From assembly GCA_964566255.1 (NCBI GenBank), contig CAZMID010000001.1, positions 10,799 to 74,798 on the forward strand: 64,000 bases of DNA, given 5' to 3'. Below, piece after piece: positions 1 through 64,000 of this stretch; position 1 is the stretch's first letter, and each line of letters starts with the position of its first letter. Origin of the DNA: an uncultured Planctomycetia bacterium (GTDB lineage: Bacteria > Omnitrophota > Gorgyraeia > Gorgyraeales > Gorgyraeaceae). A program made the position numbers and the translations under genes. The notes beneath the pieces were generated by a model, which searched no databases, had not been told where the DNA came from, and saw only the letters and a list, made by a program, of their open reading frames with translations.

Positions 1-286
1 AAAATACCATATATAACTCTAGATGTTCTTTTACATGAGACTGAATGAAAATAGTACTTTTTTCTGGATCAATACCTGATGCTATCCAGTCTGCAACACA
101 CTCTAATGTATATTTAGAGAGATTTTCTGGCTTTTCATATTCGCTCATCAATGCATGCCAGTCTGCAACCATAAAAAAACATTCAAACTCTCTCTGTAAT
201 TTTACCCAGTTATCCAGTGCACCAAATAGATGTCCCAAGTGAAGTGGTCCCGTAGGTCTCATACCACTTAATATACGATTTTTCAT
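1..286 (-). CDS. trpS: Tryptophanyl-tRNA synthetase, N-terminal part. The gene runs off the window start and its 3' end is not in the window.
   Basis: Reverse-complement translation from the ATG at ~284-286 gives MKNRILSGMRPTGPLHLGHLFGALDNWVKLQREFECFFMVADWHALMSEYEKPENLSKYTLECVADWIASGIDPEKSTIF. The HLGH (HIGH-type) class I motif and the overall pattern are those of TrpRS. This ORF is not in the supplied track because it has no in-window stop. Coordinate is +/-1. Confidence 0.6.
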   Translation of the reverse strand, partial: MKNRILSGMRPTGPLHLGHLFGALDNWVKLQREFECFFMVADWHALMSEYEKPENLSKYTLECVADWIASGIDPEKSTIFIQSHVKEHLELYMVF

Positions 287-287
287 A

Positions 288-2291
288 TTATTTCAATCTC
301 CTTGCAACTTTTCGGATTTCTACTGCTTCTATAATGTCGCCTTTTTTAATATCCTTAAAACCAAAACTTATACCACATTCAAAACCTTCTTTTGCCTCTT
401 TTATATCATCCTTGAAGTGTTTTAAAGAAGTAGTCTTTCCTTTAAAAATAAGTTCTTTATTTCTAAGGATCTTACATATAGTATTCCTAGGAATCGTACC
501 CTTTAAAACAAAACTTCCTGCTACGATACCTGCCTTTGAAACCTTAAAGACTTGCCTCACTTCAGCCCTACCTAAAAAAGTCTCTTCTAAAATCGGCTCA
601 AGCATACCTTCCATAGCAGCCTTTATATCATTAACTGCCTCATAAATTATATTATAATTCCTTACATCCACGCCTTCCTGTTTGGAAAGTGATTTGGCAT
701 TTGGCATCACATCCACATGAAAGCCCAATATGACTGCATTTGAGGCAGAAGCAAGGATAACATCTGATTCATTGATATTACCCACTTGAGCGTGTATTAC
801 AGAAAGCTTTACCTCATCTGTAGAAAGTTTTTCAAGTGAATCTTTAAGGGCTTCAAGGGACCCTTGCACGTCTGCTTTTAATATAATCTTTAATTCCTTT
901 ACCTCTCCCTCTTTAATTTTATCATAAAGGCCTTCCAAGGTTATCTTCTGGCCTTTGGCCTCTAGTTTTTTCTTTTCTAAATCAAGTCGTTTTGTAGAAA
1001 CAATATCTTTTGCCTTCTTTTCATCGCTTACTACATAGAATTTTTCTCCGACTAAAGGCACACCAGAAAGTCCTAGTATCTCTACTGGTTTTGCAGGAGG
1101 CGCTTGATCTACTCTATGGCCTCTATCATCCAACATTGCTTTAACCTTACCATAATTTACACCGGCTATAATGACATTACCTACTTTAAGGGTACCATTT
1201 GAAACAAGAACCGTCGCTACAGGTCCCTTACCTTTTGAAAGCTCTGCTTCTACTACTATACCTTTAGCAGGTCTATCTGGATTTGCTTTTAATTCCAACA
1301 TTTCTGCTTCTAAAACAAGCATCTCTAAAAGTTTATCTATTCCTTCTCCTGTCTTACCAGAAACTCCTACTGTAATAGCCTTACCACCCCAATCTTCAGC
1401 CAGAAGATCATGCTTAGATAACTGTTTTTTAACTCTATCTATATCAACATTCTGTTTATCAATCTTATTTATAGCTACAACTATAGGTACATTGGCTGCC
1501 CGTGCATGGTCTATTGCTTCTATTGTCTGCGGCATAATACCATCATCAGCAGCTACTACAAGGACTACTACATCTGTAATATTTGCGCCTCTTGCCCTCA
1601 TTGCAGTAAAAGCAGCATGACCTGGTGTGTCTAAAAAAGTTACCTTGCCATGTGAAAGCACTACTTCATATGCGCCTATATGTTGAGTAATACCTCCTGC
1701 CTCCTTATCAACGACTTTAGTCTTTCGTATCATATCCATAAGGGATGTCTTACCATGATCAACATGCCCCATAAATGTTACTATAGGTGCGCGGGGCTTA
1801 AGATCTTTAACATCCTCTTGATCGTGTTCTGAAAGAAGCGATTCTTCCTCCGTAGGAAGTCTTTCTAACATATAACCAAACTCTTCTGAGATATTTTGTG
1901 CAAGTTCATCATTGAGAGTCTGGTTTATAGTAACAAGGATCTTTTTATTTAGAAGCCTTTTTATCAATTCACTCGGTTTAAGCTGTAATTTTATAGATAA
2001 ATCCTTTATTGTGATAGGCAGATTTACCTTTAATATCTTTAGATCCTTCGCTGGTTCTTGTGCCTCTTTAGGCGGTACTGTAACTACTTGAGATTTTTTC
2101 TTTGTATCAGAAGAAGGAACTTTTCTCTTTTCTTTTTTCCCAGAAATCTCCTCTTTTATAAGAAATGCCGTCTTATCATCTATAGAACTCATATGTCCCT
2201 TCACCTTTATCTTCAACTTATGAAGTTTATCTATGAGCTCTTTACTACTAAGACCTATTTCTTTTGCAAGTTTATGTATCCTTACAGTCAT
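288..2291 (-). CDS. infB: Translation initiation factor IF-2.
   Basis: 667 aa. The GTP-binding domain carries HVDHGKTSLMD, DTPGH and NKID motifs, with IF-2 C-terminal beta-barrel domains. It lies in the canonical rimP-nusA-infB order, and its ATG overlaps the nusA stop (ATGA). Confidence 0.95.
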   Translation of the reverse strand: MTVRIHKLAKEIGLSSKELIDKLHKLKIKVKGHMSSIDDKTAFLIKEEISGKKEKRKVPSSDTKKKSQVVTVPPKEAQEPAKDLKILKVNLPITIKDLSIKLQLKPSELIKRLLNKKILVTINQTLNDELAQNISEEFGYMLERLPTEEESLLSEHDQEDVKDLKPRAPIVTFMGHVDHGKTSLMDMIRKTKVVDKEAGGITQHIGAYEVVLSHGKVTFLDTPGHAAFTAMRARGANITDVVVLVVAADDGIMPQTIEAIDHARAANVPIVVAINKIDKQNVDIDRVKKQLSKHDLLAEDWGGKAITVGVSGKTGEGIDKLLEMLVLEAEMLELKANPDRPAKGIVVEAELSKGKGPVATVLVSNGTLKVGNVIIAGVNYGKVKAMLDDRGHRVDQAPPAKPVEILGLSGVPLVGEKFYVVSDEKKAKDIVSTKRLDLEKKKLEAKGQKITLEGLYDKIKEGEVKELKIILKADVQGSLEALKDSLEKLSTDEVKLSVIHAQVGNINESDVILASASNAVILGFHVDVMPNAKSLSKQEGVDVRNYNIIYEAVNDIKAAMEGMLEPILEETFLGRAEVRQVFKVSKAGIVAGSFVLKGTIPRNTICKILRNKELIFKGKTTSLKHFKDDIKEAKEGFECGISFGFKDIKKGDIIEAVEIRKVARRLK

Positions 2292-3517
2292 TTTTTCTTC
2301 TTAACCTCTTTGGGTTTTTTATCCTTAGTTTCTTTTATCTTTTTCTTATCTAGAGGTTTCTTATCTTTAGCTTCATTTAACTTCTTATCCAGCGTCTCTT
2401 TAACTGAAGACAAGACCTTCTCAGCTGTCTTTTTCCCTACACCATCTACCTTTGTCAATGCCTTTAAATCTACTTTTGATAGAGATCCTAGCGTCTTAAA
2501 ACCTGCTTTTGTAAGAGATTTTTTTGTCTTTGGGCCAATGCCTTCTATTTTATCTATAGAGATCTTTTCTAATTTTTCCTTCTCAACCTTACTCCTTATG
2601 TCTATATTCCATCCAGTGAGTTTTGCAGCTAATCTTACATTCTGCCCGCGTTTACCTATTGCAAGTGAGAGCTGATCATCTGCTACTAACACTTCAGCCC
2701 TTTTTGCAGATTCATCTATCTTTATACTTGATATCTCTGCAGGAGATAAGCTCTGAGATATAAATTCCTGGATAATAGCACTCCAGCGTATAATATCTAT
2801 CTTCTCTCCTCCTAATTCCCTGACAATACTTTTAACGCGCTGACCCATCATACCAACGCATGCACCTACGGGATCTACTTTTTCATCCTTGGAGTATACT
2901 GCTATCTTTGAGCGTTCTCCTGCCTCTCTTGAAACAAATTTAATCTCAACTATACCTTCGTATATCTCAGGCACTTCTAGCTCAAACAACCTCTTTACAA
3001 GTCCAGAATCAGTCCTTGAAAGTAATATCTCAGGACCTTTTGCAGTCCTTTTTACTTCCATAATAAGGGCTTTTATTCTATCACCTTGCCTATATTCTTC
3101 ACCGGGTGGAAGAGCCCTCTTTGGTAATATCCCTTCTGCACCACGACCCAGATCAACAATGATTACACCCTTATCAAATCTGTGAACGCTTCCTGATGCA
3201 ATATCATGCACCTTATGTTGATATTCTTCAAACACAACATCTCTTTCTGCTTCACGAATCTTTTGTATAATAACCTGTTTTGCAGTCTGTGCAGAAATCC
3301 TTCCAAAATCCCCTGAAAGTTCTCCGCCTTCAGGTCCAAATACCTTGAATTCGCCTGTTTGTGGATCAAATTCAACCTTTATATCCATTATGTGTTTTCC
3401 AATTTTCTTGCGGGCTGCACTTATAAGGGCAGACTCTATTGCCCTTATAAGGATCTCTTTTTTGATTCCTTTATCCCGTTCAATGCTGTCTAATATCGTC
3501 AATAATTCCTGATTCAT
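2288..3517 (-). CDS. nusA: Transcription termination/antitermination factor NusA, with an unusual lysine-rich C-terminal tail.
   Basis: 409 aa starting MNQELLTILDSIERDKGI, with NusA N-terminal, S1 and KH regions. The C-terminus is KKPLDKKKIKETKDKKPKEVKKKK. Confidence 0.95.
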   Translation of the reverse strand: MNQELLTILDSIERDKGIKKEILIRAIESALISAARKKIGKHIMDIKVEFDPQTGEFKVFGPEGGELSGDFGRISAQTAKQVIIQKIREAERDVVFEEYQHKVHDIASGSVHRFDKGVIIVDLGRGAEGILPKRALPPGEEYRQGDRIKALIMEVKRTAKGPEILLSRTDSGLVKRLFELEVPEIYEGIVEIKFVSREAGERSKIAVYSKDEKVDPVGACVGMMGQRVKSIVRELGGEKIDIIRWSAIIQEFISQSLSPAEISSIKIDESAKRAEVLVADDQLSLAIGKRGQNVRLAAKLTGWNIDIRSKVEKEKLEKISIDKIEGIGPKTKKSLTKAGFKTLGSLSKVDLKALTKVDGVGKKTAEKVLSSVKETLDKKLNEAKDKKPLDKKKIKETKDKKPKEVKKKK

Positions 3518-3529
3518 TTTTATTCTCCT

Positions 3530-4012
3530 TTAGAACTCTGGTTCTTGTCTTGATCTTGTAACTTTCGAAAATGGTACCTCAACTATACCTTTCTTATTTA
3601 TATCTATCTTTATAGAATTATCCAATATCTCTTGGAGTCTTGCAATATATTCTTTTTTATCTAATATAGCTTCGTTCAGTGTAACTCTTATCATTCTTCC
3701 TTTTGCTCTTTCATAGTCCCTTTTTGTCTTAAATACCCTATCCATACCAGGGGAGTCCACTTCTACTATGTAGCTTTCTGGTATTAAGTTGGTCTCTTCT
3801 AAGATTTGACTAATCCTTTGATTTAACATCACGCAATCTGAAAGTTTTATCCCGCCAACTTTGTCTACTAAAAGTCTAAGGACTTGCCTCCTACCTTCTC
3901 TTCTATATATAATCTCTACGAGTTCAATGTCTTCTTCCTGTAAAACCGGCTCTATAATCTCTTTTAATTTATCTATCATGGGCAAATAAAAAAGCGGGTA
4001 CACTTCACCCAC
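3530..4012 (-). CDS. rimP: Ribosome maturation factor RimP.
   Basis: The internal sequence MIDKLKEIIEPVLQEEDIELVEIIYRREGRRQVLRLLVDKVGG...SPGMDRVFK is typical of RimP. The track ORF begins at a GTG directly after a stop codon. The true start may be the internal ATG (MIDKL, ~3979). An AGGGAGG SD lies 13 nt upstream of the GTG. Confidence 0.85.
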   Translation of the reverse strand: MGEVYPLFYLPMIDKLKEIIEPVLQEEDIELVEIIYRREGRRQVLRLLVDKVGGIKLSDCVMLNQRISQILEETNLIPESYIVEVDSPGMDRVFKTKRDYERAKGRMIRVTLNEAILDKKEYIARLQEILDNSIKIDINKKGIVEVPFSKVTRSRQEPEF

Positions 4013-4055
4013 TTAAAATTCAACACCTCCCTTTCGTAAGAGTAGTTATACTATA

Positions 4056-4089
4056 CTATATAGCATATATATCTGTCAAGGGAAAAATC
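4056..4089 (-). promoter_or_regulatory. Putative sigma70 promoter for the rimP-nusA-infB operon (TTGACA-18-TATAGT on the minus strand).
   Basis: Minus-strand TTGACA at 4084-4089 and TATAGT about 18 nt downstream. It sits between the giant-gene terminator and the rimP start, and is followed by an AGGGAGG SD. Confidence 0.35.
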
Positions 4090-4100
4090 CTTCTTGGAAT

Positions 4101-4152
4101 AAAAAAGCCAGTTCTTGCGTATAACAAGAACTGGCTTTAGACACCTTTTTTT
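4101..4152 (-). terminator. Rho-independent terminator downstream of the giant gene. The hairpin is flanked by T-tracts on both strands.
   Basis: Perfect 12-bp inverted repeat AGCCAGTTCTTG (4107-4118), loop cgtataa, then CAAGAACTGGCT (4126-4137). An A6 run precedes it on the plus strand, which gives a U-tract after the hairpin on the minus transcript. A T7 run follows it on the plus strand. Confidence 0.65.
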
Positions 4153-4178
4153 GATTAGGCTGGAAAAATAGCCTCTAA

Positions 4179-7100
4179 TTACACACCAGAGGCAAGTTCA
4201 TCAGCTATTTCCTTATTCAATCTATCACTAACCATATTTAATTCCATTCCGTTTGCAAAATCTTCAAGGAGTCCATCCAAGTTACTCTTGTCCTCGCTGC
4301 TTAAATTAAGCACCTGTATCCTTTTTAATTTAAGCTCATTTATTCCTCTTCCATTTACTACCTTTATCATATCAACATAACCTTCTAGATTAATAACCTT
4401 TTTATATTCATCCGCATTCATAGCTATTATTTCTATTGCATATTCTGAACTAGCATACCTGTCGCTAATCAATCTAATAAAACCTACATGTCCAAGCTCT
4501 ATTACTCTCTCCGCAGAGAAAGTAATAATTTGATTAAGCGGCCTCTTTGATTTTTCTAAATTATCAGGGCCTTTTTTTCCTTCGCGTATCATATCTAAAA
4601 CAGTATCCATTGTTTCCTCTAAGATAGTGTGTGAAGGGCCATACATAGGAATGCGAGAAATATTCATATCTGCGACTAACAATTTGTTTTTTCTTTCTTC
4701 TGTTATAGGTATTGTATCTAGTGCTCTAAAAATAGAAGATGCGATAGATCTTTGTTCGCCCTCATTTTCTTCTTGTTGTAAGTCAAGAAAAAGCTTCGTT
4801 AGTATATAATTATAGGTCAACTTTCCTGATTCTTCGAGGATTGCAAATGCCTCGTTACGGACATCAAGGTCAGGATCTTGTATGTCAGCACGGGCTTGTT
4901 CAATATGTTTTTCTTCAAGCTTAGGTGTTATCTCTACCTTTGATTCAACTCCTTCGAAGATGCGCGGTGTAATCCCATTTATTTTCTTATTAGATAGCTG
5001 GGCAGTAGTAGCGATGCGATGAGATTTATGATCATCCCCAACTGATGCCTCCCTAATAATTGAATATACAGCTTCGGTTTTACTCAATTCACCCAAGGCA
5101 GTTATAATAGCTACCATAATAGATACATTAGGATCTGAATCATCAACTGGTCCTTCAGATAAAGCTAAAATATGTTTATCTTTTGCTTCTTTCCATAATT
5201 CTAGAAGTTGTTTTTCCGCCAGAATCCCACCAAGACAAACTATGGCAGTTGTTCTCAATGGCATATAACGATCTTCATCTTTTGCCAATTTTAGTAAATC
5301 TGAAATTATACCTTCTTTTCTTTCTCCTCGAGACATTATTTTACCAAGCCTAGACTTGATAGGATCTAAAGTAGAATCATCATACTTTCCCAAATGATAT
5401 CCTAAATCAGCTGTAAGTTTTATTATTTCCTGTGTTTTTGTTAAAGATTGTAATACATCTCTAAGATTTTTAATTGATCCATCACGCATACTGCTATGAG
5501 GATCTGCTAATCCATCTTCAAACACATTAGGACCACTTTTAAGCATTACTGCACTATATAACTTTCTATTAAAATCAAATATAGTTTCATTACTTGCTAA
5601 TATATCTCTTGATGTTGAGACACTACCAGATATACTCGATGCTCCATCAGGAGAAATACTCATTCCTGCTGAAGTAATCATTGCTTTATGCCTAACTTGA
5701 TCCTTTGCTAATTCAATCAGATCTCTTGCAGCATCTTTATCTACGATAAAAGTAACCCTATCCTGATCTTGCAAAACTGATGCAGGGACCTCAGGTGTAA
5801 TTTTTCCTGCCACTGAGGCCTTAATAGCATATCTTTTCTTTGGCCCTGTAGCTACCAATAAGATCTTTTTTGCCTTTAAAATAGTAGATATGCCTTGACT
5901 CATTGCATAAGGAGGGACTGCTCTTTTATTTCCATCAAAATACCTGGAATTTGCGTTTATTGTACTTGAAATAAGCTCTACAACCTGTGTCTTTAACTTT
6001 AAAAAGTCTTCAAGGCTTATATCAAGCATTGCTTCAATAAAAGCAATATGACCCTCTTCTCCTATGCCAAGTAGCTGAAGATCTAGACCTTCTTCATTCG
6101 TTGATTTCATAATAAGATCTTCGTAAATCTCAGCTTCTAGTTCAGGAACATTTGCAAGGCCATCCATTAGATGAATATTGCTATCTTTTAATCCAGCATC
6201 TCTAATCATTGATGTCAGTATATGATCATAAAGAAAATGTCTATAAGATTCTTTATTATAATATTGCTCACGATACTCTCTTGAATATCCATATGCACTC
6301 CATACATACTCATCAAGGGCAAATATAACTACATTTGACCAGTCAATTTTTTCTTTTCTTGTAATTTCAATTAATTTTTTATATACACCTTCTTGTGTTC
6401 CACCAGTAGCTAAACCAAGAAAGGTCTTCTTTCCTCTAGCATTTTTTTCTTTGATTAGATTTGCGATTTCTTGTGCAGCACGTAATTCAGCATCATCTTT
6501 AGTCTCTGTTATATCTAACTTTTGTACCTTAGATATATCCCCGAGGGCATCTCCCCATTCAAAAGCCTGTGATGATGACACTAGCTCAACTAGAGATTTC
6601 ATATTAAAGCCAGTGGTTAGACTCATATTACTTGCTAATACAGTTGTTTCCTCTTTAGAGGTATCTGGCATATCGACCTGCTGTAAAATCTCTCTAAAAT
6701 AATACCCTGATCTATAATTCTGAGGTTTTTCTCTTGTTAAATACTCATCTATCTTAAGCTGTAACCCTGTCCTTTTAACAAGCTGATTTAGCGCTCTATC
6801 CATCTCAACAAGAGAATTCTCTTCCAGATGATTTCCTTCTACGGTGCTATTTACATTAGCATGGCCTAATTCGTGAAAGAGGCGTTCTGAAAGGATAGTT
6901 TTTACTGCCTGAGGGTAAGTAGGGTAAGCTAAAAGAAGGTCTTTGATGAAGCCTGCACTAAAAATGATTTCTACATCGCCGGTATCAAAGTTATAGTATC
7001 TTATAGAATTTAAACGTAAGCTCTCTGATACCATGACTTTTATTGGAGGTGCACGATTGTCTGGAGATAGGAACAAATCTTGTAAATATTCTTTCAGATC

Positions 7101-10100
7101 AGCATCACCTTCTACTAAACCCTCTAAATTATCCAGTGCATCATTTAACAAACTGGTTAAATTAAGGGCATTTTCACCTATAGGTGAAAATCTTTGCCCT
7201 TTAGATCTAGATAAATCCAACCCGCATTCCATATCATTTATGAAAGTATCTTTAATGTCAAAATAACTATCCAGCAGCAAATCTCCATGGCGTCTAGCAA
7301 AAGCCTTAAGCTTTCGTTTTTCTATCTGAGATCTATAAGTTGCAAATTCTGCTGCACTTCTTGCTCCTTGATAGGTTGGATCACGGCGGTCTATTCTAAT
7401 CTCTACTGGAACCTCAGGAAAATTTTCACTCAACAAGCTTTGCGCCTTATTAAATAGCATCTCGCCTATCCTGCCTCTAGCTAAAGCCCCAGTTAAAACT
7501 GTATACTTCATGTCAAAATATTTATATAACTCTACTATTGACAGCGCAAGATACTTACCAAGCTGTTCTATGGCATCCTCGGAATCGCTGTTTTTCTCTT
7601 TAAGCCTAGCTTCGATCTTTCGAACAAGTTCAATGCCTTCTAATGATTTGCTTTCTTGCGGGTAAAGCTCTTTTATGCCCCTGAAAGAAGCATAATATCT
7701 ATCCAATCCTTTTATTTTGCGATAGTCATGTTCACGTGCAAATGGTGACATATCAACAACCCTTTTTGCTAATTCAGTTAAATAAATAGAAGGTTTTAAA
7801 TTTTCATCCATAAAACCTCCTATCAAACTGTCGGACGGCGACAACACCAATACCTTTTCTCCTTCCAAATCCGTAAATAATAAGGTAGATCCAAAGGCTG
7901 TTACATTCCCGTCATTTTTTAAACTCACAGGAATTCTCTTATTTGTTAAGCTGTAAAATCTCTCTGATATCTCATCTGCCAAATTTTTTATCATATTGTA
8001 CTGCTGATCCCACCTATCAAACTCCAAAACCTTCATATCAAATAAGATGCTTGCAGATATGGCCATTTTATTATCCCTTACTGCCCCAGGCCAGGCTATG
8101 CCAATAGCATCTATATCTCTTAGAGCTCTTCCAGCATTATTGATAGATTCGTTAATAAGACTATACACTAAATAATCAATAAAATTGCTGTCTTCAAAAT
8201 TTTTCCGATCCAAAGTAAATTGTTCCTTATATAAAGGTTCGCCATTCTCCAAGATAACAATGTATCCGTGAGTCTTGCTAAGGCTTAAGCCTAATGTCAC
8301 ATCCTCATAGCGATTAAACCTGTAATAAACACCTTTCGCAGGACTTTCCTTTTTAGCCTGGATCCCTATCTCTGCTAGCCGCTGAGTATACTTGGTAATC
8401 TCGAAATCTACACCATAATATTGACTTAAATAACTGCTAACGGTCTCTGCCTCTTGCCCTTTGTCGAAATATTCGTCAAATGAGTCCTTTACAGCTTCAA
8501 AAACACTGTCCTCTGCATCAACTGCTACAGTGTCTGAACCCAACGTAACAGCTCCATTATTTATTAAAGTCGCTATATATCTGGATACAATAGCTAACTC
8601 TTCTTTGCTCATAAGCTTTGGGATAGATATATTCAAATCACGCTTCAATCTATCTTGTTCTAAAAACAACAGCGTAGTTTTATTTGTATTACCCGGATCT
8701 AATATCGCAATCATGGAAAAGATATCATCCCATTTGGTTATACTAAAGAGCTTCTCATGCTCTTCCCTCCAAATATCTGAAAAGAGTGTAGAAGCCGGCG
8801 ACTTAATTCGAGATTTATCTCCGTCAATTTCTTCTAGTGAATCCCTTAAGGCTTTATCCTTTTCCACTAAAACATCAAGAAAGAGATTAGCAAGCTGTTT
8901 CTTATCTGTAGTTCTAGATCCATTTTTCTCAAGTCTTTTTAGAAAATGCCTCGCCTCTTTCACATTGTTATCGAATATCCTAAGTAAGACCCCTTCCTTA
9001 ACTACTCCTTTTTTTAATAGAAAATCTGCAAATTTATAAGGGCTATAACCAGCAAACTTTTCATATTGCGCTAAACCTTCTGCCTTTAACCTCTTTTCCT
9101 GCCATGAGACTAGAGGCTCCTGATGTATATTATGTAAAGGCATTCCTCTTCTATTCAAATATGATATGTCCTTTTTTGTTATGTACAAAGCTCCTCTTTG
9201 CCTGCCAGCTTCTGAACGTGAACTATATAGTTCTGGGGGCTGAATAAAGGAACTGAGGTATGCCCGTTCTTCCTTGGTGACAGGCGCCTCATTCATGCCT
9301 CTAAAATTTTCATGCCTAAATAAAAAATATACATATTTATTCATATAAAGCATATCCTCTATATTAATTTCTTCCTTGCCTTTTTTGTCAACATATAAAG
9401 ATCCACCGTCTTGTCCTTCTAAACTAAAATAAAATTCTTTTCCATCACTTACCCTTACCAATACGTGTCTCAGAAGAGAAACTTCTTTTCTGCCAATCAC
9501 TTGTTTTTTTCTATTCAGATACTTAGGTTTGCCATTATCATCATTGCTAGAATGTGTATATTCAACATTTGGTGAGGTAGAATATATGGATTTACCTTCT
9601 TTTGTTACCTTCCATCTGAATAATGCCCCTGTGGCATTATCTATGAATAATGGGTTATGTTTTTTTGAAAAGTAATCTATATTATTATCATACAAAGGAG
9701 AGCCATCTACATATATAAGAGGGCTCTCTGTATTCACATAGCCCTCCTTTCCTTTACCTGTAGTAATAATATCACCTTTTTCATTTATAGGGTCTCCGAA
9801 TTCATTTGCCTCCCTTTTCTTCTGTTTAGTTTGAATCCAAGTGTCTATTTCCTTTGCGCTTGTCCTATTTACTACAATATCACTGAATATCTCACTGAAT
9901 AAAACCACTCTGCCAAGGCGTTTCTTTGCAATACGCTCTATCATCCTTACGCAATCTTCAACGCTATAATTATTCATCTCATCCATATTCACATGATTTA
10001 ATAAAAGTATCTTTTTGGCATCCTTCCTATTAATTAATGCCTCAATCACCCCATCTATAGCCAATTGGCAAACCAGACTTGAAAACAGACTTCCTGCCCC

Positions 10101-13100
10101 AACTATAATAGTACCTATTCTAGGGTCCTTTATAGATTCTATATATTGATTGCTCGGGCGAGGTAATAATTTAAAATTGTCCTTACTCACAGATACATCA
10201 ACATCTGCTATTTTTGAATCATGGCGCAGGACATCAATAAAACGCTGCCCATATACACGTGCGGGCAAAGCATCTTTTCTTTCTCTTACTATGAATTCTT
10301 CTACAGCATCTTTACCAAAAATCTCAACTAACCGCTTTTCCTCTTCCTTAGTTACTTCAGGATAATCTGCCCAAAGAATAGCTTCATTATAAGTAGGATA
10401 AAAAATTTGAGGGATGCCCACCTTTTCTATATCAAGTCCCCATACCATAGCCAATATATCATTGGCTAATGTCGCTTTTTCCTCATCTACTCCATTTACT
10501 CCTTTATCTCCGCATCTCCTATATGCCCTAAGTTTAAAATATACAGCAAGGTTATTGAGATTTCTTATGCTGTTGCCCTTTAAGGTAAAAGTAGTATAAA
10601 GGTTTTTATTCTTGGGTGAAAGGAATTCATTGTCAATTATCCTGGCTATATTTAACTGGTCCGACAAGAACGAAATAACACCTGGTGTATTAAAAAACTG
10701 CTCCTCCAACGGTCTATTTTTATCTTCAGCCAATAACAGTTTAATTTTTTCTAATAAAACTTCCTCTAAAGAATCCGACTCTTTATCTGGTCTGTAGTCA
10801 AGTAAATCTGCAAAGGTTGATTTCCGCATAACATCTGCCAGTACACCCGGACCATCTCCTTCAGTAGATACGCTTCCGAAAATAGGTCTTATAGATTCTA
10901 TAATTTTTCCTGTACTGCCTCCGTCATCAGTGGAAGGAGAGCCCACCTTAATATTTAAACCTAGTAGCTGGCATGCCCTAAGAGTTACCTCTTTCATGCC
11001 TCCTCCGCCTCCAATTACCAGAACCTGTGGAGGAATCTCTTTTCTAATCTCTATGGCTTCTTTTTCTTTATGCGACAGGACCCTATTATCCAAGACTCCC
11101 AAAATTACCCTAGCCACAGTATCTCCAGTAGAAAATGCCTCTTTTAGTATTTCACCGTCAAGGATTTCTTTAACTTGAGCTTTACTCTTATTAGAATACC
11201 TAAGCTTATATATATCAAGGAGTGTTTTATAATTATCACTTGTTTCGATTTCACGAATAGAAATAGGACGTCTTATTTCTGCATACCCTTTAAGCTCAGA
11301 GTGTAAAAAATAATTGTTTAGGTATTTTTCTATAACAAAATTTCTTCGCTGAGGAGTACACTTCAAGAGAGTACCTAAGAATCTAAAGTAACAGCCTGAC
11401 TTAAATGCTGGCCTTTGAGTCTCAAAGTAATCACTGATTACTTCTTGGGTGGTTTTAGTTCCTATAATCTGCTCGCTAACCAATTTATGGAACTCAATGT
11501 CTCTATGAATCAGTTTTCTCTCTTCAGCTCTTTCTTTTTCAACTAAGTCCAGCTCGTTATCATGGCCTAATTCATGAAAATATCTCTCTGCAAGAATTGT
11601 TACAACAGCCTCAAAATGAGATTCATAATCTTTAAGAAGTGTATCTATATAGGATTGGGAAAAGATTAATTCTACTTCTCCAGTACTAGCGTTAAAGTAA
11701 CGAACGGCGGTTAGGGGGAGCATGGATGATACCTTTACTCTTATTGCCGGGTCGTTGTTATCAGGCTTTGATAATACACTTGCAAAATATTCTTTTAACC
11801 CAGGGTCGTCCTCTATTATAGACTCTATAATTCCAAAAGATGCGTTTGAAAGTTCTGCTAATATTGATGCCTGCATATAATCATCCGCTGCTTTGAATCT
11901 CTGAGGTTCAGGCCTAGATAAATCCAATGTTAATTCATATTCTTCTTTGAAGGAACCTTCTAGTGCAGAATAAAAGATTATATTTCCATCACTAGCAAAC
12001 GTCTTTAGCAATCCACTAGCAGTATGTCTCCTCTCAACCTCTTCATAATCCAAAGACTCCTTTAAATCCTTATATGAAAACCCTTCAAACTGCTTAACAT
12101 CCCAGGTTTTCTTAGGGTCGACTTCGATATCTACCTCTACTTCTATGTTTCTTTTTGTTCCTTGGGTATCTACAGGAATATCGGTAATTACTTTGTCGGC
12201 ACGAGCTATTACTTTATCATCTGGCCTATAGAGCGCAACTGCCAAGCTTCCTGAATGTGCATCTATCTCATCTACGACACTGTTCACTATAACAGCGCCT
12301 TTTCTAACGATACCTTTATTTATACGTGTATTACCTAAAATAACAGCGCCTTTTTCTACAACTACGTCTTTACCTAATACAGCTTTATTGTCTATAATTG
12401 AGGAGGGCTGCATAAAAGAATATCCTGTAACCTGCCTCAATATGTCATCACTAAGAAGATTAGTGCATCCTAAGTAATAACGCTGGTTGGTTCCTAAGTC
12501 TGTTATATAGGTCTCTTTTCCTGTATATACGAATCCAAAATCTACTCCGGCAGCAGCTAATTCTCCTGCACGCTTGCCAACATCCTGATTTAAATCCTGA
12601 GCCTTTAAGTTGATATCTGGTCCATTGGGAATGCCTTTTGGATCAACAAATCTCTCAATAGCTTCCTGGTCAAGATGGTATACAGTAAGGTTATTGACAG
12701 GATGGTATACTGTATCAGAATATCTTTTTAAGTAATCTATCTCCTGGGGTGACTTTCTCTTATACATCGCTACAAATCTGCCGTTACTATCTACTTCTAT
12801 CTTGCCAAAATAATCGAATTCTGGATGGCCTAGTTCAACCCCGCCTCCTAATAACTGAACCCCATGTTCACCTAACCCTTTAACAGGCTCGGTTATACTG
12901 AATATCCTGTCTGTAGGCATACTTATTATACCTGTATCATTCTCTCCTAAAAGCTGCATACTCTGACGTATGGCCTGAAAGATATTAGGTTCGCCGTTTA
13001 TTGAACTCATAAACCCTTTATTGCCATAGCCATCTGAAGCAGTAAGAGGATATGTCCTCTTGCCGTCTCCTCCTGTCAAGACTGTAACTACACGCTCTTT

Positions 13101-16100
13101 ATCAAAATTTACCCCGCCCTTGTATAGTTTATCTAAGCCTCGTAAAAACGCCGAGAGGTTTCCATCAATATCATCATCCTGGACATAGATTATGACAGGG
13201 ACTGTTCCTTCTTCTCGTCTTTTCCTCATTGCATCCTGAATAACCGAATCATCAGTATCCTTATTTACTACCAGGATAACACTATTTTGAGGGATAACTT
13301 TCCCCCTTGCGCCTTCCAGAGACTGTTTAATTTGTTCTAGTCCGTCTGATTTTAATAAAAGAATAATGGCATCATGATACACTCTTGAATCAGCCAGCCC
13401 TTTTTCTAGGCGTGCCCTCTGTATGTGTATTCCATACTCTGGTGAATCGCTAAATCTGCGAGCTATCTCTTCTTCAGATAAAGGAGCGCCCTGCGTAGAA
13501 TAAAGTCCGTCTGCCACCTGCAGACCCATATATGCTGCACCTACTGTCTGTCCGAACCTTGCGGCAAATTCACTGTTAAATTCCTTGCTTATACCCTTTC
13601 CTACCTGTCTTACATAATCATCTTCTGAGGCGAGCAGTATATTTACTGTCTCTCTATCTCCTATTTCTTTGGTTAAATATTTCCTTGCTGATTCAGTTAT
13701 TAATCTACCAGCCATACCGCTGGTACACGCCCCGAACAATACAACATGTTCTATTTTAAGGTCTTTTAAGCTAGTTGCTACGGCTACTGCGAGATAAGAG
13801 CCAATGGTCTTAAAGATTTTTTCTGCTTCTTGCCTTTCAGGGTTTGTTTTAGGAAGCTCTAATTTACTCTGTACATACTTTAACTTAGGCCTGTTTCCGA
13901 TTGCCTTTTTAAACTCTTCTAGTTTACTCCCGGTTAAACTGGCCTTGACATGAGAGACAATATCATCTTTATTATCAAGATTAATTTTTTCTTTGGCAGC
14001 GAATCTTCGGGCTACAATCTCTTCAAACCCTTTATCAAAATCAGGCCATACCTTGCGGGCAAGATGTAAAACGCCTCTTTGTGAAGTATACTGCTGAAGA
14101 GCGCCTCTTATCCTCAACCCCTCATGATATCCAGCTTCACTGGACAAATCTATACTACATTTACCCATCTCACCAAGATAGTCATTCAATTGACCTTTAT
14201 TATCTACATATCCTGCGGCCAATCCAGTGCCTAAGCTTAAGGCCAATACATTATTTAGCCCTAATGTACCGGCTAAAGACAATGCTGCTGCATCTCCATC
14301 ATTTAATACTCCTACAGGCACTCCTCCCAATGATTCGCTTATGCGCCTTCCCATAGGAGCCACCTTTGTCCAAAATTCTTCAGAACCTATTCCTCTATAT
14401 GCCCTGGTACCTTCCTGAGTAATCCTTCCATTGACAACAGCCCCTGCTGTACTAAGGCCTATGCCATCAAGTTTAACCTCTGAAATACCAGCAGTATATA
14501 CTCCTTCTATAAAGCTTTCTATTTCCTCAAGAGGGGTATTGGCATTATGCGCCAATTCTTTGAGTTTTCCTTTCAATTCACGTTTTGATCTAGAGCTAGT
14601 TTTTTCAACCTCTATGGCGGCCTTGGCTAAGCGTACCATGGTGACAAAATAACTTAAATGTTCATCTGAATTCTTGAATTTATACGACTCCCAGTTTATT
14701 TCCTTGGCAAAGATACAGCGGCCTTCTATAAATGAAGCTACCTTTACATCGCTTGCGCCTACATCCATTCCTACAATCATACCTCTATGATAATCTTGGG
14801 CAGGGGCTGATTCTTGCTGACTTAACTCGATATCTTCTGAATCAATCTTATCTGCAGACTCTATCTTAAACTTAGTCTCATATATACAGCTAAAATAAGA
14901 AGGGATACGGCTGTAGAGACCTTTTGTAAATAAACGTTCTATTCTCTGGTATAGTTCCTTAGGAGCCTTTATCTTTATGCCTTCAGCGCCAATACGTGAT
15001 AGGGTACTTGCGATCTCGAGGCATAAATAATCAGCCAATTCATCCAATTGGGTATCATCCATTCTTGTAATCGCAGGAATAGCAATTGACCTTCTGTGGT
15101 AGACAGCACCCTTGCTTGTAAGGCCTATTTCCACAGAGTTCTCTGCAGATAATTCCTCATATTGACGTTCCCTTTCAGTGATGGGTGCAAAGGATATACC
15201 TTCATTACTTGCTAATACGTCTGATTCTTTTCTAGTTAAATAATGTTCAACCTTGCCAAAGAAGCGTTCCACATCCTGTTCTGCATCTTTGACAGTTGAA
15301 TCAAATGTAATAAGCATTGTCTTACGGCCTCTATCTACTGTAGCACCTATTGCAGCTATCAGCTGCGCCCTTATTAAATTATCGCTAAATTCTAATGCGT
15401 CGGGTTGCTCCATAACATCGGGCATAAATAATGTATCAACCCACATGTCTTTACCATATTGCTTGTTCTGTTCAGTAGAATGAAGCTTATCAGGTGCTGG
15501 TGAAATTTTAGAAGCTATCTTAAGGCCATTTGTAAATATTTCAGTTTTTGCTGCTTGCAAGATACCTTCCATATCTTCTGTCATTCTTCCATAAAACCCG
15601 AATTCCTTTGCCTCAAAATCAGGTTTTGACTCTAATATTTTTATAATCGCTGCTGCATATACTGCAGGCGCATCATTCATATCTGAACCTAATTTTCTAA
15701 CTCCAGTCTCGAGGTCATCCTGAGTAAGAATACCAGCTGCAATCAACCTGTCATAATATAAATTGAGCTTACCAAATGAAACACTCTTCCAGTCTTCTGG
15801 AATCTCTACTTTCTGATCTGACCCTAAGTCATCCATTATCTTAGTTAGAATCTTTTTATAATCCTGTACTCCTTCTTGATCAACAGCGCAAATATCCCAT
15901 AGATAAGCCACTGTTATTACAGATCTCTGAAAGCCAAGCATTATACCTCCCAGAGAATCTATATCATCAACATCTATTTCAAATACAGGGTATCTATTTT
16001 TCTTCAAATGGCTCCAGAATTCATCATTGGTCTTTTTGTCTCCTACATTTATCCTCAAAAACACCCTGTCACTATCTTCAACATCCTTAAGGGACGCGAT

Positions 16101-19100
16101 AGAAAGATCCTCATCATAAAATAGGCTGATGCCTTTTCCTTCCTTTCCTAAAGATTCTTCAATGAGCTGCTCTGCCCACACAGGCAGATTTTGAAGTTCC
16201 TTTGGCACCATTAGAGTCAACTTATCCTTACCTAATTCAGCTGCCATATAGTAAAGATAGGCACCCAAGATTATAAAGGTATCCTCGTTTATATCTTTAA
16301 TATCATTCATCTTCAGCGCTACCTCAAGTATTTTTTCTACTTTTTCAGGCGCCGAAATCGCCAATACAAGGAGAAATACCAATGTCTGAGGGCTAGTAAA
16401 CCTGCCCCCTATATCTCCTTCTCCATTAAGCTGTATCTCTCGCTGTTCATAACCATGTTCATCCATTGGAGAACCTTTATCAGTTATAACCCACATATGA
16501 TCTTCGGGTTCAATATTAAATTTCTTAAATAAGTCAAATAACTCTTCAAAATATCCTTTCTGATCTACGGTTTCCCTAGTAGTTCCTGATTTACTGATAG
16601 GAATGACAAGGGTTTCTAATAATGCCTTTTCTAAAGAACCAGCATCTTCTGCTATTACATCAAACATATACTTTATTTCTTCAGGGGTTGTTGTTCTAAA
16701 ACTAAATATCTTATAGCCTCCTGGCTCTCCAAATGTTATTTTAACGACCTGAACACTTAAACCAGATCCGCCCATTCCACAGAATATAATATATTTAAAC
16801 TTACTTCTTATCTCTTCAGCATCGTCAAGCACACTCTGTATCTTTTCAGGATTTTTAAGTAGCCATTTCAGATTCTTAACGGTCCAACCTGCGCGGTTCT
16901 TTGGGGGTTCTTCAGGGTTACTTGCATCAAAAATCGCCTTAAGCATTTTCGAAGAAACCAAATCCTCTGCTTCCTCAAAAGATGTTCCATAGACTGCATG
17001 CATCTGGCCGCGTATATCTTCCTGACCTAATTGCAGCAAAATATCATCTAATCTGGTATCCTCCATAATTCCAGTATCTAAGGTATGATTACTTGCTAAC
17101 ACATCTGATTTCTTAGCTTTTGCAATTGTAAAAGTTGCCTCAGCTGCTGGAGATGGTTCATATGATAGATCCATTAATGCCTTTTTCATTGCAGGACCAC
17201 TCAGAGTAGGATCAATTTTCTCTCCAGATGCTACACCTATAAAATCACCTATATCTGTAACTATGGTTTCTTTGGTTTGAGTATGAACTATTATTATGCT
17301 CTCTGGCTGGACCATTACATTAATATCACCTGTAAGCGTCTCTCGGAATTGAGGCGTAAACATCTTCTGCAGTTTTGCTGCTAATTTTTTACTTTCTATA
17401 CCTTTATCCCTAAGAACAGCTACCCCAACAGAAACTACTGCCATGAGAATTCTTTGAGTCTTTAATTCTTTACCGCCTTCTATATTAGGAACAACCTTGT
17501 TATTAAAATCATCCACAAAATCTGGTTTTACAAATGTAGCTATGATAGGGCACCTTAAAGTATCGTTTAAACCCTTAAGAAGTTCTTCTATGGGTTTACG
17601 TTTTCCTGAGAGTAGAAAATGATAATTCTCTTCATCTATATCAGTAGATGAATAAGGGGATACCACTACATAGGAATAGCCTTTTTCTCTTAGAAGCTTT
17701 GTGATACCTTTTGTGTGGAATCCTCCTGCAACAAGACTAGCTACCTTAGCATCGCGCTTTTCTATCTCAGAAACAGAATTTCTTACCATTGCAACGTCAC
17801 GCTGTCTTACAGTCTTATAGAAGTCCTCAAGCCCCTGAAGATGAAAATCTATGAGATTTGGATTATAGTCTATAAAGGCGGAGATATCATGTTTTTTAAG
17901 GGCTGGCTTTAGAAAGGATTTAAAAAAACCTACTTTGTGAGACTCTCTATTAGCTAAGTAATAATCAAGTTCTTCATTTGATACCTTTAAATTAAAAAAC
18001 CCTTCCAAGAATTTGATGTTCCGGAGGGCTTTAATGAATGTCTTTTGTTCGTCAGTCTTTGCAAGTCGCATCTTCACTTCATAGGTAAGATCTTCCATTT
18101 CAGTGAAGAGCTTCGTAGAATCTAAAGAGTTTACCTTTGTGAGATAGCTTAAGAAGTCATTAAGATTAGGGTATTTTGAGATCTTATCCGGGATATGTTT
18201 TAAGGCTAGATCTTTTAAATAGCTATAAAATGAAAAAGGGGATATCTTCTGTTCCCTAAAAAGCTTGGCCTTTACCATCAATGCATCTTTATCTTTGCGC
18301 AATTTTCTGCCTGAAAGCTTTGCCTGCAGATTTAAAAGTAGATTCTGAGATTCCTGCATTACCTTTACTTGATTAATCTTTTGTTCCTGCTCTGTAGCCT
18401 CAGTTAAAAGTGAGATGTTTCTATACTTATCTGTGGAGATGTCGAATTTTCTTACATAGGAAGTAAGATGTTTTAAAAATGCGTCTGTTTCTATTTTTTC
18501 ATTCTCATAATCAACTTCTTTTTGGTCTAAATTTAGAAGCTCTTTTGAATAAATCTTAGATTTAAGCTGATCTAATGCCTTCTGAGCCTGAGAGATAAAG
18601 ACCTGGGATTTGGGGGAGAATTTCATAATGCGGTTAAATTCTATGATGTTCTTAAAATAGATATCTCTATCTTCTATCCCCCAGATAGGTAGGTCTGGGT
18701 ATTTTGTAATAGAGAGGTATTCTTCTCCTGTTAGTTCACCTGAATTTATAAATAGACGTGCTGTCTTTTCCCTTATCTCATAATCTGGAAAGCTTGACAC
18801 GCTGGATGTATCTACTTCTCCATCTGCTCCTTCTGAGCAGACTAAGCCCATATTGTAATCTTTTAAAAGAATCTCTAAGATACTCGCAAGATTAAGTTCT
18901 GCCTCTGGGTTTGTGTGTAAATCCTGTATGTGGACTATAAGGCGTGAATCTTTTGAAGGAGATTCATATACTTCTGTGACCCTTCCTAATTCTGACGGTA
19001 TATGTATCTGAGAGAGGTCTTTTAAATGGGATGAGAGGACGACTTTTGCTTCTTTTCTATGCTTTTCTGCCTTCTTAGTATCTTCTCCTTCAAAGATAGA

Positions 19101-19283
19101 CTTTTTCTTATTGAGGCGATCTTCTCGCTGGGTACTAAGCTTTTTATAATCTACTTTTTTGTCCTTGAAGAGAGAGCGACGACTTGGAGCTCCATAAGCA
19201 GTATTAGTGCATATAAAAGCTATAAGAACTATTACAGAAATAATCTTTTTAGCTGTCTTACAATTCATATATCTTCCTCTCAT
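4179..19283 (-). CDS. Giant (5034 aa) secreted multidomain protein carrying a PGI-like SIS domain, two ROK sugar-kinase domains, a sugar-1-P nucleotidyltransferase with LbH, a CofD/YvcK domain, a NagB-like deaminase domain and HEAT repeats. It also has two HELGH zincin-like motifs inside an internally duplicated block.
   Basis: The reading frame is uninterrupted for 15,105 nt in DNA at roughly 33% GC, which cannot occur by chance. The N-terminus MRGRYMNCKTAKKIISVIVLIAFICTNTAYGAPSRR is a Sec-type signal peptide. An AGGA SD favours the second ATG at 19268. Domain motifs, with approximate aa positions: GMGGSG and DIGGRFTS (PGI/SIS, ~800-1250); MIVGMDVGASD and VLNDGDAAALS (ROK 1, ~1500-1800); VLTGGDGKRTYPLT plus hexapeptide repeats (NTP transferase with LbH, ~2060-2470); FHELGH (2570 and 4137); VIGGGGG...STDDGGSTG...IIVGAGSLFSS (CofD/YvcK, ~2740-3130); NDGNVTAFG (ROK 2, ~3690-4010); LGLATGGT...FALDEY...GIGEEGHIAF (NagB-like, ~4270-4520); DPDLDVRNEA-type HEAT repeats (~4640-4800). 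Confidence 0.9.
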   Translation of the reverse strand: MRGRYMNCKTAKKIISVIVLIAFICTNTAYGAPSRRSLFKDKKVDYKKLSTQREDRLNKKKSIFEGEDTKKAEKHRKEAKVVLSSHLKDLSQIHIPSELGRVTEVYESPSKDSRLIVHIQDLHTNPEAELNLASILEILLKDYNMGLVCSEGADGEVDTSSVSSFPDYEIREKTARLFINSGELTGEEYLSITKYPDLPIWGIEDRDIYFKNIIEFNRIMKFSPKSQVFISQAQKALDQLKSKIYSKELLNLDQKEVDYENEKIETDAFLKHLTSYVRKFDISTDKYRNISLLTEATEQEQKINQVKVMQESQNLLLNLQAKLSGRKLRKDKDALMVKAKLFREQKISPFSFYSYLKDLALKHIPDKISKYPNLNDFLSYLTKVNSLDSTKLFTEMEDLTYEVKMRLAKTDEQKTFIKALRNIKFLEGFFNLKVSNEELDYYLANRESHKVGFFKSFLKPALKKHDISAFIDYNPNLIDFHLQGLEDFYKTVRQRDVAMVRNSVSEIEKRDAKVASLVAGGFHTKGITKLLREKGYSYVVVSPYSSTDIDEENYHFLLSGKRKPIEELLKGLNDTLRCPIIATFVKPDFVDDFNNKVVPNIEGGKELKTQRILMAVVSVGVAVLRDKGIESKKLAAKLQKMFTPQFRETLTGDINVMVQPESIIIVHTQTKETIVTDIGDFIGVASGEKIDPTLSGPAMKKALMDLSYEPSPAAEATFTIAKAKKSDVLASNHTLDTGIMEDTRLDDILLQLGQEDIRGQMHAVYGTSFEEAEDLVSSKMLKAIFDASNPEEPPKNRAGWTVKNLKWLLKNPEKIQSVLDDAEEIRSKFKYIIFCGMGGSGLSVQVVKITFGEPGGYKIFSFRTTTPEEIKYMFDVIAEDAGSLEKALLETLVIPISKSGTTRETVDQKGYFEELFDLFKKFNIEPEDHMWVITDKGSPMDEHGYEQREIQLNGEGDIGGRFTSPQTLVFLLVLAISAPEKVEKILEVALKMNDIKDINEDTFIILGAYLYYMAAELGKDKLTLMVPKELQNLPVWAEQLIEESLGKEGKGISLFYDEDLSIASLKDVEDSDRVFLRINVGDKKTNDEFWSHLKKNRYPVFEIDVDDIDSLGGIMLGFQRSVITVAYLWDICAVDQEGVQDYKKILTKIMDDLGSDQKVEIPEDWKSVSFGKLNLYYDRLIAAGILTQDDLETGVRKLGSDMNDAPAVYAAAIIKILESKPDFEAKEFGFYGRMTEDMEGILQAAKTEIFTNGLKIASKISPAPDKLHSTEQNKQYGKDMWVDTLFMPDVMEQPDALEFSDNLIRAQLIAAIGATVDRGRKTMLITFDSTVKDAEQDVERFFGKVEHYLTRKESDVLASNEGISFAPITERERQYEELSAENSVEIGLTSKGAVYHRRSIAIPAITRMDDTQLDELADYLCLEIASTLSRIGAEGIKIKAPKELYQRIERLFTKGLYSRIPSYFSCIYETKFKIESADKIDSEDIELSQQESAPAQDYHRGMIVGMDVGASDVKVASFIEGRCIFAKEINWESYKFKNSDEHLSYFVTMVRLAKAAIEVEKTSSRSKRELKGKLKELAHNANTPLEEIESFIEGVYTAGISEVKLDGIGLSTAGAVVNGRITQEGTRAYRGIGSEEFWTKVAPMGRRISESLGGVPVGVLNDGDAAALSLAGTLGLNNVLALSLGTGLAAGYVDNKGQLNDYLGEMGKCSIDLSSEAGYHEGLRIRGALQQYTSQRGVLHLARKVWPDFDKGFEEIVARRFAAKEKINLDNKDDIVSHVKASLTGSKLEEFKKAIGNRPKLKYVQSKLELPKTNPERQEAEKIFKTIGSYLAVAVATSLKDLKIEHVVLFGACTSGMAGRLITESARKYLTKEIGDRETVNILLASEDDYVRQVGKGISKEFNSEFAARFGQTVGAAYMGLQVADGLYSTQGAPLSEEEIARRFSDSPEYGIHIQRARLEKGLADSRVYHDAIILLLKSDGLEQIKQSLEGARGKVIPQNSVILVVNKDTDDSVIQDAMRKRREEGTVPVIIYVQDDDIDGNLSAFLRGLDKLYKGGVNFDKERVVTVLTGGDGKRTYPLTASDGYGNKGFMSSINGEPNIFQAIRQSMQLLGENDTGIISMPTDRIFSITEPVKGLGEHGVQLLGGGVELGHPEFDYFGKIEVDSNGRFVAMYKRKSPQEIDYLKRYSDTVYHPVNNLTVYHLDQEAIERFVDPKGIPNGPDINLKAQDLNQDVGKRAGELAAAGVDFGFVYTGKETYITDLGTNQRYYLGCTNLLSDDILRQVTGYSFMQPSSIIDNKAVLGKDVVVEKGAVILGNTRINKGIVRKGAVIVNSVVDEIDAHSGSLAVALYRPDDKVIARADKVITDIPVDTQGTKRNIEVEVDIEVDPKKTWDVKQFEGFSYKDLKESLDYEEVERRHTASGLLKTFASDGNIIFYSALEGSFKEEYELTLDLSRPEPQRFKAADDYMQASILAELSNASFGIIESIIEDDPGLKEYFASVLSKPDNNDPAIRVKVSSMLPLTAVRYFNASTGEVELIFSQSYIDTLLKDYESHFEAVVTILAERYFHELGHDNELDLVEKERAEERKLIHRDIEFHKLVSEQIIGTKTTQEVISDYFETQRPAFKSGCYFRFLGTLLKCTPQRRNFVIEKYLNNYFLHSELKGYAEIRRPISIREIETSDNYKTLLDIYKLRYSNKSKAQVKEILDGEILKEAFSTGDTVARVILGVLDNRVLSHKEKEAIEIRKEIPPQVLVIGGGGGMKEVTLRACQLLGLNIKVGSPSTDDGGSTGKIIESIRPIFGSVSTEGDGPGVLADVMRKSTFADLLDYRPDKESDSLEEVLLEKIKLLLAEDKNRPLEEQFFNTPGVISFLSDQLNIARIIDNEFLSPKNKNLYTTFTLKGNSIRNLNNLAVYFKLRAYRRCGDKGVNGVDEEKATLANDILAMVWGLDIEKVGIPQIFYPTYNEAILWADYPEVTKEEEKRLVEIFGKDAVEEFIVRERKDALPARVYGQRFIDVLRHDSKIADVDVSVSKDNFKLLPRPSNQYIESIKDPRIGTIIVGAGSLFSSLVCQLAIDGVIEALINRKDAKKILLLNHVNMDEMNNYSVEDCVRMIERIAKKRLGRVVLFSEIFSDIVVNRTSAKEIDTWIQTKQKKREANEFGDPINEKGDIITTGKGKEGYVNTESPLIYVDGSPLYDNNIDYFSKKHNPLFIDNATGALFRWKVTKEGKSIYSTSPNVEYTHSSNDDNGKPKYLNRKKQVIGRKEVSLLRHVLVRVSDGKEFYFSLEGQDGGSLYVDKKGKEEINIEDMLYMNKYVYFLFRHENFRGMNEAPVTKEERAYLSSFIQPPELYSSRSEAGRQRGALYITKKDISYLNRRGMPLHNIHQEPLVSWQEKRLKAEGLAQYEKFAGYSPYKFADFLLKKGVVKEGVLLRIFDNNVKEARHFLKRLEKNGSRTTDKKQLANLFLDVLVEKDKALRDSLEEIDGDKSRIKSPASTLFSDIWREEHEKLFSITKWDDIFSMIAILDPGNTNKTTLLFLEQDRLKRDLNISIPKLMSKEELAIVSRYIATLINNGAVTLGSDTVAVDAEDSVFEAVKDSFDEYFDKGQEAETVSSYLSQYYGVDFEITKYTQRLAEIGIQAKKESPAKGVYYRFNRYEDVTLGLSLSKTHGYIVILENGEPLYKEQFTLDRKNFEDSNFIDYLVYSLINESINNAGRALRDIDAIGIAWPGAVRDNKMAISASILFDMKVLEFDRWDQQYNMIKNLADEISERFYSLTNKRIPVSLKNDGNVTAFGSTLLFTDLEGEKVLVLSPSDSLIGGFMDENLKPSIYLTELAKRVVDMSPFAREHDYRKIKGLDRYYASFRGIKELYPQESKSLEGIELVRKIEARLKEKNSDSEDAIEQLGKYLALSIVELYKYFDMKYTVLTGALARGRIGEMLFNKAQSLLSENFPEVPVEIRIDRRDPTYQGARSAAEFATYRSQIEKRKLKAFARRHGDLLLDSYFDIKDTFINDMECGLDLSRSKGQRFSPIGENALNLTSLLNDALDNLEGLVEGDADLKEYLQDLFLSPDNRAPPIKVMVSESLRLNSIRYYNFDTGDVEIIFSAGFIKDLLLAYPTYPQAVKTILSERLFHELGHANVNSTVEGNHLEENSLVEMDRALNQLVKRTGLQLKIDEYLTREKPQNYRSGYYFREILQQVDMPDTSKEETTVLASNMSLTTGFNMKSLVELVSSSQAFEWGDALGDISKVQKLDITETKDDAELRAAQEIANLIKEKNARGKKTFLGLATGGTQEGVYKKLIEITRKEKIDWSNVVIFALDEYVWSAYGYSREYREQYYNKESYRHFLYDHILTSMIRDAGLKDSNIHLMDGLANVPELEAEIYEDLIMKSTNEEGLDLQLLGIGEEGHIAFIEAMLDISLEDFLKLKTQVVELISSTINANSRYFDGNKRAVPPYAMSQGISTILKAKKILLVATGPKKRYAIKASVAGKITPEVPASVLQDQDRVTFIVDKDAARDLIELAKDQVRHKAMITSAGMSISPDGASSISGSVSTSRDILASNETIFDFNRKLYSAVMLKSGPNVFEDGLADPHSSMRDGSIKNLRDVLQSLTKTQEIIKLTADLGYHLGKYDDSTLDPIKSRLGKIMSRGERKEGIISDLLKLAKDEDRYMPLRTTAIVCLGGILAEKQLLELWKEAKDKHILALSEGPVDDSDPNVSIMVAIITALGELSKTEAVYSIIREASVGDDHKSHRIATTAQLSNKKINGITPRIFEGVESKVEITPKLEEKHIEQARADIQDPDLDVRNEAFAILEESGKLTYNYILTKLFLDLQQEENEGEQRSIASSIFRALDTIPITEERKNKLLVADMNISRIPMYGPSHTILEETMDTVLDMIREGKKGPDNLEKSKRPLNQIITFSAERVIELGHVGFIRLISDRYASSEYAIEIIAMNADEYKKVINLEGYVDMIKVVNGRGINELKLKRIQVLNLSSEDKSNLDGLLEDFANGMELNMVSDRLNKEIADELASGV
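6640..7135 (-). repeat. Copy B of the duplicated HELGH module inside the giant ORF (aa ~4050-4215).
   Basis: LKEYLQDLFLSPDNRAPPIKVMVSESLRLNSIRYYNFDTGDVEIIFSAGFIKDLLLAY...ILSERLFHELGHAN...RSGYYFREIL. Confidence 0.6.
11330..11850 (-). repeat. Copy A of an internally duplicated ~170 aa module with an FHELGH motif inside the giant ORF (aa ~2480-2650).
   Basis: LKEYFASVLSKPDNNDPAIRVKVSSMLPLTAVRYFNASTGEVELIFSQSYIDTLLKDY...ILAERYFHELGHDN...KSGCYFRFL aligns residue by residue with copy B. The nucleotide string atggcctaattc[a/g]tgaaa is shared. Confidence 0.6.
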
Positions 19284-19357
19284 TTTTTAGCCTAATTTTA
19301 TATAATCTATTTAAAAACAGTTAAAAAAGCTTATATACAATACATCTATCTACTATA

Positions 19358-19386
19358 AGTATATCACGTAAACGTTTCCTCGTCAA
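19358..19386 (-). promoter_or_regulatory. Putative sigma70 promoter of the giant gene (TTGACG-17-TATACT on the minus strand).
   Basis: Minus-strand TTGACG (plus cgtcaa, 19381-19386), a 17-nt spacer, then TATACT (plus agtata, 19358-19363). It lies ~70-85 nt upstream of the giant-gene start codons. No hairpin separates it from the proS stop. Confidence 0.4.
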
Positions 19387-19419
19387 GGTGAAATAAAAAA
19401 TAATTTAACCTGTGATTTT

Positions 19420-21123
19420 CTATAAAAAGGTGGGAATTTTCTCACTTATATACTGTTTTTCTAATTCTATAATCTTTCCTGTCTTACGGATCTTTATCTC
19501 TAATTTTCCCTTTTTTAAACCTTTTTCTCCTATAACTATTATAATGGGTATGCCTATTAATTCAGCATCATTAAACTTAACACCTGCTGTCTCATTTCTA
19601 TCGTCTATTAAAACTTCTATCCCCTTATATATCAAGGAGTTATAAACTTCATCCGCTACCCTACAAACATCCTTATTTTCATAGTTTATAGGTATTACAA
19701 TTACCTGAAAAGGTGCCATAGTCTGTGGCCAGATTATACCCTTTTTATCATTATGCATCTCTATGGAAGCTGCTATAATCCTATTAACACCTATACCATA
19801 ACAACCCATCACTAGTGGCTTCAACTTCCCATCTTCATCTGAAAATTCCGCCTTCATTGCTTTTGAATATTTAAGGCCTAATTTAAATACATGTCCCATT
19901 TCTATGGCATGCTCTATCTTCAATGATTTCTTACACTTAGGACAAATATCTCTATCAGTGATCATCCTTAAATCAGCCCAATCCTTAACTTTAAAATCCC
20001 TATCAAAATTTACATTTATAAAATGTTTATCTTTTTTATTGCTTCCTGTTACAAAATTACCGAGATCTCTTATGGAATTATCTGCTATAATCCTTATTCC
20101 CTTAAGTCCTACTGGTCCTGAAAAACCCAATGGGCCTCCTGTTACCTTTTTAATAATATCTTCGGATGCCATTTCTAAATGACTACATCCTAAATACTTC
20201 TTAATCTTTACCTCATTTGCCTCGTGGTCTCCTCTTATTAGAATTGTTACTTCTTTTTCATCTGCCAAATATATAAGGGTCTTTACCATCTCAATTGGCT
20301 TTGCCTTTAAAAGAGATGATACCTTTTCAATGGTTGTTACACATGGAGTATCTACTTCTTTTAATGGTTTTGGTTTAAGTTTTACCTTCTTTCCCTTTCC
20401 TCTATCAATACATTCTGCAACAGTTATACTCGCAGCATACCCGCAAGATAAACAATGTGCTAAAAGATCTTCACCGGCCTCAGCTAATACCATAAATTCA
20501 TGTGATACATCTCCTCCCATAACACCTGTATCAGCCTCTACTGCAATAGCCTTTAAGCCACATCTTTTAAAAATAGCCTCATATGCTTCATACATCTTCT
20601 TGTAACTTTTATCAAGGCCAGATTTATCTCTATCGAAACTATAGGCATCCTTCATTATGAATTCACGGCTTCTTATTACTCCAAATCTCGGCCTCACCTC
20701 ATCTCTAAATTTAGTCTGTATCTGATACAAAGTTATCGGGAGTTCTCTATATGAACGAATATGATTTCTTACAAGATCCGTTATAACTTCTTCGTGGGTT
20801 GGTCCAAATACCATAGTGCGATTATGTCTATCTTTAAACTTAATAAGATCCTCTCCTAAATCTTTATATCTTCCTGATTCATGCCATAGTTCTACTGGCT
20901 GAAGGGACGGCAAAAATAATTCAATAGCGCATGCTTTATCCATCTCTTCGCGGATAATATTTTCTACTTTTTTAAGGACTTTTAGGCCCAGCGGAAGGTA
21001 TGTATAGGCACCTGATGCAAGCTTTCTTATGAGGCCAGAACGAATCATTAACTGGTGACTTACAGCCTCTGCCTCAGCTGGAACCTCTTTTAAAGTGGGT
21101 ATGAAAAATTCTCTCCAACGCAT
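19420..21123 (-). CDS. proS: Prolyl-tRNA synthetase, bacterial type with editing insertion.
   Basis: 567 aa starting MRWREFFIPTLKEVPAEAEAVSHQLMIRSGLIRKLASGAYTYLPLGLKVLKKVENIIREEM, with class II aaRS motifs. Confidence 0.95.
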   Translation of the reverse strand: MRWREFFIPTLKEVPAEAEAVSHQLMIRSGLIRKLASGAYTYLPLGLKVLKKVENIIREEMDKACAIELFLPSLQPVELWHESGRYKDLGEDLIKFKDRHNRTMVFGPTHEEVITDLVRNHIRSYRELPITLYQIQTKFRDEVRPRFGVIRSREFIMKDAYSFDRDKSGLDKSYKKMYEAYEAIFKRCGLKAIAVEADTGVMGGDVSHEFMVLAEAGEDLLAHCLSCGYAASITVAECIDRGKGKKVKLKPKPLKEVDTPCVTTIEKVSSLLKAKPIEMVKTLIYLADEKEVTILIRGDHEANEVKIKKYLGCSHLEMASEDIIKKVTGGPLGFSGPVGLKGIRIIADNSIRDLGNFVTGSNKKDKHFINVNFDRDFKVKDWADLRMITDRDICPKCKKSLKIEHAIEMGHVFKLGLKYSKAMKAEFSDEDGKLKPLVMGCYGIGVNRIIAASIEMHNDKKGIIWPQTMAPFQVIVIPINYENKDVCRVADEVYNSLIYKGIEVLIDDRNETAGVKFNDAELIGIPIIIVIGEKGLKKGKLEIKIRKTGKIIELEKQYISEKIPTFL

Positions 21124-21126
21124 ATT

Positions 21127-22182
21127 TTAGATTCTTCGGATATCCTTTAATAATTCCTTAACAATATCCTTTTCTCTTACTATCCTCACAGATTTCCCTT
21201 TTTTAAAAATTATGCCTTTATTTTTTCCGCAGGCAATGCCTATATCAGCTTGTTTTGCCTCCCCTGGACCATTTACCTCGCATCCCATAATAGCTATATC
21301 AGGAAAAGAATTTTTTCTAGTTTCTAACCTAGAACCTACGAGAGACTTTTCTACGTCTCTTACTATCTTTTGTAAGTCTACCTGACATCGACCACAAGTC
21401 GGACACGATATTATATCTGGCTCAAATCGTCTTAGATTAAGTGCCTGTAAAATATTTTTAGATGCTATTACTTCTTCTAAAGAATCCCCCGTCAATGAAA
21501 CCCTGATCGTATCTCCAATACCTTCTAAAAGTAATGCCCCTATCCCTATAGAAGATTTAATAATCCCCTTTGAAATAGGTCCGCTTGCTGTAATACCCAA
21601 GTGAAGCGGATAATTTGATCTTTTTGAAAATTTTCTATATGCCTCGATGGTCGTCAATACACTAGATGTCTTTAATGAGACTATTATATCGTAAAAACGC
21701 TGTTTTTCCAAGATTTTTATATAGTCCAAAGCTGAAGTTACCATGGAATCTACAATGTTCTTCCTTTTATGTTTTACTGAACCTGAATTTACTCCCACTC
21801 TAATAGGAATACGTCTTTTTTTAGCTAGTCTTACCACCTCTTTAATATGTTCTTCTTTATATATATTGCCAGGATTAAGTCTTATTTTATCTGCGCCATT
21901 TTTAATTGCAATGAGAGCCATCCTATAATCAAAGTGAATATCTGCAACCAAAGGAATATTTATTGATTTTTTAATCTTTTTTATAGCGGAAGCTCCCTCA
22001 AAATCTTTTACAGCAACCCTTATTAATTCACATCCTACTTTTTCTAAGCTCTTGATCTCTTTTATAGTAGAAGTGATATCCCTGGTATCAGTCTTTGTCA
22101 TAGACTGAATAACAATAGGTGCCTTACCACCAATCTTTAATTTTCCGACTTTAATTTGTTTTCTCATTATTACTTTTGCCAA
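21127..22182 (-). CDS. ispG: 4-hydroxy-3-methylbut-2-en-1-yl diphosphate synthase (GcpE).
   Basis: 351 aa. KVGKLKIGGKAPIVIQSMTKTDT and C-terminal cysteines CPTCGRC...GCEVNGPGE are typical of IspG. Confidence 0.95.
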   Translation of the reverse strand: MAKVIMRKQIKVGKLKIGGKAPIVIQSMTKTDTRDITSTIKEIKSLEKVGCELIRVAVKDFEGASAIKKIKKSINIPLVADIHFDYRMALIAIKNGADKIRLNPGNIYKEEHIKEVVRLAKKRRIPIRVGVNSGSVKHKRKNIVDSMVTSALDYIKILEKQRFYDIIVSLKTSSVLTTIEAYRKFSKRSNYPLHLGITASGPISKGIIKSSIGIGALLLEGIGDTIRVSLTGDSLEEVIASKNILQALNLRRFEPDIISCPTCGRCQVDLQKIVRDVEKSLVGSRLETRKNSFPDIAIMGCEVNGPGEAKQADIGIACGKNKGIIFKKGKSVRIVREKDIVKELLKDIRRI

Positions 22183-23255
22183 AAGCTAGAGAGTTTTTCA
22201 AATATTCCAAATCTCAAAAAATCATTATAAAAAATAAATAGTGCCAGGAATATCAATAAGAAAAGTCCTACCTGAGTTACAACTTCCTGCACTTTATAAG
22301 AAAGAGGCCTTTTTCTTACTTTTTCTATTGCAATGAACAAAAGATGCCCTCCGTCTAAAACAGGTAGTGGCAAGAGATTAAATATTGCAAGGGATGCACT
22401 TAAGATTCCCATAAATTGAAGCAAATATATAAAACCCAGCTTTGCTGCCTCACCTGTTATATAAAATATACCGACTGGGCCTGTCATAGACTGTTTAAAA
22501 GGAATAGCACCTGTAATAGTAGCCCATAATGCCCTATAGGTAATATAGGTAAGGGTTAATAATTTTTTACCACCCATATAGAGTGACTTTCCAAAGCCAT
22601 ATTTTACATAAATTACCGTATCTTCAGGCATAATGCCTATAAGACCAATCCTTTTCTTTGAGCCAAATATTGTCTTAATCTCTTCTTCTTTTGGTAATAT
22701 CTTTAAATCTTTTAATCTACTATTCCGCTCAATCAAAAGATTTAATTCAGTCTCTTTATTTGTATGAACAATACGAGTAACATCTTCCCAGTAATTAACC
22801 TCTATGTCATTTATCTTTAAGATCTTATCGCCTGGTTTTAGTCCAGCAGTCTCTCCAGGATAATCTTCTAGTACCTTTCCTACAGTTGAAGTCAGTGTTG
22901 GAGAGCCAACAATAAAAACAAATGAAAAAATCAAAAAAGCCAATATATAATTAAGAAATGCCCCTGCAAATATTATCCTGGCTCTATCACTAACAGATCT
23001 TGATAAAAATTCGTCTTTCCCGCCCTTAAGTGATTCCTCAGGTGTATCACCTTTAAGCTTTACATATCCTCCCAAAGGTATAAGAGACAGTCGATAACGC
23101 GTTCCATTTTTTGTAATACCAAATATCTCTGGGCCAAAACCAATAGAAAATTTTTCTACCTTTACGCCTGATTTTTTAGCAACAATAAAATGTCCAAATT
23201 CATGGACTATTACAAGAATACTTAATACAATAATAAAACTAATTGCTGAAAGCAC
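22170..23255 (-). CDS. rseP: RIP site-2 zinc metalloprotease, RseP/M50 family, with a PDZ domain.
   Basis: 361 aa with an HEFGHFIVAK HExxH motif in TM1, a PDZ region (LKPGDKILKINDIEV) and a C-terminal LDGGH motif. Confidence 0.9.
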   Translation of the reverse strand: MLSAISFIIVLSILVIVHEFGHFIVAKKSGVKVEKFSIGFGPEIFGITKNGTRYRLSLIPLGGYVKLKGDTPEESLKGGKDEFLSRSVSDRARIIFAGAFLNYILAFLIFSFVFIVGSPTLTSTVGKVLEDYPGETAGLKPGDKILKINDIEVNYWEDVTRIVHTNKETELNLLIERNSRLKDLKILPKEEEIKTIFGSKKRIGLIGIMPEDTVIYVKYGFGKSLYMGGKKLLTLTYITYRALWATITGAIPFKQSMTGPVGIFYITGEAAKLGFIYLLQFMGILSASLAIFNLLPLPVLDGGHLLFIAIEKVRKRPLSYKVQEVVTQVGLFLLIFLALFIFYNDFLRFGIFEKLSSFWQK

Positions 23256-24399
23256 TTAGAATCTCCTTTGTTTTTATCCTTGTATATTTATCGGTCTCTA
23301 AGATATCTTTTAAAGAAGGATTTTTTATAGACTTGTGCCTCTTTAAAACCTTATCAATTACTTTAGGAATATCTATAAACTTTATCCTCCTCTTAAGAAA
23401 CTCTCCAACAACTACTTCATTCGATGCATTTAAAACACATGGATATGTCTCGCCCAATCTAATGGCTTCATATGCAAACTTAAGGCATGGAAATTTTTTA
23501 AAATCTGGGGGATAAAAATGAACTGATCTCAATTTAGAAAATGTTATGTTCTTTACAGGAGAAGTATATCTAGATGGATATGTAAGTGCATATTGAATCG
23601 GCATCCTCATATCGCATTTACCCATATGAGCGAGTATAGACCCATCAATAAATTCCACCATTGAATGTACAACCGTCTCAGGATGAATCAATACCTCTAT
23701 ATTATCAACTTCTATTCCAAAAAGATGATGTGCTTCAATTACTTCAAGCCCTTTATTCATCATGGTTGCTGAATCTATTGAGATTTTTCTTCCCATCTTC
23801 CATTTAGGATGATTAATCGCTTTTTTCAAAGTAATCTTTTTAAAATCCTTTTTAGGAGTAGTCCTTAAAGGTCCGCCCGAAGATGTAAGATAAATCTTTT
23901 TTATCTCTGATCCATTATTAGAAATCATACATTGAAATATAGCGCTATGTTCACTATCTACAGGAAGTATCTGAACGTTTTTCTTTTTTGCTTTTTTCAT
24001 AATTATATCCCCCGCCATAACAAGTGCTTCTTTATTTGCAAGGGCAACCCTTTTCACATTATCAAGTGCGGTTAAAATCGGTAAGAGCGCAGAAGAACCT
24101 ACTATGCCTATAATTACACTATCTATCTTGTCCTCCTTTATCATCTCACACAACCCTTCTTTACCCTCGTAGATCTTAATATTCCAGTCTTTGAATCTTT
24201 TCCTAAATTCATTAACCTTTTCTCTATCGACTACTGAAACATTCTTGGGGTTGAATTTTTTTACCTGCTGCGACAATAATTCTATATTCGAATGTGCGGA
24301 AACTGAAGATAGTCTAAATTTATCAGGGAATCTTGAAATGATATCGAGTGCATTTGTTCCTATTGAACCAGTTGAACCTAAGATAGATATTTTTTGCAT
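23239..24399 (-). CDS. dxr: 1-deoxy-D-xylulose 5-phosphate reductoisomerase.
   Basis: 386 aa. The N-terminus MQKISILGSTGSIGTNALDIISRFPDKF is the NADPH-binding site of Dxr. Confidence 0.95.
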   Translation of the reverse strand: MQKISILGSTGSIGTNALDIISRFPDKFRLSSVSAHSNIELLSQQVKKFNPKNVSVVDREKVNEFRKRFKDWNIKIYEGKEGLCEMIKEDKIDSVIIGIVGSSALLPILTALDNVKRVALANKEALVMAGDIIMKKAKKKNVQILPVDSEHSAIFQCMISNNGSEIKKIYLTSSGGPLRTTPKKDFKKITLKKAINHPKWKMGRKISIDSATMMNKGLEVIEAHHLFGIEVDNIEVLIHPETVVHSMVEFIDGSILAHMGKCDMRMPIQYALTYPSRYTSPVKNITFSKLRSVHFYPPDFKKFPCLKFAYEAIRLGETYPCVLNASNEVVVGEFLKRRIKFIDIPKVIDKVLKRHKSIKNPSLKDILETDKYTRIKTKEILSAFSN

Positions 24400-24411
24400 A
24401 GCGGTAGTTTC

Positions 24412-25227
24412 CTAGAGAACAATAATCAAATATATGTAAAAAATTGGTGCAGTAAAAAGGATACTATCCATTACGTCCAGCATACCTCCAAGGCCTGGGA
24501 AAAAAGGGCTCGAATCCTTTACTTGGTAATCGCGCTTTAAAAGACTCTCGGCTAAATCTCCGAGCTGAGCAAATACGCCTATCAGGATACCGCCTGTAAG
24601 TAAAACTGGAAAACTCATCCAACTTAAAAAGGATCTACTTATTAAGGCAAATAATATGCTGAATAAAAAACCACCTATAGCACCTTCTACAGATTTGTTA
24701 GGACTTATCCTTGGGATAAGGGCATGTTTACCAAAGTGTGAGCCAATTAAATATGCCCCTATATCACCTGATTTTGTAACCAATAATAAATATGCTACTA
24801 ATTTATGTCCATCTTCTAAAAACCTTATCTTTACCAAATAAGTAAAAAACCATCCTACATAAAAAACGCCAAATAGAGTTAATGCGATCAATGCTGCTGC
24901 ATTCTGATTTTCTTTTCTTGTGAACTGAATAATAAAAAGTGCTATAAGCACAATTATAAAAAATAATGCCTCCCATATCCCTCCTGTAGGCCGATATAAA
25001 TATGTAATATAAGGAAGGAGTATCCCTGAAAATATACCTAAAGATACAAAACTACGTGGAAATTCACTTTTTGAATTGAGCCTAAAGAATTCATAAAGAC
25101 CTAAGCCTGTAAATATCGATGTTATCACGCTAAAGGTCCAAACAGGCAATATAAATATAGTAATAGCAGTAATAGCTATTAAAACAATTGAACTCATTGT
25201 GCGTTTAATCATCTTTTTACCTTCCAT
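24412..25227 (-). CDS. cdsA: Phosphatidate cytidylyltransferase.
   Basis: 271 aa polytopic membrane protein with a CTP-transferase signature region near the C-terminus (SLLKRDYQVKDSSPFFPGLGGMLD). It sits in the conserved uppS-cdsA-dxr-rseP order. Confidence 0.85.
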   Translation of the reverse strand: MEGKKMIKRTMSSIVLIAITAITIFILPVWTFSVITSIFTGLGLYEFFRLNSKSEFPRSFVSLGIFSGILLPYITYLYRPTGGIWEALFFIIVLIALFIIQFTRKENQNAAALIALTLFGVFYVGWFFTYLVKIRFLEDGHKLVAYLLLVTKSGDIGAYLIGSHFGKHALIPRISPNKSVEGAIGGFLFSILFALISRSFLSWMSFPVLLTGGILIGVFAQLGDLAESLLKRDYQVKDSSPFFPGLGGMLDVMDSILFTAPIFYIYLIIVL

Positions 25228-25912
25228 ATCGCCTTTCCCTTTTTTGATATGTGTCTATAGCTAATTTTAAATCACGCTCAGAAAAATCAGGCCATAACTT
25301 TTCAGTCACATAGATCTCAGCATAGGAAATCTGCCATAATAGAAAATTTGATACCCTCATCTCACCACTCGTACGGATTAAAAGATCTGGATCGGGGATA
25401 TTCTTTGTATAAAGGTATTTAGAAAAAAACTTTTCATTTATTTTGGAAGAATCTATATTGCCGTCTTTTGCCATGTTCACTAAGGTCTTTACAGCATTAA
25501 GGATCTCCTCTCTTCCACCGTAACTTAATGCAATATTTAAAGAAAGAGCCTTGTTATTTAAGGTTTTATTTTCAAAATGCTCCATCTTCTCTTTTAATTT
25601 CGGCCAGATCTTATTCTTCTCACCTATAAAAGATAATCTTACATCATTCTCTTCAAAAAGCCTCATCTGGTTATCTAAGAAATTCTCTAATAACCCAAAA
25701 AGGGCTTTTACTTCCTTTCTTGGTCTATGCCAATTTTCGGTAGAAAATGCATAAAGCGTAAGATACTTAACACCGAATTTTATAGAGGTCTTTACTATCC
25801 TTTTTACAGATTCCACTCCCTGTTGGTGCCCCATTATCTTAGGAAGACCTCTTTTTTTGGCCCAACGACCATTTCCATCCATAATTATTGCAATATGAGT
25901 TGGCATATTCAT
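25217..25912 (-). CDS. uppS: Undecaprenyl diphosphate synthase.
   Basis: 231 aa with HIAIIMDGNGRWAKKRGLP and a C-terminal RERRYG, both cis-prenyltransferase signatures. Confidence 0.95.
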   Translation of the reverse strand: MNMPTHIAIIMDGNGRWAKKRGLPKIMGHQQGVESVKRIVKTSIKFGVKYLTLYAFSTENWHRPRKEVKALFGLLENFLDNQMRLFEENDVRLSFIGEKNKIWPKLKEKMEHFENKTLNNKALSLNIALSYGGREEILNAVKTLVNMAKDGNIDSSKINEKFFSKYLYTKNIPDPDLLIRTSGEMRVSNFLLWQISYAEIYVTEKLWPDFSERDLKLAIDTYQKRERRYGR

Positions 25913-25921
25913 AGATTACAT

Positions 25922-25966
25922 ATAAAAAGAAACGCGAATGTGACTAACACGCTTCGCGTCTTTTTA
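25922..25966 (-). terminator. Putative rho-independent terminator between the small membrane-protein gene and uppS. The hairpin is imperfect and flanked by T-tracts on both strands.
   Basis: ACGCGAA (25931-25937) pairs with TTCGCGT (25952-25958) around a longer loop. A5 precedes it and T5 follows it on the plus strand. On the minus transcript the hairpin is followed by UUCUUUUUA. Confidence 0.4.
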
Positions 25967-25994
25967 AAAAGATTAAAATAAAACCTACTATTCT

Positions 25995-26267
25995 TTATTC
26001 TACTTCAGCTCCTGATTTTTTCTTTAAATTATCCAAAGAACTCTTTAAATCATCAATGATATTTGCCTGCTCATTCATCATAATATCAAAGTCTTTCTGT
26101 AGGGCTATTATTTCTTTATCGAGTATTTTTGTCTTTATCCTCTCGGCCTTTAATTGCGAACTAAGACCTACTGCTGTTAAAGCAAAAACAATACACATAA
26201 CACTTACCAAAACCAAGGCTACTATTAAAGGATCTTTTGTAAAAATATTCTTGATCTTTTTTTTCAC
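25995..26267 (-). CDS. Hypothetical small membrane-anchored coiled-coil protein (FtsB/septation-like architecture).
   Basis: 90 aa with an N-terminal TM helix (LIVALVLVSVMCIVFALTAVGL) followed by a heptad-rich segment. It is tightly linked upstream of the OmpA-family gene. Confidence 0.35.
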   Translation of the reverse strand: MKKKIKNIFTKDPLIVALVLVSVMCIVFALTAVGLSSQLKAERIKTKILDKEIIALQKDFDIMMNEQANIIDDLKSSLDNLKKKSGAEVE

Positions 26268-26278
26268 AAATACCTCGG

Positions 26279-27007
26279 TTACTTTTTATACTTCTTTAGA
26301 CGTCTTTCGATCTCTTTCTTTCTTTTTTCTATCTTATCTATATCAGTTTGAATCTTTTCTATATTCTTTGGAAGTACTACTACTTCAACTCTTCTATTTT
26401 GCCTACGACCTTGGACATTACTGTTAGATGCTACAGGTCTATATTCAGCATAACCAGTAGCAGCTATCTTTTTAGGGTCTATATTTTTTTGATCTACCAT
26501 ATAATGAAGAACACTGGTAGCCCTCGCAGTAGAAAGTTCCCAATTAGACTTCCATCCAGAATATTTTATAGGCTTATTATCTGTATGGCCTTCTACTCCT
26601 ATTTCCCTATCTGATAGATTCTTCTTGAGGACATCTGCAAGTTTATTTAATGCCGGGATCCCATCTTTTTTTATCTCTGCCTTACCTGAATCAAAAAGGA
26701 TCTCTGCTAAAAATATAATTGCAAGACCTCTCTCAGCCATCTCTAAGCGTACTGACTTCTCACCTATTTCTTTCTTTAGCCTACTTTCAAGGAGTCTTTT
26801 TGCCTTCGAGAGCTCTGAGATTTCCTTATCTTTTTCCTTCTGTAAGACTTTTAATTTGGCGTTTAATTCCTCAGTTTCAGCATTGAGAGAATCGATCTTT
26901 TCAATATCGCTCCTGCGGCCCGTTTGTAATGTCACTGAACACCCACTAGCCACTAATCCAACCAAAATTATAGGTAGAACAAATAAAAATAGTTTTCTGT
27001 ATAACAT
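26279..27007 (-). CDS. OmpA/MotB-family lipoprotein with a coiled-coil segment; peptidoglycan-associated.
   Basis: The lipobox is LVASGC. The C-terminal OmpA-like domain reads AEILFDSGKAEIK...IGVEGHTDNKP...WELSTARATSV...RRVEVVVL. Confidence 0.8.
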   Translation of the reverse strand: MLYRKLFLFVLPIILVGLVASGCSVTLQTGRRSDIEKIDSLNAETEELNAKLKVLQKEKDKEISELSKAKRLLESRLKKEIGEKSVRLEMAERGLAIIFLAEILFDSGKAEIKKDGIPALNKLADVLKKNLSDREIGVEGHTDNKPIKYSGWKSNWELSTARATSVLHYMVDQKNIDPKKIAATGYAEYRPVASNSNVQGRRQNRRVEVVVLPKNIEKIQTDIDKIEKRKKEIERRLKKYKK

Positions 27008-27032
27008 ATATAACCTCCTGTTTTATCTTATT

Positions 27033-27060
27033 ATAATACGCTAACTATATATAAAGTCAA
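27033..27060 (-). promoter_or_regulatory. Putative sigma70 promoter of the OmpA-family gene (TTGACT-16-TATTAT), with a strong SD downstream.
   Basis: Minus-strand TTGACT (plus agtcaa, 27055-27060) and TATTAT (plus ataata, 27033-27038). A perfect AGGAGG lies 8 nt before the ATG (plus cctcct, 27014-27019). Confidence 0.35.
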
Positions 27061-27079
27061 GACTTTTTAAGTTAATATA

Positions 27080-29170
27080 TTACTTAAAAAGACTATTACT
27101 TATTATAAACGAAGCAAATACAATAGACACCATTGACATTAACTTTATCAAGATATTAAGCGAGGGGCCTGAGGTATCTTTGAAAGGATCGCCCACTGTA
27201 TCTCCTACTACTGCTGCCTTATGAGAAAGTGAACCCTTTCCTCCTTCAGCACCACTTTCAATAAATTTTTTAGCATTATCCCAGGTCCCACCTGAATTAG
27301 CCATCATAATCGCAAGAACAAATCCAGAGACAAGTGCCCCTACTAAAAGTCCAAGACCTGCTTCTATGCCGATTAAAAGCCCTACAACAATAGGTGCAAG
27401 TATTGCTAAAAGAGAAGGAACTATCATTTCCTTCTGGGCGCTTGTAGTAACAATAGTAACGCATTTTGCATAATCTGGATGAACTCTACCTTCCATCAAA
27501 CCTTTAATCTCTCTAAATTGCCTTCTTACCTCTTGCACAATACCTGAAGCAGCCCTTCCGACTGCCTTCATAGTAAGAGAACAAAAAGCAAACGGTAGCA
27601 TGCCTCCTATAAAAAGCCCTGCCAAAAGCCTTGGATTCATTAGATCTGTATTCAAAGACCTACCTAATAAATGTACATGTTCTCTATAAGCAGCTATCAA
27701 TGCCAATGCTGAAAGAGCAGCTGAACCTATTGCAAATCCCTTACCAGTAGCTGCAGTGGTATTCCCTAAGGCGTCTAGGGCATCTGTGCGTTTACGGACT
27801 TCTGGAGCCTGGCGCGACATCTCTGCATTCCCACCTGCATTATCTGCAATAGGACCATAAGCATCTGTTGCCAAAGTAATCCCTAAAGTACTTAGCATAC
27901 CGACTGCAGATATCCCAATACCATAAAGCCCTAAACTAAAATCCTTTGCTCCACCTGAAAGATAAAAACTCGTTAAAATCGCTATTGCAACTATAGCTAC
28001 GGGAATTATCGTAGAAAACATCCCCACGGATAAACCGCTTATAATAACAGTGGCAGGTCCTGTAGCTGCAGATTCTGCTACTCTACGCGTAGGAGAATAT
28101 TTATCTGAAGTAAAATATTCTGTGGAAAGCCCCATTATGATTCCTGCTACTAAACCTGATAAAACTGCCCAATACACTCCTATAAATTCCATTCCTAAAA
28201 CAGTCTTTATAGCAAAATATGATCCTATAGCAATAAGAAGGGCGCTTGTAAAAACCCCTTTTCTCAATGCCTTAAGAAGTACATGTTGATCAGCTTTTTC
28301 TTCTGAACGCACAAAAAGAGTACCTATTAAACTTGCAACTACTCCAATAGCAGCCATTACCATAGGAATAGTAATACCTTTTAAGCTTTTTCCATATTGA
28401 ATAAAAGCAGCTGACCCTAAAGCCATGGTAGCAACAATGGAACCAACATAAGATTCATATAAATCGGCTCCCATGCCAGCAACGTCTCCAACATTATCTC
28501 CGACATTATCTGCGATTACTGCTGGATTTCGAGGATCGTCTTCAGGGATACCAGCTTCTACTTTTCCGACGAGGTCTGCTCCTACATCTGCTGCCTTTGT
28601 AAAAATTCCTCCGCCTACCCTCGCAAAAAGCGCCATAGAACTTGCGCCCATACCAAAATTAAGCATTGTACTTGTAATATTCTGTATCCTTACAGACTCT
28701 TCAAGCCCCCTATAATACCAATCCAGAAAATAATACCATATACTTAGATCTAATAGACCTAACCCAACAACCATAAGTCCCATAACGGCTCCACCTGAGA
28801 ACGCAACCTGAAGGGCTCTATTTAAACTGCTTTTTGCAGCATTTGCCGTCCTAGAACTTGCGCGGGTAGCAACACTCATACCTATAAATCCGCAAAGCCC
28901 TGAAAAAAATCCACCTGTCAAAAACGCAAACGGTACAAATATTATAAGGTATCCCCTTAAATAAAGAATAAATAATATACAAAAAGAAACTGCAAAAAAT
29001 AATCCTACAATCAGATATTGTCTTTTGATATAAGCATATGCACCTTCTCTAACCCAAGAAGCGATCTCTTTCATCTGAGACGTACCTTCATCAAAACGCA
29101 TTATCTTCCAGATAAGAAAAATAGAAAAAAATATTGCTAATATCGATCCTATAGGTGCTAAAAATAACAT
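27080..29170 (-). CDS. hppA: Membrane-bound H+/Na+-translocating pyrophosphatase (V-PPase).
   Basis: 696 aa polytopic protein carrying GGIFTKAADVGADLVGKVE, DNVGDNVGDVAGMGADL and EMSRQAPEVRKRTDALDALGNTTAATGKG, the V-PPase signatures. Confidence 0.9.
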   Translation of the reverse strand: MLFLAPIGSILAIFFSIFLIWKIMRFDEGTSQMKEIASWVREGAYAYIKRQYLIVGLFFAVSFCILFILYLRGYLIIFVPFAFLTGGFFSGLCGFIGMSVATRASSRTANAAKSSLNRALQVAFSGGAVMGLMVVGLGLLDLSIWYYFLDWYYRGLEESVRIQNITSTMLNFGMGASSMALFARVGGGIFTKAADVGADLVGKVEAGIPEDDPRNPAVIADNVGDNVGDVAGMGADLYESYVGSIVATMALGSAAFIQYGKSLKGITIPMVMAAIGVVASLIGTLFVRSEEKADQHVLLKALRKGVFTSALLIAIGSYFAIKTVLGMEFIGVYWAVLSGLVAGIIMGLSTEYFTSDKYSPTRRVAESAATGPATVIISGLSVGMFSTIIPVAIVAIAILTSFYLSGGAKDFSLGLYGIGISAVGMLSTLGITLATDAYGPIADNAGGNAEMSRQAPEVRKRTDALDALGNTTAATGKGFAIGSAALSALALIAAYREHVHLLGRSLNTDLMNPRLLAGLFIGGMLPFAFCSLTMKAVGRAASGIVQEVRRQFREIKGLMEGRVHPDYAKCVTIVTTSAQKEMIVPSLLAILAPIVVGLLIGIEAGLGLLVGALVSGFVLAIMMANSGGTWDNAKKFIESGAEGGKGSLSHKAAVVGDTVGDPFKDTSGPSLNILIKLMSMVSIVFASFIISNSLFK

Positions 29171-29180
29171 CCTACCTCCT

Positions 29181-30443
<1,263 letters not shown>

Positions 30444-30461
30444 TTAGCCTCTATAGGGCCT

Positions 30462-31697
30462 CTATGGGCTCATTGTAAAAATTTTCTCTGCTATCTCTGG
30501 ATATCTAGCTATAAACCTCAGCTCGTCATGCGTGAGGGGCTGCTGAGTATGTACATTGGCATATCTTACTAATTCAAGCACTCTAGTGGCCTCTTTATCA
30601 TTCTTAAATTTTATCTCAAGCCTCTCATAAACATTCCTGAATCCCTTAATACCACTATATTCACCAGCTGTGATTTGTCTTCCAGTTTCGATAAGCTCTG
30701 GGTCACCCCTACCTAACTCTTCAAAATCATACAGTTCATAATTACGCCTGTCTTTTAATGCCCCATCTGCATGAATGCCGGACTCATGGGCAAATGCGTT
30801 TGCTCCAACACCTGGCTGATTTATAGGTAAAGGAACTCTAAATGCATACGAGGCATACTTTGCAATCTTCCATGCATGATCCAACTTAATTCTTTCATCA
30901 AGGCGGTATTTTCCTTTAAATCCACTTGAATATTTTAAAGCTAACAGTACAGAAACAAGGTCTGCATTTCCAGCTCTTTCTCCCATGCCATTGACAGTAG
31001 TATTTATATAGGCATCGCACCCTGCATCTATTGCTGCCTTTGCCCCTGCAATAGAACATGCTACTACCATACCAAGGTCATTATGACAATGAAGCTCTAT
31101 TGGTAACCTTACTTCACTAGCGAGTATCTTTACTCTCTTATAAATCGTAAAAGGATCATCAAAACCAAGTGTATCGCAATATCTTATCCTATCTGCACCA
31201 TGGTCCTTGGCTAATTTAGCAAATTTTATAAGGTAAGTCATGTCTGTACGTGATGCATCCTCTGCGTTCACGCCTATTATCTTAAGTTTTCTTTTTCTTG
31301 CATAATCCAAAGCCTCGACCATCATTGATAAAACATCTTTTCTTGTCTTCTTTCCTTGAAATTTACCTTTAGTCATCTGTTCAGATGTGGATATGGAAAG
31401 ATTTATATTCTTTACATCTGTTAATTCAAGTGCCTTTTTAACATCTTCTTTAATGGCCCTTACCCAGCCATTTAAGACGATAGGCTTTAATACACCTTTA
31501 CGTACAAGTTCAAGATTGGCATTCAGATAATTAGTTTCATGATGTGTAACTGGAAAACCAAACTCGCTGCCAAATACTCCCATTTCATTCAATAAAATAT
31601 TTATCATGGTCTTCTGAAGTTTTGCAAGGCCGAGCCTGGAAGTCTGTACGCCATCCCTATTGGTAACATCAATAATATAAATTTTATTATTCTTCAT
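30462..31697 (-). CDS. HMGL-like-family synthase: isopropylmalate, homocitrate or citramalate synthase type, catalytic barrel only.
   Basis: 411 aa with IIDVTNRDGVQTS and HCHNDLGMVVACSIAGAKAAIDAGCDAYINTTVNGMGERAGNADL. It lacks the LeuA regulatory C-terminal domain. Confidence 0.7.
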   Translation of the reverse strand: MKNNKIYIIDVTNRDGVQTSRLGLAKLQKTMINILLNEMGVFGSEFGFPVTHHETNYLNANLELVRKGVLKPIVLNGWVRAIKEDVKKALELTDVKNINLSISTSEQMTKGKFQGKKTRKDVLSMMVEALDYARKRKLKIIGVNAEDASRTDMTYLIKFAKLAKDHGADRIRYCDTLGFDDPFTIYKRVKILASEVRLPIELHCHNDLGMVVACSIAGAKAAIDAGCDAYINTTVNGMGERAGNADLVSVLLALKYSSGFKGKYRLDERIKLDHAWKIAKYASYAFRVPLPINQPGVGANAFAHESGIHADGALKDRRNYELYDFEELGRGDPELIETGRQITAGEYSGIKGFRNVYERLEIKFKNDKEATRVLELVRYANVHTQQPLTHDELRFIARYPEIAEKIFTMSP

Positions 31698-31708
31698 AAA
31701 TTATCTCC

Positions 31709-33292
31709 TTAAAGCTTTATTAGTTTTGCATCCAGAATATTTTTAGCTTTTTTTATCTCAGTAAGTAATTTTTCAGGGATAGCACCATCAACATTTAAAA
31801 CAGAAAGTGTTTTTCCTCCGCGTTTTTCACGACCAAATGTCATTGCAGCAATATTTATATTGTTACTTCCTAAAATAGTACCTATTTTACCAATAATACC
31901 GGGGACATCTATATTTTTGGCAACTAACATATAACCTTCGGGTATGGCATCCACATGAAACTGGTCTATCTTTACGATTCTAGCGTCTTTAGCTGTAAAT
32001 AATGTCCCTGTTACAGAAGCTGAATCTTTATCAGTCTTTACTTCAACGGTAATGAGGTTTGTGTATTCTTCGAGTTCTGTAGTCTTTGATTCCCTAACCT
32101 TTATACCTCTTTCTTTTGCTACAATGAGGGAATTTACGTAATTAACCGTCTCTTGAAGTATTGGAGTAAGAGCTCCTTTTACAACTGCTACTGTCATTGG
32201 AGAAGAAGCATATTTGGCAATCTCACCTGAATATTTTATACCTATCTCTAAAATCCTACCTTTAGCAATCTGAGCAACTAAAGAACCCATCTTTTCACTA
32301 AGCTCTACATAAGGTTGAACAATTCTATAAAGCTCTGCATCAAGACAAGGTACATTTACTGCATTCCTTATACCACAACCAAGTAATGCATCTTTTGCGC
32401 TATTGGCAATATCAATTGCTACATTGACCTGCGCTTCTTCGGTAGAAGCTCCTAAGTGTGGTGTAAGGATAGCTTCATCACACTTAAGTAAAGGGTTATC
32501 TTTTGGTGGTTCTTTTTCATAGACGTCTAGTGCTACACCTGCTATCTTCTTGCTTTTTATGCCTTCAAGGATGGCACCTTCATCTACTATGCCTCCCCTT
32601 GCACAATTTACAATACGAACACCATCTTTCATGCTCTTTAATGCCTTCTTACCAATAATATATTTTGTCTCACTTGTCATAGGAGTATGTACTGTTATAT
32701 AATCTGCTCTTTTAAATAACTCTTTTAATTCAACTGATTCAACCCCTGACTGTTTTGCCTTATCCAAAGATAAAAATGGATCATATGCAACTATCTTCAT
32801 ACCAAAACTGGTTGCTCGTCTTGCAACCTCATTACCAATCCTACCAAGGCCTATAATTCCTAAGGTCTTTCCGTATAACTCTACTCCCATGAATTTTTTC
32901 CTTAGCCATTCACCCTTTTTTGTAGATGAATCTGCCTGGGAGATATTTCTAGATAGAGCTAATATCAAAGACATTGTATGTTCAGCAGTGGAAATTGTAT
33001 TCCCACCAGGGGTATTCATTACAATAATCCCTCGTTTGGATGCAGCCTCTAGATCAACATTATCAAGTCCTACGCCAGCCCTACCTATTACCTTTAATTT
33101 ATCTGCCTTTTCAATGATCTCTTTTGTAACCTTAGTACCACTTCTTACTAAAAGGGCGTGATAATCCTTAATAATCTTTTTTAGTTCTTCTGGTGGAAGC
33201 TTAAGTTTTACATCCACCTTAAATTCTTTTACTTTCTTTAGGATCTCAATACCTTCTTCTGCCAGAGAATCACTGATAAGTATCTTAAACAT
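31709..33292 (-). CDS. serA: D-3-phosphoglycerate dehydrogenase with a C-terminal ACT domain.
   Basis: 527 aa with a 2-hydroxyacid dehydrogenase NAD-binding region (GIIGLGRIGNEVARRA) and catalytic R/E/H residues, plus a C-terminal ACT region. Confidence 0.9.
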   Translation of the reverse strand: MFKILISDSLAEEGIEILKKVKEFKVDVKLKLPPEELKKIIKDYHALLVRSGTKVTKEIIEKADKLKVIGRAGVGLDNVDLEAASKRGIIVMNTPGGNTISTAEHTMSLILALSRNISQADSSTKKGEWLRKKFMGVELYGKTLGIIGLGRIGNEVARRATSFGMKIVAYDPFLSLDKAKQSGVESVELKELFKRADYITVHTPMTSETKYIIGKKALKSMKDGVRIVNCARGGIVDEGAILEGIKSKKIAGVALDVYEKEPPKDNPLLKCDEAILTPHLGASTEEAQVNVAIDIANSAKDALLGCGIRNAVNVPCLDAELYRIVQPYVELSEKMGSLVAQIAKGRILEIGIKYSGEIAKYASSPMTVAVVKGALTPILQETVNYVNSLIVAKERGIKVRESKTTELEEYTNLITVEVKTDKDSASVTGTLFTAKDARIVKIDQFHVDAIPEGYMLVAKNIDVPGIIGKIGTILGSNNINIAAMTFGREKRGGKTLSVLNVDGAIPEKLLTEIKKAKNILDAKLIKL

Positions 33293-33309
33293 ATAGATTT
33301 CTCCTTTTC

Positions 33310-34446
33310 CTACTTAAGTGCTCCTTCAAGCGCCTTGATACCGGCACCTTTATTAAATTTATATCCTAACTCTAAAAGCACAGTTTCAAGAGTTTTAATA
33401 CCTACTTTTAAATCATCTATAGTAATATAACCCATTGTGGCTATTCTAAAAATCTTTCCTTTTACATGTGCCTGTCCACCAGCAATCGCTACGCCATATT
33501 TATCCCGCATCGTCTTTACAAGCTTTACTCCATCAATTCCTTCAGGGACTTTGACAGCTGTAACTGCATCTGAATATGCATCTGGTGCAAAAAGTTCTAA
33601 TCCAAGTGCCTTAACAGCATCTCTAACAGCCTTGGCATTTTTTTTATGACGATTTAGGGTATTTTCAAGGCCGTCTTTTTTAATTATTTTTAATGCCTCG
33701 TTTAAACCAATAATAAGGTTTACTGCAGGTGTATAAGGTGTATCATTTTTCTCTATTGATTTTTTATGCAAAAGGAAATTAAAATAATATTTTGGTAGAG
33801 TTGATTTTTTAACCAATTCCCACGCCTTATTACTTAAAGTTACAAATGAAAGGCCTGGTGGTATCATAAGACCTTTCTGTGAACCAGATACTACGATATC
33901 TATACCCCATTCATCTGTCTTTAATGGAACTGCTCCAAGTGCACTTATTGCATCAACTACTAAAACTGCCTTAAAATTCTTAGTAATGCTGGCAATCTCT
34001 TTTATGTCAGTTGAGACCCCTGTAGAAGTCTCACACAAAGTCACATAAACTGCCTTTACATTATCTTTTTCTTTTTCCAAAATAGATTTTATATCTTGAG
34101 GATTAACCTTTTTACCCCATTCTAAATCTATATCTATAGATTCTATCCCGTAGGCACCACATAATTCTGACCATCTTTCTCCGAATTTTCCACCTTTAAC
34201 AACTATCGCTTTATCTCCGGGAGAAAGTAAATTACAAACACTGGCTTCCATTGCACCTGTCCCACTCGAAGAAAATATAAGTACATTTTCTTTTGTTTCA
34301 AATACATACTTTAAATCTTCTTCAACCTCTTTCAATATCTCCTGAAACTGGCCAGTCCTATGATGTATTATAGGTCTTGCCATTGCACTGAGTGCTTCAG
34401 GTGGAACTGGAGTTGGACCCGGGGTAAGTAAATAATTTTTCTGCAT
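33310..34446 (-). CDS. Class V aminotransferase, AGXT type. The most likely function is phosphoserine aminotransferase, given the adjacent serA.
   Basis: 378 aa starting MQKNYLLTPGPTPVPPEALSAMARPIIHHR, with a PLP-lysine region SGSQKGLMIPPGLSF. Confidence 0.75.
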   Translation of the reverse strand: MQKNYLLTPGPTPVPPEALSAMARPIIHHRTGQFQEILKEVEEDLKYVFETKENVLIFSSSGTGAMEASVCNLLSPGDKAIVVKGGKFGERWSELCGAYGIESIDIDLEWGKKVNPQDIKSILEKEKDNVKAVYVTLCETSTGVSTDIKEIASITKNFKAVLVVDAISALGAVPLKTDEWGIDIVVSGSQKGLMIPPGLSFVTLSNKAWELVKKSTLPKYYFNFLLHKKSIEKNDTPYTPAVNLIIGLNEALKIIKKDGLENTLNRHKKNAKAVRDAVKALGLELFAPDAYSDAVTAVKVPEGIDGVKLVKTMRDKYGVAIAGGQAHVKGKIFRIATMGYITIDDLKVGIKTLETVLLELGYKFNKGAGIKALEGALK

Positions 34447-34463
34447 AATAACCTTTCAGTAAG

Positions 34464-35063
34464 TTACTTCTTTTTCTTTTTCGGGCTCACGATAACTTCA
34501 TCTATGAGTCCATAGGATTTTGCCTCATCTGCAGACATAAAATAATCCCTATCTGTATCCTTCTGGATCTTATCTAATTTTTGACCTGTATGTTTTGCAA
34601 GTATTTCATTGATTCTATCGCGCATCTTTAAAATCTCTTTTGCCTGTATCTTTATATCTGAGGCTTGACCTTGTACTCCACCCCATGGCTGATGTATCAT
34701 AACTCTTGAATTAGGTAGGGCAAAACGTTTTCCTTTTGCACCAGCTGCCAGGATTAAAGCTCCCATACTAGTTGCCTGCCCCATACAATATGTACAGACA
34801 TCTGGCTTTACAAACTGCATTGTATCATACATTGCAAGCCCCGCAGTTACAACACCGCCTGGGCTATTTACATAAATATTTATATCCCTATCAGGATCTT
34901 CTGTCTGCAGGAAAAGTAATTGAGCAATTACCAGATTAGCAACTGTATCATCTATTACAGAGCCGATAAAGATAACTCTATCTTTTAGTAGCCTTGAATA
35001 GATATCATATGCTCTTTCTCCTCTTTCCGACTGCTCCACTACTATAGGAACCAGTATAGACAT
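34464..35063 (-). CDS. clpP: ATP-dependent Clp protease proteolytic subunit.
   Basis: 199 aa with [22 protein letters not shown] and the catalytic Ser (GQATSMGA), His and Asp context. Confidence 0.95.
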
Positions 35064-35093
35064 TTCCTACCCCCTTCTGTTATAGGTATTATT

Positions 35094-36152
35094 TTAAGCT
35101 AAACTAATTTTTGCTTCTTTCAATAAAAAATCTATTACTTTTTTGTTTCTTAAATTAAGAGCTATTTCATCAAGCATGTGATTTTTTGACAACTCTTTTC
35201 TTATCTCTTCTTTTGTCTTTTTATATTGAGTAGCAATATCTTCAATGTGTTTTTCAAACTCTTCTTCTTTTATTTGTATCTTTTCAGCCTGAGCTATTTT
35301 GTCCAGTATAAAAAATGCCCTTACCTGACGGATCGCTTGTTTAAGAGAATCTTCTTCTAGTTCTTTTTTATCTTTATCGCTTAATTTAAATTTTTTATCA
35401 GATTTTTCATTTTTCTGAAGGGCTTCCATATATGCAATTCTCATATTGGCTTCTTTCGTCAATCTATTTTTTTCAGCATTAACTAACGATTCGGGGATTT
35501 CAAAGTTTAATCCTTCAATAAGCTGATTTATGAGTTGTACTTCTAAATCAGCTTCCATATCTCTTTGAAGTCTTTGCCCTAAATTATCTTTGACAGCTAC
35601 TTTTAATTTTTCTAAATTTTCAAAACCTAAATCCTTGGCAAACTCATCATCTAACTTTGGTAGGACTTTTTCTTTTTCTTCGCTATCTTTCTTGGGTGTT
35701 TTTTGAGCATTCATCTCTCTTAAAGATTCAAGATTCTTCTGAACATCCTCTTCTTTTACCTCAGTTTTTTTCTTTTTTAACTTTAATCCCTTGTAGTTCT
35801 TCAGGGAAAATTCTGGTCTTGATTCAATACTGGCTTTATAAGAGAGTCCCTCTTTTAGATCAAGCTTTACATCGGTTATATCAGGATAACCTATAGGATC
35901 TAACTTGTGTTCTTCTAAGATTTTTCTATATGTCTGAGGAATAATACGTTTCATAAGCTCTTCCTCTGCGGTCTTTTTATAATGTTTCTCTAGTAAATCC
36001 TTTGGTACCTTTCCAACTCTAAAACCCGGTACCTTAGCATGCCTAGCTATACTATCATAGACCTTATCGAGTTCTAGCTTTACTTTATCAGAAGAAAGCT
36101 TTACTTCTACGATTTTTTTACAATTTTTTAGTTTTTTAATACTTGATTTCAT
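35094..36152 (-). CDS. tig: Trigger factor, a short form of about 352 aa.
   Basis: The N-terminal ribosome-binding domain carries the GFRVGKVP signature. It is in the tig-clpP arrangement. It is shorter than the typical ~430 aa. Confidence 0.8.
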   Translation of the reverse strand: MKSSIKKLKNCKKIVEVKLSSDKVKLELDKVYDSIARHAKVPGFRVGKVPKDLLEKHYKKTAEEELMKRIIPQTYRKILEEHKLDPIGYPDITDVKLDLKEGLSYKASIESRPEFSLKNYKGLKLKKKKTEVKEEDVQKNLESLREMNAQKTPKKDSEEKEKVLPKLDDEFAKDLGFENLEKLKVAVKDNLGQRLQRDMEADLEVQLINQLIEGLNFEIPESLVNAEKNRLTKEANMRIAYMEALQKNEKSDKKFKLSDKDKKELEEDSLKQAIRQVRAFFILDKIAQAEKIQIKEEEFEKHIEDIATQYKKTKEEIRKELSKNHMLDEIALNLRNKKVIDFLLKEAKISLA

Positions 36153-36154
36153 GG

Positions 36155-36907
36155 TTACATTCGGAATTTCTCACCCAAGTAGATCTTGCGTGCCTTTGGA
36201 TCATTAATCAGATCTTTCTCTTTACCTGATATAAGTATCCTTCCTTCTGCCATTATATACGAACGGTCAGTTATTTCAAGTGTTTCCCTTACATTATGAT
36301 CTGTAAGAAGAATACCTAAGCCTTTCTTCTTAAGATCAGCTATAATCTCTTGTGCATCAGCTACTGCAATTGGATCTATACCACTAAACGGCTCATCCAG
36401 AAGAATGAATAAGGGATTCCCTACTAAGGCCCTTGTTATCTCCAATCTGCGCCTTTCTCCCCCTGAAAGCATATAAGATTTTTTCTTTGAAAGATGTTCA
36501 ATATGTAATTCTGAAAGAAGTTCCTTTGATCTTTTTCTTCTAACAGACCTTGGTAGACTTAATGTTTCGAGTATTGCCATTATGTTTTCTTCTACAGTAA
36601 GTTTTCTGAATATAGACGGCTCCTGTGAAAGATATCCTATCCCGCTACGAGCCCTCCTATACATCGCTAACTTAGTAATATCTTTATTATCGAATATAAT
36701 CCTTCCTTTATCAGGCTTCAACATCCCTACTACCATATAGAACGTTGTAGTTTTCCCTGCACCATTAGGACCTAAGAGCCCAACGACTTCGCCTCTTTTT
36801 ATTTTCATATTTACATCATTTACTACTTTTTTACCGTCGTAGGACTTTGTAAGGTTTTCTATTTTCAATAAGTGTTCGTCAGTATTTTGTTTTTTCATTT
36901 TTGACAA
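36155..36907 (-). CDS. lptB: LPS export ABC transporter ATP-binding protein.
   Basis: 250 aa with Walker A GPNGAGKTTTF, signature LSGGERRR and Walker B ILLDEP. The C-terminal KIYLGEKFRM is LptB-like. The adjacent upstream gene is OstA-like. Confidence 0.85.
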   Translation of the reverse strand: MSKMKKQNTDEHLLKIENLTKSYDGKKVVNDVNMKIKRGEVVGLLGPNGAGKTTTFYMVVGMLKPDKGRIIFDNKDITKLAMYRRARSGIGYLSQEPSIFRKLTVEENIMAILETLSLPRSVRRKRSKELLSELHIEHLSKKKSYMLSGGERRRLEITRALVGNPLFILLDEPFSGIDPIAVADAQEIIADLKKKGLGILLTDHNVRETLEITDRSYIMAEGRILISGKEKDLINDPKARKIYLGEKFRM

Positions 36908-37700
36908 CCAGCCTTGGTTTTTCAGGCAATACTAAACGGCCTTCATCGACCAAATAGATTGCCTTTTCACTATAAGTTATATTTCCTTCTTTTATCATTT
37001 TAACATTTCCATTGGCAACTACCTTTTTTATACATCTTGTATCTGAATCGAAATATACATCAATACAGTCTGCTGAAACATCCCCTTCTGGATCTTTCAG
37101 CTTTACATTATTATAAAAAGTAGCACGATTATTTTTGTAATTTAAATCAAATGGGCCATCGCATGTTATAACTGTATCAGATGCTAGATTCTCTAAATCT
37201 GTCCTTGAAGATCTTATATTAGCTACTACATCTTCTTTGAATCTAGTTTTTTTATCTTCCAAATTACAGATGGCACCTTTTCCATTAACCTGAAAATCCT
37301 CTTTTTTCATATTAATATATTCATTAGTAAATATATTCTTATCTTCTGCATTCCAATATAAAGAATCTGTAGTCAATTTTATTCCGTCTGTAGTTTTAGC
37401 TATTACATTATTCTGAAGGTGTACCAGTTGTATCTTTGGATTAAAATCACCCTCTTTTGCTTTTAACTTAAGACCTCCTTTAACTCCAAATGCTACTGCT
37501 GAAGGTTCTGCTATCTTAACTTTATCTTCTCCTATTTCAGCTGATGAACCATTCAATGTCCATTTCTTATCCCCTCTCGTCTCATACTGTACAAGTGAAA
37601 AACCATCAAGGCTCTGTGTAGATTCAACATGCTGCTCCTCCCCAAAACAAAAAGAACATAAATTTAAAATTAATAAAATTGATATTATTATATTATACAT
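36879..37700 (-). CDS. OstA-like periplasmic protein of the LptA/LptC family.
   Basis: 273 aa with a signal peptide and a beta-jellyroll-like repetitive N/K/D-rich sequence. It sits immediately upstream of lptB, which is the lptC/A-lptB order. Confidence 0.5.
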   Translation of the reverse strand: MYNIIISILLILNLCSFCFGEEQHVESTQSLDGFSLVQYETRGDKKWTLNGSSAEIGEDKVKIAEPSAVAFGVKGGLKLKAKEGDFNPKIQLVHLQNNVIAKTTDGIKLTTDSLYWNAEDKNIFTNEYINMKKEDFQVNGKGAICNLEDKKTRFKEDVVANIRSSRTDLENLASDTVITCDGPFDLNYKNNRATFYNNVKLKDPEGDVSADCIDVYFDSDTRCIKKVVANGNVKMIKEGNITYSEKAIYLVDEGRLVLPEKPRLVVKNEKTKY

Positions 37701-38598
37701 TTACTTTTTTATCCTTGGTCTTCCACCTCTCATGAAACCATACCCACTGCGTAGGAAATCTTTTTATCTGATTTTCTATTGTCTTTGTATATCTTTGAGT
37801 ATTTTTTAATATATCCCTATCTCTATCCTGACTTACAGTTATTTCTATTGGTCGTTCAACCATAATTTCATGACCAAAATTCTTTCTTACAATGAAGCAA
37901 GGAATTATAGGAGAATTTGTCAGGCGATTTAATATCGCTGGACCATTAGGTGTATAAGCAGGCTTCCCAAAAAAATCAACAAACACCCCTGAGACACTCT
38001 CCACATCCTGATCAGGCATTATACCTACAAATTCATTTTTCTTAAGAAGTTCTATTACATCTTTGGCTGAGGCCTCTCTATATAATACCTTCACTCCATT
38101 GCGAGATCTAATCCTATGTAAAAACTTCTCAAAGAGCTCTATCCTGATACGCCTTGCTATCACATTTACAGAATATCCTTTTATTGCAAAATAATGTGCT
38201 AATAATTCCCAGTTTCCTAGATGAGCAGATAATACTATACCACCTTTAGCTTCACGAATAAGACGCTTTATTATCTCAAGATTTTCGCACTTTATATACC
38301 TATCTATATTCTTTTTATTAAATTTAGATAGAGATACCACTTCTACAAAATTCTTTCCTAGGTTTTCAAAGACCTCTCGTACTATTAGAGTTTTTTCTTT
38401 CAAAGACCTGGTACGACCAAATGCTACATCAAGATTAGCTAAAGCTACACATCTCTGTCTTCTAAGGATAAAAAAGAAAAACCTACCAAGATATTTCCCT
38501 AGCCTAAGTCCTATCTTGAGTGGTAAAAGATATATAAAAAAGCTAAGGAACTTAAAAAAGATAATTATGATAATGTGTTTCGACTTCTTCTTAGTCAT
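37693..38598 (-). CDS. Lipid A biosynthesis (Kdo)2-lipid IVA acyltransferase, LpxL/HtrB family.
   Basis: 301 aa with an N-terminal TM helix and an HLGNWE motif (the HX4E-like acyltransferase catalytic dyad region). Confidence 0.75.
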   Translation of the reverse strand: MTKKKSKHIIIIIFFKFLSFFIYLLPLKIGLRLGKYLGRFFFFILRRQRCVALANLDVAFGRTRSLKEKTLIVREVFENLGKNFVEVVSLSKFNKKNIDRYIKCENLEIIKRLIREAKGGIVLSAHLGNWELLAHYFAIKGYSVNVIARRIRIELFEKFLHRIRSRNGVKVLYREASAKDVIELLKKNEFVGIMPDQDVESVSGVFVDFFGKPAYTPNGPAILNRLTNSPIIPCFIVRKNFGHEIMVERPIEITVSQDRDRDILKNTQRYTKTIENQIKRFPTQWVWFHERWKTKDKKVNV

Positions 38599-38608
38599 AG
38601 CCGAAATA

Positions 38609-38637
38609 TATTATCATATATAGTATATATAAGTCAA
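38609..38637 (-). promoter_or_regulatory. Possible sigma70 promoter (TTGACT-17-GATAAT) immediately upstream of the lpxL-like gene. It implies a very short leader.
   Basis: Minus-strand TTGACT (plus agtcaa, 38632-38637) and GATAAT (38609-38614). AT-rich context raises the chance of a fortuitous match. Confidence 0.25.
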
Positions 38638-38649
38638 TAGGGATTTAAA

Positions 38650-39099
38650 CTAGATAGAATCTACTTTGAGGATGTATCTTTCATCATCTTGCTCTACAAT
38701 TACACTATCTTCATTTATCTCAAGGATCATTGCATCATCAACTATATCTCCGATTGTTACAATATCATTATTTATAATCGCGTAAGGACTATCTTCACTC
38801 CATAAGATTCCATTTAACATAAAGCCTGCCAGACCAGAATCAGACGATATAGATGCACTTCCAGGAAAAAATGGATCTCTCTTCCAGTCTTCTTTAATTG
38901 CAGCTTGTTTTGCCTTAGTCCTTCCAATAGAGATAGGTGCTGAGAAAAAAGATACTGATTTTGTATCTTCTTTAAGTGAGGTTTCTTTTAGTTTACGGAC
39001 TCCTTTGGTTCTACCAATAACCATAAAAATCAAAAATATAACTCCTACAGCAGTTACTGCAAGTTCTATCTTTTGTTTTTTATTCAAGTTTTTCAACAT
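38650..39099 (-). CDS. Hypothetical membrane-anchored protein in the PilP position of the pilMNOP cluster.
   Basis: 149 aa with an N-terminal TM helix. It follows pilO in operon order. Similarity to PilP is not demonstrable by eye. Confidence 0.3.
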   Translation of the reverse strand: MLKNLNKKQKIELAVTAVGVIFLIFMVIGRTKGVRKLKETSLKEDTKSVSFFSAPISIGRTKAKQAAIKEDWKRDPFFPGSASISSDSGLAGFMLNGILWSEDSPYAIINNDIVTIGDIVDDAMILEINEDSVIVEQDDERYILKVDSI

Positions 39100-39103
39100 A
39101 AGG

Positions 39104-39715
39104 TTATTTTCCTAGTATGTAACTAGTTAATTCTATATGCGCTCTTATTCTAGGCGCTATATCATCATCCTTTTCAATGTCTACATCTTCTATAGTAATC
39201 ATAGGGGTATTATTTGCCTTAAGGCTCATCAAAAATTCCCCTAATAGACGATATCTTGCTTCAACTGTTAAACTTAAAGGCATGCATTTACATATATAAT
39301 CTGATATATTAAGTTCTTTACCATCATGGCCTTTATAATTTTCAAGATCCCTTGGCGTTACTGAAATAACACTTACACCAAAACGCCTTGCTTCTTTGTT
39401 TAACTCTTTTATTACATTCGATACTTCCTTTTCAGAAGGAAATACATTATCAAGTAAAGCCATATTTTGTTGTATTTCCATAATGCTATCTTTTAAGTTC
39501 TCGCTGCCGCCAATAAAACTATAGAGAGATTCTACTTCTTCTTTTATCTTTTTATATTCAGCTTCTAACATCCGTACCTTTTTTACTTTAGAAACATACA
39601 CGACTTGAAATAATAGGATTATAACTATAGAAATAACAATAGGTTTAATAGCCTTTTTATCCTTTAAAATAGAAGAAAATTTTATATTTTTATATTTATC
39701 TAATATTTTTAACAT
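39104..39715 (-). CDS. pilO: Type IV pilus assembly protein PilO-like.
   Basis: 203 aa with an N-terminal TM helix, a coiled-coil segment and a periplasmic domain. It is positioned after pilM/N. Confidence 0.5.
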   Translation of the reverse strand: MLKILDKYKNIKFSSILKDKKAIKPIVISIVIILLFQVVYVSKVKKVRMLEAEYKKIKEEVESLYSFIGGSENLKDSIMEIQQNMALLDNVFPSEKEVSNVIKELNKEARRFGVSVISVTPRDLENYKGHDGKELNISDYICKCMPLSLTVEARYRLLGEFLMSLKANNTPMITIEDVDIEKDDDIAPRIRAHIELTSYILGK

Positions 39716-41288
39716 TGCACACTATCTCAAAGTTTAATGAGTTATGTGAATAATCTTTGTTCTTTTTACTATATATCAACTTTACCTTTTCAAATAAAGA
39801 AGATCCTTCAAGATTAGACATAAATTTACTTAATTTTTTTCCTCTTAGAATAACACCTGAAAGTTTTATATGAGGTTCTTTATACTTTATAACTAAATTG
39901 TCTAGCAGTACATATGAAGGAGTAAGATTACTTAATTCTTTCATTATCTCCCCTGAATTTATACTTCCGGAAGAGATTATATTTATAGCATGGGTAAATA
40001 CAATCATCTTATCTTTAACAGCTGTTACATCCTTTATAGTTTCCCAATAGGATTTATAAATCTTTATCTGATTATTCAGACTAATTGCTTTTACTGTTAA
40101 AAATAAATAAGAAACCAAAAGCACACTTCCTACTATAAAAGATACTAGTCTTAAAAGCATCTTTTTTAATATAACTCTCTTCTCGTATTTGAATTTTTCA
40201 GGAATAATATTTATCTCGGACTGATTAATTAAAGCTAAACCAGCTGCACAACTGATTTCAGGGAGGATTTCTAGAATTTCAACTGATATTTCCTTCGATA
40301 GATAATCTTTAATACCTTTTAACTTTGAAGTTCCCCCAGAAAGTATAATCTTTTCGACAGAATCATTAAATCTATGTTCATAGTAATCAAGGGACCTTCT
40401 AATCTGATTTGAAAGTTTTTCCAAAACCGGCCTCATCATAGAAAGAACTCTTATATCTTTAGGAATACCTTTTTCGCATTTTAATTTTTCTGCTTCTTCT
40501 TTTGAAAAATTAATCTTTCCTTTATCCGAGACTAAAACACCCGTCATTGCCTCTGTAATAGTATCTCCGCCTATAGATACATCTCTTGCAAAACATAACT
40601 TTCCATTTTCAATTATAGATATCTTTGTCTTTACGCTTCCTATATCTACGATAGCCACTTTTTCTCCTGAAGGAACTATATTTAGATTAGTTATATAATT
40701 AGTGAGGGCGAACTCTACAGGAAATACATCCTGTATGTTCAATCCAAAACTTTTTAACTCATTTACCTTTTCTTCTATATTATCTTCTCTATATACTATT
40801 GCAATTAAATCTATCTTTTTAGAGTCATTTTCTTCTCTTTCGCCTAAAATACTGAATTTTATTCTTGCTGTATCTATATTAAACTCAATCTCTTCTTTTA
40901 ATTCCCATCTTAACGCCTCTTCTATTTCTTCTTTAGGCATAAAAGGAATACTGGCCCTTCTTATGGCAAGATTATCAATATCAAAACCTAATGATATTTC
41001 CTCCTCAGGCCCTATATTCATATCTTTATTTAAATCTCTAAGGTGGGTTATTTCTTTTACAGTATTATCTTCAATAGAAAAATCCTTACTACTCCTTTTA
41101 ACTCTAACAGCCTTAAAATGTTTCAATCCTAGATCTAAGCCAATAACCTTTCTTTGAGACGCCTTTTTACCTGCAGCAGAAAGAAGTACCTTGGCCTCTT
41201 TTTTAAGTTGTTCTATATAAGGTCCTAGAATCTTCTTTATTTTTTCTTTCAATGCATTGATTGTCTTTAAAAGATTTTGCATATCCAT
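39696..41288 (-). CDS. pilMN: Type IV pilus assembly PilM-PilN fusion protein.
   Basis: 530 aa. The N-terminal actin-like ATPase fold reads VIGLDLGLKHFKAVRV...IVDIGSVKTKISIIENGK...GDTITEA. After about 370 aa there is a TM helix (LLRLVSFIVGSVLLVSYLFL) and a PilN-like periplasmic tail. Confidence 0.65.
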   Translation of the reverse strand: MDMQNLLKTINALKEKIKKILGPYIEQLKKEAKVLLSAAGKKASQRKVIGLDLGLKHFKAVRVKRSSKDFSIEDNTVKEITHLRDLNKDMNIGPEEEISLGFDIDNLAIRRASIPFMPKEEIEEALRWELKEEIEFNIDTARIKFSILGEREENDSKKIDLIAIVYREDNIEEKVNELKSFGLNIQDVFPVEFALTNYITNLNIVPSGEKVAIVDIGSVKTKISIIENGKLCFARDVSIGGDTITEAMTGVLVSDKGKINFSKEEAEKLKCEKGIPKDIRVLSMMRPVLEKLSNQIRRSLDYYEHRFNDSVEKIILSGGTSKLKGIKDYLSKEISVEILEILPEISCAAGLALINQSEINIIPEKFKYEKRVILKKMLLRLVSFIVGSVLLVSYLFLTVKAISLNNQIKIYKSYWETIKDVTAVKDKMIVFTHAINIISSGSINSGEIMKELSNLTPSYVLLDNLVIKYKEPHIKLSGVILRGKKLSKFMSNLEGSSLFEKVKLIYSKKNKDYSHNSLNFEIVCNVKNIR

Positions 41289-41318
41289 ATTATACTACCA
41301 TACTTATAAGGATTCATG

Positions 41319-42539
41319 CTAATAATTTTCATCCCAATCATCTTCTAATCTCACTGTAGCAGGACCTGCTTCCATCCCAGTAGGAATTCCGCCGAGAACG
41401 GATTCGTCATATGTAACGGTTACATTATTTTGAATCTTGTCGCCATCGTATTCATCTGAAATAACACAGCCTGTAACGTCTGCATAATTCTTCAGTTCCA
41501 TTAGAGAAGCAAAGATCATTCCTCTCATTTGACTGTTGTTTTGTAGAGTTATTTTTTTACCTGAAGTAGGGGCGAGAATATTCCCTGCCTCTAAAATGGC
41601 GTCATTCTGAAGAGTGTAATCCTCTCTTGCATAGACCAATGTTCCGCTAGCTACTTCTCCATTGTTCTGCATCTTTACTGATTTTTTTGTTATAATAGTA
41701 ACATTTTCTGTAATAGTACCAAAATTCTTAAGCTCCACATCATCTGTGGCCACAATAGTTCCTGGCCCAACAAGCGTTGCACTGCTCTGAACCGTGACCT
41801 TTTCATAATACTCTGTATCGCCATTCAGATTGTGGGTAGTATCGCCACCTAAATCCAAATCGTCATCGGCTTCACCTTCTGCCGTAGAGATCTGCTCATC
41901 ATACCAGCTAGTGTCAAATTCCGGATATTCTGGTATTGGATCCGGAGGCCCTTCTGCCTCAGTATACTCTCCTCCCCCACTCACATCATCCGCATAGATC
42001 AAACCCCCTGTAACACTGGCATTGTTGGCTACTTCCACATCTTCATTGCAATAGACATCTCCTACAATTGCAACGTTATTGTCTATCAATAAGTCATTAC
42101 TATTTGCAAAGATAACATAGTCAAATACAGCCGATGTCACAACCGCACTCTGTGTAACCTCCCGAGTTACATCATCTACAGTTGCTGTAGAAGTTATCGT
42201 ATAGGTACTCCCATCCCTTGAGACAGCTACAGAATAACTTCCTGTGTCAAAATCCTCCTCAACTGTAGTAGGATCTGCTCTAAAATCTGACTCATTCTTA
42301 AGCTTACCTATAACTCTTTGCAATCCTGCTTCAGCTATATAAAATGCCTGCTGTATCTGCATATTAGCAACGGAAGTACTTAGAGTAGTAGATATTGTAG
42401 ATGATACTGCAATCGACAGGCTAGCTGCTAGTAGCATAACAATAATAACTGCAATCAAAGAAATACCTTTTGAATTTATCTTCATCCTATTAAAAATTCC
42501 TCGGTGAAATATCTGATTGTAAATAAAAATTTTCTCCAT
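41319..42539 (-). CDS. PilX-like pilus assembly protein. The likely true start is the internal ATG at ~42485 (MKINSKG...).
   Basis: It has a hydrophobic N-terminal segment (ISLIAVIIVMLLAASLSIAVSS) and a PilX_N-like QQAFYIAEAGL region. The track start overlaps the upstream gene by 50 nt, which the internal start would resolve. Confidence 0.55.
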   Translation of the reverse strand: MEKIFIYNQIFHRGIFNRMKINSKGISLIAVIIVMLLAASLSIAVSSTISTTLSTSVANMQIQQAFYIAEAGLQRVIGKLKNESDFRADPTTVEEDFDTGSYSVAVSRDGSTYTITSTATVDDVTREVTQSAVVTSAVFDYVIFANSNDLLIDNNVAIVGDVYCNEDVEVANNASVTGGLIYADDVSGGGEYTEAEGPPDPIPEYPEFDTSWYDEQISTAEGEADDDLDLGGDTTHNLNGDTEYYEKVTVQSSATLVGPGTIVATDDVELKNFGTITENVTIITKKSVKMQNNGEVASGTLVYAREDYTLQNDAILEAGNILAPTSGKKITLQNNSQMRGMIFASLMELKNYADVTGCVISDEYDGDKIQNNVTVTYDESVLGGIPTGMEAGPATVRLEDDWDENY

Positions 42540-42990
42540 TCTTCGTAAGGGTTATATTTATTCTTATCCTTCTTATATCAGTTGCACCAGGTGCTACATC
42601 TGGTTCTTCGATTTCATCGCCGTCAGCATCAAAATAAGTAAATGCCAAACTTGAAACATCTTCTGCAAGAGTATTAGTGGTTTCATCCTCTGTCCTATCA
42701 AGATCGGTATCACTTAAGGCATATGTTATATCAACACTATCTATATTCTCAAAACTAAATTCTGAAGCATCAGCTGTAGTAACCTTGGCACGATTTTTAA
42801 CCTCTTTTATCTCTCGTGCCATCCTATTCATAGCAAGTCTACCATCGGACAATAAATCTTGTCTGTTAAACTTAAATGTCCATGCATCAATAGCCCCAAG
42901 TAAAATAGAACCAACAATACCTGTTATAATGCCCATTAGTACTATAACTATTACAAGCTCTACTAATGTGAAACCTTTTGACTTTTTCAT
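42490..42990 (-). CDS. Type IV minor pilin (prepilin-type N-terminal methylation domain).
   Basis: 166 aa. MKKSKGFTLVELVIVIVLMGI matches the G/FTLxE class III signal. Confidence 0.7.
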   Translation of the reverse strand: MKKSKGFTLVELVIVIVLMGIITGIVGSILLGAIDAWTFKFNRQDLLSDGRLAMNRMAREIKEVKNRAKVTTADASEFSFENIDSVDITYALSDTDLDRTEDETTNTLAEDVSSLAFTYFDADGDEIEEPDVAPGATDIRRIRINITLTKNGENFYLQSDISPRNF

Positions 42991-42992
42991 AG

Positions 42993-43373
42993 TTAGTAAT
43001 TCGCCAGAATCGTCTTTAAACTTATATCCCCTATTATTGCATTTGTTATGCGTACTTCTACTTGTTTATAATTTTCCATATCCTCATCATCCTCAATATC
43101 CTCAGGTACTGGATCTACTCTAACCTGCCATGAATAATTACTGAAATTTCCTGTAAAATCCTCGGGGGAATCTCTATTTTCATCATCAACGTCTGAGAAA
43201 TCCAATCTTATAACCCTTTCCATTTCTCCTCTTGCTAAGTTCACTGCAACAGCCACAGCTTCATCTCGAGTCGCATTCGTAAACACCCCTGTAAATACAG
43301 CTATTAAACCTAAAGATATAATACCTATAACTACTATTGATATAATTGTCTCTATTAAAGTAAAACCCTTCAT
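42993..43373 (-). CDS. Type IV minor pilin (PilV-like).
   Basis: 126 aa. MKGFTLIETIISIVVIGIISLGL is a prepilin motif. Confidence 0.7.
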   Translation of the reverse strand: MKGFTLIETIISIVVIGIISLGLIAVFTGVFTNATRDEAVAVAVNLARGEMERVIRLDFSDVDDENRDSPEDFTGNFSNYSWQVRVDPVPEDIEDDEDMENYKQVEVRITNAIIGDISLKTILANY

Positions 43374-43867
43374 TGTATTTTAACTTTTCCTGTTACTGGC
43401 TCTATTCTTACTGTTTTAGAAAACGCCCCATCAGCAGTCTGGAGTGTCAAGACACCTTCACTTGATAAGGCATCACCATTCCCGTCATAAGGTTTACCTA
43501 TAGAATCAAATTCTACTGCATCATTAAAATCAGTAGAAGTTATTACTATATCATTAAATTCTGTCATTTCATCAAATTCAACTTCTAAATCACCTTGAGT
43601 ATGTGGATCTGTTGCTTTAGTACCAGTGTTCACTCTATATCCAAAATAGGATTCATCTCCTGTATCAAATGATATCCCAAACCTCACCTGTTGGGCCATT
43701 GCCATCTGCTGCATAAACCGTAAATCTGAGGCTGCCTTCTGACATGCTGCCTGAAGTCTAACACTCCCTTTGGTAGTTGTAATTTTAGGGATTACAGCCA
43801 CTGCTAAAATCCCTACAATGACCAAGATCATCACAAGTTCAATTAATGTAAATCCATCTCTACGCAT
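43370..43867 (-). CDS. Type IV minor pilin or pseudopilin (GspH/FimT-like).
   Basis: 165 aa. MRRDGFTLIELVMILVIVGILAV is a prepilin motif. Confidence 0.7.
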   Translation of the reverse strand: MRRDGFTLIELVMILVIVGILAVAVIPKITTTKGSVRLQAACQKAASDLRFMQQMAMAQQVRFGISFDTGDESYFGYRVNTGTKATDPHTQGDLEVEFDEMTEFNDIVITSTDFNDAVEFDSIGKPYDGNGDALSSEGVLTLQTADGAFSKTVRIEPVTGKVKIQ

Positions 43868-43886
43868 ACTATACCTATACCATACC

Positions 43887-46295
43887 TTATCTATGTATAA
43901 AAATCAACCTGCGGACAAAAAAGAAACCCAACAATATACTAATAACTATTAATGTTATAATAGCACCCATCTTAAATGAATATGGATCATATATAAATTT
44001 TATTATATGTTTTCCTCTCTCAAGATAAACTGATCGTAAAATATAATCTGTTCTATAAATCTTCTCCCTTCTTCCATCTACGTATACCTTCCACCCAGGA
44101 TAAAATGTATCACCTAAGACTAAAAACTTTTTATCATCTACAGTAGCTTCAATAATAACTTCATTAGGTTTATATTCTAATATATCTACTCTCCCTTTAC
44201 GCTTAATATCATCTAAAGATGCAAAATCTTCCTCTAAGATTATTTCCTTTGAAGGATTAAAATCCTTACTCTTTAGTCTTTTAAGGATTTCTTCTTCATC
44301 TTTAATTAAGACTGCCTTATCCACTAAAAACACTCTTGGTAGAACATTCTTATTCTCATAAATATTGATATTTTTATTTCTTTTAACTAATCTATAGCCC
44401 TTAGCACTAAAATCCTTTATAGAAGCTATATATTTTACATTTAATAGATTTAGAAGATTTGTTTCATCAGGTGAAGCTTGTTGCATTATTATCTTTATTA
44501 TATCTTCATTTCTTTTTGGAAAAAATTGCTCATATCCATATATATCATAAATTTGAAAACCTACCCCCCTATCAGAAACTAATCTTTCCTTAAGAATGCG
44601 AATAGATTCGAAATAATCTCTCTCAGGAAGAAATCTATTCTCTTTCAAGGTTACAGGAGAAGTAAATGTTCTAAATAGAGTTTTATCCTCTTTTAAAAAT
44701 TCAATAGTCCTACCTGGTTTTAGATATTCATCTATATCCATATTTTGATAAACAATCCTATTTGCTGTCAATAGATCCATAAAAGATATAAATAGTAATA
44801 TTGGAATTATTAAGTTCGATCTTATCTTTTTCTTTAAAGGTAAGAACATTAATACTGATAAATACATAAAAACATAAAGACTTCTCTTTATATTATGCAT
44901 ACCTACATATATAAAATCTCTAACATCACTAGCTTTATCTATAAAACTGGGTACTATAGCTAAAATCTTTCTATGTAAAAAATCGCTAGTTGCAGTAAAA
45001 TTCAAGTTAATCATTAAATAAAAAAATGAACTTATAACTCCAAATATCAATATACCTTTTAAGAATCTTCTAAGATTCTCACTTGATGAAATATTCTCTC
45101 TATAATATTCAAGTCCCATTCCAGCTAGAATCGCTAATGAAAATGCTGCCATAAAAAAGAATTTCACTGGATATCTTAATAAGCCAAATCCAGGGATAAA
45201 GTTATATAAAAAATAATATATTGGTGTATATCTTCCAAGGGAAAGCAGTAAGCTTACTGCCAGAAGATAAAAAAATGTCTTTCTTTTTTCTGTTACATCA
45301 AACTTTAAAGATAATACAACACATATCACAGTAAATATACCCATATAAAAAGTTAAGATCAAACTCTGTCTTATCCAATACTCCTTATATAGATAATCAG
45401 AGTCACTTAAATAAGGTACGAATAAATCTAAAAATGCATATGGAGGAAATGACCATATGGATACCTCATTAAAATGCATTGTAGCCCTAGGAGACTCTTT
45501 TATTATTTCCAAAAAAGGCAAGATCTGAAAACATGAAAGGCCTATAAAAACTAATAAAGCCAAAGCCAGTGGTATCAGACATCTTATGTAGGAGGTGTTT
45601 AAGTTTAAGCGGCCCCTGCGATTTACTTTTTCAAAGTATGCCCCTTTAGCAGACTTCTGTCGAAAACCCAAAAAAACCAAAATAAAACATGTAAGATAAA
45701 AAACTGCGGGACTCCCACCCAAGAACATCAGTGTTAGGAATATTCCCGTAAGCATAGAATTCTTAAGCCACTTCTTTCCTAAAGACCTCTCATAAAATAA
45801 AATTACAATCGGGAGCCATGCAACAGAAGTAAGTTGGGGCACTAAATTTATTGCAGAAATGATATATCCGCCAAACATAAAAATTAAACCTGAAAAAAAT
45901 GATCCATATCTAGAATAATTCCACTCTCTCATCAATAGATATGTAAAAACACCTGCCAAAAAAATATGTAATATTATGAAATAATTGAATGCTTGTGGAT
46001 AAGAAAATAGCATGTAGATAATGCTTAGGGGATAAAATACACTGTTTTGAATTTCTGCAATGTGTGAGGTTCCGCAGTGAAGGTAGGGATCCCATAAAGG
46101 AATAGATCCAGCACGAAATTGGATTGCACTGAATTCTCTTAGGGGATAATAACTTCTTATAAGATCTCTATGTACAAAGATTTTATTTGCAAATAATACA
46201 TCAGAAAAAAAGATACATATAAGGGCTATAAAAACAAAAATGGGAATGGTATCTTTCATCCATTCCCATTTAGAATTTATAGGTATTTCTTTCAA
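43887..46295 (-). CDS. YfhO-family polytopic membrane protein (a putative glycosyltransferase-like protein) embedded in the pilin gene cluster.
   Basis: 802 aa with more than 12 predicted TM helices. The N-terminal region (FSDVLFANKIFVHRDLIRSYYPLREF...WDPYLHCGTSHIAE) and the overall size and architecture are typical of bacterial YfhO proteins. Confidence 0.55.
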   Translation of the reverse strand: MKEIPINSKWEWMKDTIPIFVFIALICIFFSDVLFANKIFVHRDLIRSYYPLREFSAIQFRAGSIPLWDPYLHCGTSHIAEIQNSVFYPLSIIYMLFSYPQAFNYFIILHIFLAGVFTYLLMREWNYSRYGSFFSGLIFMFGGYIISAINLVPQLTSVAWLPIVILFYERSLGKKWLKNSMLTGIFLTLMFLGGSPAVFYLTCFILVFLGFRQKSAKGAYFEKVNRRGRLNLNTSYIRCLIPLALALLVFIGLSCFQILPFLEIIKESPRATMHFNEVSIWSFPPYAFLDLFVPYLSDSDYLYKEYWIRQSLILTFYMGIFTVICVVLSLKFDVTEKRKTFFYLLAVSLLLSLGRYTPIYYFLYNFIPGFGLLRYPVKFFFMAAFSLAILAGMGLEYYRENISSSENLRRFLKGILIFGVISSFFYLMINLNFTATSDFLHRKILAIVPSFIDKASDVRDFIYVGMHNIKRSLYVFMYLSVLMFLPLKKKIRSNLIIPILLFISFMDLLTANRIVYQNMDIDEYLKPGRTIEFLKEDKTLFRTFTSPVTLKENRFLPERDYFESIRILKERLVSDRGVGFQIYDIYGYEQFFPKRNEDIIKIIMQQASPDETNLLNLLNVKYIASIKDFSAKGYRLVKRNKNINIYENKNVLPRVFLVDKAVLIKDEEEILKRLKSKDFNPSKEIILEEDFASLDDIKRKGRVDILEYKPNEVIIEATVDDKKFLVLGDTFYPGWKVYVDGRREKIYRTDYILRSVYLERGKHIIKFIYDPYSFKMGAIITLIVISILLGFFFVRRLIFIHR

Positions 46296-46316
46296 ATCCG
46301 TGGTAACTTATATTAT

Positions 46317-46718
46317 TTACCAGCTAGAAGTATCTATTGTACCATCAGAATAAGCCCCTGCCACACCAGTACTTGATATATACCACCATCCACTTGCAGA
46401 TGTATCAGTTCCACCAGGTGCAGCTGTTACAACCCCAATAGCTGTAGCATCATTTAATTTATTTGTTGGGGTACGACTATCTGCAAAATTAGCAGTTGTT
46501 AATGCAGAAGGGAACGAAGCTGCGCCAGAAGTAGCGTTCTTTGCATATTCAATAGCAATTACTGAGCGAATCGCACCCAGGCCAGCCTTGCCAGCAGAGG
46601 TCTTTGCGCTTGTAGTTATATCTACGAATTTAGGAATAGCTATTGCTGCCAATATACCAAGGATAACAATTACCATTACAAGTTCAATAAGAGTGAAACC
46701 TTTTTTATTCCTAATCAT
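46317..46718 (-). CDS. pilA: Type IV major pilin.
   Basis: 133 aa. MIRNKKGFTLIELVMVIVILGILAAIAIPKF is a canonical type IVa pilin leader and N-terminal helix. Confidence 0.8.
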   Translation of the reverse strand: MIRNKKGFTLIELVMVIVILGILAAIAIPKFVDITTSAKTSAGKAGLGAIRSVIAIEYAKNATSGAASFPSALTTANFADSRTPTNKLNDATAIGVVTAAPGGTDTSASGWWYISSTGVAGAYSDGTIDTSSW

Positions 46719-47077
46719 TACCTCCTCCTTTCAACCTTGCCAGTTTTACTATTATATATGAATCTACGACCATATGGATCTATTGGATAACCTTCCTTAT
46801 CCTGTACCTGCTTTTCTAAGTACCTTCTGCCATATAAAGTACTTTCTTTTACTGTTCGGCACTTCTTATTAAGCTCTCTAATATCTTTTGGATAAGAACC
46901 TTCTAGTATCATATACAATTCTAATGAATATTTCAGATTTGTCAATTGATTTTCCAAAGCAACCTCTCTTGCCTCACTCAAATTCCTTACAAGATAGCTT
47001 GAAAAAATCCCTACAATAAGGCCTACTATTAAAATAATAAAGATTAATTCTAATATGCCTCTACCATACTGCATCAT
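46718..47077 (-). CDS. Small pilin-like protein with a degenerate prepilin motif.
   Basis: 119 aa. The N-terminus is RGILELIFIILIVGLIVGIF. The Glu is at +3 rather than +5 relative to the Gly. It lies between pilC and pilA. Confidence 0.3.
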   Translation of the reverse strand: MMQYGRGILELIFIILIVGLIVGIFSSYLVRNLSEAREVALENQLTNLKYSLELYMILEGSYPKDIRELNKKCRTVKESTLYGRRYLEKQVQDKEGYPIDPYGRRFIYNSKTGKVERRR

Positions 47078-48295
47078 TTAAGTCCTAAATAATGACATCA
47101 GATTCCACATAGGCAAGAATATTGCTAATGCAAGAATCAAGACTAGAATCCCTATAATAAATATTAAAATCGGCTCTATAAGAACTGTAAGGTTCCTGAC
47201 AGTATAATCTACTTGAGAATCATAATAGTCCGCTACCTTTAATAATAAGTCGTCTATTTTACCTGTCTCCTCTCCTATCTTAACCATCTGCATTACAATA
47301 CTAGGAAAAAGTCCACTTGCCTTCATTGGTTCTACCATGCCCTTGCCTTCATTGACAGCTTCTATAATATTTTCAATTGAATTCGAAACAATCTTATTGC
47401 CAATGCCTCCCTTAACAATACCAAGTGCATTCAATATAGGTATACCACTTGAAGAAAGCACAGAAGTCATTCTGCTAAACCTTGACATTGAAATCTTTAA
47501 AGTAAGTTCTCCAAAAATAGGAACTTTTAATTTAAAATTATCCCACAAGTATCTACCTTTTTTAGTGTTGATAAAATTCTTGAAAACTATAGCTAATCCA
47601 AATATTGCAAGAATTATAAGATACCAATAATGTACCAATATAAAATTTAAACCTAAAAGCATCCTTGTAGGAAGTGGGAGTTGGGCTTCAAATCTTGCAA
47701 AGAGAGCACTAAACTTAGGTATTATAAACATAACTGCCATAGGAAACGCCATGGAAATAGTCAATACAACCAATATCGGATATCGTGTTGCCTGCTTTAT
47801 CTTCATATTTACTTCCTGTTCGTGCTCAAGAAAATTCGCAAGCCTATCTAATACACTATCCAAGATACCGGCTGTCTCTCCTGCGCGTATCATATTTATA
47901 TAAACATCAGAGAATACTTTAGGAAATTTTGAAAGGGTTTCTGATAGGTTCTTTCCTGCTTCTATATCGCGGGCTATCTCATTAATAATACCTTTAAAAT
48001 ACGTATTACTAGTCTGTTCTTGTATAGATTCTAAACTAACAAGGATTGAAACCCCTGAACGCTGCAGTGTCATGAGCTGTCTTGTAAAAACAATCAGCTC
48101 AGCCAGTTTTACACTGTGAAAGATTTTCTCTAAAAGATTAATTTTATTTAATGTAAGATGATGTTCTTTGATGAGAATGGGTGCATAGCCCATTTTTTTG
48201 AAGTGAGTAGCGACTGTCTCTTTGGATTCTGATTCTATGGTGCCTGTAGAAGCCCGTCCGTACTTATCACGGATCTTATAGCGGAAATTAGGCAT
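47078..48295 (-). CDS. pilC: Type IV pilus inner-membrane platform protein (GspF/PilC family).
   Basis: 405 aa with two T2SS-F domains and three TM segments. Confidence 0.9.
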   Translation of the reverse strand: MPNFRYKIRDKYGRASTGTIESESKETVATHFKKMGYAPILIKEHHLTLNKINLLEKIFHSVKLAELIVFTRQLMTLQRSGVSILVSLESIQEQTSNTYFKGIINEIARDIEAGKNLSETLSKFPKVFSDVYINMIRAGETAGILDSVLDRLANFLEHEQEVNMKIKQATRYPILVVLTISMAFPMAVMFIIPKFSALFARFEAQLPLPTRMLLGLNFILVHYWYLIILAIFGLAIVFKNFINTKKGRYLWDNFKLKVPIFGELTLKISMSRFSRMTSVLSSSGIPILNALGIVKGGIGNKIVSNSIENIIEAVNEGKGMVEPMKASGLFPSIVMQMVKIGEETGKIDDLLLKVADYYDSQVDYTVRNLTVLIEPILIFIIGILVLILALAIFLPMWNLMSLFRT

Positions 48296-48297
48296 TA

Positions 48298-49971
48298 TTA
48301 CTCTTTTGTTATCTTAATTATCTCATCTATCGTGGTAATACCTTTTGAAACCTTCTCCAGTCCATCGTCATTCAATGTCTTCATGTCCATCTCAAGAGCC
48401 TTCTTCTTTATTACGTCACTCGAGGCCCTAGCAATAATCATTTTCCTGATTCCTTCATTGATTATTAGAAGCTCAAATACCCCGACTCTACCTTTATATC
48501 CTGTATCCTTACAATTCTTACAGCCTTTACCTCTAAATAATTTTTTAATATCTTTACCTGCAGATTTTAAGATCTCATCTGATGGCTTATAAGATTCCTT
48601 ACATTTTTCACAGACTTTTCTAACAAGTCTCTGGGCCAAGATCCCTATAACTGAACTTGAAATCAAAAATGGCTCCACACCCATATCCAAAAGCCTTGTC
48701 AAGGCTGTCGCAGCATCATTTGTATGTAAAGTACTAAAAACTAGATGTCCTGTTAGTGCTGCCTGAATAGAAATCTCGACTGTTTCCTTGTCTCTGATTT
48801 CTCCTACCATTATTATATCTGGATCTTGTCTTAAAATAGACTTAAGTCCTGTTGCAAATGTCAGGCCTGCCTTTGGATTTATTTGAGACTGTCTGATTCT
48901 ACCTAGATGATATTCAACAGGATCTTCTACAGTAATAATATTTTGCTCTTTTGAATCGATTGTAGAAAGAGCTGAATAAAGAGTGGTAGTTTTTCCGCTT
49001 CCAGTAGGTCCTGTAACAAGTATTATTCCATGAGGGTGCTTTATCAAAGATTCAAAATCTTTTTGCATCTTTTTAGAAAAACCTAAAATATCAAGGTCTA
49101 ATAAGACTGCTCCTTTATCTAAAATCCTTATTACTATATTTTCGCCATATATCGTAGGAAATGTAGAAACCCTCAAATCGATATCTCTATTTTCTACTTT
49201 TATATTAAACCTTCCATCTTGTGGTTTTCTTTTTTCTGCAATATCAATCTTAGAAAGAACCTTTATCCTGGATAAAAGTGCTGCTTCAAGATGCTTGGGT
49301 GGTGAAAACATCTCGTATAAAACACCATCTATTCTGAACCTAACCTTTAACACCCCTTCTTCTGGTTCTATATGTATATCACTGGCTCTTTCTTTTACTG
49401 CCTGCATAATTATTAGATTTACAAGTTTTATAACAGGTGCCTCATCTGCTATCTCAGCAAGTTTTTTAGTGTCTAACTCTACAGGTGCGATTTCTTTCTT
49501 TTTATCCTTACTGATATCTCTTATTACATCTTCAACTGAACCCTGTACGCCATAATACTGATCTATTGCACTTAATATAGCACTTTCACTTGCCAATACC
49601 GACTCTATCTCACATTTAGATTTACGACTCAAATCATCTATAGCCATAATATCTTTTGGATCTGCCATTGCTACAGTAACAGTATCTCCTATTTTAAAAA
49701 CAGGAATTGCTTTATGTTTACGTGCTACACTTTCTGATATGAGTTTTAATATATTGGCATCCACTAAGTAATTACTTAGATCGATATAAGGGACTTCTAA
49801 TGCCTCAGACATTGCCTGGGCATAATCATCTTCTGTAACTATGCCTGTTTTTACCAATAATTTACCAATAGGTATGCCTTTTTTCTTAGAATCTTCCTTG
49901 GCCTTTTTAATATGCTCTTCTGTAATAAAAGAACGTTCTAATAAAATTTGTTCTACAGTCTTTTTTGTCAT
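48298..49971 (-). CDS. pilB: Type IV pilus assembly ATPase (GspE/PilB family).
   Basis: 557 aa with Walker A GPTGSGKTTTLYS, Asp and His boxes and a tetracysteine motif CEKCKESY...CKNCKDTGYKGR. Confidence 0.9.
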   Translation of the reverse strand: MTKKTVEQILLERSFITEEHIKKAKEDSKKKGIPIGKLLVKTGIVTEDDYAQAMSEALEVPYIDLSNYLVDANILKLISESVARKHKAIPVFKIGDTVTVAMADPKDIMAIDDLSRKSKCEIESVLASESAILSAIDQYYGVQGSVEDVIRDISKDKKKEIAPVELDTKKLAEIADEAPVIKLVNLIIMQAVKERASDIHIEPEEGVLKVRFRIDGVLYEMFSPPKHLEAALLSRIKVLSKIDIAEKRKPQDGRFNIKVENRDIDLRVSTFPTIYGENIVIRILDKGAVLLDLDILGFSKKMQKDFESLIKHPHGIILVTGPTGSGKTTTLYSALSTIDSKEQNIITVEDPVEYHLGRIRQSQINPKAGLTFATGLKSILRQDPDIIMVGEIRDKETVEISIQAALTGHLVFSTLHTNDAATALTRLLDMGVEPFLISSSVIGILAQRLVRKVCEKCKESYKPSDEILKSAGKDIKKLFRGKGCKNCKDTGYKGRVGVFELLIINEGIRKMIIARASSDVIKKKALEMDMKTLNDDGLEKVSKGITTIDEIIKITKE

Positions 49972-49973
49972 AT

Positions 49974-50342
49974 CTATCCTAATAACTCCTTTATCTTTTG
50001 TACTAGTTCCTGAGGTTCAAATGGTTTTGTTATATGAGCATCTGAACCTACCTGTTTACTTAATTCTTCATCTTTTTCTTGTGCACGCGCAGTAAACATA
50101 ATAATAGGTATTGACTTATAATCCTTATTAGCCTTAAGAGTCCTACAAACCTCAAACCCATCCATCTTAGGAAGCATCAGATCTAAAATTATAAGATCTG
50201 GCTTGATAGATTTTGCCTTTTTTAAGGCGTCTTCTCCATCTCCGGCCTCAGTCACATCATAGTTTAATGCCTCAAGGCGGAATTTCAACATTTTTCTTAA
50301 ATCTTCTTCATCATCTACTAAAAGTATTCTCTTCTTATCCAT
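49974..50342 (-). CDS. Stand-alone CheY-like response regulator receiver protein (PilH/PilG-like position).
   Basis: 122 aa with a DD acidic pocket, the phospho-acceptor D in LIILDLMLP and the K in the ITKPF context. Confidence 0.85.
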   Translation of the reverse strand: MDKKRILLVDDEEDLRKMLKFRLEALNYDVTEAGDGEDALKKAKSIKPDLIILDLMLPKMDGFEVCRTLKANKDYKSIPIIMFTARAQEKDEELSKQVGSDAHITKPFEPQELVQKIKELLG

Positions 50343-50354
50343 AACTTACCCCTT

Positions 50355-50921
50355 TTAAGTTAAATATTCTGATATGGCTTTTTCCCATAAACCTTGAGAT
50401 TTAAGTATAATCTCTATAAGTTCTCTTACTGCTCCCTTCCCACCTTGCTTTTTAGTGATATAATGAGCAGATTTTTTTACTTCTTCTACTGCATTAGGGG
50501 GTGCAACTGAAAAACCAACCCTTTTTATTATAGGTAGATCTAAAAGGTCATCTCCCATAAAACAAACTTCATCGTCTTTTACTTTGAATTTATTAAGTAC
50601 GCTTTTATAAATCTTTAGCTTTTTATGATCTGAATAGACTGCTGAAACTTTCATCTCGGCCGCCCTATGCTTAACAATTCTTGTTTTCTTTGCAGTAATA
50701 ATTACTGATTTTATACCTATCCTATTAAGAAGGATCATACCAAAACCATCATTTACATTAAAACATTTTAATTCATCCCCAAAATTGTCGTAAATTATGC
50801 GTCCATCTGTAAGAACACCGTCTACATCTAATATTAATAACTTTACTTTTTGTGCGCGCTCTTCAATCATACAAGCCCTGCCTTTAAAAGGTCCTGGACA
50901 TCTACTATACCTATGGCACAA
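50355..50921 (-). CDS. kdsC: 3-deoxy-D-manno-octulosonate 8-phosphate phosphatase. The likely start is the internal ATG at ~50870 (MIEERAQ...).
   Basis: HAD YrbI-type motifs LLILDVDGVLTDGRI and GDDLLDLP. The track start overlaps kdsD by 55 nt, and the internal start would give a 4-nt overlap. Confidence 0.85.
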   Translation of the reverse strand: MCHRYSRCPGPFKGRACMIEERAQKVKLLILDVDGVLTDGRIIYDNFGDELKCFNVNDGFGMILLNRIGIKSVIITAKKTRIVKHRAAEMKVSAVYSDHKKLKIYKSVLNKFKVKDDEVCFMGDDLLDLPIIKRVGFSVAPPNAVEEVKKSAHYITKKQGGKGAVRELIEIILKSQGLWEKAISEYLT

Positions 50922-51826
50922 CCTTTATCATCTACTATAGGAATCTCATCTATCTTATTTTCTCGTAAAATCCTTAGTGCCTCAACTGCAAGACATCCTT
51001 TTTTAAGTGTTTTGGGTCTTTTTGTCATTACATCTTTAACTTTTCTTCTTGAAAGATCAGGGTCTTCTTCTAAATGCCTTCTTAAATCTCCATCTGTAAA
51101 AACGCCTTTTAATTTCTTTTTTCCATCTATAACTGTAGCACTTCCTGCCCTAGCAGCAGTAATTGCTAAAAGGACGTCTTTTACCTTACAATTTTCTTTT
51201 ACAAGAGGATTTGCATTGCCTTTTCTCATTATATCTTCTACCTTTAAAAGAAGCTGTTTTCCAAGATTCCCACCTGGATGAAGAAATGCAAAATCACTTC
51301 TTTTGAACCCTCTTTTATCCATCAATGCAGCACACAGGGCATCCCCCATCGCAAGCATTGTAGTCGTACTTGCCATAGGTGCAAGCTGCAATGGACAGGC
51401 CTCTTTTTTTATTGAAACATCGAGCGTTGCATCACTATTTTTGGCAAGTGTTGAAGAGGTATTTCCTGTTATTGCAATCAGTTTTGAGCCAATCTTTTTT
51501 ATATGAGGGATTAATCTTATGATTTCTTCTGTTTCGCCACTATTTGAGATGGCAATTAAAATATCTTCTTTTCTTACTCTACCCAAGTCACCATGAATTG
51601 CCTCTACAGCATGAAGCCATAAACTAGGCGTACCAGTAGATGAAAGAGTTGCAGAGATCTTTTGACCTACGATGCCAGCCTTACCCATACCTGTTACAAC
51701 CACTCTTCCTTTAGACGAAAAAATAAGTCTAACTGCCTTCTCAAAATCTTTATTTATTCGTGAAGATAGCTGTTTTATGGATTCGGATTCTATTTTTAAA
51801 ACTTGTTTTGCGCGTTTTTTTAGCAT
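50867..51826 (-). CDS. kdsD: Arabinose-5-phosphate isomerase (SIS domain plus a CBS pair).
   Basis: 319 aa with SIS motifs (VVVTGMGKAGIVGQKISATLSSTGTPS) and C-terminal CBS domains. Confidence 0.9.
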   Translation of the reverse strand: MLKKRAKQVLKIESESIKQLSSRINKDFEKAVRLIFSSKGRVVVTGMGKAGIVGQKISATLSSTGTPSLWLHAVEAIHGDLGRVRKEDILIAISNSGETEEIIRLIPHIKKIGSKLIAITGNTSSTLAKNSDATLDVSIKKEACPLQLAPMASTTTMLAMGDALCAALMDKRGFKRSDFAFLHPGGNLGKQLLLKVEDIMRKGNANPLVKENCKVKDVLLAITAARAGSATVIDGKKKLKGVFTDGDLRRHLEEDPDLSRRKVKDVMTKRPKTLKKGCLAVEALRILRENKIDEIPIVDDKGCAIGIVDVQDLLKAGLV

Positions 51827-52641
51827 TTTGTAATTTTATCTATTTTTTTGATGTCTTTTAATAGTTTTTTAAGTGCATCCAGCGTAATCATATTAGGACC
51901 ATCACAAGGTGCCTTATCCGGATCTTTATGAACCTCTAAAAATAAACCGTCACAACCCATTGCTACAGCTGCACGCGAAAGACCAGGTACGAATTTACGT
52001 TCTCCGCCGGAAGATTCACCTTCGCCTCCAGGTAACTGTACACTATGCGTTGCATCATAAATAACAGGGTAATCAAACTTACTTAATATTTCCAAAGATC
52101 TCATATCACTAACAAGATTATTGTAACCAAACATCGTGCCGCGCTCTGTAATGATAATATTTTTATTCCCGGTCGATTCTATCTTCTCTATGATATTACC
52201 AATATCCCATGGTGCCAAGAACTGACCTTTTTTAATATTTACTATTTTCTTTGTCTTTGCAACTTCTACAATAAAATCAGTCTGCCTACATAAAAATGCG
52301 GGTATTTGAATAATATCTAAAACCTTTTTTGCCTTATCTAGTTCAGTCTTACAATGAACATCACTTAATATAGGAATATCTAAATCCTTTTTGATCTTTG
52401 CTAAAATCTCTAAACCTTCATCAATCCCTGGCCCCCTGAATGAATTCATGTTAGAACGATTTGCCTTATCATAACTTGTTTTAAATATAAAACCTATATC
52501 TTCTTTTTTACAAATCTCTCTTATTAACTTTGCATGCTCTAAAGAATGTGAGCTACTTTCTATTACACAAGGCCCTGCAATTAAAATAATAGGATTTTTA
52601 CTGCCTAGTTTTATATTTTTTATTTTTATCTCTTTAGTCAT
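51820..52641 (-). CDS. kdsA: 2-dehydro-3-deoxyphosphooctonate aldolase (Kdo-8-P synthase).
   Basis: 273 aa with ILIAGPCVIES and a DAHP-synthase-I-family fold, including a C...H...E...D metal site (CRQTD, HSVQLPGG). Confidence 0.95.
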   Translation of the reverse strand: MTKEIKIKNIKLGSKNPIILIAGPCVIESSSHSLEHAKLIREICKKEDIGFIFKTSYDKANRSNMNSFRGPGIDEGLEILAKIKKDLDIPILSDVHCKTELDKAKKVLDIIQIPAFLCRQTDFIVEVAKTKKIVNIKKGQFLAPWDIGNIIEKIESTGNKNIIITERGTMFGYNNLVSDMRSLEILSKFDYPVIYDATHSVQLPGGEGESSGGERKFVPGLSRAAVAMGCDGLFLEVHKDPDKAPCDGPNMITLDALKKLLKDIKKIDKITKC

Positions 52642-52649
52642 CTTATCCT

Positions 52650-53399
52650 TTATAAGAAACTAAGTTGTTCTGAATTCTTCATTACTTCGACTGCCTTCTT
52701 TAAATCCTCTGGTGTATCTATACCAATTGTATCAAATTTTGTTTCTAATACTTTTATTTTATATCCATTCTCAATTACTCTCAGTTGTTCTAACTTTTCA
52801 TTCTTCTCTAGCTTTGTCTGAGGAAGACTCCTAAATGTCAAAAGAAAATCCTTAGTATAAGCATAAAGTCCTATATGTTTATAACAACTTGTCACTCGAG
52901 TCTCATGCTTTAATGCATATGGAATTGGTGCTCTAGAAAAATATAATGCAAAACCATATCTATCTCTAACTACCTTTACTACATTCGGATCTACGATTTC
53001 ATATAGATCTTTAATTTTATGACAAAGCGTTGTCATGTAAATATTCTTATCTTTTAATATAGGAAAAACAACATCGTCTATCATACTGGGATGGATAAAT
53101 GGCTCATCTGCCTGGATATTTACAATAACCTTTGCTTCAATTGAATTGGCTACCTCAGTAAGTCTATCTGAACCACTCTTATGGGCTTGGGATGTATATA
53201 CAGACTTTGCACCAAAACCTCTTGCCGTCCTATATATACGTTTATCATCAGTAGCTATTATAAGGTCTTCTATTGATTTTGACTTTTTGGCGTTTTCCCA
53301 AGTGTGTTGAATAACCGGTTTTCCACAGAGATCTCCTAAAAGCTTTCCTTCGAATCTAACTGAACCATATCGCGCTGGGATTATTCCTACAGCATTCAT
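52650..53399 (-). CDS. kdsB: 3-deoxy-manno-octulosonate cytidylyltransferase (CMP-Kdo synthetase).
   Basis: 249 aa with an N-terminal VGIIPARYGSVRFEGKLL motif. Confidence 0.9.
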   Translation of the reverse strand: MNAVGIIPARYGSVRFEGKLLGDLCGKPVIQHTWENAKKSKSIEDLIIATDDKRIYRTARGFGAKSVYTSQAHKSGSDRLTEVANSIEAKVIVNIQADEPFIHPSMIDDVVFPILKDKNIYMTTLCHKIKDLYEIVDPNVVKVVRDRYGFALYFSRAPIPYALKHETRVTSCYKHIGLYAYTKDFLLTFRSLPQTKLEKNEKLEQLRVIENGYKIKVLETKFDTIGIDTPEDLKKAVEVMKNSEQLSFL

Positions 53400-54370
53400 T
53401 TTATCCTCGCTAAAAGTTCTTTTTGAGTTAATACAGATATTCCAACTTTACCCACTGCAATCCCTGCTGCAATATTTGAGATATAGGCTGCATCCAGCAT
53501 ACTTGCATTAGAACTAAGTGCTAAGGTAAAAACACTAATTACTGTATCGCCTGCACCCGATACATCATATACTTCTTGCGCAACTGTAGGGATATGCGTA
53601 ACAGTACCTTTTTTCTCAAAAAGCTGCATACCATCTTCGCCTAATGTCACAAGAACCGCTTCACATTTCAATTTATTAAGTAAGATTTTACCTACTTTAT
53701 TAAGGCTATCTTCTTTAATCTTCAAACCTATCGCCTGATGAGCCTCATGATGATTCGGAGTAATAGTTGTTACATTCTTATAATAATGAAAATGTTCTTC
53801 TTTAGGATCGACATTTACTATCTTTTTATGCTTTTTGGCTAATTTTAATACACCCTCTAAAAGATGAGGCGTAACAACACCTTTTCCATAATCCTCTATT
53901 ATAATTGCATCTATTTCATTTATAATCATTTTAACATAATCTATTATTTCATCAATCGGTCCTCTATTTATACCGTGCATTTTTTCTTTATCAATCCTTA
54001 CGACCTGCTGTTTATGCGCAATGACCCTTGTTTTAAGTGTGGTGGGTCTTTCTTCATCTATAATTATGCCACTCACATCTATGCCCTTATCTCTTAGTTC
54101 ATCCGTAAGAATTCTTCCTCTTTCATCCATACCTACAACACCTGCTAAATGCACTTCTGCACCAAGGGCTTTTATATTATTGGCGACATTTGCAGCACCA
54201 CCTGGCATAAAAGATTCTGAACGTACCCATACTACAGGAACAGGTGCCTCAGGAGAAATCCTTGATACATCACCCCATAAAAATTCATCAAGTATCAAGT
54301 CTCCTATTATAAGGACTCTTGCCTTTGAGAATTTATTTATAATTTTTCTGAACTTTTCTTTTTTCTTCAT
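53396..54370 (-). CDS. PfkB-family D-glycero-beta-D-manno-heptose-7-phosphate kinase-like protein. This is HldE domain I only.
   Basis: 324 aa. ARVLIIGDLILDEFLWGDVSRISPEAPVPVV and C-terminal DVSGAGDT are ribokinase/HldE-kinase signatures. Confidence 0.75.
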   Translation of the reverse strand: MKKKEKFRKIINKFSKARVLIIGDLILDEFLWGDVSRISPEAPVPVVWVRSESFMPGGAANVANNIKALGAEVHLAGVVGMDERGRILTDELRDKGIDVSGIIIDEERPTTLKTRVIAHKQQVVRIDKEKMHGINRGPIDEIIDYVKMIINEIDAIIIEDYGKGVVTPHLLEGVLKLAKKHKKIVNVDPKEEHFHYYKNVTTITPNHHEAHQAIGLKIKEDSLNKVGKILLNKLKCEAVLVTLGEDGMQLFEKKGTVTHIPTVAQEVYDVSGAGDTVISVFTLALSSNASMLDAAYISNIAAGIAVGKVGISVLTQKELLARIK

Positions 54371-55318
54371 CTAAATCTTCTCAATAATAGATTGCGCTAA
54401 AAGCGGTATCATTATTTCATGATGACCAATGATAGTATATCCCTTCCCACCAGAATGTACTGGACGCTTCACTACATTTTGATAAGGCCTATAATGATTT
54501 ATCATATCAAAATTACATGCGGTAAAATTTTTGATGTTATAGCCGAGGTTTCGCGCAACATTCAATGCCTTTAAAAATACTTCTGGAAGAATTACAGAAG
54601 AGCCTATATTTAATACCACGCCTCCATCTCCAAGACCAGAGACTACCTCTATAAAATTGTGAAAATCCTTCAACGATGACGCACCTAGATCCGAACCATT
54701 ACAGCTTGGATGCTGATGTATAATATCAGTACCTATAGCAACGTGTATAGTAGCTGCAATATCTTCTTTAACTGAATTAAATAAAAGGCTTAAGTGTTTA
54801 AAAGGGAGTTTTTCTTCTTTTATCAGTTGTCCTATAGCCTCTCCCATGCCAATGTCTTTTTTTACTGCTTTTCTAATTGCGCCATTCAAATATAATCCAG
54901 TCTCTTTTGCCATGCCAAAACTTCCATCTTCAAGGGATTTACCAACATCCTCTGAGGTCTTACCAATAAGGGCAATTTCAAAATCATGTATGGCGCCAGA
55001 ACCATTAAGCGCAAGTGCTGTAATTACCTTTTTCTTTATAAGTTCTATTATTACTGGATTAAGGCCACATTTAATCACATGAGAACCCATCATAAGTATG
55101 ACAGGTTTTTTCTTTTTGTGTGCACTACAAATACTATCCACAACCTCTCTAAAACTATTGCCAGTAAGTATATTAGGAAAACCCTCGTAGAATTTAGAAA
55201 AACTCATTCCTTTAGAGGGAACTTTCGAAAAATCCTGATATCTAACCTTATTCTTCCTCTTAGATATAGGATAAGTACTTAATTTATTAAGATCTATCTT
55301 AGACTTATTCTTAGGCAT
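54371..55318 (-). CDS. Hypothetical protein, possibly deoxyhypusine-synthase-like Rossmann fold.
   Basis: 315 aa. The segment ILMMGSHVIKCGLNPVIIELIKKKVITALALNGSGAIHDFEIAL resembles the DHS core (TSNLISSG...VDVLVTTAGG.EED), with weak identity. Confidence 0.3.
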   Translation of the reverse strand: MPKNKSKIDLNKLSTYPISKRKNKVRYQDFSKVPSKGMSFSKFYEGFPNILTGNSFREVVDSICSAHKKKKPVILMMGSHVIKCGLNPVIIELIKKKVITALALNGSGAIHDFEIALIGKTSEDVGKSLEDGSFGMAKETGLYLNGAIRKAVKKDIGMGEAIGQLIKEEKLPFKHLSLLFNSVKEDIAATIHVAIGTDIIHQHPSCNGSDLGASSLKDFHNFIEVVSGLGDGGVVLNIGSSVILPEVFLKALNVARNLGYNIKNFTACNFDMINHYRPYQNVVKRPVHSGGKGYTIIGHHEIMIPLLAQSIIEKI

Positions 55319-55357
55319 ATATTACCCCTTTTGGGTATTTGGAGCATTTTAGCATTA

Positions 55358-56176
55358 TTAATCTAGAGTGTCAAGATTCTCTATTTTTTGAAGCGTTATA
55401 GTAATAGCACCAACTAATGGTATCCTGGTTGTTGTAACTAAAAGAGGTATCCTCCTTTCGTCAGCTGAAAGCCATATAGTAGCCTTTGCTTTTCTTCTTA
55501 TCTTCCCCTGAAACCATGGAAGTGGCTCTACCATAAATGCCTTCCACTGGCCAACGCCTTTAATATTCACAATACCTTTTCTTCTTATCTTTGCCTCTAA
55601 AAGATAATTATTTTCATCCACATTAACATTGGCAAATACAGATTTATTGCCATTTAACTTCTGTAATCTAAAATAATATAAAGAACTCAATGGATCCAAG
55701 ACCTTTTTAGGAATATCAAATTCTTTTTTGCCATCATTAAGCCTGGAAAAATAGAAAGCCTTGCCTTTTTCCTGATCAAAGTCTGTATATTCATCTGCCA
55801 TGTACCCGCCTTCCCTCTGGCGCTTCTCAAATCTTACAGGATAAAGCGTTTCCGTATCAATATAGGTGGATATCTCATCTCTAACTTTATATATCTTTGA
55901 TATTAAAGGTGCGCTTCCAGCTGTACCAACAATATGATAGACTTGATGACCTTTTAACTCGGTAATTTCCTTAACATATAAACTTACAGTCCCTACATTT
56001 AAACCCAACCATTCTGTTTTATATGTAAATTTTTCCCCTACCTGTAACTCTTTAAGAGGTGGAGAGATTTCAATTTTCTCTCCTCTACCAAAAATCCTAT
56101 ATCTTCCTAGTGAACCGCATCCTGATATAAATAAAATTGATATAAAGATTAATAAATATAATCCCATTTTTTTCAT
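55358..56176 (-). CDS. Hypothetical lipoprotein.
   Basis: 272 aa with a signal peptide and lipobox FISGCGS. No catalytic motif recognised. Confidence 0.4.
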   Translation of the reverse strand: MKKMGLYLLIFISILFISGCGSLGRYRIFGRGEKIEISPPLKELQVGEKFTYKTEWLGLNVGTVSLYVKEITELKGHQVYHIVGTAGSAPLISKIYKVRDEISTYIDTETLYPVRFEKRQREGGYMADEYTDFDQEKGKAFYFSRLNDGKKEFDIPKKVLDPLSSLYYFRLQKLNGNKSVFANVNVDENNYLLEAKIRRKGIVNIKGVGQWKAFMVEPLPWFQGKIRRKAKATIWLSADERRIPLLVTTTRIPLVGAITITLQKIENLDTLD

Positions 56177-57210
56177 AATAATTCACTCGCTTTCTCTATG
56201 ACCTCATTCACAGTGATTGATTTTAGACATAAAAACATTTTTTTACAATTATGCGCTAGACATTTATTACAACCGATATCCTTATGTAACACTATGTTAT
56301 TATCTGATAGCCCCTTCCATCTTGTAGGGCTAAGACCTTTTTCATTCCTTCCAAATATAGATATAGTGGCCGCCCCTATAGTACATGCAATGTGAACAGG
56401 ACCTGAATCATTCGAAATAAATAAAGATGCTTTTTTAAATAATGCTCCTAGTTCTCCTAAAGAAGTCTTCCCACATAAAAATAAAGGCTTACTTTCCATA
56501 AGATCTTTAACCTTTTCACCTATTTTTACCTGATCAGGACTTGAGACTAAAACAACCTTTACATTAAATCTTCTGGATAAAGAATTTGCTACTTTTGCAA
56601 AATTTTCCTGAGACCACATCTTTGAAATACAACTTGCCCCAGGATGCAGTACTATAAACTTTTCTCCATCTTTTAAACCAGAACTTTTAAGTAAATCATC
56701 TATATTTTTTTCGTGTTCTTTTTTGATTACTATAACTGGTGGAGAACTTTCGACCTTTAGACCAATAGAACGTAATATATCCAAAGAATATTCAGATTCG
56801 TGTTTTTCTCCAAGGCGCTTTTTGTATTCTAACTTTTCAGTCAGAAGAAAATCCATCTTACCTTTTTTATATCCTACCCTTTTTGGAATGCCACTAAGGA
56901 AAGAGATGCAATTTACTCTAGTCGTAGAATGTAAAATTAAAGCAAGGTCGAACTTCTTTTTCTTAAGATGGGTGATGAAACCTAATGTCTTAAAAATACC
57001 TTTATGTTTTAACTTTTTATCATAGACAATTATTTCGTTAAGATAAGGATTGCCTGTTATAATTTCCCGAGTTTGAGGAGAAACCATCATAGCAATGTAA
57101 ATATCTGGAAAGGCCTTCCTTAAAGCTGTAATTACAGGTGTAGAAAGTACTACATCGCCTATCCTATCAGTCCTTATAATAAGAATTCTTTTTATATTAG
57201 AAAAATTCAT
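56173..57210 (-). CDS. ADP-heptose:LPS heptosyltransferase (GT9 family).
   Basis: 345 aa. The N-terminus KRILIIRTDRIGDVVLSTPVITALRKAFPD and the C-terminal GxxxGPxHxA-like region (SNDSGPVHIA) are GT9 signatures. Confidence 0.8.
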   Translation of the reverse strand: MNFSNIKRILIIRTDRIGDVVLSTPVITALRKAFPDIYIAMMVSPQTREIITGNPYLNEIIVYDKKLKHKGIFKTLGFITHLKKKKFDLALILHSTTRVNCISFLSGIPKRVGYKKGKMDFLLTEKLEYKKRLGEKHESEYSLDILRSIGLKVESSPPVIVIKKEHEKNIDDLLKSSGLKDGEKFIVLHPGASCISKMWSQENFAKVANSLSRRFNVKVVLVSSPDQVKIGEKVKDLMESKPLFLCGKTSLGELGALFKKASLFISNDSGPVHIACTIGAATISIFGRNEKGLSPTRWKGLSDNNIVLHKDIGCNKCLAHNCKKMFLCLKSITVNEVIEKASELL

Positions 57211-58199
57211 AATAATTTCTTAATTGCTTCTAAAACTTCTTCTGGTTTTATTTGTTTCATGCACTCATGATTAAATCTACATAATGCCTTTTTACATGGA
57301 GAACATTTTAAGTCTTTTCGTATAACTATGTCATGTGTGCCCGTAGGTCCATACTCTTTAGGATCTGTTGGCCCAAATATAGCTACTACCTTCACTTTCA
57401 AGTCTGATGCAATGTGCATAGAAGCACTATCACATGTTAAAAGCACTTTTAATCTATCTATTAAAGCGAATAATTCATTTAAGGTGAGTTTTCCTGTTAG
57501 ATCAATTAAGCCTTCATATTTCATAGCATTCTTTATCGCACTTGAGACATTGACTTGACTTGCTTCTCCCATTAAAACAACTTTATTTCTTTTATTCTCT
57601 AAAAGATTATTTATAACCTTTACAAATCCCTCTATAGGCCATTCCTTTGTATAACTGCGACATGAAGGTGCAACGCCTATTAAAGAATCTTCCTCTCTAA
57701 GGCCTCCCCCCTCAAGCAATCTCTTTAGGGTATATTTATCTTTTTGATCAATATAAATATTTTTTTGATTTTTATACTCTATACCTAAGTTTTTAAGTTT
57801 AGATAAATGATGTAATCTTTTATGTTTTTTTCTAGTTTTATTTATTGAAAATAAACTACTTTTCTTTTTAGCACCTATTAAAATAGGCATAAGGCTTGCT
57901 TTCATATCAATACAGATATCATACCTATTTTTCCTTAGCATATTTATGAACTTGATCTTTTCTATTAAACTTGAATGTTTATCATATGTAAAAATCTTAT
58001 CTACTCTTGGGTCTTTTATAAAAACCTCTTTTGGCCTTGGCCCTACTACTACATCTATACTTGATTCTGGAAATTTGCTTTTAAGTGCAGAAAAAATAGG
58101 CAGCGTCAAAACCACATCACCAATATTACTAAGTGTAATGAAAAGTATTTTCATGATATTGCCTTTAGTACATCTTGAACAGTTACTGCCTTCATACAT
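57207..58199 (-). CDS. ADP-heptose:LPS heptosyltransferase (GT9 family), paralogue 2.
   Basis: 330 aa with MKILFITLSNIGDVVLTLPIFSALKSKFPES and a CDSASMHIAS motif. Confidence 0.8.
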   Translation of the reverse strand: MYEGSNCSRCTKGNIMKILFITLSNIGDVVLTLPIFSALKSKFPESSIDVVVGPRPKEVFIKDPRVDKIFTYDKHSSLIEKIKFINMLRKNRYDICIDMKASLMPILIGAKKKSSLFSINKTRKKHKRLHHLSKLKNLGIEYKNQKNIYIDQKDKYTLKRLLEGGGLREEDSLIGVAPSCRSYTKEWPIEGFVKVINNLLENKRNKVVLMGEASQVNVSSAIKNAMKYEGLIDLTGKLTLNELFALIDRLKVLLTCDSASMHIASDLKVKVVAIFGPTDPKEYGPTGTHDIVIRKDLKCSPCKKALCRFNHECMKQIKPEEVLEAIKKLL

Positions 58200-59152
58200 T
58201 TATTATCCTTACACAAAATACTATAACAGGGTATCTTACATCCAATGTCTTTCTGTAAAACCTTGGTTACTCCTTTACCATAAGGGCCTGTAATTTTACT
58301 AGATGTAGGACCAAACAAGGCACAAACAGGTGTTCTTACGCCCTTTGCAATATGCATAGGTCCTGAATCATTTGAGATAACCCACTTTGCCTTCTCAAAA
58401 ACTGCACCTAATGTCTTTAGATTTGTCTGGCCGCATAATAAAATTGGCTTTCTTCTCATTAAATTTGATATCTCTTTGCACAAGGAAATGTCTTTTTCTG
58501 CGCCAGTCAAAACTATCTTCATGTTTAATTTGTTAAAAATCTCATCTCCAAGATTTGCAAAATTTTTAACAGGCCATCTTTTTAAATCCCAATTACCCCC
58601 CGGATTTATTGCTATAAAACTTTCTCCTTCTTTAATACCTTTTTGCCTTAAGATAGCTATCGCATTATCTCTGTCTCCCTTAGATATAAAAAATTCGTAG
58701 TCTGTAGATTTTATATCCATACCTACAGCCCTTGCAAGAGACAGAAAATGTTCTACCTTATGTAAATCTTTAGAAGGTTTAGGAATTTTTTTAGTCAATA
58801 AAAAACCTGATTTTTTACTATCATAACCTATACGCTCTGGTATCCTTGAAAGAAAAAGTAGCATGGTTCTAGATAAAGACTTACGCAATATAAAAGCAGT
58901 ATCAAACTTCTTTGACTTTAACTTTGAGACAATTGAAAACTTTCCTAATAAATGTACAAATTCTTTCTTCTCATCATATGAAATAATCTCATTTATATGA
59001 GGGGTATCTCTAAGTACTCCAATACATCTGGGATGCGTAAGAATAGCAATATAACTTTTAGGATAATTCTCCCTCACTGCCTTTATAAATGGCATCACAA
59101 AAAGTGTATCACCTAACCAATTTACATTAACAATAAGAATCCGCCTCATCAT
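58151..59152 (-). CDS. ADP-heptose:LPS heptosyltransferase (GT9 family), paralogue 3.
   Basis: 333 aa with RILIVNVNWLGDTLFVMPFIKAVRENYP and an SNDSGPMHIA motif. Confidence 0.8.
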   Translation of the reverse strand: MMRRILIVNVNWLGDTLFVMPFIKAVRENYPKSYIAILTHPRCIGVLRDTPHINEIISYDEKKEFVHLLGKFSIVSKLKSKKFDTAFILRKSLSRTMLLFLSRIPERIGYDSKKSGFLLTKKIPKPSKDLHKVEHFLSLARAVGMDIKSTDYEFFISKGDRDNAIAILRQKGIKEGESFIAINPGGNWDLKRWPVKNFANLGDEIFNKLNMKIVLTGAEKDISLCKEISNLMRRKPILLCGQTNLKTLGAVFEKAKWVISNDSGPMHIAKGVRTPVCALFGPTSSKITGPYGKGVTKVLQKDIGCKIPCYSILCKDNKCMKAVTVQDVLKAIS

Positions 59153-59935
59153 CTAATCTTCATCCCTGTGTTCTTTTATCCACGTGTAAAAACCTGATGT
59201 TTCAATCCAAAAAACAAATAAATTATCCGAAGTCCTGGATATACGCACTCTATCCATTGCAAATAAATCATGCTTTGGATATTTTTTTCCAGGATTGGTA
59301 GCTACTGCAATTTTATAACCTGATTTTATAACTTTATCTCTTGCTGAATCACTAAAGCCTCCAAGGGGATAGCTAAATGACAGGACTTCTTTTTTAATAT
59401 AATCTTCTATTATCTTTTTAGAATTAGTGATTTCTGTAGTTAATTTTCCCCCTTGAAAAGCTGGAAGATATCTATGGGACATGGTGTGGCTTCCTATAGA
59501 GATAATATCGCTTTCGGACATCTCAATAACCTGACTCCATGTTAAATAACCCTTTTTTCCTATTAGATTAGGAACTATAAAAATTGTTGCAGGAATTTTA
59601 TACTTTTTTAAAATAGGGTAGGCCTCTATATAATTATCTTCATATCCATCATCAAATGTAATAGCAATTGTTCTAGGAGGGAATTTTCCAGATTTTACCA
59701 ACTTTACCAGATCTTCAAGTTTTACAACATTATAATTATGCCTTTTTAAAAAAGAAATCTCTCTTTCAAAACTTTTTGGAGAAACGCTCAATTTGGAAAC
59801 TTCAGCATCATTATCAATCTTGTGATACATAATAATAGGTACAGTATATTGCTCTCTGACACACAAAAATCCAATAACTATAAAGATTAAGATACCTAAT
59901 AAAATTATAGATTTCTTTTTAAAGCGTAAATTCAT
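59153..59935 (-). CDS. Polysaccharide deacetylase (CE4, NodB homology domain).
   Basis: 260 aa with an N-terminal TM helix, and ITFDDGYEDN and GSHTMSHRYL motifs. Confidence 0.8.
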   Translation of the reverse strand: MNLRFKKKSIILLGILIFIVIGFLCVREQYTVPIIMYHKIDNDAEVSKLSVSPKSFEREISFLKRHNYNVVKLEDLVKLVKSGKFPPRTIAITFDDGYEDNYIEAYPILKKYKIPATIFIVPNLIGKKGYLTWSQVIEMSESDIISIGSHTMSHRYLPAFQGGKLTTEITNSKKIIEDYIKKEVLSFSYPLGGFSDSARDKVIKSGYKIAVATNPGKKYPKHDLFAMDRVRISRTSDNLFVFWIETSGFYTWIKEHRDED

Positions 59936-61032
59936 ATTACCTCGTGATATACTTTTTCTATCCTTTCTACCATGCCATCAATAGAAAACTTTTCTACAAC
60001 CTTCTGTCTGGCAGCATGAGACATCTTTTTATAGAGATCTCTATCTTTTAGTAATTTCAATACAGGTTCGACTAAAACTCTGGGATTTGATGGTGGAACT
60101 AAAAACCCATTAATATTATCTTCTATAATACTAGGTATACCCCCTGTATTTGTAGCAACTGTAGGCTTTCCTGAGGCTAGTGCTTCTAAAAGCGCAATAC
60201 CCAGGCCCTCCTTCCTCTTAGGGGTAAACATAAATACATCCATGATAGATAAGATACCTACTGTATCCAGTTGAGATCTGACAAAAACTACGTTTCCTGA
60301 AAGATTAAGCTTAACTACTAAATCAGCTACTTTTGAATATTCCTTACCATCTCCGACAAAAACAAGTTGTATATCTTTTTTTTCTTTCAATATCTCACAA
60401 AGAGCATATAAAAGGATATCATGTCCCTTATCAGGTGTAAATCTGGCTATCGTTCCGATAATAGAACAGTCTTTTCTTATTCCAAATCTATCTTTTAAAG
60501 CATCTTTTTCTTCTTTTGAAAAATCTTTAAGGAATTTTTTAACATCTATACCATTATATATTAAAGAAATCTTCCTTTTATCTACCTGAAAATCATCTAT
60601 TAAATGTCTTTCTACTGCCTCACTTATTGCAATCACGCGCACGCCCCATGAAGGAAGTAATCCTCTACCTATATTTTTTCTAAAAAACCCATGGCATGTT
60701 GTAACTAGCTTGATTCCAGATAACCTTGATGCAAAAAAACCTGCTACATGAGTAACTCGAGTCTGAGAATGTATTAAATCAATATTTAACTTCTTTACTA
60801 TCTTAGTGATTTCAAAAACGGCCTTAAATACCTTAGGGTTTAATTCGGATTTAGTAAGTATATTAAGTTTTATATGTGGAATCCCTATTTTTTCTAACTC
60901 AGGTACCAGTTCTCCTCCGCTTGAAGCAATAAATACGTTTTCTCCTCTTACCTTTAATGCCTTTGCAAGGGATATCGTATAACTAGATATACCACCAATA
61001 TTAAGATGTGTTGTTAAGAGTAATATCTTCAT
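59932..61032 (-). CDS. GT4-family glycosyltransferase.
   Basis: 366 aa. The N-terminal GGISSY region and the C-terminal EGLGIALLEALASGKPTVAT (E-X7-E) are GT4 signatures. Confidence 0.8.
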   Translation of the reverse strand: MKILLLTTHLNIGGISSYTISLAKALKVRGENVFIASSGGELVPELEKIGIPHIKLNILTKSELNPKVFKAVFEITKIVKKLNIDLIHSQTRVTHVAGFFASRLSGIKLVTTCHGFFRKNIGRGLLPSWGVRVIAISEAVERHLIDDFQVDKRKISLIYNGIDVKKFLKDFSKEEKDALKDRFGIRKDCSIIGTIARFTPDKGHDILLYALCEILKEKKDIQLVFVGDGKEYSKVADLVVKLNLSGNVVFVRSQLDTVGILSIMDVFMFTPKRKEGLGIALLEALASGKPTVATNTGGIPSIIEDNINGFLVPPSNPRVLVEPVLKLLKDRDLYKKMSHAARQKVVEKFSIDGMVERIEKVYHEVI

Positions 61033-63107
61033 CCTAACTTATCCATTATTATCTTAAATACCTCATCTACACTAATCTTCTCCATGCAATAAAGCTTCTT
61101 ACAAACAGATTTGTAACATGGAGAACAAGTTAATTCTTTTTTTATAACAATCCCCTTATCTACGGGTTCAAAATGCTTTCTCGGATCTGTAGGACCAAAC
61201 AGGGCTACAAAATTCACTCCCATACTTGAGGCAACATGCATAGGAGCGCTATCTCCTGTAATAAAGATGTTACATCTTTTTATTAAACTAGCTAGTTGTG
61301 TGATCGTAGTCCTACCTACTACATTTATAACCTTACTATTTGTCATATCTATGATTTTTTTTGCCAAATCAATCTCTCCCTTTGAACCTGTAATAACAAC
61401 CCTTATATCCTTTGCTGCCAACATATCTGAAAGTTTAGCAAAATACTTAAGTGGCCAACGTTTTGTCTTCCAGCTGCTCCCAATATTAAGCCCTACGACT
61501 GATTGGTTTTCTCTTACCCACTCATTTTTCAATAAATTATCTACATATATAGAATCTTCTCTTCCGGGCCATATTTCTAAACGTTTAGAAGCACCTACTG
61601 TATTAATACCTGCTTTTCTTAATACCCTGAATTGTTCTTCAACAGGCCCCACAGCAATCTTTAGATATTTCAATTTATTATTTATTAAAAATCCAAGTTT
61701 ATTGTTATTATATCCAAACCTTCTAGAGACTCCTCCAGACCATGCAATAAAATGAGTCTTTCTATTATTCTGTAAATCTATAGACATATCAAATGCTTTA
61801 CGCCTTATAATGCCAGCTGCTTTTATAAATCCCTTTATAGTTTTATCTTTTCCTTTTCTATCGTAAAGAATGATATCATCTATATAAGGACACTTTTTCA
61901 ATATACTTCTAGCATCGCTTCCTGCAAGTACACTAATAAGTGCGTTGGGAAAAGTATTCCTTAACGTCCGTAAACTTGGAACAGACAATATCACATCTCC
62001 TACTGCACCTAACTTTATTACCAGTATCCTTTTTATATTTGCTGCTTCTTCATAGACTCTTATAGTACTATCTGCCATACGCATAAAACTATAGTCTCTT
62101 TCAACTCTCTTCCTTGCTTCTATTGCAAGATTTTTAGATAATTCTCTATCTTTTAAAAGCTTTACTATGGAATTTACCATTTCCATCATATCACCTGGTT
62201 TTACAAGTATACCTGTTTTATTATTTTCTATAATATCTACAACTCCTCCTATTTTAGTAGCTATAACAGGTACACCACTTGCACCTGCTTCAATAATTAC
62301 TCTACCAAAGGCCTCCTGGCCTATAGAAGGAAGTACCAAAAGATCTAATTCAGACATTAGCTTTGGTATATCATGTCTGGATCCTAAAAATTCTACAAAT
62401 CTTTCTATATTGAGTTTACGAATTAAAACTTTTAAGTTTTCTATATATTCGGGTTTATCTTCGGGTGCATCACCTATAATCAATATCTTTACCTTTGGAA
62501 ATATCCTTACCACCCTTGCAATAGCCTGTAGAAAAAAGGTATGTCCCTTTATAGGCGTAATTCTGCCAATAACACCTATTTTATATTCTACTTTATTGTG
62601 AATAGGATTAAATTTAAATTTATCAAGGTCAACCCCTCTTGGAATAAATTTTATTCTTTCTCTTGGTACGCCAAAATCCTCTATCATATGACGTCCTATA
62701 ACAGTTGAGGCCACTATTACAAACTTACCCCAACCCATTATGCGGCTTAATAAATGCTTGGAATAATAACCATGTGCTGTTGTGATAAAATTGGCTGTAG
62801 TATGTCTTGCTGCAAAAAATGCAATAATAGCTGGTACGCGAGAACGAGCATGCACTATGTCTATACGCTCTTCTTTTATAATACGCTCTAATCTTTTGAT
62901 CATTCTAAGAATAGTAAAAAGGGATTTTTTATGTACAGGTAATTTTATGTGTATTGCCTTTGTAGATAAAAGCTCTTTCACCATCCTGCCACCAAAAGAG
63001 ACAACAATAACCTTATGCCCCCTTTTAACCAGTTCCCTAGATAAATCAAGTGTGCCTGTTTCGACACCGCCTACATCCAGTCTTGGAAGGATTTGTAAGA
63101 TATTCAT
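61029..63107 (-). CDS. Bifunctional GT4 glycosyltransferase and GT9 heptosyltransferase fusion protein.
   Basis: 692 aa. Residues 1 to ~350 are GT4 (LDVGGVETGTLDL...EAFGRVIIEAGASGVPVIAT). Residues ~355 to 692 are GT9 (KRILVIKLGAVGDVILSVPSLRTLRNTFPN...GDSAPMHVAS). Confidence 0.8.
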   Translation of the reverse strand: MNILQILPRLDVGGVETGTLDLSRELVKRGHKVIVVSFGGRMVKELLSTKAIHIKLPVHKKSLFTILRMIKRLERIIKEERIDIVHARSRVPAIIAFFAARHTTANFITTAHGYYSKHLLSRIMGWGKFVIVASTVIGRHMIEDFGVPRERIKFIPRGVDLDKFKFNPIHNKVEYKIGVIGRITPIKGHTFFLQAIARVVRIFPKVKILIIGDAPEDKPEYIENLKVLIRKLNIERFVEFLGSRHDIPKLMSELDLLVLPSIGQEAFGRVIIEAGASGVPVIATKIGGVVDIIENNKTGILVKPGDMMEMVNSIVKLLKDRELSKNLAIEARKRVERDYSFMRMADSTIRVYEEAANIKRILVIKLGAVGDVILSVPSLRTLRNTFPNALISVLAGSDARSILKKCPYIDDIILYDRKGKDKTIKGFIKAAGIIRRKAFDMSIDLQNNRKTHFIAWSGGVSRRFGYNNNKLGFLINNKLKYLKIAVGPVEEQFRVLRKAGINTVGASKRLEIWPGREDSIYVDNLLKNEWVRENQSVVGLNIGSSWKTKRWPLKYFAKLSDMLAAKDIRVVITGSKGEIDLAKKIIDMTNSKVINVVGRTTITQLASLIKRCNIFITGDSAPMHVASSMGVNFVALFGPTDPRKHFEPVDKGIVIKKELTCSPCYKSVCKKLYCMEKISVDEVFKIIMDKLG

Positions 63108-63895
63108 ATAAGTGAAATTAAACTTTCTGTTATAATCTTTCTATCGTCTAGTTCCTTTATAGACGGTTTTTCTTTCAAAATGCGCTTTAAAGAATCGTAG
63201 ATCTCTTCTGGTGTTTGTAAATTAATATAGCCTTTTCTTTCTAGGTCTTCAATAATCCTTTCGTACTTACTCTTATGTGATTCTTTATTCATCTCTCTAA
63301 AGACAACAACATGTTTTTCTGAAGATATCGCCTCTGAAACCATAGATACGCTATCAGGAGAAACTACTACAACCTCACTCAAACCAAATATTGCTGGTAC
63401 AATACCATCAATATTCTTTTCATTTGCTATTACTAATAATTTACACCTTGGGTTCTTGCTTAATCTATCTTTTAAGAAACTATCTATCTCTTTTGAAGTC
63501 CTTCTGGATGTAGAGATAAATAGATTAAGATCTACTTCGTCAGCTATCTTCAAAACCCCATCTACTACCTTTTCAACGGCTTCTCTTTCCAATTTAAAAT
63601 TTTTCGTGTCTCCTCCGATTAAAATACCTATACCACGATTAGTAGTTCGAACCTTGCCACCTGTTACTTTTAAAACTGATTCTTCTATAGCTTTTTCAGT
63701 AATCCTATTAGGCGCAGATTCCGTAACCAATGCATTAGACCTTAAATTTTGGCTAACATCATGCCTTGGTAAAATTACTAGATTAAATTTTCTAGCCCTA
63801 GCCAAAGTCGGTTTCATTATAAGAATATTCCTAGCCTTATTCTCATATTTTAGAAAAATATTTGTAGCTGATAAAGAAGCACCACAAGAAATCAC
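63104..63895 (-). CDS. Hypothetical GT-B-like protein, possibly ELM1/DUF1022 family. The N-terminus may lie beyond the window end.
   Basis: 263 aa as drawn. IGILIGGDTKNF...LFISTSRRTSKEI resembles the conserved SRRTP core of ELM1-type proteins. It is adjacent to LPS core glycosyltransferases. Confidence 0.3.
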   Translation of the reverse strand: MISCGASLSATNIFLKYENKARNILIMKPTLARARKFNLVILPRHDVSQNLRSNALVTESAPNRITEKAIEESVLKVTGGKVRTTNRGIGILIGGDTKNFKLEREAVEKVVDGVLKIADEVDLNLFISTSRRTSKEIDSFLKDRLSKNPRCKLLVIANEKNIDGIVPAIFGLSEVVVVSPDSVSMVSEAISSEKHVVVFREMNKESHKSKYERIIEDLERKGYINLQTPEEIYDSLKRILKEKPSIKELDDRKIITESLISLI

Positions 63896-64000
63896 TATAT
63901 CGGCATATGTATTCTTAACCTTATCAAAGGATTCTTTTTCTAAACAAACTTTTAAGCACCTTAAGCATCCCTGACATCTGGGACCTGCAAAAATACTACA

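Follow-up and report, generated by a model that had tools for sequence, protein, structure and literature searches.

A YfhO-family GT-C protein encoded directly after the major pilin gene: a candidate pilin glycosyltransferase in Omnitrophota and other diderm bacteria

To our knowledge, pilin glycosylation is known almost solely from a few proteobacterial pathogens and through two enzyme types, the Wzy_C oligosaccharyltransferases and TfpW. The Wzy_C family includes TfpO/PilO, PglL, PglS and TfpM, which act on pilins in the periplasm; O-oligosaccharyltransferases of this type transfer pre-assembled Und-PP-linked oligosaccharides en bloc. The tfpO gene lies directly after pilA (bioRxiv 10.1101/2020.04.19.049825). 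TfpW, the group IV pilin arabinosyltransferase of Pseudomonas aeruginosa, is a polytopic GT-C enzyme whose gene likewise stands immediately 3′ of pilA; it uses a polyprenyl-phosphate monosaccharide donor to modify Ser/Thr residues of the major pilin and comprises 646 aa, with 11 predicted TM helices, Emb-like motifs and a C-terminal TPR domain (bioRxiv 10.1101/2020.04.19.049825).

The YfhO family (PF09586) is very large, with 34,698 cluster representatives at E≤1e-30, and its described members act elsewhere. Its founding members, Bacillus subtilis YfhO and Listeria Lmo1079, are teichoic acid GlcNAc transferases; the B. subtilis protein pairs with the GT2 enzyme CsbB and has ~13 TM helices, the last two of which enclose a large extracytoplasmic loop (PMC5836110). 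PgtC2 of S. pyogenes and S. pneumoniae and PgfM1 of S. mutans have been shown genetically to O-glycosylate Ser/Thr-rich extracytoplasmic regions of proteins, and their partner GT2 enzymes (GtrB, PgfS) make the Und-P-sugar (PMC12041528). These streptococcal systems belong to monoderm Firmicutes, their targets are disordered membrane-protein tails and wall-anchored adhesins, and their genes have no linkage to pilin genes. In contrast, the YfhO gene described here lies in a type IV pilus operon of a diderm and has no local GT2 partner.

In the window, the whole 64-kb stretch of DNA that we analysed, the initial annotation had called an 802-aa YfhO-family membrane protein between a minor pilin gene and pilA. 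The open reading frame (ORF) list agrees with this call exactly in coordinates and length and puts the gene on the minus strand, and ORFs, prepilin motifs and neighbouring genes all bear out its placement inside a type IV pilus operon. From its first gene to its last, the cluster reads:

49974-50342, minus strand: single-domain response-regulator receiver, 122 aa, first cluster gene (ORF).
48298-49971, minus strand: PilB-like assembly ATPase, 557 aa (Walker A motif GPTGSGKT; syntenic homologues in related loci).
47078-48295, minus strand: PilC-like platform protein, 405 aa (sequence and synteny).
46718-47077, minus strand: GspG-like ORF, 119 aa, with a degenerate prepilin motif, directly upstream of pilA (PF08334, 31 bits; TIGR01710, 43.7 bits, below cut-off).
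46317-46718, minus strand: candidate major pilin PilA, 133 aa, Cys-free (PF07963, TIGR02532; prepilin motif KKGFTLIELV).
43887-46295, minus strand: YfhO-family GT-C glycosyltransferase, 802 aa (ORF, PF09586, AF2 model, Foldseek, hydropathy/charge topology).
43370-43867, minus strand: minor pilin, 165 aa, loosely GspH/ComGD-like (PF07963; TIGR01708, 39.7 bits, below cut-off).
42993-43373, minus strand: minor pilin, 126 aa (PF07963, TIGR02532).
42490-42990, minus strand: minor pilin, 166 aa (PF07963, TIGR02532).
41319-42539, minus strand: protein in the PilX/GspK position, 406 aa, with an N-terminal hydrophobic helix (weak GspK match, E 0.0018; syntenic in relatives).
39696-41288, minus strand: PilM-PilN fusion, 530 aa (PF11104, 119 bits; PF05137, 41 bits).
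39104-39715, minus strand: PilO, 203 aa (PF04350, 30.2 bits).
38650-39099, minus strand: last cluster gene, in the PilP position, 149 aa (sub-threshold Pfam matches only; follows PilO in relatives too).

The YfhO gene thus belongs to a pilB-pilC-...-pilMN-pilO operon, in which it starts 21 bp after the 133-aa prepilin ORF and ends 19 bp before the 165-aa prepilin-motif ORF, on the same strand as both. This downstream gene, previously labelled GspH-like, does carry a prepilin motif; the GspH label fits it loosely, because the match reaches 39.7 bits against an 80-bit cut-off and covers the N-terminal 66 residues. The surrounding order is shared with relatives: one to four receiver paralogues stand ahead of pilB in Omnitrophota, a phmmer search with the PilC-like protein finds a gene next to PilB at the syntenic position in 34 related loci, and the position of the GspG-like ORF is conserved in several. 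LPS genes (Kds, GT9, LpxL, Lpt) flank the operon in the window. In Pseudomonas, a terminator stands between pilA and its accessory genes (PMC11841053); in contrast, a terminator scan found no terminator-like hairpin between pilA, YfhO and the minor pilin gene, and terminator and promoter scan counts were not above those of shuffled sequences. The YfhO ORF begins with TTG, and an in-frame ATG at codon 13 offers an alternative start, so the protein could be 790 aa long; a public protein collection contains an identical 802-aa protein. The gene's earlier description as inserted is right as to position and wrong if taken to mean a recent event: GC content drops to 0.29 and the AT skew flips at 44–46 kb, which raised the idea of recent horizontal insertion, and we rejected it because the gene order is conserved in Omnitrophota relatives whose YfhO proteins are 55–60% identical. 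The shift would match the composition of a membrane protein rich in Phe, Ile, Leu and Tyr.

Family membership, fold and topology all point to a YfhO-family polytopic sugar transferase, as initially proposed. The 802-aa protein matches PF09586 at 56.6 bits (Pfam gathering cut-off 28.5) in two stretches; it aligns well to part of the profile, best over the C-terminal 81 residues, and its C-terminal 69 residues match the PgfM2 model at only 23 bits. Every one of at least 120 listed homologues carries PF09586 or the NCBI name 'YfhO family protein'. PF09586 is the sole Pfam match: the protein has no match to Wzy_C (PF04932), which the same search readily found in proteins of two other loci (L046 and L115), and TPR families are absent from its matches at E≤0.01. 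Its AF2 model (pLDDT 86.5, pTM 0.88) retrieves only GT-C glycosyltransferases from the PDB by Foldseek, the 28 best matches being AftD, STT3/PglB/AglB, AftA, EmbA/B/C and Pmt, all of which use polyprenyl-linked donors. The YfhO alignment profile matched nothing meaningful among PDB sequences, so a solved YfhO structure was not found by sequence.

The AF2 model, together with hydropathy and charge, gives ~14 TM helices with both termini in the cytoplasm. TM1 (residues 17–35) is followed by a first periplasmic loop, five TM helices and a K/R-rich cytoplasmic loop (210–239); towards the C terminus, a 264-residue domain (512–775) precedes the final TM helix (776–794) and a K/R-rich cytoplasmic tail. 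Two parts of the protein stand out:

45990-46190, minus strand: first periplasmic loop (residues 36–102), the most conserved stretch, with the putative catalytic Asp44 (codon 46164-46166) (conservation, topology).
43971-44762, minus strand: periplasmic beta-rich domain (residues ~512–775) with invariant YPGW (732–735), D740 and H763 (model secondary structure, conservation).

Across 92 YfhO sequences, the first loop keeps D44 (96%), P66 (95%), W68 (97%), G75 (96%) and P89 (97%), and D44, E263, R270, R374, D507, R542, YPGW732–735, D740 and H763 are each 95–100% conserved. D44, in an R-D-L motif after TM1, is thus a conserved acidic residue in the first extracytoplasmic loop, and the topology places it on the same, periplasmic side as the 264-residue domain. 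By analogy with solved GT-C enzymes, we infer that D44 may be the equivalent of their catalytic Asp, and the beta-rich domain is presumably an acceptor-binding module. The protein shares with B. subtilis YfhO many TM helices and a big domain before the last of them; a teichoic acid acceptor, however, would not be expected in a diderm such as Omnitrophota. As with TfpW, its gene comes straight after that of the major pilin (as do its homologues in 37–42 of 71 related loci), but the protein's ~14 TM helices, beta-rich domain and PF09586 assignment differ from TfpW, and the Pfam search and AF2 model reveal neither the C-terminal TPR domain nor the 11-TM architecture. From the TfpO/PglL type it differs in family, having no Wzy_C domain.

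This degree of conservation bears on the idea that the protein lost transferase activity, or never had any, and instead assists pilin insertion or pilus assembly as a TfpY-like membrane accessory or chaperone. Genes that stand behind pilA and encode pilin accessory proteins with no enzymatic function are known (PMC11841053), and the donor pathway is not visible in the 64-kb window. Against this, the GT-C-type polar residues in the periplasmic loops are 95–100% kept even in distant relatives, including those with no pilin linkage, GT2 partners exist in relatives, and an 800-aa polytopic enzyme fold is far from the TfpY type with its three TM segments. We consider an accessory role very improbable, and favour a catalytically active glycosyltransferase.

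The linkage between pilin and YfhO genes in related genomes, a check that the initial annotation had proposed, turned out to be conserved far beyond chance and in many phyla. In 42 of 71 related YfhO loci, a sample from a search with roughly 500 further genome hits, the gene just upstream of YfhO and on its strand is a prepilin ORF, within 300 bp in 37 of them. Compared with other large ORFs of the same, already pilus-rich, loci, YfhO ORFs have a prepilin neighbour in 36 of 85 cases versus 12 of 373 (3%; odds ratio 22, Fisher p 5e-20). The linked loci are labelled as belonging to about nine phyla (Omnitrophota, Elusimicrobiota, anammox Planctomycetota, Thermodesulfobacteriota, Nitrospinota, Nitrospirota, Margulisiibacteriota, Binatia and Chloroflexota), the linkage persists at 26–60% protein identity, and in a tree the pilin-linked enzymes form a coherent clade. 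The adjacency is therefore non-random. It is scarcely credible that gene order merely hitch-hiked with no functional tie: the two genes are tied by synteny only, and yet both the enrichment within pilus-rich loci and the persistence of the pairing at such low identity across these phyla speak against chance.

Given a functional tie, the acceptor has to be considered. The downstream-encoded minor pilins, or a tip complex, might be the target in place of the major pilin, as the Omnitrophota gene lies between pilA and four pilin-like genes, and in four other loci, including L007, a YfhO-GT2 pair directly precedes minor pilin genes. Ten loci, however, have YfhO behind pilA while minor pilin genes are missing from the vicinity, and because this holds in many phyla, pilA is the invariant partner; pilA also still adjoins YfhO where pilB, pilMNO or minor pilin genes are elsewhere or inverted. 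A minor-pilin target therefore appears improbable. An active YfhO might instead serve another acceptor, either as a general, PgtC2-like enzyme that O-glycosylates many Ser/Thr-rich envelope proteins in the periplasm or by acting on LPS or another envelope glycan, with co-expression with the pilus a regulatory convenience. Known YfhO enzymes modify teichoic acids (PMC5836110) or several proteins together (PMC12041528). In 29 of the 71 related loci no pilin gene lies upstream, which implies that the wider family has other acceptors. Because the operon is embedded among LPS genes, LPS would be a candidate acceptor from this locus alone, and the window holds no donor-synthase gene that would bind YfhO to a pilus-specific pathway. 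Set against these points, LPS genes accompany the pilus operon in Omnitrophota only, and the neighbour conserved beside YfhO across phyla is pilA, which in 37 loci is its direct same-strand neighbour. Moreover, the slot after pilA is common to TfpO-like and TfpW-like enzyme types. We regard another acceptor as unlikely, though the likeliest of the alternatives, and the major pilin as the probable one.

Other loci illustrate what can occupy this slot. It may hold a Wzy_C protein with TPRs, a TMEM260-like GT-C protein with TPRs, or a TPR membrane protein; in L115 a gene of the Wzy_C-TPR kind takes the position equivalent to YfhO, and in L046 a Wzy_C gene stands between pilA and YfhO. The donor pathway is visible in part of the relatives: in 11 loci a GT2 gene immediately follows YfhO (PgtC2 and PgfM1 also work with a GT2), and its product is, by sequence, polyprenyl-phosphate-sugar-synthase-like, the best matches being a Dol-P-mannose synthase (5mlz), a Dol-P-hexose transferase, AglJ, PpgS, PgfS and ArnC. 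In the 64-kb window, a tblastn search for GT2 and Pfam scans covering nearly every ORF of at least 110 aa found neither a GT2 polyprenyl-phosphate-sugar synthase nor a GtrA-like flippase, and hence no CsbB/GtrB/PgfS-type partner, whose gene usually shares an operon with YfhO; the GT2 search turned up only LPS-core GT9/GT4 and housekeeping genes. The four closest relatives likewise have no adjacent GT2 gene.

The presumed acceptor, PilA, has more than 120 clusters of homologues in Omnitrophota at 63–84% identity. Ser and Thr make up 23% of its residues overall and 29% after residue 55, and are concentrated in loops and in a tail that ends in ...DTSSW. Its AF2 model, built from an alignment of database homologues (pLDDT 89.6), has a helix at 10–63 followed by loops and three short strands, with the conserved T75, T104, T106, S124, T127, T130 and S131 in the loops (among them 64–93 and 97–110) and the C-terminal tail (123–133). 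The Ser/Thr fraction is 0.25 in YfhO-linked pilins and 0.22 in unlinked ones (p 0.002), a small gap in a comparison that ignores kinship. By Foldseek, the N-terminal helix alone matches a gonococcal pilin (E 1.5), too weakly to be informative. Ser/Thr richness is widespread among pilins generally.

From these sequence-based observations, we think it probable that this locus encodes a catalytically intact YfhO GT-C glycosyltransferase, co-transcribed with the pilus genes, that puts sugar on the major pilin; its most likely role is that of a periplasmic O-glycosyltransferase using a lipid-phosphate sugar donor. In the mechanism we infer, a cytoplasmic GT2 would charge undecaprenyl phosphate with a monosaccharide, the product would be flipped to the periplasmic face, and YfhO, through D44 and its beta-rich periplasmic domain, would transfer the sugar to hydroxyls of Ser/Thr residues in the major pilin (46317-46718) while this is still anchored in the membrane. 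Transfer would precede polymerisation and yield a sugar-coated pilus fibre. By analogy with Pseudomonas TfpO and TfpW, such sugars could plausibly mask the pilus from phage or alter adhesion. The dedicated pilin-glycosylation role suggested in the initial annotation therefore fits the GT-C identity, the conserved coupling to pilA, the GT2 genes of relatives and the alternative enzymes in the slot, with the step from these to a modified pilin being an interpretation. Its further suggestion, that a YfhO protein in this role would be new, needs narrowing: PgtC2 and PgfM1 (PMC12041528) and TfpW (bioRxiv 10.1101/2020.04.19.049825) are precedents, and the apparent novelty is that, in diderm bacteria, a YfhO enzyme is paired with a type IV pilin. 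A literature search found no paper connecting YfhO with pilin, pilA, T4P or Omnitrophota. Because the pairing recurs across about nine phyla, it probably represents an undescribed but widespread route for type IV pilus glycosylation.

If so, YfhO would be a third enzyme family for pilin glycosylation, which would span far more phyla than now known, most of them uncultivated (Omnitrophota, Nitrospinota, Nitrospirota, Desulfobacterota, Binatia, Margulisbacteria and others), and YfhO-type protein O-glycosylation would reach beyond Firmicutes into diderms. Some members of this huge, uncharacterised family would gain a concrete functional hypothesis, and a pilA-yfhO-GT2 set, as in L007 (9600-13078), would offer a testable cassette for heterologous reconstitution and possibly glycoengineering. 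A more far-reaching proposal, which we put forward tentatively and judge to have somewhat less than an even chance, is that YfhO GT-C enzymes form a pilin-modification system that is ancient, of major importance among environmental diderms and as yet unrecognised, found in ~1/8 of sampled pilin loci. They would add monosaccharides singly from Und-P-sugars; where paralogues stand in tandem, decorations of several sugars would arise on pilins of a distinct class, short, Cys-free and ending in an aromatic residue, and the coat could tune attachment or phage protection in host-attached nanobacteria such as Omnitrophota. Counted from the pilin side, YfhO is the next gene in 8 of 67 environmental pilin loci, and both loci whose pilin resembles the window PilA over its full length are among these eight.

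The 802-aa YfhO-family ORF lies between pilin genes of a type IV pilus operon, at the coordinates assigned by the initial annotation and in agreement with the ORF list, Pfam and the prepilin motifs of its neighbors.

43887..46295, minus strand: YfhO-family ORF, 802 aa, TTG start (ORF list)
46317-46718, minus strand: pilA, 133 aa (Pfam/NCBIfam)
46718-47077, minus strand: GspG-like ORF, 119 aa, T2SSG domain, directly upstream of pilA (Pfam/NCBIfam)
Minus strand, pilus cluster, transcription order 1-5: response-regulator receiver, PilB, PilC, GspG-like ORF (degenerate motif), pilin
Minus strand, pilus cluster, transcription order 6-13: YfhO, three pilin-like ORFs, 406-aa protein in the PilX/GspK position, PilM-PilN fusion, PilO, 149-aa ORF

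Specifically, pilA, a 133-aa pilin ORF whose N-terminus has a canonical prepilin leader and the motif MIRNKKGFTLIELV (PF07963, TIGR02532), ends 21 bases upstream of the YfhO gene on the same strand, and a 165-aa ORF with a prepilin motif begins 19 bases downstream. The latter had been called a GspH-like minor pilin; its best NCBIfam match, GspH, is sub-threshold, and the label is thus only loosely supported. A terminator scan of the operon found no terminator-like hairpin around YfhO, which, with the ORF coordinates, the Pfam match and the neighboring genes, indicates that the locus was otherwise described correctly. An alternative YfhO start is possible at an in-frame ATG (codon 13), and an identical 802-aa entry exists in the public collection (P0001).

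The GspG-like ORF carries GRG-ILELIF in place of the prepilin motif G-FTLIE, and its position is kept in several related genome and metagenome loci (Omnitrophota L001-L004 and L015; also L041, L052, L090, L109, L112, L147 and L154). Within it, upstream of pilA, sits the best sigma-70-like match of the operon region (TTGACA-16-TAGAAT, 11/12; 46918-46945, minus strand), which could be a dedicated pilA-yfhO promoter, although total matches are not above shuffles. One single-domain response regulator precedes pilB in the window (49974-50342); three or four occur in tandem in Omnitrophota L002-L004, L007 and L008. The window ORFs that were scanned include no secretin, PilT or prepilin peptidase. 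An LPS gene block (36155-38598 and 50355-63895) encloses the pilus operon, with LptB, an LptC/LptA-like ORF and LpxL downstream, and KdsC/KdsD/KdsA-like ORFs, KdsB, three GT9 proteins, a GT4-GT9 fusion and a polysaccharide deacetylase upstream. A giant 5034-aa ORF (4179-19283, minus strand) contains only scattered sugar-phosphate-enzyme-like Pfam domains (Glucosamine_iso at residues ~4200-4448, CofD at ~2949-3084, weak ROK and PGI), the remainder being without match.

The window protein scores 56.6 bits with PF09586 (YfhO; gathering score 28.5) and matches no other Pfam family; the wider family is very large, with 34,698 cluster representatives counted at E<=1e-30. A sequence search of the PDB found no solved YfhO structure. 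A confident AlphaFold model (pLDDT 86.5, pTM 0.88) was built from alignment A1, which comprises the protein and 23 homologues. In a Foldseek comparison with the PDB, the first 28 ranks were all GT-C glycosyltransferases, with matches to AftD, eukaryotic STT3, PglB, AglB, AftA, EmbA/B/C and Pmt1/2/4. The model and hydropathy/charge analysis place the N-terminus in the cytoplasm and give ~14 TM helices. The first periplasmic loop is long (36-102), and a disordered cytoplasmic loop rich in K/R spans 210-239; a beta-rich periplasmic domain of 264 residues (512-775) lies ahead of the final TM helix, which leads into a basic tail in the cytoplasm. This is the same architecture as that described for B. 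subtilis YfhO (PMC5836110). Of 92 relatives from the genome loci, 96% retain D44 in the first periplasmic loop, and E263, R270, R374, D507, R542, a YPGW motif (732-735), D740 and H763 are 95-100% conserved; by this conservation, the enzyme looks catalytically intact. By analogy with the placement of the corresponding acidic residue in other GT-C enzymes, we infer that D44 may be the GT-C catalytic base. The protein is very probably an active YfhO-type GT-C enzyme.

The linkage of pilin and YfhO genes is conserved in many related genomes. One genome per GTDB species was scanned for YfhO relatives and the best 80 of 580 loci were annotated by phmmer, with the window pilus proteins as queries, and by a prepilin-motif regular expression. 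Upstream sequence of 600 bp or more was available in 71 loci; in 42 of these a prepilin ORF immediately precedes YfhO on the same strand, within 300 bp in 37. A prepilin neighbor was found for 36/85 YfhO ORFs versus 12/373 other ORFs of at least 300 aa, drawn from the same, already pilus-rich, loci (odds ratio 22, Fisher p 5e-20), which statistically excludes chance adjacency. The linked loci are labelled, within the possible imprecision of MAG labels, Omnitrophota, Elusimicrobiota, anammox planctomycete, Thermodesulfobacteriota/Deltaproteobacteria, Nitrospinota, Nitrospirota, Margulisiibacteriota, Binatia and Chloroflexota. In a neighbor-joining tree, pilin-linked YfhO proteins fall into a large clade of multiple phyla, the window protein among them, and a second Binatia/Chloroflexota clade, with enzymes lacking pilus context on separate branches. 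In the reverse test, metagenome contigs were scanned with a pilin alignment; most matches share the N-terminus only, and the sample is thus a broad set of environmental pilin loci. YfhO comes next after the pilin in 8 of 67 such loci with enough downstream sequence, including both with a full-length match to the window pilin.

The enzyme could instead modify the minor pilins, but many linked loci have no minor pilin genes nearby, and pilA still adjoins YfhO where they are absent (L025, L033, L036, L037, L060, L064-L077), as it does where pilB/pilMNO are inverted (L040, L045, L050). The acceptor could also be broader or different, in general protein O-glycosylation or LPS, as the flanking LPS genes in this genome and the many YfhO family members not linked to pilins would allow; however, pilA is the partner kept across phyla. 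We consider the major pilin the likelier acceptor, with moderate confidence. The proposed dedicated role in pilin modification is partly supported: it is well backed by comparative genomics and, biochemically, is still a hypothesis. In two closely related loci, one labelled Nitrospira, an ORF that is signal-peptidase-I-like by sequence motifs lies between pilA and YfhO (L022 814-1506, L036 1945-2583).

The window pilin belongs to a well-conserved Omnitrophota family, in which more than 120 clusters share 63-84% identity with it. In its model (pLDDT 89.6) the long N-terminal helix typical of pilins (10-63) leads into loops and three short strands, and nearly invariant hydroxyl residues (T75, T104, T106, S124, T127, T130, S131) lie in the loops and C-terminal tail, the glycan-bearing regions of Neisseria and Pseudomonas pilins. 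In comparisons with unlinked pilins that are uncorrected for relatedness and no more than suggestive, YfhO-linked pilins have a slightly higher Ser/Thr fraction (0.25 versus 0.22, p 0.002), are more often Cys-free (70% versus 34%) and far more often end in W/F/Y (72% versus 27%, p 5e-7). With a median of ~122 mature residues, the linked pilins are suggestive of a recognizable class that is short, mostly Cys-free and mostly ends in an aromatic residue; this residue might be a recognition or packing feature.

Several relatives encode a possible sugar-donor partner. A ~230-aa GT2 gene directly follows YfhO in L001, L007, L008, L009 and L015 (Omnitrophota), L038 and L043 (Margulis/Saganbacteria) and L040, L016, L029 and L076; in L029 it is fused to a methyltransferase. 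The best matches are polyprenyl-phosphate sugar synthases, namely Pyrococcus Dol-P-mannose synthase (5mlz, E 1e-11), Dol-P-hexose transferase, AglJ, PpgS, PgfS and ArnC, all below equivalog cut-offs. The same GT-A and GT-C pairing characterizes the CsbB-YfhO and PgfS-PgfM1 systems (PMC5836110, PMC12041528). With these GT2 partners and the conserved active-site-type residues, a non-catalytic accessory role is unlikely. By tblastn and Pfam scans, the 64-kb window contains no polyprenyl-P-sugar-synthase-like GT2 or GtrA-type flippase, which is a gap in the case for pilin glycosylation; an adjacent GT2 is likewise absent in the closest relatives (L002, L003, L004, L006). Downstream of the pilin gene(s), YfhO is present as two or three tandem paralogues in L019, L047, L022, L042, L043, L038, L012 and L016, and corresponding positions of the L019 and L047 arrays are orthologous in the tree, which suggests sequential or alternative sugar additions. 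Other YfhO loci have extra PMT_2 GT-C enzymes, or Wzy_C and GT4.

The initial annotation held that a YfhO protein in pilin glycosylation would be new. Full-text literature searching turned up no publication that links YfhO to pilins or to type IV pili, but precedents make the novelty somewhat overstated. The earliest role assigned to YfhO proteins was in teichoic acid glycosylation (PMC5836110); more recently, genetic work on streptococci showed that PgtC2 and PgfM1 O-glycosylate extracytoplasmic regions of proteins that are rich in Ser/Thr (PMC12041528). A protein-glycosylating YfhO is therefore not new. TfpW, a GT-C enzyme encoded right after pilA, glycosylates pilin (bioRxiv 10.1101/2020.04.19.049825), but the window protein does not share its architecture of 11 TM helices with a TPR domain at the C-terminus. 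A Wzy_C-type enzyme (TfpO, PglL) was ruled out, as Pfam finds no Wzy_C domain. On this comparison, YfhO would be the third enzyme family to occupy the slot for pilin glycosylation, widespread in uncultivated phyla, and would give the first hint that diderm bacteria have YfhO-type protein glycosylation.

In other environmental pilin loci (L115, L085, L090 and L098), different enzymes follow pilA, and this slot thus seems to be a place where pilin-modifying transferases dock in general, much like its counterpart in the Pseudomonas pilin groups.

L115 5488-7425: Wzy_C+TPR protein
L085 2576-4618: TMEM260-like GT-C+TPR protein
L090 3625-5160: TPR-bearing membrane protein
L098 5556-10207: two GT2 genes and two polytopic proteins

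The L090 operon is arranged in the Omnitrophota style, with a GspG-like gene, pilA, the slot gene and a minor pilin.
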